Position numbers and translations under genes: made by a program
Part shown: one piece after another, positions 1-64,000 of the stretch
Layout: every line of letters begins with the position of its first letter
How positions within the stretch are numbered: position 1 is the stretch's first letter
NCBI GenBank assembly: GCA_965112155.1
Contig: OZ218117.1
DNA: 64,000 nt
Source of the DNA: Podarcis liolepis
Lineage: Eukaryota
Strand: one strand, 5' to 3'
The notes under the pieces: generated by a model
Databases searched by the model: none
Told to the model about the DNA's origin: nothing
What the model saw: only the letters and a program-made list of their open reading frames with translations

Positions 1-521
1 CCAACCCCCGANNNNNNNNNNNNNNNNNNNNNNNNNNNNNNNNNNNNNNNNNNNNNNNNNNNNNNNNNNNNNNNNNNNNNNNNNNNNNNNNNNNNNNNNN
101 NNNNNNNNNNNNNNNNNNNNNNNNNNNNNNNNNNNNNNNNNNNNNNNNNNNNNNNNNNNNNNNNNNNNNNNNNNNNNNNNNNNNNNNNNNNNNNNNNNNN
201 NNNNNNNNNNNNNNNNNNNNNNNNNNNNNNNNNNNNNNNNNNNNNNNNNNNNNNNNNNNNNNNNNNNNNNNNNNNNNNNNNNNNNNNNNNNNNNNNNNNN
301 NNNNNNNNNNNNNNNNNNNNNNNNNNNNNNNNNNNNNNNNNNNNNNNNNNNNNNNNNNNNNNNNNNNNNNNNNNNNNNNNNNNNNNNNNNNNNNNNNNNN
401 NNNNNNNNNNNNNNNNNNNNNNNNNNNNNNNNNNNNNNNNNNNNNNNNNNNNNNNNNNNNNNNNNNNNNNNNNNNNNNNNNNNNNNNNNNNNNNNNNNNN
501 NNNNNNNNNNNNNNNNNNNNN

Positions 522-720
522 CCCTAACTCCCTAACCCCCTAACCCCCTAACCCCCTAACCCCCTAACCCTAACCCTCACCCTCACCCTCTAACCCTCTA
601 ACCCTCACCCCCACCCTCTAACCCTCACCCTCTAACCCTCACCCTAACCCTCACTAAAACCCTAAAACCCCAACCCAAAAACCCTAACCCATAAACCCTA
701 AAACCAACTCCATCCTCGAC
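522..720. repeat. Degenerate vertebrate telomeric repeat (CCCTAA)n, C-rich strand on +
   Basis: ccctaa/ccccctaa/ccctca/ccctctaa units directly after the N-gap (12-521) at the window start; orientation as expected for a left chromosome end. Confidence 0.9.
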
Positions 721-1760
721 ACCAACCCTTAAAACCCTGAAACCCAAAACCCTAAAAACTTAACACCCTAAACCCTAAAACCCCCAATCCCAAATCCCTA
801 AAACCCAAAACCCAAAAAACCCAGAAACCCAAACCTGATCCCCAAGCCGAACCAGTACCAAAACCAGAAGCCGAACCCAAACCCCAATCCCCTAAACCCT
901 GATCCAGAACCAAAACCGGAACCAGAGCCAGAACCCGAATCCGAGCCAGAACCAGAAGCAGAACCCGAGCCAGATCTCGAACCAGAGCCAGAACCAGAAC
1001 CACATCCAGAACCTGAACCAGAACCAGAACCCCAACCCTAAGCTGAACAACAACCCCAACCCTATCCATAGCAAAAACCCAAACCCGAACCAGAACAAGA
1101 ACCCCAACCGTAAACCGAACAAGAACCGAAAACCGAACCTGAACCAGAACCCTAACCCTGAACCCCAACCCTTACTCCAACCCCTACCCTAACCCTAACC
1201 CAAACCCAAGCTCCAAACAGCACCCAAACCCCAACACCAAGCCCAACACCAGCACCCTAAAATCGTAACCCTAACACCCCAGAACCGAAACCCCAACACC
1301 CTAAAACCGTATCCTTGAATCCCCAACCCAAATTACTCAATGCTAAATTCTTAAGCCACGCACCCGAATGCCCAATTTCCAAATCCCAAAATCAGAAGCC
1401 TGGAACCTAAAACCCTAAACATTAGCCACTAAAGAGGAGACCGAATTCCTTAAACCCATAATCTTAATTCCCAAAGCTTACATCCGGAACCTGAAAGCAA
1501 AATACTTGTTCAAAAAACCAAAGGAACCACACGTAATGCTCAAAACATAAAGTACGAAAGCCAAATTAAGAATCCTTTACCAGAAAACCCAAAGAACAGT
1601 ATTTTAAACAAGAAACCTAGAGTTCAGAACCCCAATCCCAAAGGAGAAAACCCAAAACATAAATCCCCAAATTCGGAAACCGAAAACCCAACCCTAACCC
1701 CATAATCCCCCAACCCCAGAACCCCAAATCCAAGTACACCAACCACCTCTCCTACAGCAA
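721..1760. repeat. Telomere-associated variant repeats (CCAGAA/CCGAAC/CCCAAA hexamers, decaying inward)
   Basis: Hexamer periodicity is clear at 850-1200 (ccagaaccagagccagaacc), with interspersed ccctaa up to ~1700. Confidence 0.75.
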
Positions 1761-2509
1761 TTAACCGAAATGCCGTAATGCACCATAGGAAACTTAAAGC
1801 CTAAGCAGACTGACCTCATCAAGCTCTAATGATCTCATCAAAATTTTGTTCCTACCTTTCTCAGGATGGGCGCTTCTCCTCCTCATCCATTCCGGTGATG
1901 AATGTGCGATGTAGACATTATCTATTATTGAAAGGAATGGAAGACTGATCAGGTGGGAGAAGGCAGAGCGTTCTCTCCTTCTTCCCCTTTTTCATCAAAG
2001 TGTGCTCAAGGAAGCGCACCCACTTCTGGATTCCTTGACTTCCCCACCCATCCCCTTTCCATGTCCATTTCGGCTAATGCACATAACCAAAGGGTGATAA
2101 GACATCCCCAAAAATCAACAAAAAGGGATCAATCGAAGCCGAAACATAGAACAAACATTGAACCCGAATGTTCACTGTTGCACGGTACAATCTGGAGTAT
2201 AAGGCGGTCACTCATTTATCGTATTGCTCTGCGTGACAGTCAGTGAAGATGGAAGCATATAACTTTTATGTGTCACATCCTAAATTATTGTAACTTTGCC
2301 ATCATGAAAATATCCAGGAGGCTCAAGACTACCCCATGCAAAACTGTAAAGTCATTTTAATAACAATTCACTGCACGTCACTTCGTTGGTTATTGGGGAT
2401 GAGGCAAAGCCGCACTTGGGTGGCATAAATGCATCAGGAGTGGGTTTTTTTTTTTAAATGGTATTTAACGTTAAATGTTAATATGTCTTCTACTTTGTTT
2501 CTCCCTTAC

Positions 2510-3800
2510 CTTCATGACTTTTCCTCCATCTCCCCTTCTCCCGTCTTGCGCAGTTTCCTCTTCCACCTTTTTAGAGCACGAATCCAGCAGAGCAGACCTG
2601 AGAAATATCATTAATATCAATCAATTACACAATATTCTAAAGAGGGGACCACATCAAAAAAAAAACATGTTTGTCTATCTTTGGCAGCTATGTAAAAAAG
2701 TATTAGTTCAGAAAGGAGTCGCCCATCTCTCTATTGTAAAAATGCTAGAAAATTTTTTTCCCCATCTTTTTTCTGGTTTAAAATTACCGATTTACTTCCC
2801 CAACAATCTTATAATGAAGCATCTAGCTAAAAGGAACCCCAAGGGTAATCAATTCCCACCCGCCGCAAGGGAGGAATCTCCGAAGAAACCACAATATTTT
2901 TAATTAAAATTTAAAAAATTATTAAAAAGTGATGGAATTGGCATCTTGAGAAATTAGCTTTCTACAGAAGCACTGCTTCAAGCAGTTTGCTATACATTAA
3001 GGGCGGACTGAGGGGGAAATCATTAACAATCTTCCCCTTTTTTTAAAAAAAAAAAAAAAATAAGTTGCCTGTTCACAGCCAATTACTCTGGATTTGCCCT
3101 CCCTCCCCCCCCCCCAAGTCCAATAGGTAATTAAAAGATAATGCTAAGGCTTAGTGGGGAAGAGGCCATTTCCCCCCTCTAGTTTGTTGTGATTTTTAAT
3201 ACTAAAAATAATGCAAGGTTTATTGAAGTTATGAAAGTATTACTGTTTCCCAGACACCATCAGAATATTTTTTAAAAAGCGACAAAACAAAACATACCAC
3301 AAACTTCCCCTACCCTTTCACATTTACAGTAATAAAATTAATGATATTATTAATCTATTACTCTTTTCCAGTCACAAATAGTATTTAAGAAAAGGGGAGC
3401 AAAAAATTCAAAATTCCCCTCACACTTTCATAGAAACACGCATTACAGTAAGAAAAAGTCTAAAATAAAGGACAATTATCATTTCTTCCTCTCCCTCAGC
3501 AGAATAACGAGTAATTCGACAAAACGTTTTAAATTACAGTCTTCCCTAAGCCCTCTTCTTAAATCAATGATAATAATAATTGTATTACATATCAGTTACA
3601 AATATAATTCAGGAAGGAATTGTTATAACCCATTATCATCATTTTCCCCCTTCTCCCCACAAAAGAGTCTTAAAATACCACCCAAACTCACGCGCTTCCT
3701 TGGATGAAATGGCGAAGGACCAGAGACGCTGAAGAGAAAAGCGCGCCGAAGGCTAGGACCCGCCCACAGCCTGAACTGGGATTGGCCGCACGGTCGACCT
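2510..3800 (-). ncRNA. Putative spliced non-coding transcript running toward the telomere (exon 1 ends 3692; exon 2510-2597)
   Basis: Donor at 3686-3691; exon 2510-2597 has acceptor tttctcAG and donor AAG/GTAAG; the same splice sites are kept in paralogous copies; no coherent ORF. Confidence 0.45.
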
Positions 3801-4145
3801 ATCGCAGTAGAATGCCATCAACCAACATGGCGGCGAAGGCGACGCTTCTCCCTTTCTTCCCCCCTTCTTCCACGTCCAGTTACCCTGTTCAAATATGGAC
3901 GCCCTAGGCAGCCCCTCTCTCTGCGCACGCGCCCAGCATTTTCACCACCAGCAATCTCGTCGGCGCTATGTCGGCCCTCGGGCCAATGTCTGGTAGGTCG
4001 ATGGGCGGGGCCATGCCTTGCGCGCCTTTTTTCGAGCGTTTTGAGCTTGGCGCGCACTTTCCCGCTTTTATTCCTCGCAGGTGTTTCTCAGCCGTTTCTC
4101 CTCAGCGGTTTCCCACGCCCTGGACGCCAAGTAAGTGTAGGCGCG
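3680..4145. promoter_or_regulatory. Subtelomeric CpG island, putative bidirectional promoter
   Basis: CpG-rich in an AT-rich background. GC box cccgccc ~3758; ATTGG (CCAAT) 3781; YY1-like aacatggcggc 3824-3834; NRF1-like tgcgcacgcgc 3922-3932. Minus-strand donor GC/GTGAGT (3686-3691) and plus-strand donor AA/GTAAGT (4131-4136). Confidence 0.7.
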
Positions 4146-5247
4146 TTTCTATTTCTGTAAATGATTATTAGCAGTACTGTTTAAATTATTTCCATTTTTA
4201 TTATTAGGATATGCGTGGCGGATTTTGCAGTTCAGTTTGTTACGTCCCTTTTTTAATATTTTGTGTTGAGCAGCTGGGGAATGGAATGGGAATAAATGAG
4301 GAACATCCTTCAAGTTTAAATTGTTATTATTCTAATTTCAATGGTTTTTATGCTAAAGGGGAGAGGGAAGTTTGTTGAAAAATTTTTTATTTTAAAATTT
4401 AAAACATACTCTGTTGGTTGCTTGCAAATAGAAATAATTCAATTTTAGGTAATGTATAATTATTATTGTTATTAACAATCAAACCCACCCAAGTGTGGCA
4501 CCCAAAGCCTAAACAGCATGGGATTTTTATTTCTCCCAATTAGTGGGAGAAGCAACTCTAGAGGAAAGAGCTGTGGTAATATTAACTATAACTATTAATT
4601 ATTATTTATGTACAGTAAATGATCAAGTGTTCATCGCTTTTCCTCTCAGGCTGTCTTAAACGTTTTGAGAACTGTACCTGAACAATGTATTGTACTGTTC
4701 TGCCACTGCTTCAACCTTTTTTTTTCAACCAGCAAATTCCTCCAGATCCCAGTTACACCAATATTATTATCATTATCAGTAGTATTAGTTCCAGTATTAG
4801 TATTATATCTTTTAAAACGAAATAAACCCTTTGTTGTACATTTGCGGATTCCATCCTTACTGCGTGATGGACCGAAAAAGCCTTGGGGTCCCTTCCAGCT
4901 AAATGCACCATATTAATAATATCCCAAGTAACTTAAGAAAAAAAAATTTATTGTTCGTTGGAAAGGGCTTCAGAAGGAAAAAACACTTTTCTTCCATTTC
5001 GTCGTCTGCTGGCTCCTATCCCCCTTTACCCAAGTTCTTTTTCCTCCATAGAAATATGTGCTGGAAATATTATATGCTTTAATTAATGTGGACCCCCCTT
5101 TTTTTTTTTGTATAGTAATTTTCATTATTGTTATTTCAAAGGTCCGCCCTGCTTGATTCCTATCCTGAAATGGAGGAGGAGGAAACTCTGCGTAACGATG
5201 GGAGAAGAGGAGGAGCAGGAAAAGTCACCTGCAGATGTGAAGGGAAG
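4050..5247 (+). ncRNA. Putative spliced non-coding transcript, inverted paralog of the minus-strand unit (exon 1 ends 4130; exon 5142-5247)
   Basis: Donor gtaagt 4131; exon 5142-5247 is homologous to 2510-2597 (reverse complement) and keeps AG/GT boundaries. Confidence 0.4.
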
Positions 5248-6029
5248 GTAAAGTTGGAAAATTATAAATAAGCATAAAACACTTAAGAGCATTCTCAAAC
5301 CAGCCCAGTCAGTCCCCATACATCCCACTGACCACCCAACCACAGCAGTACAGCACTTTAACAATACAGTAAAATAATTTAATTTATTTGAATGAGGAAG
5401 GCCAGCACCTCCAGGCTTCCCCCATGTTGGTGAGGTTATTCTCCTTTTCCTTTTCTTCTTTGGCTATCTGTAGGTGAAAAAGCAATGTGTGGAAAATTTA
5501 AGTTCTGCAGATAAACCATTGCTGTAACCTGATTCCAATGTTATTGCTCCAGAGCACAAACGTTTCATTCCCTAAAAAGAAAGGGAGAAATGCCTGTGCG
5601 TCTTTTGGGGCGTAGCGAGCAGGAGCTGATCCGGGAAAAGGGAGGGAATGGGATCCATGCAGTGGATTCCCTCCGCCCAGGCTCCCAGGGAACCATCTAA
5701 GCGGTAGGGGAGCTATTTCAGTAACGGGCATATAAAACTATGAAAATGAGCTTACAGATATCGAGAGTCCGACAGTGCTCAACCGCGTAGCCACTCTAAG
5801 GTGGATTACAAACAATTTTACTTTGGGGGGCAACCCTGAAGACTGTCTCCTTCTCTAGAACGTGTTTGATGGGCGTTTTCACTGCCTCGCCTTGTTCTAT
5901 CAGCCATAAGCATGTCTAGGCTTGGCTAGTCCAAGAGTATTGCAGTTGCTGTGACCATTTCTCCTGATCCTTCTTGAAAAAGTCTGGAGAGATCTACTGC
6001 AAGTCCCTCTTCCTCTGGCAGTAGTAATT

Positions 6030-9000
6030 CTCCCTCGAGGTCGCATTTTATTTTCCTATCAAGGTCTATTCCAGTTATGTCCACACGGGGGCAGTGCTTC
6101 TTTTCCTAACGAAGTCCATTCCAGTATTGGCCAGACACAGGAGGTCGCTGTTTGTATTTCTATTGATGTTTATTCCTGAAATGTCCACACGAGGGCACTA
6201 CTGTTTATTTTCCTATTGTGGTGTATTCCAGTATTGGCCACACAAGGGCACTGTGCACTGTTTGTTTTCCGATTGAGGTCTATTCCATTTATTCCCACAC
6301 GGCGTCACTTTTTAATCATCTATTGTGGTTTTATGGCCACACACACGAGATGTCTGTTTCTTTTTCTATGGAGCTGTATTACAGTAATGGCCACACTGTG
6401 TCACTGTTTATTCTCCTGTTGTTGTGAATTCCAGAAATGGCCACACACACGGGGTCTCTGTTTGTTAAACTATTGATGTCCTTTCCGTTAATTGCCGTAC
6501 TGTGTTACTGTTTACTTTCCTATTGATGTCTATTCCATAATGTTCCACACGAGGTAAATGTTTATTTTCCCCTAATGTGGTCTATTCCATTAATGGCCGC
6601 ACAGGTTCAGTGTTTGTTTTCCTATCGAGGTCTATTACACAAATGTCCGCACTATGTCGCTGTTTATATTCGTATTGAGATATATCCCAGTATTGTCACC
6701 ACGAGGTTGCTGTTTGTTATCCTATGGAGGTATATTCCATAAATTCCCACATGGGGTCAGTGATTGTTTTCCTATTGCGGTCTATTCCAAAAAAGGCCAC
6801 AGGAGGCCGATGTATATTTTCATGTTCTGGTCTATTCCAGTAATGGTTACACACACGGGTTAAGTGTTTGTTTTCCTATTTAGTTATATTCCAGCAATGG
6901 CCACACTGTGTCAGTGTTTGTTTTCCTATTGAGGTTTATTCCATAAGTGGCCTGACTATGTCACTGTTTATTTTCCTATTGATATCATTTCCAGTATTGT
7001 GTACTCAAGGTCGCTTTTTTGTATTTTTCGTAATGAGGATTATTGCAGTAATGGCCACAGGAGACCGCTGTTTATTTTCCTGTCGAGGTCCATTTCAGTA
7101 ATGGCCACACGATGGCACTGTTTACTTTACTATCGATGTCTAATGCACAAATGTCCACACTGTGCCACTGTCTATTTTCCAATTGATTTCTATTCCAGAA
7201 ATGGCTGAACGAGGGCCCTTTTTTTTTTCCTATTGAGGTGTGTTCCAGTATTGGCCACACACACGGGGTCGCTGTTTATTTTCCTACTGAGGTCAATTCT
7301 AGTAATGACCACACAAGGGCACTGTTTATTTTCCTAATGAGGTCTGCTCCAGTATTGGCCACACTCACAGGGACAATGTTTGTTTTCCTATTGAGGACAA
7401 TTTCACTAATGTCCATACGAGGTCATTGTCTATTTTCCTATATATATCTATTCTGGTACTCGCCGCACAAGGGCACTCTTTAATTTCCTATCAAGGTCTA
7501 CTGCAGTAATGGCCACACAGGGTCACTATTTATTTTACTAATGAGTTGTGTTCCAGGAATGGCCACATGGGGGCAGTGTTTGTTTTCCTATTGAGGTCTG
7601 TTCCAGTATTGGCCACACATTCAAAGTCACTATTTAATTTCCTATTGAGCTCGATCTCGGTATTTGCCATGGGAGGGCACTTTTTTTATCTCCTATTGAT
7701 GTCAATTCCAATATTGCCTACACGAGGGCTCAGCTTGTTTTCCTATTGAGGTATATCGCAGTACTGTAAACCCACACGAGGCCAGTATTTATTTTCCTAT
7801 TGAGGTCTTTTCCAGTATTGGCCACACACACGAACTCTGTGTTTATTTTCCTATCATTGTCTGTTGCAGTTATGTCTACACGCTCTAGGTCGCTGTTTCT
7901 TTTCCTATTGATGTCTATTATATTATTGGCCACACACAGGAGGTTGTTTTTTATTTTCCTATTGAGGTCTATTTCAGTATTTGCCGCAGGAGGTCAGTGT
8001 TTGTTTTCCTATTGAGGTGTATTCCAGTATTGGCCACACGGGGACACTGTTTGATTTACTATGGAGGTGTATTCAAATAATGGCCACACACACACTGTGT
8101 CACGGTTTGTTTTCCTATTGAGGTCTGTTCCATTAAGTGACACACGAGGTCAATGCTTATTTTCCTATCGAGGTCTATTCCTTCAATTGCCGCAAGGGGT
8201 CACTGTTTATTTTTCAATAGAGGCCTATTCCATAAATGGCCACAGGAGGTCAATGTTAAATTGAGGTCTATTTTGATAATGGGCACTCGAGTTCGCTGCT
8301 TATTTCCCTATGTATGTTTATTCTAGTAATGGCCACACGAGGGCACTGTTTATTCTCCTATTGAGTCGAGGTCTATTATGATAATGGCCACAGGAGGTTA
8401 CTGTTTGTTTTCCTATTGAGGTCTATTTCATTGATGGCCACACGAGTTCGCAGGATATTTTCATATTGTGGTCTATTACAATAATGGCCACACAATGGCA
8501 CTGTTTGTTTTCCTATTGCGGTCTATTCCAGAAATGGCAACGCTGGGTCAATGTCTATTTTCCTATTTATGTCCATTCCAGTATTGCGAACACGAGGTGT
8601 CTGTTGATTTTCCAATTTTGCTCTAAGCCAGCAGAGGCCGCACAAGGGCACTGTTTCTTTGCCTATTGTGGTCTATAACACTGATGGCCACACAGGGTCA
8701 GTTCAGTATTTATTTTCCTATTGAGGTTTATTCCAGAAATTGCCACGAGAGGGCACTGTTGGTTTCCCTATCGAGGTCTATTACAGAAATGGGCACACGA
8801 GGTCGCTTTTTATTTTCCTATTGAGGTCTATTTTACTATTGGCCACACGCAGCAGCTCGCTGTCTGTTTTCCTACTGAGGTCTATTCTGACAATGGGCAC
8901 ACGAGCTCACTGTTTATTTTCTTATCAAGGTCCACCTATTTAAGTATTTGCCGCACGAGGTCACTGTTTGTTCTCGTACTGATGTATATTGCAGTAATGT

Positions 9001-12000
9001 TCACCCGAGGCCACTGTTTAGTTTCCTATTGAAATTTATCCTTCCCTGGAATGACCACATGAGGTTCCTTTTTATTTCCAAATTGAGGTCTTTTCTGACA
9101 ATGTCCACACGAGGTCGCATTTAATTTTCCTATTGATGTATATCTATTCCGGTAATTCCCACACGGGGTCTTTGTTTATTTCCCAATTGAGGTCTATTCT
9201 GACAATGACCACACAAGGGCTCTGTTTGTTTTCCTATTGAGGTCTACTCTAGTAGTGAACACACGAGGTCGCTGTTTATATTCCTATTTAGGTCTATTCT
9301 GATAATGGGCACACAGGGTGTCTGATTATTTCCCATTTGAGGTCTATTCCTGTAAAGCACACAGGAGGGCACTGTCTATTTTGTTATTTAGGTCTATTTA
9401 TGTAATGACAACACGAGGACACTGTTTATTTTCCTATTGAGGTATATTCCAATAATGTCCACACGGGGTTAGTGTTTCTTTCCCTATTGAGATCTATTCC
9501 AGTAATTCCCACACGGGGTCACTGTTTGATTTCCTACTGAGGTGTATTCCAGTAATGTCCACACTGTGTCACTGTTTATTTTCCTATAGAGGTGTATTCA
9601 AGTAATGGCCACGCACACGGGGCCAGTGTTTGTTTTCCTATTGAGGTCTATTCCATTAATGGCCACACAAGGGCACCGTTTACTTTCCTATATATGTCTA
9701 TTCCAGTAATGGGCGGACAAGGGTACTGTCTACTGTCCTATTGAGGTCTGTTCCAGTATTGGCCACACACACGAGGTCACTATTTATTTTTCTATTGATG
9801 TCTATTATATTATTAGCCACACACAGGAGGTCCACAGACACTGTTTCATTTCCTATTGAGGTCTATTATATTACTAGTCACACACATGAGGTCGCTGTTT
9901 CTTTTCCTATTGAGGTGTATTCCAGTATTGGCCACACGGGGTCACTGTTTGATTTCCTATTGATGTCTATTCCTGCAATCTCCACACACACGAATTCGGT
10001 GTTCTGTTTCCTATAGAGGTCAATTCCAGTAATGACCAAACAAGGTCACTGTTTTGTTTCCTATTGAGGTGTATTCCAGTATTGGCCACACACACGAGTT
10101 CAGTGTTTATTTTCCCAATTGAGGTCTATTCCAAAAATGGTCACAGGAGGTCACTGTTCACTTTCCTATTGAGGTCTATTTCAGTAATGGGCACACGAGT
10201 TCGCTGTTTATTTCACTATATATGTCTATTCCAGTAATGGCCGCACGAGTTTGGTGTATATTTTCGTATTGAGGTGTATTCCAGTATTGAACACACGATG
10301 GCACTGTTTGTTTTTTTATCAAGGTCAATTCCAGTAATGGCCACACTGGGAAACTGTCTATTTTCCTATTGATGTCTATTCCAGTATTGGGCACACGAGG
10401 TAACTGTGTGTTCTCCTATTGAGGTCTATTCCACTTATGGCCGCATGAGGTCAGGTCAGTGTTTATTTTCCTATGGAGGTCTATTCCAGAAATGACCGCA
10501 GAAGGGCACTGTGTGTTCTCCTATTGAGGTCTATTCCACTTATGGCCGCATGAGGTCAGGTCAGTGTTTATTTTCCTATGGAGGTCTATTCCTGCAATGT
10601 CCGTACGAGGTCTTTTTTTTTTTTTTTTTCCTATTGAGGTCTATCACAGTATAGGCCACACGAGGTCACTGTGTGTTTTCCTATTGAAGTCTATCTATTC
10701 CAGTAATGACCGCACGAGATCGCAGTTTATTTCCCAATTGAGGTATATTCTGGCAATGGCCACGCAAGGGCTCTTTTTTTTTCCTATTGAGGTCTATCTA
10801 TTACAGTATTGGCCACAGGAGGACAGAGTCTATTTTCCTATTTTGGTCCATTTATGTAATGACCACACAAGGTCACTCTGCTTTCCTATTGAGGTCTGTT
10901 TCTTTTATGTCCACACGAGGGCACTGTTTGTTTTCCTATCGAGGTCTATTCTACTAATGGCCACACGAGGTCACTGTTTATATTCCTATTTAGGTCTATT
11001 CTGATAATGGGTACACAGGCTCAGTGTTTAGTTCCCAATTGAGGTCTATTCCTGTAATGGCCACAGGAGGGCACTGTCGACTTTCCTATTTAGGTCTATT
11101 TATGTAATGGCCACACGAGGTCACTGTTTGTTTTCCTATTGAGGTCTATGTATTCCAGAATTCGCCACACGAGGTCACTGTTTCTTTCCCAATTAAGGTC
11201 TATTCTGATGATGGCCACACGGGGTCACTGCTAGTTTTCCTATTGAGATCTATTCCAGTAATAGTCACACGAGGAGGTCACTGTTTGTTTTCCTATTGAA
11301 GTGTATGTATTCTGAAAATGGCCACACGAGGGCACTGTTTATTTTCCTATTGAGGTCTATGTATTCCAGAATTTGCCACACGAGGTCACTGTTTTTCCCC
11401 CCAATTGAGGTCTATTCTGATAATGGACACACAGGGTCACTGTTAGTTTTCCTATTGAAGTCTATCTGTAACAGAAATGGGCACACGAGGTCACTGTCTA
11501 TTCCAGAATTTGCCACACGAGGTCACTGTCTATTCCTGAAATGGCCACACGAGGTCACTGTTTATTTTCCTATTGAGGTCGATCTATTCCAGTAATGGCC
11601 ACACGGAGTCACTGTTTATTCTCCTACTGAGGTCTATTCCAATAATGGCCACACGAGGTCACTGTTTATTTTCATATTGTAGTCTATTTTAGTAATGCCC
11701 ACACAAGGTCACTGTTTATTTTACTATTGAAGTCTATCTATTCCGGCAATGGCCAGACGGGGTCACTGTTTATTTTCCTATTGTGGTCTGTTCCAGTATA
11801 CTCCACACAAGGGAGGTCACTGTTCATTTTCCGATTGAGGTCTATCTCTTCTAGTATTGGCTACACAATGGCACTGTTTATTTTCCTATTGAATTCAATT
11901 CCAGTAATGGTCACTCCAGGTCACTGTTTATTTTCCTACTGAAGTCTATCTATTCCTGTAATAACCACACGAGGTCACTGTTTATTTTCCTATTGAGGGA

Positions 12001-12380
12001 GGTCTATTACAGAAATGGCCACACAAGGTCACTGTTTATGTACCTATTGAGGTCTATCTATTCCAGAAATGGGCACACGGGGTCACTGTTTATTTTCCTA
12101 TTGAAGTCTATTCCGGCAATGGCCTCACGAGGTCACTGTTTATTTTCATATAGAAGTCTATTGTAGTAATGGCCGCACAAGGTTACTGTTTATTTTTCAA
12201 TTGAAGTCTATCTATTCCAGTAATGGCCACACGAGGGCACTGTTTAGTTTTCTATTGAATTTTATTCCAGTAGTGGCCGCACAAGGTCGCTGTTTATTCT
12301 CCTATTGCTTTATTTTCCATTAATGGCCAGACGAGGTCACTGCTTATTTTCCTTTCAATGTCTTTTCCAGAAATGGCTGC
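6030..12380 (+). repeat. 50-bp tandem repeat array (~125 copies) with a CTCF-like motif in each unit
   Basis: Consensus gaggtctattccagtaatggccacacgaggtcactgtttattttcctatt, read directly; copy number is length divided by 50. Confidence 0.93.
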
Positions 12381-12449
12381 AGCCTTAACCATATAGTATT
12401 TTTATTAATTTGAATTGGGTCAGGTAAACCTCCCCTTGGCTACAAAAAC

Positions 12450-13150
12450 ACCATAGTAAGTGGCTGTGATGATAATAATAATAATTAATTCATAATTTAT
12501 ATTTAATAAAGTGCAGATCTCCATTGCTTTCCCCCTCAGGCTGCCCTTAATGTATTGCAAACTGTACAGGAACAATGTATTGTGCAGATGAAGCACTGCT
12601 TGAGGCACTTGTTTTCTAACCAGGTAATTCCTCAAGATCCCAATTCCTCCACTTTTTATTAAATGCAGTTTCCTTGTGGTTCCTTCGCAGATTCCTCCCT
12701 TGCGGTGGGTTAGACTGGATGACCCTTGGGGTCCCTTCCAGGTGGATACACCATTATATGATTATTGGGAAAGGGATTCAGAAAGAAGAAAAGGTGAAAA
12801 GCAGATTTTTTCCAGTTTGTCGTCTCCTGGCTCCTTTCCCACTTGATTCATTCTTCCACTGCAATCGGGGCTGGACATATTCTATGTCCGCTTGAACCGG
12901 GACCCCTCTTTCCCTTCTTGTGAAAATAATTGACATTATAGATTATTATTAGGTGTGAATTCCTGCTCTGAGGAAGAGGAGGAAGCTTCGCCCGATGAAG
13001 TGAGAAGAGGAGATGGAGGAAAAGTCAGCTGCAGGCATAAAGGTAAAAGGGAAAAAATAGAAATAGGAATTGGCATATAACACTTAAGAACAGTTTTAAA
13101 CAACCCCAGTCCTGATATAACACGGCCCCCCCTATCCAGCACAGTACAGT
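12450..13150 (+). other. Promoterless third copy of the non-coding exon/intron module (exon 12954-13042)
   Basis: Colinear with 4560-5350 and with the reverse complement of 35.6-36.35 kb; tAG/ and AAG/GTAAA boundaries retained. Confidence 0.65.
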
Positions 13151-13529
13151 ATATTCCTTCACTTAATCCGCAAACAATGTGCTAATTCTTGGTCCAATGT
13201 ACATTATACTATTGTTGTGTTGATAAAATGAGGTAAAGCTCATTCATATGCTTTGGAATCCAAATGAGATAAATTAAAAGTTTGAAAGGGGAAATAAATT
13301 GAGAGCCATATTCAAATTCCTTCGTGGAAATAACTAGCACCTATAAATTATCATGAATTCTATACCAGCACTGACCACACGAGGGCAGTTTATTCTTCTG
13401 TCAATGTCTTTTTGAGTAATAGCCACACGATGGCACTGTTTACTTTCCTATCGATGTCAACACATAAATGGCAGGGACTGTTTTGGATCTTGTGGATAGA
13501 AATCATGCAGGAGCCTTTATCCGAAGGCA

Positions 13530-13660
13530 GCCCTGTTTAGGGAAGCTTTAAATGTTTTATTGGTTGTTTTATTTTACTGTTTTGTTGAAATCCGCCCAGA
13601 GTGGCTGGGGAAACCCAGCCAGATGGGCAGGATATAAATAACAGCTTATTATTATTATTC
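13530..13660 (+). mobile_element. L2-type 3' tail fragment (squamate repeat)
   Basis: ccctgtttagggaagct...ccgcccagagtggctggggaaacccagccagatgggc ending in (tta)n; a reverse copy lies at ~40500-40600. Family assignment is from recall. Confidence 0.55.
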
Positions 13661-14668
13661 ACGAGGGGGTTCATACCTTCAGCAACTTTTTTCCGAGATG
13701 TACCTGTGAACAAATTATAGGATCCTGATAGCAGCCTCCTTTGTTGCATTGCCTGCATGTTGTTGTGTTGATGCTTTTGGTGGCCTCCTTATATGAGCTA
13801 AAATTTTGCTTATATACTGCAAAATACACCTTTTGACCAAATACATGCTTGCTTCTTCCTGCTGCTAGTGGCCTAAATTCATACCTGCTTTTTGTTTCCT
13901 TGCACAGGTCACCGAAAGGCAGCTTTTGGATATGATACATACAGAACAAGAACATCATCCAGAACTGTCTCCCTCAGCAGGTAGGCCATCGTTCCCTCTT
14001 TATTTTTTGGAATATCCTAGGTGCTGGCCAGGGTGTTATCTGTGGCCTGACTGTTTGAAACATGAGCGCACAATAAGTGGAGCCCCAAACTCTGCTTGGA
14101 GGCCCAAACTCCGTTTGTAGGAGATGGGAGCAAATGTATTGGTGGGGAGGGTCTGCATGGAAAGAAAGCTCCAGCTCCCAAAGATCAAGAAGACCCTTGA
14201 ACAGGAATAAAACTCACTTCCTAAGACTCAAGGCCAAACAGATAAAATATTCCCGATAAAATTCCATTCCTGAGCAGTTGGAACTGAGTGCTTAGAGGTA
14301 GATTTGGGGCAGAACTCAAAGTGGTGAAATTCATTTTTCTGATTCCATTTTGAAAGGAAATGCTCCCTTTGAAGGGAGAACTAGTGTGTGGTGGGAGAGA
14401 AGGTGGCTTCAAGTTTGGTTAGCTATTTGTCTTCTCCAAACCAGAACTGGTGTTAATGTGAAGAATCCTGAAAGGACACCTAATGTGAAATGTGGATTAA
14501 TTTGACTCAGCCAGGAAACTTGGGGCCAGGCCATCAGCATTGCCAGGGTCTTTGTTGAAGGGCAGGACTTTGGAAAGTGGTTCAGAGCCAATGGAATTGG
14601 TCAGATAGTTAAGGATTTCTAGTGCTGCCCCCCCCCACTCCCGCTTGGCTACATTAATGGGCCTGGTA

Positions 14669-15022
14669 CAGTGGTTCCCCGCAAGACGAATGCCTCGCAA
14701 GATGGAAAACCCGCTAGACAAAATGGTTTTTCAATTTCGTGGGCGCTTCACAGGACAAATTTCCCTATGTGCTTGCTTTGCAAGACAAAAACATCTTGCG
14801 AGTCTCACCATTTCCCCCCCCCAGGTTCCCCCCCCCCCTTTTTCTAAACCACTAATTGCCTTTTATCAGCTTAGCCGCTAACCCTTTAATAGCCACTAAG
14901 CCGCTAAATCGCTAATAGCGCTAAACCGCTTAGCCGCTAATGGGGTTGCTTCGCAAGACGATAAAACCGCCAGGCAAAGAGAATCTCGGAACAGATTCTT
15001 CTCATCTTGCCAGGCACCACTG
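14669..15022. mobile_element. Tc1/mariner (Tigger-like) non-autonomous DNA transposon
   Basis: TA|CAGTGGT...gcaaga at the left end and tcttgc...ACCACTG|TA at the right: terminal inverted repeats with TA target duplication. Confidence 0.75.
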
Positions 15023-16369
15023 TATTAATTTTTGATCCATTGAGATAAAGTTCATTTGTATGCTTTGGAATCCAAATGAAATAAATTAACAGTTTGAAAG
15101 GGGTAATAATTTTAGAGCCATATTCCAATTCCTGCGTGGAAGTAACTTACACCTAGAAATTATCCTGAATTCTATTCCAGCACTGACCACATGGGATCAC
15201 TGTTTACTTTCCTATAGATGTTTATTCCAGTAATGGCCACACGGGGTCACTGTTTACTTTAGTATTGATTTCTATTACAGGAATGCTTTTTAAGCTTTAA
15301 AAAGTGTGCATGGGTGCTTAAAATGAATAACTCAACAAAGCAGCAGAGAGTAGCAATTGAAACAGACCCCCCCCATCAGCATTGATCGAATGATCTCTAG
15401 TGCAAATGGAAGGATACATATATTTTAGAATATCTTCTGTATGTCTGCAGCATGAGGTTCTTGTGCCTGTGGCCTTTCTTGCACGGAGTAGGTCTCTGTG
15501 TGTGTTTGTGAGTTTTCTTATTGTTCTGTTCTGGTTCTTTCAGAAGAGCTGCCTCAGAGGCTAGTAGTTGTTAGGGTGTGAAACCTAAGACGCTGGCAAG
15601 TTAGCAATGTCATGTGACTTTAAGTAGTCAAGCTCGTTAAGTTGTTAAGATGCTCAGTATATAAAGAGTGTTTGTTTCCTCTGCCTGTGGGGCGTGAAGC
15701 AAAAAATGTCTGAAAGCTCCGGAGGTGTTTCTGTTATCTTTCTGCGATAAACCTGTCTTTGGAAAGACAGGCTTCCCTGTGTCGTTATTTCTTTGCTGCT
15801 GAGACTCTGAAGCTTGTACTGCAACAAGAATCTCTGCACTGGACTTAATGAATACTCTGCAAAGAGAGCTGTTGCTGGTGGCACAGCGGAAGTGTTTACT
15901 GGACCAGTACAAACTCTCTTAGTAGTTGGCCAAGGTAGATAAAAATAAAAGACAAAAGCTGTATTTTCTTCTGTCGTTTCTTCCCAGATGGGCTGTTCTG
16001 CAGATCAGCTGGCACAACTGGTCTGGCACAACTGGACTGCCCAAGACTGCCATTGGGGCACAGAGCAGGTGAGGAGCATCAGCATGACTGTCTAGTTTTT
16101 AATTGGTGATGATTTTTTTTTATATGTACACAAATATCCCAGAAGCACGACTGCCAGACACTTCTCTTGACACCTGTCTTCTTTTATATATATATAATGA
16201 CCTTTATTATTGATTTAGTGTTAGTTACATACATTATATACACATAATATATCACACTTTACATTTACACTTGGTCTTGAGAGCTGACTTCCCTCCTTCC
16301 TTCTTCCAGCTTCTTTATTTCAGCTTCAATCTCAACTTTGGATGTCCTCTCCCCTGGTGTTTTTGTTTC

Positions 16370-16965
16370 GACACACATATATATACAGTACATACATACA
16401 CACACATATACAGTACATACATACACACACACATGCATACAGACTTATGTNNNNNNNNNNNNNNNNNNNNNNNNNNNNNNNNNNNNNNNNNNNNNNNNNN
16501 NNNNNNNNNNNNNNNNNNNNNNNNNNNNNNNNNNNNNNNNNNNNNNNNNNNNNNNNNNNNNNNNNNNNNNNNNNNNNNNNNNNNNNNNNNNNNNNNNNCA
16601 CACACATNNNNNNNNNNNNNNNNNNNNNNNNNNNNNNNNNNNNNNNNNNNNNNNNNNNNNNNNNNNNNNNNNNNNNNNNNNNNNNNNNNNNNNNNNNNNN
16701 NNNNNNNNNNNNNNNNNNNNNNNNNNNNNNNNNNNNNNNNNNNNNNNNNNNNNNNNNNNNNNNNNNNNNNNNNNNNNNNNNCACATATACAGTACACACA
16801 TATCCACATGCATGCATACATATATATATACAGTACACACACATATACAGTACACACACAAACATATATACACACACACACACATGGGATACACAGTACA
16901 TAAATACACAGTACACACAAACATATACACAGTACAAATACATACACACACACAAAAACACATAT

Positions 16966-17006
<41 letters not shown>

Positions 17007-17025
17007 CAATATATATATATATATG
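16370..17025. repeat. Compound (CA)n/(TA)n microsatellite with assembly gaps
   Basis: Direct inspection; N-runs at 16451-16599 and 16608-16781. Confidence 0.95.
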
Positions 17026-17069
17026 AATCTCGGGCAGCTCTGATATAGATATCTATATATATATATCTA

Positions 17070-17210
17070 TATCAGAGCTGCTTGAGGTCCCAGCTCACAA
17101 AAGACCAGCGCCAGATTGTTGTTGTATACAAAAGTCTTTATTAAAGTTCAGTTTCACTTCCACAGGTGTAGCGTGCAGCTCTACATCTGAAACTCTAGAC
17201 CACCAAAGCT
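17070..17210 (-). mobile_element. Partial LTR (3' part), inverted relative to 18632-19122
   Basis: Reverse-complement match to ~18983-19122, including the aataaagact signal. Confidence 0.75.
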
Positions 17211-17212
17211 CC

Positions 17213-17368
17213 GTCAAGATCAGCTTAGCGTCGGCAAGACAACCACAAACCAACGGACAAGCGGAGAGGGTCAACGCCATCATGCAGCGGTACCTGCAAT
17301 GCTACGAGGACCAACAGCCCTCAACCCGGGTGGACTGCTCACCGCTAGCCAAGTTTGCCTACAACAAC
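17213..17368 (+). pseudogene. Ty3/Gypsy integrase fragment
   Basis: Translates VKISLASARQPQTNGQAERVNAIMQRYLQCYEDQQPSTRVDCSPLAKFAYNN, matching the HPQTNGQxERxN...LPLAEFAYNN integrase core motif. Confidence 0.85.
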
Positions 17369-18631
17369 AGGAACACTACAACAACATGAACAAGTTTGCC
17401 TACAACAACACTACGCCAAAGACAAGTTCCATGTACTCTTCCCACACAGACTGACACTGGCAGATTATTTTGATGCCTGTCTTTTCACACCCACACTTTC
17501 AGCCAGCACATTGCAGGGGTTCTCATCAGCTGGGGAAACAGCACCAGAAACAAGCTCCCCAGAGGGATCACTCTCAGGGTTTGGCACAGACCACTCTTCT
17601 TGGTGGGGCAATCAACTGGAGGTGGGATGGAGCAGGGAACTGCTGAGGGGACCCTTACACGCAGCATCACCTGAGGTAACAAGGGGGGGGGGTTGGACAT
17701 GGATGTGTTGGGGGAGGATCCTGGGTTCAAGCACAGATGGAAGCAGAGGAGATCAACACCAACGAGCCCATTATGGGCTGGCCAGCTGCACACCAGGTAA
17801 GAATAACGGGATCCTGCACTCACCCACACAGCACCCAGAACACATACCCAAAAGGGGGGGTAAGGGGGGCTTCAAGGGGGGGTGGATGTCAAGGGCTCAG
17901 GGATGGGAGCACGGGAGAGAGGGAATGGAGAGTAGAGGGGAAGAATCTGAGGGTGGTGTAGGGGGGGGGTTATGGCAGTGATCCAAGAGGTTCCATGCAC
18001 TGCTCCAGCAAATCAGGAGATTCCCAGGAGGTGCCAATAGTCAGGGCAAGGGAGGTCCCAGGGGGGACACACCAGGAACAGGGGGCCAGCGGGGACTCCC
18101 AAAGCAGTGGGAGATCAGGACCAGTTTCCCCACCAGAGTGTGGGGGGGGGAGCCCCATGTGTCAGGGCCAGTGGAGTAGAAAGGGGGGCCAGCCACACTT
18201 GGTGTGGCATCTGGGGGGGGCACTCGCTGCCTCTGGAGTCGCAGAAGAGCCTTGGGCACAGGCTGTAGCAGAGCCGCATGTCTCGCGGAACTGGTGAGCT
18301 GTGCACGCATCTGGGCTGAAGACATCTGGCAGGCAGTGGCTCTCAGCACTCACAGCAGCCCCAGTGTGTCAGGGCTATGGAGGATGTGCCAAGCAGCCCC
18401 TCTTCACAGCTCCACTGCAGCTGCTGCCGGGCCATGTTGCATTTTCCTCACCTCTCTGCCCCCCCTCCTTCTCCAGGAGAGCAGCATCGTTTGGGCAGCA
18501 GCACCAGCGGCAGCTCGCTTCAGATCACCTGACGTGGCAGGTTAGGGGTTTGGGGGCCCAAATTACTTGCCTTGCCCCAGGTGCTAACAACTCACACTAT
18601 ACCGCTGGTCAGGGCCAGTGTCTCCTCCAGC

Positions 18632-19122
18632 TGTGAGAGAATATGAGTCAGGACTGACCACACCTATCGGAGAGTGGGAGAATGGAGGGGAGGTCAGGTC
18701 CAGCTAGCCCCCCCCCCCCAAGGGGGAAACTGACAGGAGCAGGGTGAGGGTCAGGAGGAAGGTTGCCGGCTGGGCGTGTACGCCAAGTTCAAATGTACAG
18801 GCACATGAGACAGCAGAAAACCCAGATTGGGAACCAGGCCCTAAAGCCCACCGGAGACAGGGGGAAGACTCAGGGGTGAGACCCCAGCAGACAGGCGGAA
18901 CCAGAGGAGGAAGGAGCAAAGGAAGAGGTGGAGCAAGGCTAGAGTCTTAAAATGGTGTCTGGGGGAAGGAGATTCAGACACAGCTTCAGCGGTCTAGAGT
19001 TTAAGACTTAGAGCTGCACACTACAGCTGTGGAAGCAAAACTGAACTTCAATAAAGACTTCTGTATATATCAACGAACTGGAGTTGCTCCTTTGTAAGCT
19101 GGGACCTCAAGCAGCTCTGACA
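18632..19122 (+). mobile_element. LTR, probably of the Gypsy remnant
   Basis: TG...CA ends, AATAAA at 19050; the 3' end abuts the tandem-module sequence sharply. The 5' boundary is less certain. Confidence 0.6.
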
Positions 19123-20202
19123 ATAGGGTTTCTATTTTTGGAGAGACCATGGGAAAGTGCAATCTCCCTGACCATCGAAGAATACAGACTGTTCTCTGGG
19201 AGGTTACCAGGGTTAGGGGTGTGAGGAGAGGAAAAGAGACACTTCAACCAGCTGTTTGAGCAGAAATCCACCTTGAGAGAAGGCAGGCTGTGCCTGTGGA
19301 AAGGACCAGGCCTTGTGGACGTGTAGGGACTGTGCGATCTTACCCATTTAGAGAGATAGCTAGGTATTTCCCACCGTTCCCTTTGCTCCTTGCTGCTAAG
19401 AAGCGTTTCCAGTGGATGGAAGTGGACTTAGGCAGATGTAGCATTCAACATGAAGAAATAAAGCAGAGCCCATGCAGGCAACCCATCTTTTCCCACTGCT
19501 GCCTTGCCTCTTTTTCTTCTCTTTCCTTTGGCTGCCACGCTGCTGGGTCAATCAGGTGTTTGGTTAAAGGAGCTGTTTGCATCTTGTGCCCAAAGATCCC
19601 CTTTCCCCCTCTTGCCCCACAAGGCAGCAGCAGGAAGGCCCCTCTTCTCCCTCCCTGTCAGGCAAAACCTCCCTCTTCCTTCTCCTCCCCCATTTTGGGA
19701 GAAGGAATTCAGCACAGCCCATAGAGACCTGAGAAATAACGGGGGGGGGGGGGGGCTTTTTTCCAGGAAAACAGAAAGAGGGGTCTGCGTAAAAACAGGC
19801 ACAGGAACTGCCAAACCCTTTCCAAAGAATAATGATGGTCTATAAACCTCTGGAAGGGACCCCAAGGGTCATCCAGTCTAACCTGCTGCATCAAAGGAGT
19901 CCCTTACGGGGAACAATCCTGCAACCTTGGTTATGCAGCAAATGTCACCCTCTTAAATGGCACTTTGAAGCCTGCTTCAGGGATGCACACCTCTCCTGCA
20001 GCTGCAAGTTCAGCCAGGAAGCAAACATGGCCATCCATTATTCTTGACTGGAAACAGAGGAAGCGCTCCTTACATCCTCCCTGGGAGCATTTCTGCAGTC
20101 AGGGGGTGGCCCTGACCCTGACCCCTAAGCCTAACCCTCTCCCTAACCCCAACCCTAACCCCTAGACTTACAACAGCAAACTTTCAACTTGTGACCTTAG
20201 TC

Positions 20203-20548
20203 AAAGGTAAGGGCAAAGGGACCCCTGACCATTACGTCCAGTGTTGCCAGACTCTGGGGTTGCGGCCCTCATCTCGCTTTATTGGCAAAAGAAGCTGGCA
20301 TATAGCTTCCAGGTCATGTGGCCAGCATGTCTATGCCGCTTCTGGCAAACCAGAGCAGCACACAGAAACACCGGTTACCTTCCCGCCAGAGCGGGACCGA
20401 TTTATCTCCTTGCACCTTGTGCTTTCCAACTGCTAGGTTGGCAGAAGCAAGGACCCAGCAACGGGAACTCAGCCCGTCGCGGGGCTTCGAACCATCAATC
20501 GGCAAGTCCTAGGCTCTGTGGTTTAACCCACAGCGCCACCCACATCCC
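20203..20548 (-). mobile_element. Sauria SINE (lacertid type)
   Basis: Minus strand starts ggga...gtggcgctgtgggttaaaccacagagcctagg and ends with an (acctt)-type tail. Confidence 0.85.
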
Positions 20549-22332
20549 GTAACTTAAAGGAATGCTATTTCTGTTTGTTCCTTCTGAAGAACATTCCAAA
20601 AAATCAAATGATACTACATTTATATCTACATCTGGAAAGGACCCCAAAGGTCATCCAGCCCAACCCACAGCAAGGCAGGAATATGCAGGAGAATAACCAC
20701 TAACCTTGCTTCTGCTGTCAATGTTGCCCTATCAAATGGCACTTTTAAGGCAATTTAAACTGCCTCCAGAAAAGGGAAAAACCATGAGCCTGCACTAAGG
20801 GAATGCTCATGAGTATATAAAGTGCCTTTCTTTAGAACACCCCTCTTAACTTTGCAAACTGCTGCAAATTTCCAAAATGCACACATACGTGCCAGTATTT
20901 CTCAATCTAAAGGATTCAATTGGCTTTTGGTTTTGGCCCCCCTTGCAGGGGATCAGCCCACTTAGTCTCCTGCCATTGGGGCTCCCAGCCTAGATGCATG
21001 GCAGGGGACAGTCTAAAATCTTTGCTTCGCCCTTGCTGTGGAGCACATTGCACAGTCGATTTTTAAGGACTGACACACACAAACACCCCCCCTAAACTTT
21101 ATTGAGACATTACTAAATAATAGGGTTTCTATTTTTGGAGCGACCGTGGGAAAATGCAATCTCCCTAAACATCGAAGAATAGAGACTGCTCTCTGGGAGG
21201 TTGCCAGGGTTATGGGTGAGGATAAAAAGAGACACTTCAACCAGCTGTTTGAGCTGAAATCCACCTTGGCAGAAGGCAGGCTACGCCTGTGGAAAGGACC
21301 AGGCCTTCTGGAGGTGTAGGGACTGTGCGGTCTTACCGATTTAGAGAGATAGCTGGGTATTTCCCACCATTCACTTTGCTCCTTGCTGCTCAGAATCTTC
21401 TCCAGTGGATGGAAGTGGACTTCGGCAGATGCACCTGCCTTTGGTAACTTCATGGAGATGTCTGGGAGCTGCCTTGCCTCTTTTTCTTCTTTCCTTTGGC
21501 GGCCACGCTGCTGGGAGAATCAGGTGTTTGCTTAAAGGAGCTGTCTGGATCTTCTGCCCCAAGATACCCTTTCCCCCTCTCACCCCACAAGACGGCAGCA
21601 GGAAGGCCCTGGCACTGGCACCTTTGAGGCACTGGCATCTGGTCTCAAAAGATCCCCTCTTCTCCCTCCCTCTGTCCGGCGAAACTGCCTAGTCCTCCCC
21701 CTTTTGGGGAGAAGGAATTCAGCACAGCCCTTTGAGACCTGAGAAATATCAGGGGGGTGGATGATTTCAAGAACTAAAAGAGGGGTCCGTGTAAAAAGAG
21801 GCACAGGATCTGCCAAGCTCAAATGAATGTGCAAGGAATAATATCCTCACAGGAAGCAAGGGGACTAGCCCATCAAACAACTAACTGTAAAGAACGCTAT
21901 TTCTCTTTCTTCTTTCTGTAGCCCTTTCCAAAGAAAAACGTGGGTATATAAAGCTCTGGAAGGGACCCCAAAGGTCATCCAGTCCAACCCGCTGCATCGC
22001 AGGAACATTCAGGACTCCCTTACGGGGAACAATCCCGCAACCTTGGTGGTGAAGCAAATGTTCCCCTCTTAAATGGCACTTTGAAGGCTGCTTAAGTATA
22101 ATTCAGGCATCCCCACCTCTCCTGCAGCTGCAAGTTCAGCCAGTAAGCAAACATAGCCATCCACTATTCTTCACTAGAAACAGAGAAAGCTCCGCTTATG
22201 TCCTCCCTGGGAGCATTTCAACAGTCAGGGGAGACCCTGACCCCTAAGCCTGACCCCAAGCCTCTCCCTAACCCCCTACCCTAACAACAACCCAAACCCC
22301 AACCCCTAGACTTACAACAGCAGACTTACAAC

Positions 22333-25300
22333 TACAATTTCTGAATCGCTACAGGGATCAATTTCCGAATCACGACAGGGAAGACCTCCTGAAAGGAACA
22401 GTAGGAGAGGAAATAACATCAGAAACAAAAGATGAAACAGACATTCTAAATTGGACGTTTGGACAGAAATCTCCGACAGAGGAAGAACAACGACTCGGAG
22501 CGACAGGAAGTAAATAGCTTCAGGATGGCCCTGCAACTTCTAAGCTGGAATTGTAATGGACTTAACCTTCCGCGAAAGACAAATATTTTTTTCCACTTAT
22601 TGAAAATAGAACACTTGGACTTAATTTGTCTACAGGAAAGTCATATAACAAGACTGCATAGGAAACTAATCATCAACAAGAGATTAGGCCTAAAATTTAT
22701 TTCATCGGACAAAGTTAAGAAAAGAGGAGAGGTAATCTATGCAAAGGAAAAACTCTCGCCAAAGTTTTCATTTAAAGATGAACAAGGAAGATATTTGGCA
22801 ATTGAAGTGCAAGTTCAAGGTGAAGGTGAGAAATTTTTGATACTAGGGATCTACGCACCTAAAGAAGGGAAGTCAGAATTCTTTAAGAAGCTGCATGAGA
22901 CACTGTGGGACTATTTAGACTACAAAATAATTAGGATGGGAGACATGAATGGAGTGGTCTCTACAAATAGGGACAAAGCACAAAGACAGGGAATCACCAG
23001 AGATGAGAGACTACCAAAGACTTTCTTTGAAAGGACTGAAAATATGGACTTGATGGATATTTGTAAAACAAGGAACCCCCTCCAGAGAGAAACGGAACCT
23101 TCTTCTCTGAAGCAAGGATGACCTGGACCAGAATCGATCAAATTTGGATGACTAGTGGGTTGGCTCCAAAGATTAAGAAAGTGAAAATCGGCCCAAACAC
23201 TTGCTCCTACCATAACGCCGTGAAGATGGAGATGAAATTTACAACAACGGGTCCATTCAGATGGAGGATGAATGACACCCTGTTTCGAGATGAGGAGATC
23301 CACAGAAAGGCTCAAAATATATTAAAGGACTACTTTGAAATAAATTTAAAAGCCAATGTAGAAGAAAGAGTGATCTGGGACGCAAGTAAAGCTGTAATGC
23401 GAGGATTTATAATTCAACAAAACTCAGTAAAAAAGAGAAAGCAAAATGAGAAGACAGATAAGATCTTGGAAAAGATAAAAAAAGGAGAGAAGAAATGGAG
23501 ATCAAAATCAAAGTCCCAGGAGATTTTAAGAGAGATTAAGCTATATCAGACACAATACATGGAATAGATGAATCAAGAGATTGAATGGAAAATAAATCAA
23601 ATGAGACAAAAGACATTGGAATCTGCAGATAAATGGGGTAAACTTCTGGCTTGGCAATGGGAAAAAAGAAAGAAACTAAACACAGTTACAAACCTAGAAG
23701 GGGACAGAAAAAATAGATCTAAACCCAACGAGATTAGAAACAGTTTTTTGAATTACTTTAAAAAATTATATTCACAAGGACCACAGAAGGAGGAGGACAT
23801 AGATGAATTCCTTTAAAAAAAGGATTACAAAAAATCTCTCATCAAAGTAAGGTGGATCTAAACCAGAGAATAACAGAACAAGAGATAGAGGGTGCCATTC
23901 AGAACATGCAACGGGGCAAATCTCCAAGCTTTGAAGGAGTGGTTGGTACAACCATTTAAGGAAGTCTGCAATGAGATTTTAGAAGGGAAAAGGGCACCAG
24001 AATCGTGGAAAGAAACGTACATTACACTCATACCAAAGACAGAGACTGAAAACACTCAACTTAAGAACTACCGCCCAATATCATTACTTAATGTGAATTA
24101 TAACATTTGGGCAGACATTTTGGCAAAAAGACTGAAAAGAGTGTGGATGGAGAAGATTCATAAGGACCAAGCAGGCTTTCTCCCCAAAAGGCACTTATCA
24201 GATCATGTGAAGAACATAATAGACATTTTGGAATGGCTAGAGGTGAATATAAACACTAAAGCAGTTCTGATTTTTGTGGACGCAGAGAAAGCCTTTCACC
24301 ATATTTCTTAAGAGTTTTATGAAAAAGAATCTTCATGGGATGGGGGTAGGCCAAGGATTTGAGAATGGTGTGGGTGCTATACACTCTCAAAAAAAAAGGA
24401 AAACTGATTGTAAATAATAGGATAACTGAAGAATTTAAAATAGAAAAAGGGACACGACAGGGGTGCCCAATTTCCCCATTGCTTTTTCTTTCTGTTCTGG
24501 AGGTGTTGCTAAATAGGATTAGAGAGGACCAGCAGGTTAAAGGGGTACAGGTCGGAGCAAAACATTACAAGTTAAGGGCCTTTGCGGATGACTTAGTACT
24601 TACTTTACAAGAGCCAGATACTAGTACAAAAAGGGTGTTGGAGTGAATTCAAGAATTTCGTCAAGTGGCCGGATTTAAACTGAACAAACAAAAGACTAAA
24701 GTTTTGGGGGAAAATTAACAGTCATGGAGAGGGAGAAGTTCCAGAATGAAACAGGCTTGACAGTGGTTAAGAAGGTGAAAGACCTAGGGGTTCATTGGAC
24801 ATCTGAAAATTTGAACTTGTATAAAGACAACTATGAAATAGGTGGGTCAGAAATTAAGAAAGATTTAGAAACATAGTCAAATTGCAGTTATTAAGATGAA
24901 TGTATTGACCAGAATATTATTTTTGTTTCAAACACGGCAAATTCTTGATGAGATGGACTGTTTCAAGAGGTGGCAGAAGGACATTTCAAAATTGGTCTGG
25001 CAGGGCAAAAAGCCCAGAATAAAATTTAAAATACGGACGGATGCAAAAGAAAGAGGGGGATTTGCCCTGCCGGACTTAAAATTGAATTCTGAAGCAGCAG
25101 CGTTCTGCTGGCTGAAAGAGTGGATGCTCCTCAAGAATACAGATATCTTGGATCTAGAAGGTTTGAATAATACATTGGGTTGGCATGCATATGGATGGTA
25201 GGATAAAATTAAGGTGCATAGGGCCTTCAAAAAACACATTGTCAGAAAAACATTATATAAGGTTTGGATAAGATAGAAAGATCGGTTGGAAAACAAAACC

Positions 25301-26490
25301 CCTAGGTGGTTGTCACCCTTGGAGGCTAAGGCGGTGAAAAAGCTTAATAAGGAAGCCAAAGGGCCAAAGTATTGGGAAATTTGAGAACAAAATGGAGACA
25401 ATTGGAAGTTACAGAGTCACGAGAAAATAAAATCCAAAGTGCGAGCTTGGCTCCGTTCATATCAGATAATGGAGGTGTACAAACAAGACAGGAAAATTGG
25501 CTTCCGGGTGGAGAAATCAAAATTAGAAACTGAATGGTTAGAACCCAATACTAAGAATTTGTCAAGAATGTATAACTTGCTGCTGAAATGGAATACACGA
25601 GATAAAACAGTTTAATCAGCTAGGATGAAGTGGGCACAGGACATGGGTCATAACATTATGTTTGCTGACTGGGAATGGTTCTGGAACACCGGGATAAAAT
25701 TTACGGCATGTAATGCCTTAAAGGAAAATATTATGAAAATGATCTATAGGGGGTACATGACCCCCGTCAAGCTAGCAAAAATCTATCCTTTGCCCGATAA
25801 TAAGTGTTGGAAATGTAAAGAAACGGAAGGTACCTTCTATCACCTTTGGTGGACATGCCCAAAGATTAAGGCTTTTTGGGAGATAATATAGAATGAAATG
25901 AAAAAGGTACTTAAATGTACCTTCCCTAAGAAACCAGAGGCCTTTCTCCTGGGCATGGTCGGCCAATGGGTGTTGAAGAAAGATAGAACTCTTTTGATGT
26001 ATGCTACAACAGCAGCAAGAAGACTCATTGCAATGTATTGGAAGACACAAGAGCTACCCACCCTGGAAGAGGGGCAGAGGAAGGGGATGGACTATAGGAC
26101 ATTGGCTGAGATGACGGGCAGAATCCGTGATCAGGGGAAAGAGACGGCGGAAGAAGATGGGAAGAAATTTAAAATCTATCTTAAGAACTATTATAAAATG
26201 GATGAATGTTAAAATGTCGACGTTTGGAGAAAAAAAAGGAGATTACAGCGACATATGATTAAGTTAAAGACCAGAATAAGAAAAAATATTTGAGATAAAA
26301 TTATTTAGAATTTGCTGAAATAATTTTGGAAATGGGGATGTAGGAAGGGGAGGTTTGTGGGAGTCTGAGAAGTGAGGGATATGGAAAAAAAAGTTATGAA
26401 ATTATACATGTTTGTATGTCTTTTTATTTGTTTGTATTGTTTAAAATATTTTGTAAAACCAAACCAAAAAAAAATTTTTTTTTAAAAAAT
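22333..26490 (+). mobile_element. 5'-truncated, decayed L1-clade (L1/Tx1-like) LINE; ORF2 remnant 22525-26212
   Basis: APE endonuclease motifs (SWNCNG, LQESH, GDMNG, RIDQ), RT motifs (YRPISLLN, DAEKAF, GTRQGCPISP, FADD) and C-terminal CWKC..HLWWTC. Many stops and frameshifts; A-rich tail ~26455-26490. Confidence 0.93.
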
Positions 26491-27225
26491 ATATATCTAT
26501 CTTGGAAGGGACCTCAAGAGTCATCCAGCCCAAGACGCTGCTCGGCAAGAATATGCAGAATAACCACTAACCTTGGTTGTGCCGTCAGTCTTGCCCTATG
26601 AAAGGGCACTTTTCAGGCACTTTAAACTGCAGCTGCAAGTTGCGCCATGAAGCACCCCTTGCCACCCCCTTTCGCGGACTGGGAGTGGAGGAAGTGCTGC
26701 TGACAGTCTCCCCAGGAGCTTTTCAACAGTCAGGAGGAGACCAGAAGCCTTCGGGGGGATTGTGCATCTGCTAAGAACATTTAACACTATTTCTGTTTCT
26801 TCTCTCTGAAGCCCTTTCCAAAGAATAATGCTGGTAAATAAACCTCTGGAAGAGACCCCAATGGTATCCAGTCCAACCCGCTGCAACGCAGAAACATGCA
26901 GTTCCTTAGGGGGAACAATCCTGCAACCATGGTGGTGCAGCAAACGTTGCCCTCTTAAATGGCACTTTGAAAGCTACTTAGGTATAGTTCAGGGATCCCC
27001 ACCTCTCCTACAGCTGCAAGTTCAGCCATGAAGCAAACATGGCCATGCACTATTCTGGACTGGAAACAGAGGAAGCACTGCTTACATCCTCCCTGGGAGC
27101 ATTTCAACAGTCAGGGGGAGGCCCTGATCCTGACCCCTAAGCCTAACCCCAAGCCTCTCCCTAAACCCACCCCTAACAAGGACGCTAGACTTACAGCAGC
27201 AGACTTACAACTTCTGACCTTTGTC

Positions 27226-27508
27226 AAAGGTAAAGGGACCCCTGACCATTAGGTCCAGTCGTGTAGACTCTGGGGTTGCATGGCGCACCTCGCTTTGTTA
27301 ACAGAAGGAGCCAGCGTACAGCTTCCAGGTCATGCAAGAGGCTTCTGGCGAACCAGAGCAGCTCACAGAAACACTTTCAAAATCCTAGGTGGGCAGGAGC
27401 AGGGACCCTGCGAAGGGAGCTTATCCAGTCATGTGCATTTGAACTGCCGACCTTCTAATCGGCAAGTCCTAGGCTCTGTGGTTTAACCCACGGCGCCACC
27501 CACGTCCC
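27226..27508 (-). mobile_element. Sauria SINE, internally deleted
   Basis: Same termini as 20203-20548. Confidence 0.8.
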
Positions 27509-29170
27509 TTCTTTCGTACCTTTGACCCCTAGTTAAAAACTACTTTCTGTGGCCTTCTTTACTCCAACTCCAAATTGCCCAGCTTGTGGTGCATCTGGCT
27601 AGAAGTAGCATTTTCATGAGGGAAAACATCTCATAGAGAGATTTTTCTACACCTGCGGATTCAGGTGTGCATTGCAGGGCAGTCCCAAAAGAAAACTGTC
27701 TTCCTGACCCCCAGGGTTAGGGCAATTAGGGGTAGGGTATAGGGACTATACTTTGTGGGAAGCCTGTTTATTAGGACTAGTTTCTACAGTTGTGTGTGCA
27801 CTGCAGTTGTGTTGGTGAAGGAAAACGCAGACAGATTCTGCTGCAAGCACACGGCTTCAGGAGACAAGGGTCCCGTCCCAACGCTCACCCCCTCAAACCC
27901 AGAAGATCACAAGACAATTTGGCTCCTACCGTGCTCAGGATGGGTGCTGCTCCTCTTCCAGGCAGGCGCTGAAGGTGGGATGAAGGCCTTATCTGTCATG
28001 ATTGGGGAGGGAAGACAGATTAGGGGGGAGAAGGTACAGCATTCTCTCCATCTCCCCCTTCTACTCAGAAGTGTGTGCAGGGAAGCCCATTCCTTTCAGA
28101 AACCCTCGTTTTCCCCCACCCTTTGGTTCCCCCACCATGCATAAGTAGGCTTGTGCCCAAAACATAAGGGGGATAACAAATCTAACACTAAATCTAACAT
28201 TAAGGAACGAAGCACAGAGAATTGTCAGTGGACCCAATTTCTTTCAGATGAACTGAAAGAGTAGGGATAAAAGCAGCACCCATCGTTTGTACTGCATCCT
28301 TTACTCGACAAAAATCTGGTTCTTCTTTCTCAAGCACATTCCAAAGTATCATGATACTGCATATAGACCTATATCTGGAAGGGACCCCAAAGGTCATCCG
28401 GCCCAACCCGCTGCAAGGCAGGAGTATGCCGGAGAATAACCACTAACCTTGCTTGTGCTGTCAATGTTGCCCTATTGAATGGCACTTTTCAGGCCATTAA
28501 AACTGCAGCTGCAAGTAGCGCCATGAAGCACCCCTTGCCATCCCCTTTTCCTGACCGGGAGCAGAGGAGGTGCTGCTTACAGTCTCCCCAGGAGCATTTC
28601 AACAGTCAGGAGGAACATGAATGCCTCCAGAAAAGGAAAAAACCAGGAGCCTGCACTAAGGGAACACTCATGAGTATATAGTGCCTTTCTTTAGAACACC
28701 CCTCTTAAATTTACAAACTGCTGCAAATTTACAAAATGCACACATACGTGCCAGTATTTCTCAATCTAAATGATTCAATTGGCTTTTGGTTTTGGCCTCC
28801 CTTGCAGGGGCTCAGCCCACTTAGTCTCCTGCCATTGGGGATCCCAGCCTAGGTGCAGGGCAGGGGACAGTCTTAAATCTTTGCTTCACCCTTGCTGTGG
28901 AGCACATTGCGCAGTCGATTTTTAAGGACTGACACACACAACCCCCCCCAAACTTTATTGAGAAATTAATAAATAATAGGATTTCCATTTTTGGAGCAAC
29001 CGTGGGAAAATGCAATGAGTGGAATGAGTGGAAACAGAGGAAGTACTGCTTACATCCTCCCTGGGAGCATTTCAGCAGTCAGCAGGAGGCCCTGACCCAG
29101 ACCCCAGAGCCTAACCCTCTCCCTAACCCCGAGACTTACAACAGCAGACTTTCAACTTGTGACCTTTCTC

Positions 29171-29517
29171 AAAGATAAGGGTAAAGGGACCCCTGACCAT
29201 TAGGTCCAGTCATGGCCAACTCTGGGGTTGCGGCGCTCATCTCACTTTATTGGCCAAGGAAGCTGACATATAGCTTCCAGGTCATGTGGCCGGCATGTCT
29301 AAGATACTTCTGGCAAACCAGAGCAACTCACGGAAACACCGGTTACCTTCCTGCCAGAGCGGGACCGATTAATCTCCTTACACATTGTGCTTTCCAACTG
29401 CTAAGTTGGCATACGCAGGGAACCAGCAACAGGAACTCAGCCCGTCACAGGGGCTTAGAACCGTCAATCGGCAAGTCCTAGGCTCTGTGGTTTAACCCAC
29501 AGTACCACCCACATCCC
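29171..29517 (-). mobile_element. Sauria SINE
   Basis: Near-colinear with 20203-20548, flanks included, so duplicated along with the module. Confidence 0.85.
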
Positions 29518-31046
29518 GTAACTTAAAGGGATACTATTTCTGTTTGTTCCTTCTGAAGAACATTCCAAAGATTCAAAAGATACTACATTTGTATCTACAT
29601 CTGGAAGGGACCCCAAAGGTCATCCAGCCCAACCCACTGCAAGGCAGGAATATGCAGGAGAATAACCACTAACCTTGCTGGTGCCGTCAGTCTTGCCCTA
29701 TGAAAAGGCACTTTTCAGGCACTTTAAACTAAAACTGCAACTTGCGCCATGAAGAACCCCTTGCCATCCCCTTTGGCTGACTGGGAGCAGAGGAGGTTGG
29801 GAGCAGAGGAGGTGCTGCTTACAGTCTCCCCAGGAGCTTTTCAACAGTCAGAAGGAGTCCTAAAGCCTTCGGGGGGATTGTACATATGCTAAGAACATTT
29901 ATGCCTCCAGAAAAGGAAACAACCATGAGCCTGCTCAAAGGGAATGCTCATGAGTCTATAAAGTGCCTTTCTTTAGAACACCCCTCTTAACTTTAAAAAC
30001 TGCTGCAAATTTCCAAATTGCATACGTACATGCCAGTATTTGTCAATCTAAAAGATTCGATTGGCTTTTGGATTTGGCCACCCTTGCAGGGACTCAGACC
30101 ACAAAGTCTCCTGCCATTGGGGTTCCCAGCATAGGTGCAGGGCAGGGGACAGGATTAAATATTTGCTCCACCCTTGCTGTGGAGCACATTGCACAGTAGA
30201 TTTTTTAGGACTTACACACACAACCCCCCACCCAAACTTTATTGAGACATTAATAAATAATTGGGTTTCCATTTTTGGAGCAACCATAAGAAAATGCAAT
30301 CTCCCTGACCATCAAAGAATAGAGACTGCTCTCTGGGAGGTTGCCAGGGTTAGGGGTGTGAGGAGAGGAAAAGAGACACTTCAACCAGCTGTTTGAGCTG
30401 AAATCCACCTTTGGAAAAGGCGGGCTGCACCTGTGTAAAGGACCAGGCATTGTGGAGGTGTAGGGACTGTGCGGTCTTACCGATGTAGAGAGATAGCTAG
30501 GTATTCCCCACCGTTCACTTTGCTCCTTGCTGCAGAGAATCTTTTCCAGTGGATGGAAGTGCACTTAGGCAGATGAACCTGCCTTTGGTAACTTCATGGA
30601 GATGTCTGGGAGCTGCCTTGCCTCTTTTTCTTCTCTTTCCTTTGGCGGCCACGCTGCGGGGAGAATCAGGGGTTTGGTTTAAGGAACTGTACAGATCTTG
30701 TGCCCAAAGATCCCCTTTCCCCCTCACACCCCTTTTTAGGAGAAGGAATTCACCCCTTTTTAGGAGAAGGAATTCAGCACGGCCCTGTGAGACCTGGGAA
30801 ATATCAGGGGGGTGGATTATTTCAAGAACTAAAAGAGGGGTCCGTGTAAAAACAGGCACAGGATCAGCCAAGCACAAATGAATGTGCAAGGAATAATAAA
30901 AATCCTCACAGATTGAAAGTGAAAGGAACACCAAGTGAAAGGAACACTATTTATCTTTCTTCTTTCTGAAGCCCTTTCCAAAGAAAAATGTTGGTATACA
31001 AACCTCTGGAAACAACACCAAAGGTCATCCAGTCCAACCCGCTGCA

Positions 31047-34000
31047 GAAATAATTTCCTGCAGGAACGGGAACAAATTCCACATCGACAGATAAGACAAC
31101 CCAGACAATTAAGACAATACGATTTACGTCCACATACTATTGATTATTCTAAACAACAGGGTTTTCCCAAGCGCCGCAATCAACGACGACGTCTTTAGTT
31201 GTAAATTTATCCAAACGCACACTAACACAGGAAGAAGAGAGAATTTTAACTCTTGGATTGGAATTTTTTTCCACACCGAAATATAATGCGTTCCAGGCAA
31301 GGGTGGACATCTTCAAACTTCTACGTCTTGTTAAATTAAGCAACCACTTTGACAAGTTTCAGACTACACCGTCCCCATTCCGCGTTCATTCTTCATTTCA
31401 CCCGCATGTAGATAAGGCCCGCCTGAATGCATTCTACCAGGTTTTAATAGAAGACATTAATAAAATAGAAAAGAGAAGACCACCTCCACACAAAAGGAAT
31501 TTTACCGCAAAGGATATAGAAATCATTGCTAGCCTTCAATCGGATGAGAATATTGTGATAAAACCAGCAGATAAGGGCGGAGACATAGTTATGATGAATA
31601 CTCAGGATTACACCACAGAAGTAAATAGACAACTGCAAAATAACAATTTTTATAAACCATTGCCCAAAGACCCTACCGACGATGTATCCAGAATAATCAG
31701 GACCACCTTATCGGAAGGCATATCGTTTGGATACCTCAATTAAAAAAAAAAAAATTTAATCAATAAATATCCACGTACCCCACTATTTGATAGACTTCAA
31801 AAAATTCACAAATCACTTAATGCTCCACCAGGCAGACCGATGGTCTCAGGTAATGACTCTCTTTTGGAACCCCTTTGACAGTATATGGTACATTATTTGG
31901 ATCCATTCGCCATGGACACTCCATCTTATATTCTGGACACAAAAACATTTATGGAAGACGTTGAGAACACCACCATACCTAAGGAGGCCTCCCTTGACAC
32001 CCTGGATGTCGAGTCGCTGTATACAAATGTCCCATTAACTGAAGTCAGGTCAATTTTAGAAACTCTTTTGGATTCCAGACTCACAAAAAACCTCCGACAC
32101 ATTTTTTGCTCAATATTCTGGACATCGTTTTGGATTATAACTTATTTCATTATTTAAAACAGTTCTATCTGCAAGTCAAAGGCGTAGCGATGGGCTCTGC
32201 CTATGCCCATTCCATTGCAAATATTTACATGATACACTTTGAAAAAACTTTCATCCTTCATGACAACAATCCTTTTACATCTAAAATAATCAAATAGGAT
32301 CGGTTTATAGATGATTTATTCTTCGTGATACAGGATCAAGACACAGCAACACAATTCCTCCAATGGATCAACAAACAAGATCCAAATATAGGATTGTCTG
32401 GTACCATTCATGATACATCTGTTAATTTTCTGGATGTTACAGTCTTTAAAGATCATTCCCAACAACTTTAGATCCGCCCATACCATAAACCGACGGATCG
32501 AAATTCATTATTACACGCTTCGTCCTTTCACGCTCCAAATTTATTGAATAATCTACCGTATGAACAGTATTTAAGACTAAAAAAAAAGGCACCGTCACAA
32601 CAGGACTACAAAATAGCGGCCTAACAAATCACAATCCATATTACAACGAGGATACACATCACGGACTCTTGCTGCGGCTCAAGATAGAGCAGAAATGAAA
32701 AACAGGAAAGAAATTCTTGTTATAAAAACCTCAGATAAACCTAGAGAAGATCGTATTTCCACATCACTGCAATTGACACCACACACTTCTAGCATGAAGA
32801 AACTCATATATAAACATTGGCATTTGTTATCCTACATCCCAGGGTGTCAAAAACCACCTATAATTGGCCTAAAAAAAAACAAGTCGCAGAGAAATTATTG
32901 GGTGAAATCGGACCAACTTACATACACGGAAGCATCAACTAAGGGCCATTAAAAATGCGGTAGCTGTAATGTATGCAAATACGCACTACAAGTAAAGGAG
33001 TTCCCTAACACACAGACTGGCTTCAAATTTCAGATGGAACATTTTAGTAACTGGAACACAAAGAATAGCGTGTATGCACGGATATGCCCATGCCAAAAGA
33101 TATATATAGGCAAAAGCACTAGACCAATTAAACTACGCATAAATGAACATGGATCACGGATCCGTAACAGAATAAGAGAAGCCCCTATGGTGGAACATTA
33201 TATACAACAAAAACACACGGAAGAGGATTTTGTATTCTTTATTATTTGGAAACCAAAAGTCGATCTGTATACCAGGAGAAATATGGATAGACTATTGTTA
33301 CAACAGGAAGCACGATAGATTCATTGGTTTGAAACAATGTCCCCCAAGGGCTTGAATGAACATCAAGAGTACAGTTCTTTTCTCTAATAAACCACCATAG
33401 ATGCCCATGGACTTTAAATCCCTTCTCTGCTTACATCTTTAAGAAGGGAGAGCCTATCCTCCCTCCCCCAATGACACACATCTAAGACAATGATTTCACT
33501 CCCTAATAGAAAACACCAGAGAAACGCAAGAAAACTTGGATGAAATTATCTAAGGTGAGAAAACACTGAACTGATGTCCATTTTTCACAAATACTTTGAC
33601 TGGAAATAATAACTCTTGGAAATCATTATTTCTAGACGCATGTTGAAAAAGAACGAAAGGATACAGACTTCCAACAGATTTATAGTCGTCAAAAAACCGA
33701 GGTATGGAACCAAACATCATGATATGTGTTAACATACTTTAGAATGTATATAATTCATAATATTTAGGAACTATGGATTGAAGCACCTTGATCCATCTTC
33801 ACCTATTTTTTGATATTACCAGCAGAAGAAGGCATGTACTCCGAAACAGGGCCCTGTCCTGGTTACCACGACTGAGTCGTACATCTGATTCACACTACGG
33901 ATACTCCTTTGGGGTCCCATTGGATCCTTTGTTCTTTATTCCTTATTCTGATTTTATAGAATGTGGACTCTTTTTGACTGCTACGGAGACTTGTATAAAA

Positions 34001-34244
34001 CAATGGTTGTTCATATACCTTTGTACTATATCACTGTATATTTGAAACTACATTATTTCTGTACTTAAACGTTATATCCAAACTTACCATTACTTTAAAG
34101 CTATTGTACTTACACGCTGTGTTTAAATTTACTACTAGCTTCAAACTGTTATTCTTAGCAGAATACACACGTTTTTCATTTCAACTCTTGAGTAGGAATT
34201 ATTCCTTCGATTGAAACTTTGGGCCAGAGTTCTTCATATATCCT
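31047..34244 (+). mobile_element. Decayed Penelope-like retroelement (Neptune type, RT + GIY-YIG endonuclease)
   Basis: VVNLS, KPADKGG, KIHK..PPGRP, LDVESLYTNVP, GVAMGS, RFIDD, YHKPTD, Cys linker KCGSCNVC and VYARICPCQKIYIGKS. Fragmented ORF; hammerhead motif in the 3' region. Confidence 0.92.
33818..33863 (+). ncRNA. Minimal type I hammerhead ribozyme with a mutated core
   Basis: accag-CAGAAGA-a-gg..cc-GAAA-cagggccctg-TC-ctggt: stem I accag/ctggt, palindromic stem III, core CUGA changed to CAGA. Confidence 0.75.
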
Positions 34245-34453
34245 GTTCAGGAAGCAAACATAGCCATCCACTATTCTTCACTGGAAACAGAGAAAGCTCT
34301 GCTTACATCCTCCCTGGGAGCATTTCAACAGTCAGGGGAGACCCTGACCCCGAAGCCTAACCCCAAGCCTCTCCCTAACCCCCTACCCTAACAACAACCC
34401 AAACCCAAACCCCTAGACTTACAACAGCAGACTTACAACTTCTGACCTTTGTC

Positions 34454-34572
34454 AAAGGTCAAGGAAAAGGGACCCCTGACCATTTGATCCGGTCGTGGCC
34501 GACTCTGGGGTTGTGCTACGTATTTTATTGGCCGGCGTACAGCTTCCGGGTCATGTGGCCAACATGACTAAG
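34454..34572 (-). mobile_element. Sauria SINE 3' fragment
   Basis: aaagggacccctgaccatt...cttccgggtcatgtggcc. Confidence 0.7.
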
Positions 34573-35489
34573 TGCTTGGCCGTCATACAACTAACCTGGA
34601 GGTATGTTTCTCTTTTTCTTCTTGGTGTGGCACTTTCCAGCTCTTACGAATAGGCAGGCGTCCCTTATGGAGATCCCCCTGCAAGATTGCTGTTCACAGT
34701 ACCAAAAGGGGGTAGCATTGAACTGTTAGGTGTCACAGCCTAAAGGGAGGCACCTTGGCCATCATACAACTAACTTAAAGGAATATTATTTCCGGTTCTT
34801 CTTTCTGAAGCACATTCCAAAGATTCATAGGATGGTGTATATATCTATCTGGAAGGGACCTCAAGGGTCATCCAGCCCAACACGCTGCTAGGCAGGAATA
34901 TGCAGAATAACCACTAACCTTGCTGGTGCCGTCAGTCTTGCCCTATGAAAAGGCACTTTTCAGGCACTTTAAACTAAAACTGCAACTTGCGCCATGAAGC
35001 ACCCCTTGCCATCCCCTCTTGCTGACTGGGAGCAGAGAAGGTGCTGCTCTAGTGCTGGCCACTACAGCAGGGGCTGATCCCCATTTCTTCTTGTGGTCTT
35101 CAATTAAGAGTATCTGCTCAAAAAATCAAACAGAAAGCAATGGAGCGTTGCCATTAAGGCTGGGGCGAGAGGGCAAACCAGGTCTTCTAGACCCAAACTG
35201 GGTTTTGGATGCTCCATTACACAAACAAGCCAGCTCGGCCTCTCTAATTATCAGGGCTTCCTTACAAATTAATTATCTTTTTAAATTTATGCCTCTTCCT
35301 AAACATTGGTCTTAAAATTTAATATGCAAGTGTACCACTTTTGGATGCTAATGAATCTCCGGTTGGATTATGTGGATAAATCAATAGGTGAGAAAGACTT
35401 GGTTCAAGCAATGGTTCATCTGAAGAAATTAGGTTTTCAACACATTGCTTTGTCACCTTTAGATAGCCTAACAAGAAAAGGAATAGGAG

Positions 35490-36408
35490 ACAAACCTCAC
35501 CAACGTGGGGGAAGCCAGGAGGTGCTGCCCTACCCCAATCAAATAAATAAAAATACTTTACTGTATTTTAACTCTACTGTACTGTTCTGTTCTGTACTTT
35601 GGGGGTTAGGGGGGATGGGGCCAAGCACCACTTGGGTGGGTGTGGTATATCAGGAGTGGGGTGGTTGAAAAATGTTCTTAAATGTTATATATTTATAGGT
35701 ATTTCTATTTTTTAAATCTTACCTTCATGACTTTTCCTCCATCTCTTCTCCCTTCATCACGCAGTTTCCTCCTCCTCCTTTTCAGAACAGAAATTCAGCA
35801 GAGCAGACCTAAGAAATATCATTAAGGTCAATTATTTTCACAAGAAGGGAAAGAGGGCTCCACACCAAAGCAAACATATAATACGTCCAGCACAGATTGC
35901 AGTAGAAAAAAGAATCAAGTGGGAAAGGAGCCAGCAGACAACAAACTGGAAAAAAGGTGCTTTTCACCTTTGTTTTTTCTTGTTTATTCTTGTTTCTTCT
36001 TTCTGAAGCACTTTCCAAAAAATCATAGGATGGTGCATTTAGCTGGAAGGGAACCCAAGGGTCATCCAGTCCCACCCGCTGCAAGGCAGGAATCTGCAAA
36101 GGAACCACAAGGGTTCATTTAATAAATAATAAAAATAGTAATAAGTGAAAGAATTCGGATCTTGAGGAATGAGCTGCTTACAAAAGCTCCACTTCAAGCA
36201 GTGCTTCGTCTGAACAATACACTGTTCAGGTACAGTTTTCAATACACTAAAGGCGGTCTGGAGGGGGGGGAGCAATGGAGATTTGAACTCACAGCCAGTT
36301 CCTCTGGAGTAGCTGCAGCCAAGGGGAGCTTCCCAATTCCAATAAATAAAAATACTATAATGCTAAGGCTTAGGGGGGAAGAGGCTGTGTCCCACTTGGA
36401 ATGGTGTA

Positions 36409-36443
<35 letters not shown>

Positions 36444-37000
36444 ACATTTAATGCTAATAATAATGAATTACTCTTTCCCAGCCACGAACAGAAAATTTTA
36501 AAAAACCATAAAACATCATATACTACAAACTTTCCTCACCTTTTTATAATAAAAACAATAATTTAAAAATTAATGATAATAATAATAATAATAATAATAA
36601 TGTATTACTCTTTCACAGCCACCCACAGAAAATATGAAAAACCGATAAAACATAATATAATACAAATCTCCCTAACACTTTTAAAATAGGAACCATTATA
36701 ATAAGGCTAACAATTTAAAAATAAAGGATAATCCTCATTTATTCCCCTTCCCCAACAGAATATTTAATAATTCGACAAAACTGAATATATTAAAAACTTC
36801 AACCAAGCCTTTCGAATAATAATAATAATTTAGAAATAAATTGTGATAATTATTATTATTTCCCGACCGATCCCAAAAAAAGAGTCTTTAAAACTCAACC
36901 AAACTCACGCGCTCCCTTCGAGAAAATGGCGACGGAGACGCTGAGGAGAAAACGCGCCCAAGGCCTGGCCCGCCCACAGCCCGACCTATCGCCGCCGAAG
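35490..37000 (-). ncRNA. Putative spliced non-coding transcript divergent from ZFR2 (donor ~36903-36908; exon 35723-35808)
   Basis: Direct paralog of 2340-3800 with the same GC/GTGAGT donor, ttcttAG acceptor and AAG/GTAAG donor. Confidence 0.45.
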
Positions 37001-37270
37001 GCTCTCAACCAAAATGGCGGCGTGGTGCCTCTTCTGCCCTTTCTTCCCCCCTCCTTCCCCGTCCCATTGCCCTGGTCCAAAATGGCCGCCCTAGGAACCC
37101 CCGCGCTCAGCGCACGCGCCCAGCAGTCGCAGCAGCAGTTAAACTGGGGGGGGGGGCAGGCAGCCCTTTCCCGCTTTTTCTCCTCCCTCCCTCCTCCCAG
37201 CTATTTCTCATCCGATTCTCCTCAGCGCTTTCCCACCGCCTGGACGCCAAGGGAGTTTGGGCGCCCTTTT
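36895..37270. promoter_or_regulatory. CpG-island promoter copy, paralog of 3680-4145
   Basis: Colinear blocks: aactcacgcgct, cccgcccacagcc, aaaatggcggcg (YY1-like), gccctagg, gcgcacgcgccc (NRF1-like), cctggacgccaag. Confidence 0.75.
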
Positions 37271-37912
37271 ATTACAATAAAGGATTAAATAAAAAGACTA
37301 TACTTTTAAGGCTTAGGGGGGAAGAGGCCATGTCCCACTAGGGAGGGAGGGTGTAATAATAATAATAATAATAATAATTTAACATTTAATGATAATGATA
37401 ATGATAATAATTTCTTACTATTTCCCAGCCAGCCACCAACAGAATTATTTAGAATATGATAAAACATAATATACTACAAATTTCCCCAACCCTATTATAG
37501 TAAGAAAAATTATAATAATGACGATAACAATTTAAGAATAAATGATCATCATAATTCGTTACCCACCCTTCCCCCGCCTCTGGGCTGCTTGCTCCTCACA
37601 GAATGTTAAAAACGCGACACAACACCATAATTGCAAACTTCCCTAAGCCTTTTGTAATAATAACAAAAGTAGTAATTTAAAAATCAAGGCTGATAATCCT
37701 TGGTTCTTGCTGGCTCCCAACCGAAGACAGGAGTGAGGAGACGACCCAACTCACGCGCTTCCTCCTTGGCGTCCCGGGCGCGGGAGAGAGAGAGAGAGAG
37801 AGAGGCGCCGAGCGAGGAGGAGAAGAGGCGCCAAAAGCCTGGCCCGCCCACAACCAGGCCTGCCTGGGATTGGATTGGCCAAAAGGCCGGCCTATCGCGG
37901 TCGGTCGAGATT

Positions 37913-38163
37913 TATATTCAAAATTTAAAAATGAAAAACCCTTCCAGTCAGTAGCACCTTAAAGACCAACTCAGCTAGTTCTCGGTATGAGCTTTCGTGT
38001 GCAGGCAGTGCATTCAGTGTATCTGAAGAAGTGTGCCTGCCTGCCTGCACACGAAAGCTCATACCAAGAACTAACTGAGTTGGTCTTTCAGGTGCTACTG
38101 ACTGGAAGGAATTTTTTTTTTTAATTAGGACTATGGCAGACCAACACGGCTACCTATCTACTC
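37913..38163 (+). mobile_element. Penelope-derived fold-back element with hammerhead
   Basis: Inverted arms 37940-38006 and ~38043-38109; 3' end gcagaccaacacggctac shared with the copy at 40749-40885; possible target duplication cgagatt at 37906 and 38164. Confidence 0.8.
38019..38064 (+). ncRNA. Minimal hammerhead ribozyme, intact core
   Basis: gtat-CTGAAGA-a-gtgtgc(loop)gcacac-GAAA-gc-TC-atac: stem I gtat/atac, 6-bp stem II, palindromic agct stem III. Confidence 0.75.
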
Positions 38164-38880
38164 CGAGATTGTGATTGCTCCTGTGCGCTGAGAGGGGGGG
38201 GGGGCGTGGCGGGAAAGAGGGAAACGGGCCGGAGGGGGGAAGAAAGGGCAGAAGACGCGCCACCGCCGCCGCCGCCATGTTGGTTGGTTGAGGGCAGTGG
38301 GGCCTAGCCTGCCGTTGGGTGGCGCTAGTCTCCCTCCCTCGTGAGGTGGGCGCCTCGTTGGGGGTCCCTGCGAAGAAGGAAGGCCGGAGGGCCCCCCCCC
38401 AAATCCCCTCCGGAAGGAGCCCCAACAGTGCCTGAGGGGCCTGGCCTGGGCCTTCCTCTGCTTTTAATGATTCTCCTCCTTATTCTCCTCCTCCTCCTCC
38501 TCCTCGCGGCGTTTCCCTGCCCTGCGCGCTGCTGCTTCCAAGCTCCCTCGGGAGCAGCCCAGGGAGACTGCCTCTGGCCCAGGAGGCTCCTCGCTCGCCT
38601 GGGAGGGAGGCCAGGGCTGCGGGCGGGCGGGCGGGGGAGAAGCAGCCGCCCCTGGCGACTCCTCGGAGAGTCGCGCTCGCTCAAAGCCGGCCGCGGAGGG
38701 GAGGGCGGGGCTTGGGGCCGAGAGAGGCGGAGCAACGTCGCACGCACGCACGCTCGGATGCCGGCCGGCCGGCTCGCTCGCTCGCTCGCGCGTCGCCCGT
38801 TTCCCGGCGTGCCTCGCGCGCCCTCTGCGCTCCCCGCCGCTTCTCCCCCCCCCCGCCGGTCGCCCAGCGGAGACGACAAG

Positions 38881-54580
<15,700 letters not shown>

Positions 54581-54703
54581 CCACTCTTCCACAGTTGCAA
54601 AATATGGTTTTTGTTTAGTCTAAAATTTTGGTAATTTTAGTGTGTCCCCCCCCCTTTAAAAAAGAAATAGTACTGTAGATTGTTTTAATACTGTGCTTCA
54701 GTC

Positions 54704-54709
54704 ATTAAA
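54704..54709 (+). terminator. Candidate ZFR2 polyadenylation signal (ATTAAA)
   Basis: Variant hexamer ~125 nt after the stop, with GT-rich sequence downstream. Confidence 0.4.
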
Positions 54710-57700
54710 GGGATTCCATCATCCATAAGAGTGGTCTTGTTTCTGCAGCCTGGAGATACACTTTCCACCTTTCCAATTGCTTATCTGAAAAAAACTTTCT
54801 CGCAGCAACATGTGTCATTTTTAAAACAGCCAAACCTCTGACCATTCTCTCCCCACCCCCTTATCTTTAAAATGCATCTTGTGAAATGATGATTCAGGAA
54901 TTGCAGGCTTAAGGAATAATTGTTCATTGCTCTGCAGCCGGGTCAGAGTTGGAGGGGATACCTGGGCTGAACTGAACCAACTGGCATATCTGCCACTGGA
55001 AAACTTCAGTTGCTCCATAACATGCGGTGCAACTTGCCCCATAGTCCTGCCAGCAGCCCTTTGCTGTCTGCTTTGGGCTGGCTCCAGCTTTGAGGGGAGT
55101 CGGGTTGCTGGGCTACATCTCTACTTCCGTGGGCCCCCTGCTGTGCCAGTGGATATTCACTGATGAGCTTGGAAGGGGGGTTGCCATTTTAGTTTCCCAC
55201 AATGCTTCAGAGGGACGCCTTGTGGCAGACATTGTAGGAATTAAAATGGCCCAGACTCAGATGGGGAGAGGGAAAGGGGCCCGGGGCAGGCAGCTGTTGG
55301 GAATGGGCCCTGAGGAGCAGGACAAGGTCTGTGCCAAAGCTGCCCTTGCTCCACATGATGGGTTGGTGGCTGGGATGTCTGGGGAAGGACTGAAACCACC
55401 TCCACAGAGAGTTGCTGTTTCCTCAATCGCTTGTTACTCAACTGCAGAGAAGAATAAGGAAGTTCTTCATGAGAAATGGTTGTAGACAGAGTCAGACCAT
55501 CTAGCTCAGTATTGTCAAGTCTTAGAGGTAGTGGCGCTCCCAAACTTCTGATGGGAGTCTTTCCCAAACTTTTCTGAAGACAGGCTGTTGGCCCGTGTCG
55601 CTCATCTGCAAAGGCAGTCGTGGGTTTTAGACTTGGCTGCAGATTTCAGGGGCTGAACATGGGACTTCCTGCATGCAACCCCTGAGCACAGCACCTCCCC
55701 AGACTTGGAAAATCTAGGCCCTTCAGGCTCTGTCATTGTGCCTTGGACGCTCCGCTCCCCCAAACCACGCTGCTCCTATCCCTCCACCTGCTGGGGACCC
55801 CAAGCCAGAACTGGTAAAGCAGGTCGAAAGCTCGGGGTGGATTTAGCTCTTTGCGTATTAAATCAAAGAAATTGGTCCACTGCCTTCTTTATTGCTCTGG
55901 TTTAAATTTAAGCCAATTTGTGGGATCAGCTGATCCCATCTCATTCTGGAACAGGCACACCAGCTCTACAGAGGCATGAGAAAGAGAGGGGGGCATATGG
56001 CTTGAACCCCCCCCCCAGCCACCTCAATTTATGCCTGTGGACACAGCGCTTTCCATCCAAAACGTCCCCCCCACCAACTTCCAGTATCTGGAAAAAACAC
56101 ACGGCTAGTTTGTTTACTTAGAAGGTATTTATATACTGTCCCCTATAAAAACTTCAGGATGACATAAAGCAGCCTAAGAAAACTTTAAAAGCAATGCAGA
56201 GCAATAATTAAAATCAGTAGTGCAAGGAAATTTTAAAGAAGTGCATAGTTCAAGTGTTGCCATAAAACAGTATTCAGGGGGTGCATGGAAGTCAAAAGGA
56301 AGGATGCCGGCAGAATCTGTGACAGAAGAGAGTTTGCACAACATGGGGCCAGCAAGGCCAACTTCTGGTTGAGGTTCCCTGGGCCTCTGTGCAACACAGG
56401 CGACAGCCCTCAGCACTCCTCTGGATCAGTTTAGAGACTGAACTACAACAGAGAAACTCAGGAGCTCCTAAGGTATCCTGGGCCCAAGCCTGATTGCCTT
56501 AGTAGTCCTGGCGCCTTCGGACTAGTATTCTCCCAGTAATCCTTTCCCATGCCTAGGGATGGGAGACCTGTCGTTTTCTGCTTCTATCATTTCATAGCAT
56601 CATAGAATTGTAGAGCTGAAAGGGACTCCCAAGGGCCATCTAGACCAGGAGCTGCCTCTACTTCCCTGGTAGGAGACTGAGCTAAGGCGTTTGCTGACAA
56701 TCCTGTGGTCTCAGCCAAGCAAAGATTAGCAAATCAGTCCAGGCAGCTGTGTGTGTTCCTCTTGGAAGCAGCCTCTCCTCTCTTCCAATCCCTGTCTTGT
56801 CTCCCATCCAGACTTTCGATCCTCGATCAAGTCTTTCGACCTAATCTGTTTGTGTCTCCCTCCGAGCTGGATTCCGGCACCTTGGTAACCCCAAGGTATT
56901 CTGGCCCCTGCTCCTGTTGCAGCACATGCCGTGGAGGGAGGGGGGCGGATTCGGAAGTGGGAATCCAGCTTAGCTGATGGGAAAGACTCACGGCTATGAA
57001 GCACAAACCTTGCGGCCAGGCGAATGCTACCAATGTCCAGTTATCTAGCTGCATTCAGCAGCCGTGCAACAACAGTTCATCTTGTAGCAGTTAAGAAGAA
57101 AGGCCTCCCGTTGGTCTGTCTCCCCCCTCACCGCACCCACCCTGGTGACTTTGCATTCATTGGACAAAACACTGGGAGGCAGCCAGAGGGTTGCTTCTAT
57201 TGGACAGTTGGGTTGAATCCTGCACCTGCACTTTTCATGACATGCCCGCAAGTAACAAGGAATAGAAACATACTTGTTGATACAGTAATAATTAGCCAGA
57301 GGGTGGATGGATGGATGGATGGATGGCTACGTTTATATCTATATCTCCAAGGTGCACATGGTTCTCATCCTCTCCATTGTGATGGGAATCAGGCCAGGAG
57401 ACCCTGACCGGCCCACAGTCCCCCAGGGAGCGTCATGAGCATCTTAAAAGGTTAGTCAGAAGGGATCCAAGGGTCGTGCCGCCTGAGCCTTTACAGTGCA
57501 GGAATCACAGCAGGATTTGAAGCCTGGTTGCTCCCAGTTCCCTTTCCCACACTCTAGCCACTGCACCACACAGGCTCCTCAGGGGTCAGTTTGCCCAGAC
57601 CTGTGATTGCCTCCTGTGCAGGTGGAGACCCATCTTTTAGGGGGCACTGCTGGAAGGGCATTTCATATTTTTTTGTACTGTCCATTGTATTATATATATT

Positions 57701-60700
57701 TTTAATGTTTCAATTGCTTTTTGATGCAAAATGACTGATCAATGTAATGATAGCTAATAATGCCAAACTTTCCAGGGAAGGGGCTTGGCATTTCCCTTAG
57801 CGCAGGCCCTGCTGCGGCCATGACTCTTGCCTGTTGTCGGGGCAAGCCAGGCGTCCCCCTGACACGTTTGCTCTCCGCAGGTACCGTGAGGCTTAAAGGT
57901 AAGCGTTCGCAGGAGGTTGCCAGCTACTCAGATGGCTTAATGCCTGCCTATTTTTGTGAGGTCTAATCTGCCTGGAACTTCTGTCCCCAGCAGACTAAGC
58001 CAGCTGAACCCTTTTAAAATATACTGTGGGATTCCAGAAGAAGAGCGTGGAACTGGGCCGGAGGGAGGTGGGGGGTGGGATTTCATTCTAGACCCCTCTC
58101 CCCATGGGCAACACCCCTGCCATGTTTCTATAAAAGACTATCAACTGCTCTAAATGCAACTTGAAGGGGCAAAAATGAAGTGATGTGGAATGAATGGAGA
58201 TAAAAGCTATCAGTTTGCTGCAGTGTTTTATGGCTGAATTGCAAAGGATCAGCGTTTTCCTTCTCCCTGATGGCCTCCCTTCCCAGGCGGAAAAGCCCCA
58301 TCTACCCCCCCCCTTCCCTCTCCAGCACATGCAGAAACTGCCTTCTTGAGTGCTGGACCCACTCTTGGTCTGGTCTGCTCCATCTGCCAGAGCCTGTCTT
58401 TCATGCAGGAGAAGCCCCTCCCCCCCCCCCGAGGGTGTGAGACCCATTGGCTACACTCACCAGTGGAAGCCATTCCGGGGATTGTGGCTACTGTGGCATC
58501 CTGGCAGCTTCTAGGCGCTGCTGCAGGTGAGAGCTGAGTGCAGGTCAGGACCAGAGGTGGGCAAAACTGCCCATGTGGACGTAACTGCCCCTTCTCTCGG
58601 GGCCCAAGAGCACTTTCCTTGGTATCAACTGGGGGAAATTGGAGGGCAGGTTCTGCAAATCCCAATTTCTGGCTCACCCCTGATTTCACTGCATTTTCAG
58701 AAAATGCCAGCCCGTGCCTTAGGCTGAGTTTCTGCAAAGTAAGTGGAGGATCCTGCTCCTCCTACGCAGGGGCCCCTGGCCTCCCTTTTGCCTGCCCTTC
58801 TCTCTCTCTTCACCAAACAACCCAAGATTAAGAATCGTAATGAAACAATGAGCTGGTTAATAAGACCTGATGGGATTGATTACTGAGAATGATAACACAT
58901 TCTCACACACACCCCCAAGCCCATTTCGTCCAAAGGTCCCAAAAGCACGTCAGCAATATATTAATTAATTGACTAAGCCCAGTTAACCTCCTCACAACAC
59001 AAGCACTGCAAGGGGAGACTGCGCGACGGTTCTGGATTGCAGTGTTGCTCAGGCTCTGGGGACGATGGCCGGCTGCTGCGGTGATGGGAAAGCAGTGCAG
59101 GGGGAATTCGCACCTGCAAGACCAGCTCAACCTGCTCAGGCCTTGCAGGCTTGCTTTGGGACTCGGCCTGCACCCAGAGCAGCCGAGTGCAGGAAGCCGA
59201 GTGGAGCCAATAAGGGCACCTGTTTGCCTCTGGGGATTATTTCCGCTGTGGCCGGACTCAGCATCTGTGCCAGGAGAGGGTATGGAGCGGGGGAACTGAA
59301 CGGTGTGTGCACGTATGTGTGAGTTTGTTGGGGGTGGGCTGGGAGATCTTTGGCTCAATGCAACAATCCCACATCTTCACCATCTGACCTGCACCTCTCC
59401 AGGACACAACGGTGCCAGGACGGCCGCAGGGCTGTGCCAGCGCTTGGAGCATGCAGCTGTCACCTCCAGCTCAGCCTGGGATGTGGCGGAAATGGGGCTG
59501 GGGTGCGTGTAATCAGATTGATTTCCCAGTGTAATCTCGCGGGGCTTAGAGATAACTCAGGGAAACGGGGCATATTGTCATGTGGGAATGCCCCACGCTA
59601 GCGGCTTTGGGTTCCAGGCGCATGTCAGGAAGAAGAGCGGTACAGAGACTTCTTCCGGGTGGAGTTGGCCAGAGGTATCAAAGCTAGTTGTGTCCCCCCT
59701 TCTGATGCTACAGGCGTGGAGAGCACGATTTTGTGGCCACAGTCCTAGGCAGGCCTTCTTCAGAATGGCACAGTCCCTTCAGAACGGTGGGTGCTCTGGT
59801 CAGAGATGGGCGTGCAGAACGATGGGCTGGCTGTGGTCTTCCCGACTGTCCACTGTTGGAAGGAGGGTGCTGGGCAGAGTGGATTTCTGGTCTGATCCAG
59901 GAGCAGAGGGCAATTGGTGACTACAAGAGGGATCCACAGCAGCCTGCTGAGATCTCCTTTTTGTGTTTCAATGTTTGTCCAAGGGTGTTTTAATTGACAC
60001 AGGGATTGGTGCCATGGGTTAATTAAATGTGCGGTGTGGGGCTGACCTGAGTCTGATCTAGCAGGCTCTCCCTAGGCCCTCTCAGACATTCGGCCATCAC
60101 TAGCTCCCCCCCCCCTTTCCAGGGCATAGAATTGGAGACTTGGAAGGGACCCCAAGGGTCAGCTAGTCAGAAGAGGGGCAGCTGGCTGGCACCCCAAACG
60201 GGAGCATTCCTCGCTGCATTCCACATTTTTATGATTTCTAAATGCAGGGGCAGAAGTATTGTGGTGGCAGGACGCCTTGAAGGACTTCTGAACCCCTCTA
60301 ACTAGTTTCTTTCTCCCTGCTGCTCACCTTTCTGCCCAATAAACTGCCCCCGGGTGTTTTGGGCCCCTTCTGCATTCCACCCCACCCTGATCCAGCCTTG
60401 GCCCCATCCAGCAAAGTTCTCTTAATGAACTGAAAAGGTGCTAAGTCCTTTTAAGAGCTGGTCACGTGGCCACCTCCCCCCCCCCCCGCCATCCAGCTCT
60501 TGGCCTTAGTCCCCCCCCATCTCCCCAATCCTTTGCCCCCCCTCCAGTAAGCTGACACAGCGTCTCTAAGTGTTATCAGCTTTGGTGTCTAATAGGCTTA
60601 GTCAAGTTTAAAACTGTCATTTGAGTGAACTAAACCCCCTTGATACCCCTGCCTTGCACCTCTTTAGCCAATTTGGCTTCAATTAGGGTAATTGGGAAAC

Positions 60701-63700
60701 GAGGAAAGAAGTGTAGCATTAATATTTTAAAGTGATGAAGTGATTACAGGACCCGGCCTAGGAAGGAAATCAATTTGCTATCTGCGTCTTGGGAAGGCAA
60801 TTATCATCATTGGGCAAATAATCGCCCTCCAGCTTCTTCCTCCTCTCTGCTCAACACCCTCCTTTGACGACACCTTAAGGAGGTTAGGTGGGGGGGGGGC
60901 AAGGAGGGGGAGCCTGGCAGGGTGTGGAAAAACTAAATCCTCACACTGCTCAGGCTGGCAGAGGGCAGCTGGGTTCGCCGCTTTCCTTCCTGCCAGAAAC
61001 GGAGCCCCGAGATCCCTGGCTCCAGGACCTTTCCCCTGAGATCAACCACTGTGCTTTCTGGTCCCAATCCGCAGCAGATCCACCCCCAGGTGAAATCTGA
61101 GCAGCATTGCATCAGGGGCATTGTGAAGCACCTCACAGGCCCTGCGCCCCAGCAGAGGCCTTGCCTCACTTCCCCAGAGCTTCCTAGTGGTGCTAGCAAA
61201 GTCAGGTGCTAGTCCTCATGATTCTGAATGGGCAGGAACCTGGGAAGCCATCTTGCATCCAGCCAGACTATTCATCTGTTTCCCCCAGTATGGTCCAGTC
61301 TTCAACCTTTTCAGAACCACAACCCACTTTTAACCAAAACATGCATGGGGCAGGACATTTCTTCCTCTTTTGCCATGTGTTTGGAACCCACCTTGGGTCA
61401 GGCTGTGGATGTACCGGCTTTGGTCAGGGGAAAGGCAGCGCTGCTCAGGAGACCAGCATTTGCTGCAGGGCAACTTGCAAGCATCTTTCCAGCTCCTCCT
61501 TCCGTCTCCAGGGACACGAAGGACAGCTCCTTCCTCTCTCTTTTAACTGACTCTCAGGTTTACAATCTAAGAAGAATGACTCCAAAGTAGGTTGGGAGGG
61601 AAGAGGAAATGTGTGAACTCAGGTTTAAGTTCTTAGTTACAAGTTATTCTAATAACTTTATATCGCCTTGCAGAAAAAGTATATTGGCCAAAATTGCATC
61701 TGAAAACATTTATATATTGGGGAAATTTTTTAGGAGGACTTTACAAATTAATGAATCTCAAACCAATGCAGAAACATGGAAAAATGAATTTTAAGACTGG
61801 GAAAATGAGAATCGGAGAGAAAGGAAGGTTAATCTTCCCTGGTCGTCCTGCACATGTTGTTGGCTCCCATCACCCCCCACCCTGGTCAATGGTGTCAGCC
61901 TTATGCTGACAGACTTGGCCCTGGGGGCTCTCAAGTCCCCTCACCCCCAGAACAAGGAGGAAGCATCTAGCTTGGATTGGAGTCTCTCTTCGTTGTGACC
62001 TTAAATGCTTCCCTTTGAAAATAAAATAAAACAACGATTATTTTTAAAAGAACTTTTCTTCTTTAAAAATTGTTTTGCACGTGCATGTGTTGCAGTTGGT
62101 GAATAATAATGGCTCGTTTGCTCTCTTTCTCAGCTTTGCGGGTGGGCTGCTTATTACGCCTAAATAGTTGATTTAATTGAAATGTCATTTAATTAATGAA
62201 ATGAATTTAAAGGAGCCCGACTCCACTTGGGACAGATGGTGGAAGCTCAGGGGTGGTAAAATCAAGACCAAATTGCCTTCTGGTTGAAAGAATGCCAGCG
62301 TTGCACTTATAGGGGTGACAGCCTCCGTTGCTGGCTAAGTCGGGGGGGGGGGGCGCTGTACAAACTCGAAAGCTCTCTGTTCCCCAGCTGGACATTGGAG
62401 GGAAAGCGTGCTGGTCCCAGCAAGAACACGGAGTGGGAGAAGGAGGTGCAGTGAGCGGCATTAGAAATCATGCAGGGTTATTTCTGAACATTTTAAATCA
62501 GAACCTCTTGGACCAGACCAAAGGCCCATGAGTCCAGCGTCCTGTTCTCTCACTGGCCAAGCAGATGCCCCAATGGGACCCCCACAAGTAGGGGGCATCT
62601 AGTCCAACCCACTGCAATGCAATGCAAAGCATCCCTGACAGATGGCCACCCAACCTCTGCTTAGAAACCTCAAATATAAAATCAATATATAGTATATATT
62701 TTCATTGAGAGAGAGCTGTTGGAGAATCCAAACTAAGCCTTCGTTATTTGAGGGGGGAGTTGTTTTTTTGAAAAAGCTATTTGTGCACAGAAACACGAAG
62801 GCCCACGGCAGAGGAGCATCTTCTCGCGATACAAAAACGTTTGAATCTTTTAATCCTCCACAGGCCAAACAGCAGGGCCATTGCTGGATTTTGCTCTTCT
62901 CGCCAAAGAAAACCTGAGTTTGTGTGGGTTGTGCTTCCCTTAAAATCCATTTGAGAAACCAGCCTCTGGAAGACTTGCAGGAGACAGAGTGTGGCCAGTT
63001 TGTGTACCCTGAGCCTGCTCTGCCATATCAGTAAAGAAGGACACAAAAACAGTTTTAGAATAGGCCACAAGCTTGGTGGTTACAGATGTGAATGAGTTTA
63101 GTGTTGGGCAAATGGACCTCCTCCCCACCACTGAGGAGGCAGAGGGAGGCAGAGGCTACTACTATTCTCCCTCTGCCAAAGACCAGGAACGAACCCAGTG
63201 CCATGTCCACCAAGGTTGTGGGCAAAACCCTCAGACAGGCCCAGTTCGTCTGAGGGGACAAATTCCTCCCTGGACCCAAAAGGGGCAACCATGAAGCCCA
63301 TCGCAAGGTCCCTCCAGGAACAGACCAAGCCGTGGTGGGACAGGAGATGGCGCTGGGATGTTGCCAGGCCGCAAGCATCACATCACCAGGAAGCGGTCAG
63401 AGGATATTCGGGGGGGGGGGGACATTTCTCAGACCAAAGGGAACCTGCGAAGCTACCTTCTTATTTTTGCTGTGGGGTGCTGGAGGCCCTTTATGTAATC
63501 TTGCTATATTTACAGTGCTGCACTGAAATGTTGCCTTTTGCATGCAACTATATTTGCTCTTGTGTTGTTTTGCTGCCTTCATTTCATAATAATTAAATTG
63601 TTTTTGCAAATGTGTTTGTGTTTTCTTTGCTGTAAGCCGCTTTGAGCGTGGTGTGTGTGTGTGAAAAAGACACAGAAATACAACGAACACAATGTAACTA

Positions 63701-64000
63701 TGCTTTAAATCCTTTGCTCACAGTTTATACAAAATAGAACATTGCAAAGCTTACATTCTGAAAAGCAATCATGTTATGAGTTCTGTGAGATTCTTCACTT
63801 CCCCAGTCTAGAACGAGGCTGGGAAATCTCAGAGCCACCCCCCCCCCCTTGCCCCCAGAAGCTGCACGGAAGAGATTTTGGCCCTTACACTGAAAAAGGT
63901 CACTGGGAAACTGCATAAAAACTTGTGTATCATTTGGAGGAATTTGTACTAGAACACTCATGAATTTTCATGATGAAATAGCAATAATTGCAAACTGATG

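Follow-up and report, generated by a model that had tools for sequence, protein, structure and literature searches.

The 64,000-nucleotide stretch of Podarcis liolepis DNA analysed here (the window; contig OZ218117.1 of assembly GCA_965112155.1) opens on telomere-like repeats, with a CpG island a few kilobases further in. This raises the question of whether the island drives a TERRA-type transcription unit, as stated in the original prediction, which envisaged a CpG-island promoter and spliced exons aimed at the telomere. The geometry of such a unit holds in part. The CpG island is real and a splice-competent minus-strand unit faces the tract, but the promoter features are not specific to the telomere and the plus-strand side is equally well or better equipped. 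The overall account favoured here, to which a somewhat better than even probability is given, is that of a duplicated, probably active two-way promoter that has been truncated by the telomere tract.

The telomere-derived tract

The window starts with a masked run of N (12–521), followed by a decayed telomere-derived tract (522–1750, minus strand) that is C/A-rich on the plus strand and keeps a single orientation. It is composed, in order, of variant CCCTAA-type units, CCCTAAAA-like units, an array of CCAGAA hexamers (904–1151) and scattered units. Perfect telomere-type hexamers number 0–4 per 100 bp across 577–1776, with the decay growing inward from the window start, and no TTAGGG hexamer is found in 577–2176. 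Minus-strand RNA of the tract would be G-rich, as 10 G-quadruplex motifs lie in 577–1760 (8.45 per kb, compared with 0.19 per kb elsewhere). The minus-strand unit described below faces this C-strand tract, and therefore RNA reading on from it would contain G-rich repeats of the UUAGGG type. This part of the prediction was upheld as to orientation, with C-strand repeats on the plus strand and the donor and exons on the minus strand.

It can be asked whether the tract marks a chromosome end at all. Were it an assembly artefact, or telomere-like sequence at an interstitial site, read-through would amount to transcription of an interstitial site and not to TERRA. The visible tract consists solely of decayed sequence, with 12–521 masked, and interstitial telomeric sites in vertebrates are the subject of reviews, as the parts of that literature used here indicate. 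However, the tract has the orientation expected for a left end, the decay rises inward from the window start and the window begins there. An interstitial or artefactual origin is thus given a low probability.

The CpG island

The island spans 3686–4145 (460 bp, 42 CpG, GC content 0.596) and has an observed/expected CpG ratio of 1.04. Outside it, the ratio is 0.41 at 2600–3600, 0.45 at 4200–5100 and 0.36 at 17001–64000. An island close to the CCCTAA-type tract had been predicted and is confirmed: measured to its start, the distance is 3.16 kb from the earliest telomere-type repeat left unmasked (522) and ~1.9 kb from where the tract ends on its inner side (~1750). It has the properties of a bidirectional CpG island (>200 bp, GC >0.5, observed/expected >0.6, opposed first exons within 1 kb), and its opposed splice donors, at 3691 on the minus strand and 4131 on the plus strand, are 440 bp apart. 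Since the CpG content is intact while the flanks and the window are CpG-depleted, the promoter is probably unmethylated in the germ line. Having apparently stayed so, the island is likely to be an active germ-line promoter. Judged from its sequence, it is a genuine two-way CpG-island promoter, with expression predicted.

The scan for NRF1, YY1, CCAAT, GC box and CTCF used general consensus strings and covered 62.7 kb. An NRF1-like decamer, GCGCACGCGC, occurs at 3923–3932, agrees in 9 of 10 letters and is one of only two such sites in the 62.7 kb. A strict YY1 match, AACATGGCGGC, lies at 3824–3834 (one of five in the scan), in addition to a core-only ATGGCG at 3708–3713; every YY1-like motif reads on the plus strand. 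Both the strict YY1-like site and the putative NRF1-like site are retained in copy B, a paralogue further inside the window. GC boxes are found at 3760–3765 (minus) and 4003–4008 (plus), two of the 26 in the scan, and CCAAT pentamers at 3781–3785 (minus) and 3983–3987 (plus). The predicted motifs are therefore present, though thin, but their value as a hallmark of a telomere promoter did not survive, as they recur in the copies at 36.9–38.3 kb. Being inherited from an ordinary promoter module that recurs beside a ZFR-family gene, they provide no evidence of telomere-specific design.

With regard to CTCF, none of the 26 matches in the scan with at most two mismatches falls within 3600–4200, the span that holds the island. 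The 61-29-37 repeats of human type-I TERRA promoters are likewise absent from the island, and Tandem Repeats Finder gives no array between 1310 and 6046. CTCF sites had been expected on the centromeric side, where a 50-bp minisatellite (6030–12380) begins ~2 kb further in from the island. It does contain an array of CTCF-like cores, all on the plus strand (11 matches with at most two mismatches and 43 with at most three; 30 shuffles gave a mean of 2.4 and a maximum of 6), but the resemblance to CTCF appears to be loose only. For the plus-strand unit, the minisatellite would be intronic.

A mirror-image promoter

The cassette has a mirror-image build, in which a core made up of a CCAAT box, a GC box, a GC-rich stretch and a pyrimidine tract occurs twice, once in each orientation. 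The minus-strand core promoter (3726–3805) holds the minus-strand CCAAT and GC boxes given above, together with GCGCGC and the pyrimidine tract; the plus-strand core (3963–4039) is its inverted copy and holds the corresponding plus-strand boxes. Comparison of the reverse complement of 3726–3805 with 3963–4039 gave a score of 38, which was reached by none of 2000 shuffles (mean 15.4, maximum 29). Between the inverted cores lies a centre of ~150 bp with the NRF1-like and YY1-like sites, and beyond each core come a consensus splice donor, an AT-rich intron of ~1 kb and a copy of one and the same exon of ~90 nt.

On the plus strand, the exon 1 region (4055–4136), whose start was placed from motifs, has its exon end at 4130 and a GTAAGT donor at 4131–4136. 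This region and copy B, which is without that donor, have 80% identity. Plus-strand exon 2 (5142–5247) is the mirror copy of 2510–2597 and lies within a right arm (4283–5529) that matches copy B in inverted orientation (36751–35401). With the donor at 4131 and the exon at 5142–5247, the side directed away from the telomere appears at least as well equipped as the other. The structural account, that of a duplicated, mirror-image, two-way promoter, is considered highly probable.

The predicted telomere-ward transcription unit

Exon 1 of the unit facing the tract (3692–3745, minus strand) has a pyrimidine tract at 3731–3741 and a start placed from motifs, and matches copy B at 88% identity. The donor predicted at 3686–3691 (ACTCAC on the plus strand) proved to be GTGAGT at 3691–3686, which sets the exon end at 3692. 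Intron 1 (2598–3691, including this donor) is AT-rich and contains a dispersed-repeat fragment (2795–2986) found at the equivalent position in all copies. The well-bounded exon that had been proposed at 2510–2597 was also confirmed in the sequence. This exon 2 measures 88 nt and is framed by an acceptor, TCTCAG/G, and a donor, AAG/GTAAGG. The acceptor AG is retained in all four paralogous copies within the window, while the GT donor occupies the same alignment column in three of them and sits a few bases further 3′ in the fourth. A tentative candidate exon 3 (1856–1921, minus strand) has an acceptor, AATAG/A, and a donor, AAG/GTAGGA, both present in copy B. Its identity is about equal to that of its surroundings, and nothing homologous lies downstream.

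No host protein gene is apparent for the cassette. The only frame that can be followed in the telomere-side cassette (copy A), from an ATG in the last part of exon 2, meets a stop in candidate exon 3, so that copy A is no protein gene. Among 108 stop-free open reading frames of at least 75 amino acids in 1760–38300, leaving aside the minisatellite, two matched Pfam, both as RVT_1 (LINE), and the others gave no match. A snoRNA host gene is not supported either, with no Rfam match at gathering score in 1300–64000; the two sub-threshold matches in 1760–6000 are at chance level (E 0.1 and 0.87).

From 3700 to 577, poly(A)-type hexamers on the minus strand are found solely at 3219, 3195 and 2899, within intron 1, and at 2356, an ATTAAA 150 nt beyond exon 2. 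Together these could bring transcripts to an end at least 1.8 kb before the repeats. Between 2356 and 577 the minus strand has no canonical hexamer (AATAAA or ATTAAA).

Paralogous copies and the origin of the cassette

Copy A is linked to the interior of the window by colinear pairs of 66–80% identity: 1810–2106 with 27884–28182, 2380–2986 with 35596–36202, 3113–3951 with 36332–37138 and 4072–4167 with 37192–37287. The first of these, the last block colinear with copy B, has 69.6% identity over 306 nt. Homology to the parent stops at ~1810, ~60 bp short of the tract. Besides the right arm, an inverted match joins 12381–13131 to 36370–35634. Colinearity with copy B extends ~2.3 kb to the left and 1.2 kb to the right, introns and exons included. 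The stretch is thus a segmental duplication in the sense of colinearity over at least 1 kb that includes non-functional sequence.

Copy B (35401–37290, minus strand) is a colinear paralogue of 2300–4170, with exon 2 at 35808–35723, a donor at 36908–36903 and an island at 36895–37265 (observed/expected 0.81). Copy C (37735–38330) adjoins the ZFR-family gene and has a donor-side half (37735–37915) and an inverted half (38150–38330), interrupted by a 200-bp palindromic insertion (37925–38124). Copy D (12381–13131, plus strand) comprises the intron plus exon 2 (12953–13042) and, of all the copies, is the one nearest to copy B (JC distance 0.225); JC distances among the copies range over 0.23–0.65. 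The islands of C1 and C2 have observed/expected ratios of 0.91 and 0.77, and the donor motif ACTCACGCGCT is present in all three aligned promoter copies. By an old segmental duplication, since diverged, the island at the tract was copied from a non-coding, divergent unit that lies upstream of the ZFR-family gene, 33 kb away.

Between copies A and B, identity reaches 0.88 in exon 1, 0.85 in the core, 0.83 (71/86) in exon 2 and 0.80 in plus-strand exon 1, compared with 65–69% in the introns (0.65 in intron 1). Exon 2 is better conserved than intron 1 (Fisher p = 0.0008) and than its near flanks (p = 0.029), though the higher exon identity could stem in part from poor alignment of the AT-rich introns. 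The exon is not significantly better conserved than its flanks in three of six copy pairs.

It could be supposed that selection keeps the cassette for transcribing its telomere, as a lizard counterpart of the NRF1-driven human islands with CTCF nearby. Position and orientation fit such a dedicated promoter, as do a CpG content that is intact despite old age, exons and core conserved above the introns, an NRF1-like site retained in two copies and a one-directional CTCF-like array on the centromere side. However, all the promoter features are common to internal copies beside the ZFR-family gene, so that no telomere function has to be invoked for their conservation. The island is also without the human-type repeats and without a CTCF-like site, the NRF1-like site is a single 9/10 match, the CTCF likeness of the minisatellite is loose, and the mirror arm facing away from the telomere has been kept equally well. 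A dedicated promoter is thus deemed improbable, and the cassette was not put together for the telomere; the promoter module is duplicated from beside the ZFR-family gene (36.9–38.3 kb).

Paralogy accounts for all of the “exons”, which also suits a silent relic or a promoter active on the plus strand only. The minus-strand exons would then be pseudo-exons carried along by duplication, with nothing reaching the telomere. The broken reading frame of copy A agrees with a relic, and for a plus-only promoter there is the plus side’s own extra CCAAT and GC box, its possession of the best donor (GTAAGT) and the plus-strand reading of all YY1-like motifs. Yet an observed/expected ratio of 1.04 after a JC divergence of at least 0.38 is hard to square with a methylated fossil, and the best-conserved parts are on the minus side, namely its core, exon 1 and donor (0.85–0.88). 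Silence towards the telomere is consequently rated as rather unlikely. The chance that a Pack-hAT-type transposon dropped the promoter here as cargo is very slight. A palindromic insertion of 200 bp does lie within copy C, but the colinearity with copy B far exceeds the 1–1.6 kb of Pack-hAT elements, and none of the 10 inverted pairs of at least 20 nt in 522–9000 brackets the island, although terminal inverted repeats under 20 nt would escape such a search.

Possible read-through towards the telomere

The preferred explanation is that an old segmental duplication brought a two-way CpG-island promoter to what is presumed to be a chromosome end. The telomere-ward arm is a truncated gene copy, in which exon 1, exon 2 and candidate exon 3 are followed by telomere-derived repeats. 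RNA polymerase II starting from the minus-strand core would meet no downstream acceptor and, after 2356, no canonical poly(A) hexamer, so that some transcripts, spliced or unspliced, would continue into the telomere-derived, G-rich repeats and on into the telomere. Such RNA would be TERRA of a gene-type, read-through kind, a side effect of the promoter’s landing site rather than a dedicated design. That RNA of the cassette actually reaches the telomeric repeats is proposed tentatively, as something that may well not occur. A stronger version, a selectively maintained “TERRA gene” with introns, in which a mirror promoter formed by inverted duplication and a truncated lncRNA arm supplies a spliced leader continued by the repeats, is considered unlikely.

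If RNA does reach the repeats, telomeric RNA from one defined end would have a single-copy source marked by its splicing and could readily be tracked by RT-PCR, and the locus would exemplify a telomere promoter born of the local duplication of an ordinary gene promoter. If the island is silent or the RNA stops short, the locus is an ordinary subtelomeric segmental duplication. Were the maintained gene real, vertebrate lineages would independently recruit duplicated ordinary promoters as telomere promoters, and a unique, primer-addressable 5′ exon structure would be available for TERRA at one chromosome end of a vertebrate outside the mammals.

Comparison with known systems

Ordinary bidirectional CpG-island promoters with a divergent lncRNA have CCAAT and GC boxes, no TATA box and two opposed donors. 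The lizard island resembles them in its CCAAT and GC boxes, its lack of a TATA box and its donors 440 bp apart. It differs in that its sides are inverted copies of each other (core, intron and exon 2), and the two-way promoter therefore appears to have arisen by inverted duplication. TERRA aside, the locus shows one route to a two-way promoter, through inverted duplication of a one-way promoter together with its first intron and second exon.

Human TERRA promoters, in the parts of the cited sources used here, are subtelomeric CpG islands with 61-29-37 bp repeats, NRF1 and CTCF (PMC5087959, PMC12242772), situated on average 1 kb from the telomeric tract (PMC5087959, PMC12242772, bioRxiv 10.1101/2025.05.15.654290). 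They form a segmental-duplication family whose internal copies flank genes in either or both orientations (bioRxiv 10.1101/2025.05.15.654290). As far as these excerpts go, the lizard island is similar in lying within a few kilobases of the tract and facing it, in its NRF1-like motif and in its membership of a segmental-duplication family with gene-adjacent internal copies. In contrast to the human islands, it is free of tandem repeats of 61, 29 or 37 bp, shows no CTCF-like site and lies 1.9–3.2 kb from the visible tract. The lizard cassette also differs in having splice donors and exons, and the copies seen are local, within one 64-kb stretch.

DDX11L is described, in the portion of the source drawn upon, as a human subtelomeric transcript family derived from a helicase gene and spread over many chromosome ends (PMC7374410). 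The lizard unit shares with it the spliced, apparently non-coding transcripts (predicted in the lizard) from duplicated gene fragments beside telomeric repeats. Unlike DDX11L, it stems from a non-coding unit next to a ZFR-family gene and not from a helicase gene. In Trypanosoma brucei, the corresponding excerpt attributes TERRA to read-through out of the active VSG expression site (PMC5449629). The likeness is one of principle only, namely that telomere transcription continues out of the unit next to the telomere; the unit of this protist is polycistronic and uses RNA polymerase I, unlike that of the lizard.

No reptile TERRA promoter was found among the titles and abstract openings of TERRA literature mentioning lizard, chicken or zebrafish, which is no proof of absence. 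From the parts of the literature at hand, TERRA promoters have been characterised in human, and the mouse telomeric signal comes largely from non-dedicated sources. At mouse Telo 18q, the sections used describe TERRA as the run-off of a gene-type unit that starts ~22 kb upstream (PMC7749631). By that description, the proposed lizard unit is alike in being gene-type, in starting kilobases before the repeats and in having no dedicated promoter abutting them. It differs in its start, at ~3 kb as opposed to ~22 kb, and in that the mouse case was drawn from RNA data and the lizard case from DNA letters alone. The lizard cassette is consistent with gene-type read-through TERRA as in mouse 18q.

Organization of the telomere-side cassette

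The cassette nearest the start of the window (copy A), with a CpG island at 3686-4145, a minus-strand arm toward the telomere and a plus-strand arm away from it, is an old promoter that faces both ways in mirror image and is probably active. It is a copy of a unit beside a ZFR-family gene, with its telomere-ward arm cut off by a telomere-derived tract. The cassette is a plausible candidate origin for TERRA of the gene-type read-through kind.

At the start of the window, 11 bases are followed by a masked run (12-521). A C/A-rich tract of telomere-type repeats then extends from 522 to about 1750 and decays inward, passing from variant CCCTAA-type units through CCCTAAAA-like units and an array of CCAGAA hexamers (904-1151) to scattered units. 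The hexamer array, 41 copies of a telomere-repeat variant, occupies approximately 250 bp within the decayed tract. From 577 on, perfect CCCTAA occurs 0-4 times per 100 bp and TTAGGG is absent; the tract thus runs in one orientation only, that which a left chromosome end should show. Over 577-1760, a predicted minus-strand RNA would contain 10 G-quadruplex motifs; the density there is 8.45 per kb, compared with 0.19 in 17-64 kb.

CpG island and promoter motifs

The CpG island of the original prediction is real. It spans 460 bp with 42 CpG and a GC content of 0.596, and its CpG obs/exp ratio is 1.04, compared with 0.41-0.45 in its flanks and 0.36 in the bulk of the window. Promoter motifs were scanned with consensus strings for NRF1, YY1, GC box, CCAAT and CTCF. 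Those present in the island are few and approximate: there is a single NRF1-like decamer (3923-3932, 9 of 10 letters), a single strict YY1 match (3824-3834), two GC boxes and two CCAAT pentamers. The same scan found no CTCF-like site inside the island.

The “CTCF sites” in the proposed order of telomere, CpG promoter and CTCF sites are cores of a 50-bp minisatellite of approximately 120 units (6030-12380). With up to 2 mismatches allowed, 11 of these cores match, and with up to 3, 43 do; all read on the plus strand, and shuffles give 2.4 on average. The likeness to CTCF sites is loose. Stray units of the minisatellite are found at 13359-13470 and 15165-15286. Further inward, two runs of N (16451-16598 and 16608-16781) fall within a microsatellite region rich in AC.

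Mirror-image structure of copy A

The minus-strand core (3805-3726), comprising CCAAT, a GC box, GCGCGC and a pyrimidine tract, recurs inverted at 3963-4039. The alignment of the two scores 38, a value reached by none of 2000 shuffles (mean 15.4, maximum 29). The right arm (4283-5529) matches positions 36751-35401 of copy B, an internal paralogue, in inverted orientation, and its plus-strand exon (5142-5247) is paralogous to the minus-strand one at 2510-2597. Each promoter copy of the mirror has its own donor, an intron of approximately 1 kb and the same second exon. From the inverted core and the matching parts of both arms, the island is read as a two-way promoter formed by two inverted copies of one promoter. 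The first exon on the plus side ends at 4130 with a GTAAGT donor, which copy B does not have.

Recent origin as a fold-back palindrome from a broken end was considered and rejected: of all copy pairs, the two arms of copy A are furthest apart (JC 0.65), each lying closer to copy B (0.38 and 0.47). Parsimony sites numbered 10, 15 and 12 across the topologies, with none favoured. The GC skew is also mirrored on either side of the island. Since this mirroring comes from the inverted duplication itself, it was discounted as a sign of transcription.

Past the minisatellite, a further plus-oriented copy of the intron and exon is located at 12381-13131 (copy D). The minisatellite would fall within an intron of the unit on the plus strand, flanked by copies of the same exon at 5142-5247 and 12953-13042. 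The copy D exon (12953-13042, plus strand) contains an ATG, and the next well-bounded exon candidate (13910-13981, AG...GTAGG) is open in one frame; neither has a Pfam match. Together they may represent a small plus-strand gene, or a lncRNA, heading away from the telomere.

Internal copies and the ZFR-family gene

Self-comparison of the window identified the copies of the cassette. The copy A blocks 1810-2106, 2380-2986, 3113-3951 and 4072-4167 are colinear and in the same orientation with the copy B blocks 27884-28182, 35596-36202, 36332-37138 and 37192-37287, respectively, at 66-80% identity. Copy C (37735-38330) is a rearranged third copy in which a 200-bp palindromic insertion separates the donor-side half from an inverted other half (halves C1 and C2). 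Directly downstream of copy C, at 38.3-39.4 kb, is a large CpG island, together with a plus-strand gene. Pfam matches in the ORF pieces of this gene are zf-met (E 4e-7) and a weak DZF_C, which at E 0.002 misses Pfam's cut-off; the gene belongs to the ZFR family.

When the promoter copies are aligned, the donor motif and the GC box occur in all three. CCAAT is found in A and C1 and is deleted in B, YY1-like sites are found in A, B and C2, and the NRF1-like decamer in A and B. These features, which resemble those of human TERRA promoters, are common to the internal, gene-side copies; they were thus inherited from an ordinary promoter module rather than put together at the telomere.

Several repeats accompany these copies. 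The insertion in copy C (37925-38124) is a near-perfect palindrome, 85% self-complementary, that looks like a hairpin MITE; a related piece lies at 40748-40880. A dispersed-repeat fragment of approximately 110 nt (2795-2986, 4881-4906, 12595-12790, 35985-36108 and about eight more sites) occupies the equivalent relative position in all four cassette copies, and therefore predates duplication of the unit. Within 19-35 kb, there are blocks of 70-96% mutual similarity (19122-22333 against 26489-31046 and 34248-35048), for example 20761-21586 and 29902-30732 at 89.5%, or 22141-22333 and 34248-34440 at 95.9%. They occupy the interval from the telomere to the ZFR-family gene, and represent either local duplications of recent origin or a family of repeats.

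Minus-strand exons and the predicted RNA

The exons were examined one by one. The minus-strand donor, GTGAGT, lies at 3691-3686, so that exon 1 ends at 3692, and exon 2 (2597-2510, 88 nt) is bounded by a TCTCAG/G acceptor and an AAG/GTAAGG donor; both are precisely where the original prediction placed them. In the alignment of copies A and B there is a candidate exon 3 (1921-1856), whose acceptor AG and GTAGGA donor are also kept in copy B. It stays tentative because its identity to copy B does not exceed that of the sequence around it.

The homology of copy A to copy B stops at about 1810 and the telomere-derived tract begins at about 1750. This marks the telomeric copy as truncated: a donor points at the telomere, and there is nothing downstream for it to splice to. 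On the minus strand, AATAAA or ATTAAA is found only at 3219, 3195 and 2899 (within intron 1) and at 2356 (150 nt beyond exon 2), with none between 2356 and 577, in part because the strand is G/T-rich. At 2356, the ATTAAA could plausibly end a minus-strand RNA early. Given the truncation and the hexamer-free stretch, the anatomy would permit run-off into the repeats, without proving it. Minus-strand transcripts from the copy A core would in this case run past exon 2 into the telomere-derived repeats; that RNA of copy A does reach telomeric repeats is a tentative proposal, somewhat on the doubtful side. Among sequencing runs, a search found two that look like DNA, both of one sample, with word shares of 0.56 and 0.30, and a small “RNA?” run whose share is 0.00.

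Age, conservation and probable promoter activity

The cassette copies are old, with JC distances of 0.23-0.65. Between copies A and B, identity is 0.88 in exon 1, 0.85 in the core promoter, 0.83 in exon 2 (71/86) and 0.80 in the plus exon 1 region, compared with 0.65 in intron 1 (951 aligned), a comparison to be read with the poor alignment of AT-rich introns in mind. In this pair, exon 2 is better kept than intron 1 (Fisher p = 0.0008) and than its near flanks (p = 0.029), but in three of the six copy pairs conservation of the exon does not significantly exceed that of the flanks.

Methylated CpG decays over time, and islands that stay unmethylated in the germ line usually mark active promoters. 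The CpG obs/exp ratio of 1.04 in copy A stands beside 0.81 in B, 0.91 in C1, 0.77 in C2 and 0.72 in the ZFR-gene island. Because full CpG content has been kept despite divergence, the copy A island is probably unmethylated in the germ line. The better-kept putative functional parts and the intact CpG point to continued use of copy A.

Search for a protein gene or RNA family

A protein gene for the cassette was rejected. Stops occur in all three minus-strand frames of the exon-3 block (1790-2120) and of its paralogue. Pfam (E <= 0.001) matched only 2 of 108 stop-free ORFs of at least 75 aa, a set drawn from 1760-38300 with the minisatellite excluded and which exons of less than 75 aa would escape. 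Both matches are to RVT_1 of a LINE at 22.4-26.2 kb. Exact look-up of eight ORF products (1953-5364) found none in the protein collection, which is uninformative. The LINE itself (22450-26209, plus strand) has a weak endonuclease-like N-terminus and RVT_1 at E 3e-11. The weak GIY-YIG match (E 0.002) in a second retroelement (31153-33315, plus strand) suggests a Penelope-like element.

A pyrimidine-rich start region and poorly conserved spliced exons resemble those of a snoRNA host gene. This candidate was rejected on the Rfam result: no RNA family reached the gathering score in 1300-64000, and the only two matches in 1760-6000 are both at chance level.

Comparison with known TERRA systems

The original prediction holds as far as island, donor and exon are concerned, and its TERRA-type reading is supported in part. 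It is unlikely that the cassette is a dedicated, selected TERRA promoter. Among the papers found for TERRA together with lizard, chicken or zebrafish, no title or abstract opening describes a reptile TERRA promoter.

Human TERRA promoters are CpG islands built from 61-29-37-bp repeats; they bind NRF1, are enriched for CTCF and lie “on average 1 kb” from the telomeric repeats (PMC5087959, PMC12242772). The lizard island has neither the 61-29-37 repeats nor a CTCF-like site, and therefore lies outside this family. TERRA promoters are reported to be a segmental-duplication family with internal copies that flank genes in either or both orientations (bioRxiv 10.1101/2025.05.15.654290), a principle that the lizard cassette has in common with them. 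A human parallel to duplicated-unit exons beside telomeric repeats is DDX11L, with spliced non-coding transcripts that come from duplicated gene fragments in this position (PMC7374410). Functionally, the nearest precedent for the proposed read-through is TERRA of mouse Telo 18q (PMC7749631), a run-off from an upstream gene-type unit. It also resembles the Trypanosoma brucei model, in which transcription reads through from the last unit before the telomere (PMC5449629).

Follow-up and report, generated by a model that had tools for sequence, protein, structure and literature searches.

The window analyzed here, 64,000 nucleotides of contig OZ218117.1 of Podarcis liolepis (assembly GCA_965112155.1), carries a long head-to-tail array whose 50-bp unit resembles the binding site of CTCF. 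The question raised by this locus is whether the array is a selected CTCF boundary next to the telomere, as the first-pass annotation proposed, or a minisatellite that inherited a CTCF-like core from its founder unit. The features on which the analysis depends are, in order of position:

524 to 1310 (end approximate), no strand assigned: degenerate telomere-type tract, made of CCCTAA variants followed by a CCAGAA-type 6-mer array at 904-1164.
3650 to 4150, no strand assigned: copy of a CpG-island promoter (GC 0.58, CpG o/e 1.02), between the telomere and the array.
4283 to 5529, minus strand: inverted partial copy A of the 35400-37290 module (66-73% identity), left neighbour of the array.
6020 to 12388, plus strand: the 50-bp minisatellite, with 122 full units at 6044-12340 and an incomplete unit at either end.
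8740 to 8758, plus strand: best CTCF-like site, TTGCCACGAGAGGGCACTG (20.4 bits, p 8e-8).
12381 to 13131, minus strand: inverted partial copy B of the 35400-37290 module (74-76% identity), adjoining the right end of the array.
13354 to 13471, plus strand: short array of about 2.5 units of the 50-bp repeat, preceded by a 130-bp flank (13220-13353).
15166 to 15288, plus strand: second short array of about 2.5 units, with a homologous left flank (15032-15165).

The structure of the array was established with two procedures. TRF reported a period of 50, about 100-113 copies and 66-67% matches at about 6020-12388, and wrap-around alignment resolved the 122 full units and the partial ends. The consensus unit, CTGTTTATTTTCCTATTGAGGTCTATTCCAGTAATGGCCACACGAGGTCA, has a GC content of 41%; 69 of the 122 units are 50 bp long and 33 are 54 bp long. 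Such a head-to-tail organization, with a unit between 10 and 100 bp, is that of a minisatellite. Mean pairwise identity between units was 73%, and the units nearest to the consensus were found in the right third of the array. A higher-order repeat was considered and rejected, because unit identity stayed flat at about 73% at lags 1-12, despite TRF periods of 104, 154, and 204. The best-conserved columns were those of the T-rich half of the unit, and the least conserved block was the linker at columns 30-34 (0.756). Variants were carried by linked haplotypes, among them CACTGTGTCA in 7 units and a TTCTGAC-type in 10-13 units. The CpG o/e of the array was 0.50 and the core CpG showed G>A decay in 21 units, and together these suggest germline methylation, which would limit access to the array.

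The degenerate CCCTAA tract adjoins an assembly gap (12-521) and, from its sequence, marks the left chromosome end. The array lies about 4.7 kb inward of this tract and about 5 kb from the chromosome end; with the tract at 524 to about 1310 and the array starting at 6020, it falls within the few kilobases from the terminal repeat that define a subtelomeric minisatellite. Its surroundings are duplicated: the 3650-4150 CpG island is part of a direct copy (2380-4167) of the 35400-37290 module, copy A contains an exon-like piece at about 5140-5250 and copy B another at about 12950-13050, and GT donor sites are present on these duplicated pieces either side of the array. Both short arrays share their left flank, the second flank being 82% identical to 13220-13458. 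The first-pass annotation had described a boundary between the telomere and the first gene. This arrangement was not borne out, since a CpG island lies between telomere and array, and the ZFR-like gene (CpG island at 38.3-39.4 kb) is separated from the array by some 25 kb made up of transposons and duplicated blocks. The locus also appears to record how this chromosome end was built, with a promoter module copied both as a palindrome and in tandem, and a minisatellite grown from a seed of two to three units.

Next, the units were scored against a manually entered version of the CTCF matrix MA0139.1, whose column sums (908-913) and consensus look right. A FIMO threshold of p<1e-6, the standard in use for confident CTCF calls (bioRxiv 10.64898/2026.07.18.739380), was taken as such, and p<1e-4 as the lenient default. 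The consensus core, TGGCCACACGAGGTCACTG, scored 13.0 bits (p ~1e-5) against this version of the matrix and missed the confident standard. Among the 122 units, 3 reached p<=1e-6, 19 reached p<=1e-5, and 44 reached p<=1e-4 (by bin, 3 at <=1e-6, 16 from 1e-6 to 1e-5, 25 from 1e-5 to 1e-4, 37 from 1e-4 to 1e-3, and 41 worse), leaving 64% of the units under the lenient threshold. Six units had p values at or under about 1e-6, half of these being below 1e-6; besides the best site, the other two at p<=1e-6 start at 11058 and 7560. The tandem array with a CTCF-like core described in the first-pass annotation is real, and its four example sites were all found where it had placed them, but its count of about 125 sites was too high. 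The core pattern, with up to three mismatches, occurred 54 times against 0.01 expected by chance, and every match at p<=1e-4 in the array was on the plus strand and none on the minus strand; minus-strand motifs are present deeper in the chromosome, for example near 48.5 and 55.8 kb. With the telomere on the left, the units do point away from it as claimed; this is automatic for head-to-tail repeats, and orientation adds no information. Moreover, an estimated 0.25% of random 50-mers in the window contain an equally good match, so a chance match in a founder unit would not be rare across many tandem repeats.

The two heaviest penalties of the consensus are at positions 9 and 14 of the matrix. 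Position 9 is C, present in 11 of 912 matrix sites (1.2%, -4.3 bits), where A is found in 93%; position 14 is T, present in 71 of 910 sites (-1.75 bits), where G is found in 85%. In addition, the G at position 10, the most informative one, is gone in 33 of the 122 units, and 12 units have a CACA insertion within the core (mean score -1.0 bits). By C9, T14, and the G10 losses, the array does not keep the key core positions of a CTCF site (A9, G10, GG at 13-14, and C15). Upstream of the core, GGTCTATTCC matches the consensus of the zinc finger 9-11 motif, ~CAGCTGTTCC (PMC12885311), at 6/10 (or 6/9) positions, the comparison being with a consensus and not a matrix. Its TATTCC stands 5 bp before TGGCC, the favoured spacing between upstream motif and core in CTCF sites (PMC12885311; bioRxiv 10.64898/2026.01.05.696797), and its CC columns are only 71-76% conserved. 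Because the PWM score is a poor predictor of CTCF affinity (rho 0.33; bioRxiv 10.64898/2026.01.05.696797), the matrix match is weak evidence either way.

A selected array would be expected to show constraint on the motif. Conservation among units was 83.3% in motif columns and 84.3% in non-motif columns, and the information content of the matrix was uncorrelated with conservation across the array units (Spearman -0.29, not significant), an outcome that the first-pass annotation itself had named as telling against its claim; purifying constraint of the kind that marks CTCF sites was thus not observed. These values are to be read knowing that conservation between repeat units is a weak gauge of selection, since the loss or replacement of a unit leaves no trace. 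When base class was controlled, conservation was 0.831 for G/C columns of the motif and 0.789 for the other G/C columns (P=0.19). The assertion that unit variation follows the degeneracy tolerated by CTCF was not confirmed as it stood. Its list of variants was selective: CCAC>CCGC costs 3.4 bits and common damaging variants were omitted. In a simulation of neutral decay from the consensus, 42 ± 5 units were recovered at p<=1e-4, in agreement with the 45 of the raw scan. At p<=1e-5 an excess was observed, with 22 aligned units (19 by raw scan) against 12.5 ± 3.3 simulated. The matrix also penalized the substitutions in motif columns somewhat less than expected from a neutral spectrum (mean -2.25 vs. 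-2.90 ± 0.09 bits; within-column permutation, P=0.0016), in tests of significance that treat linked haplotypes as independent events. This bias in substitution direction is the sole sign of constraint, and it is confounded by the linked haplotypes. The commonest variant was the best alternative of the matrix in 7 of 19 columns (P=0.46). In the 3' half of the motif it was so in 6 of 8 columns, a pattern spotted post hoc and not relied on.

The same satellite was found in contigs of three related organisms (B, C, and D), with 90-100% identity over the array, and the unit-specific sequence of the array has been kept since the split from related species. Differences between species were not depleted in the motif: 14 of 28 fell in motif columns against 10.6 expected, a small sample taken from 40 of 355 rows, with some differences probably between paralogous copies. 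In most bins of the array, the summed contig depth of organism D reached 1,600-21,000, compared with about 250 for the unique flank. The ratio of array to flank was about 10-80 in most bins for D, and the depths of B and C were close to that of the flank. Summed contig depth is a rough guide to copy number only; read as such, the contrast between D and the other two is the turnover in copy number and sequence between related genomes that is typical of satellites. In raw DNA reads from one run, only the transposon parts were covered (90-95% identity), with none on the array or the unique flank. A search of the published literature with three 16-mers of the unit gave no matches. An origin in a known RNA family or a tRNA was considered and discarded, as the window contained no Rfam family and no tRNA.

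Collectively, these results favour, with a probability of roughly 0.65, a subtelomeric minisatellite restricted to this lineage and built of 50-bp units with 54-bp variants. On this reading, the CTCF-like core goes back to the founder, and the array did not arise as a boundary under selection. Slippage or unequal exchange would have enlarged a short proto-array resembling the 2.5-unit arrays at 13.35 and 15.17 kb, in an expansion apparently set within the inverted and direct segmental duplications beside the telomere. The units then diverged to the observed pairwise identity of about 73% without homogenisation, and copy number came to differ widely among related species. The core TGGCCACACGAGGTCACTG and the partial upstream block were probably inherited from the founder unit and copied along with it, and both appear to decay as fast as the remainder of it, which argues against a selected CTCF boundary. 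Some of the better-matching units may bind CTCF opportunistically, and binding to the array is possible from its sequence. We also counted as points against a minisatellite and nothing more the p ~1e-5 consensus, the one-strand matches, the upstream block at 5 bp, the mild substitutions, and the excess of units at p<=1e-5. Also placed on that side were the least conserved linker columns 30-34 and the unit-specific sequence kept since the species split. The earlier observation of CTCF-like sites was confirmed in part, and its interpretation as a CTCF boundary is partly supported.

Two alternatives retain CTCF. The first is that the array is a selected unidirectional anchor for CTCF and cohesin. 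It would correspond, in a reptile, to the human 61-mer CTCF repeats of subtelomeres, and would halt cohesin that arrives from the body of the chromosome, insulating both the telomere and the adjacent CpG-island promoter. We consider it unlikely. It gains from the 13.0-bit consensus and the 44 plus-strand units at p<=1e-4, an orientation that beside a left telomere would stop cohesin from the chromosome body, and from the partial upstream motif at 5-bp spacing (PMC12885311; bioRxiv 10.64898/2026.01.05.696797) and the AT-rich flanks, reported to favour CTCF binding (bioRxiv 10.64898/2026.01.05.696797). The substitutions biased to changes tolerated by the matrix, the p<=1e-5 units beyond simulation, the CpG island between array and telomere, and the precedent of human 61-mer arrays next to TERRA promoters (PMC4032850, PMC5727389) also agree with it. 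However, the motif has no extra conservation, positions 9 and 14 of the consensus are C and T, only 3 units pass p<1e-6, and 64% of the units are under the lenient threshold. Insertions of CACA and losses of G10 occur often, copy number shifts freely among related organisms, PWM score predicts affinity poorly, and the significance tests count linked haplotypes as independent. In its strongest form, a true super-anchor would consist of about 40-120 same-direction sites of low to moderate affinity, with upstream motifs at 5-bp spacing, halting extrusion before the telomere and shielding the CpG-island promoter; this too we judge improbable. If CTCF did occupy the array, it would be an independently evolved and much larger reptile boundary between telomere and chromosome body, and would offer a natural experiment on the number of weak sites, all facing one way, that stopping cohesin requires.

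The second is that a minority of units, of the GGGCAC (as at 11319) and CAGGAGG types, binds CTCF in some tissues, as the clustering of many weak sites might bring about, with no maintenance and no boundary role. It too is improbable. The 19 units at p<=1e-5, with 6 at ~1e-6 or lower, and the lack of a constraint signal in the conservation and neutral-decay tests are consistent with it, as is the report that several primate satellites contain CTCF motifs and show a degree of binding (bioRxiv 10.64898/2026.07.18.739380); against it, the CpG o/e of 0.50 and the core-CpG G>A decay in 21 units suggest germline methylation and limited access. Very improbable is a role outside CTCF, either through nuclear-receptor half-sites, where the T that mismatches CTCF position 14 completes a perfect AGGTCA (31 AGGTCA and 47 AGGTCT on the plus strand, none on the minus strand) but the intact motif is in only 31 of 122 units and any 50-bp unit matches some short factor motif, or as an intronic repeat of a transcript from the 3.9-kb CpG island, spliced from exon-like 5140-5250 to exon-like 12950-13050, in line with the duplicated exon-like pieces and their GT donor sites. 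Against such a role, the window contains no Rfam family or tRNA, and no RNA run that includes the region turned up among those listed.

The minisatellite reading carries a caution, in that tandem repetition turns one founder motif match into matches along the whole array. The checks that discriminate are conservation that tracks the information content of the matrix and a match count above neutral decay, and both fail here.

Among known systems, the SINE-derived squamate satellites, with units of 67-145 nt from Squam1-3 SINEs and few in lacertids (PMC10702118), share with this array a squamate tandem repeat, a likely subtelomeric location, and variable copy number between species; unlike them, the flank of the lizard short arrays is low-copy. 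The primate satellites with CTCF motifs (gamma satellite, some alpha-satellite higher-order repeats, and DXZ4-type macrosatellites; bioRxiv 10.64898/2026.07.18.739380; PMC3491370) are likewise tandem repeats with a CTCF-type motif in one orientation in each unit. Their units are of 171 bp to 3 kb and GC-rich, with p<1e-6 calls and binding evidence for some, whereas the lizard unit has 50 bp and 41% GC, and nearly all units fall short of p<1e-6. In the human subtelomeres, CTCF and cohesin occupy arrays with 2-7 copies of a 61-mer, beside the CpG-rich 29/37-mer TERRA promoters (Deng et al. 2012 as cited in PMC4032850; PMC5727389). The two are alike in having 50-61 bp repeats a few kb from the telomere, near a CpG-rich promoter-like element, with a CTCF-type sequence per unit. 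They differ in copy number (2-7 with demonstrated binding, against about 122), in the mismatches of the lizard consensus at two informative core positions, and in the CpG island on the telomere side of the lizard array. Compared with ordinary vertebrate subtelomeric minisatellites, the lizard units are unusually diverged (73%) for a 6-kb array, without higher-order structure, and their core scores p ~1e-5 against the CTCF matrix; in its 10-100 bp unit, head-to-tail arrangement, setting in segmental duplications, length variants, and variable copy number between species, the array resembles them.

Tandem Repeats Finder detected a repeat with a period of 50 bp at about 6047-12377 (66-67% matches), and when its consensus unit was used as the reference for wrap-around alignment, 122 full units were found at 6044-12340, with a partial unit at either end. 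This agreed with the existence, size and unit count of the array reported in the first-pass annotation. Most units were of 50 bp (69/122) or 54 bp (33/122), the longer form mostly carrying either CACA within the run CCACAC or a duplicated TCTA in GGTCTATTCC. The identity between units was about 73% at every lag tested, a flat profile from which we conclude that the array lacks higher-order structure and has been homogenised little in recent times. Units of the right third were nearest to the consensus (86.6% identity, versus 81.8% for the left). The sole clearly recent event within the array was the duplication of a 105-bp two-unit block at 10404-10561, where the units starting at 10404 and 10509 were 100% identical, each ending on the 3' side in an expanded GGTCAGGTCAG. 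The array sits in a mosaic of promoter-module copies, and the surrounding features were as follows:

12-521: assembly gap; the window starts at the chromosome end
After the gap: CCCTAA-type repeats, degenerate by about 1310
2380-4167: direct module copy, including a CpG island at 3650-4150 (CpG o/e 1.02)
4283-5529: inverted module copy, forming a palindrome with the direct copy
12381-13131: second inverted module copy, adjoining the right end of the array
13354-13471: short array, about 2.5 units of the array's repeat
15166-15288: second short array of that repeat, about 2.5 units
35400-37290: the module, adjoining a ZFR-like gene
ZFR-like gene: CpG island at 38.3-39.4 kb, zf-met zinc-finger exon at about 46.9 kb

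The array had been proposed to separate telomeric chromatin from the first gene. It does not lie directly between the two: the direct module copy places a promoter-like CpG island between telomere and array, and the first clear gene is about 25 kb from the array, across LINE fragments and duplicated blocks. An array of a CCAGAA-type hexamer (904-1164), with about 41 copies and an additional period of 24 bp, separates the degenerate CCCTAA repeats from unique sequence and may derive from mutated telomere repeats. The palindrome at 2380-5529 resembles the product of a fold-back duplication at the end of the chromosome; it is centered at about 4170-4283, its two copies share one CpG island, and it contains mirror-image exon-like pieces, one on the - strand (about 2515-2657) and one on the + strand (about 5083-5227). 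Further inward, a block of several hundred to about 800 bp was found in at least four copies of 70-95% identity (19100-22350, 26480-31050 and 34250-35050), one of which contains an interstitial CCCTAA run (20110-20161, 8.5 copies). The LINE fragments at 22459-24311 included a reverse-transcriptase ORF (RVT_1, E 3e-11) and an endonuclease-like ORF whose match to Exo_endo_phos was weak and fell short of the curated cut-off.

When contigs of other organisms, coded A to D, were compared, half of the sampled window words were found in A and 5-20% in each of B, C and D. Contigs of B, C and D gave place-specific alignments on the array at 90-100% identity; the summed contig depth, a rough guide only, was 1,600-21,000 in most array bins of D versus about 250 on unique flank, and close to flank level in B and C. 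These data point to a satellite that related species share and that has been amplified in one. Among the 40 differences listed of 355, 28 fell in the array, 14 of these in motif columns versus 10.6 expected. The two short arrays, which have a 130-bp left flank in common, resemble a seed that could have grown into the large array. Two very high-copy interspersed elements (13476-13660 and 14660-15020) had summed depths of 1e5-1e6 in three organisms, and raw DNA reads of run X7, which covered transposon parts of the window only, mapped to them as well; the former is inserted directly after the short array at 13354-13471, and some contigs join 14730 straight to 14940, skipping 209 bases. A search of the listed runs for RNA containing the stretch gave none.

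The CTCF resemblance was scored with a working version of the JASPAR MA0139.1 count matrix, which appears correct by its column sums (908-913) and its consensus TGGCCACCAGGGGGCGCTA. The consensus site of the array, TGGCCACACGAGGTCACTG, reached 13.0 of 26.8 possible bits (p about 1e-5). It is penalised for the A at position 8 (-1.2) and, at informative core positions, for the C at position 9 (-4.3; A in 93% of matrix sites) and the T at position 14 (-1.75; G in 85%). With this matrix, + strand matches in the raw scan numbered 45 for p<=1e-4 (about 0.6 expected by chance) and 19 for p<=1e-5 (about 0.06 expected), and the - strand of the array had zero at p<=1e-4. All matches thus share one direction, as had been claimed, but head-to-tail units share orientation by construction and this adds no evidence. 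If CTCF were bound, the convergent rule and the contact of cohesin with the CTCF N-terminus predict that + motifs by the left telomere would retain cohesin from the chromosome body, and the - strand matches outside the satellite would be convergent with the array. The matches there, of 13.8-15.2 bits, were:

42839 and 63337: + strand
48474 and 55779: - strand

By best p, 3 of the 122 units reached 1e-6, 16 lay between 1e-6 and 1e-5, 25 between 1e-5 and 1e-4, 37 between 1e-4 and 1e-3, and 41 were worse. A T2T survey used p<1e-6, chosen since about 80% of such matches are true sites (bioRxiv 10.64898/2026.07.18.739380), and only 8740, 11058 and 7560 pass this standard, fewer than the ~125 CTCF-like sites proposed. 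The upstream block was present as described, with 5 bp separating TATTCC from the TGGCC that follows. An upstream consensus has been published as "resembling CAGCTGTTCC", with a typical linker of 5 bp (PMC12885311), and GGTCTATTCC agrees with it at 6/10 positions. The 5-bp spacing is reported to be the stronger arrangement, and a PWM-based method was poor at predicting measured affinity (rho 0.33) (bioRxiv 10.64898/2026.01.05.696797).

Conservation was high over the entire unit and peaked in its T-rich half, the linker being the least conserved block (0.756). The 19 matrix columns were 83.3% conserved, the other 31 columns 84.3% and the 14 core columns 82.7%; matrix information content and conservation gave a correlation of -0.29, not significant, and G/C columns were at 0.831 within the motif versus 0.789 outside (P=0.19). 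The array therefore did not show the constraint of CTCF sites under the comparison that the annotation itself had proposed. In a neutral-decay simulation, in which each unit was mutated from the consensus with its own substitution number randomly placed, 42 ± 5 units remained at p<=1e-4 (observed, 52 with insertions ignored or 45 in the raw scan) and 12.5 ± 3.3 at p<=1e-5 (observed, 22 by alignment or 19 by raw scan); the T>G variant GGGCAC accounts for most of the modest excess at p<=1e-5. G10 was lost in 33 units and C4 in 22, and a CACA insertion in 12 units lowered the mean score to -1.0 bits.

We judge, at a probability of about 0.65, that the array is a subtelomeric minisatellite, neutral and restricted to its lineage, which inherited its CTCF-like core from the founder unit. 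An estimated 0.25% of random genomic 50-mers of the window match CTCF as well as the consensus, and with many tandem repeats per genome some founder units would match by chance. At CTCF position 14, the mismatched T yields a perfect nuclear-receptor half-site, AGGTCA, with 31 intact copies in the array, every one on the + strand, indicating that a 50-bp unit easily matches some factor. A selected CTCF boundary is unlikely, conservation not being focused on the motif. A hint in its favor is that motif-column substitutions cost -2.25 bits, milder than the -2.90 ± 0.09 predicted from a neutral spectrum drawn from non-motif columns. Within-column permutation of the alternative-base scores gave P=0.0016, ignoring linkage of variants; these travel as linked haplotypes (CACTGTGTCA in 7 units, TTCTGAC-type in 10-13), so that counts are not independent events and P values are too small. 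The commonest variant was the matrix's best alternative in only 7/19 columns (P=0.46). Opportunistic binding of CTCF by the better-matching units would also be improbable, and some other role is very improbable.

Collectively, the proposed array of CTCF-like sites was upheld in part, and its reading as a boundary was partly supported. Among known functional arrays, the human subtelomeric 61-mer repeats come closest, with 2-7 copies that bind CTCF and cohesin next to TERRA promoters (PMC4032850; PMC5727389); primates also have CTCF-motif-rich satellites (bioRxiv 10.64898/2026.07.18.739380). In structure, the lizard array has the properties of a minisatellite and is an ordinary subtelomeric one.
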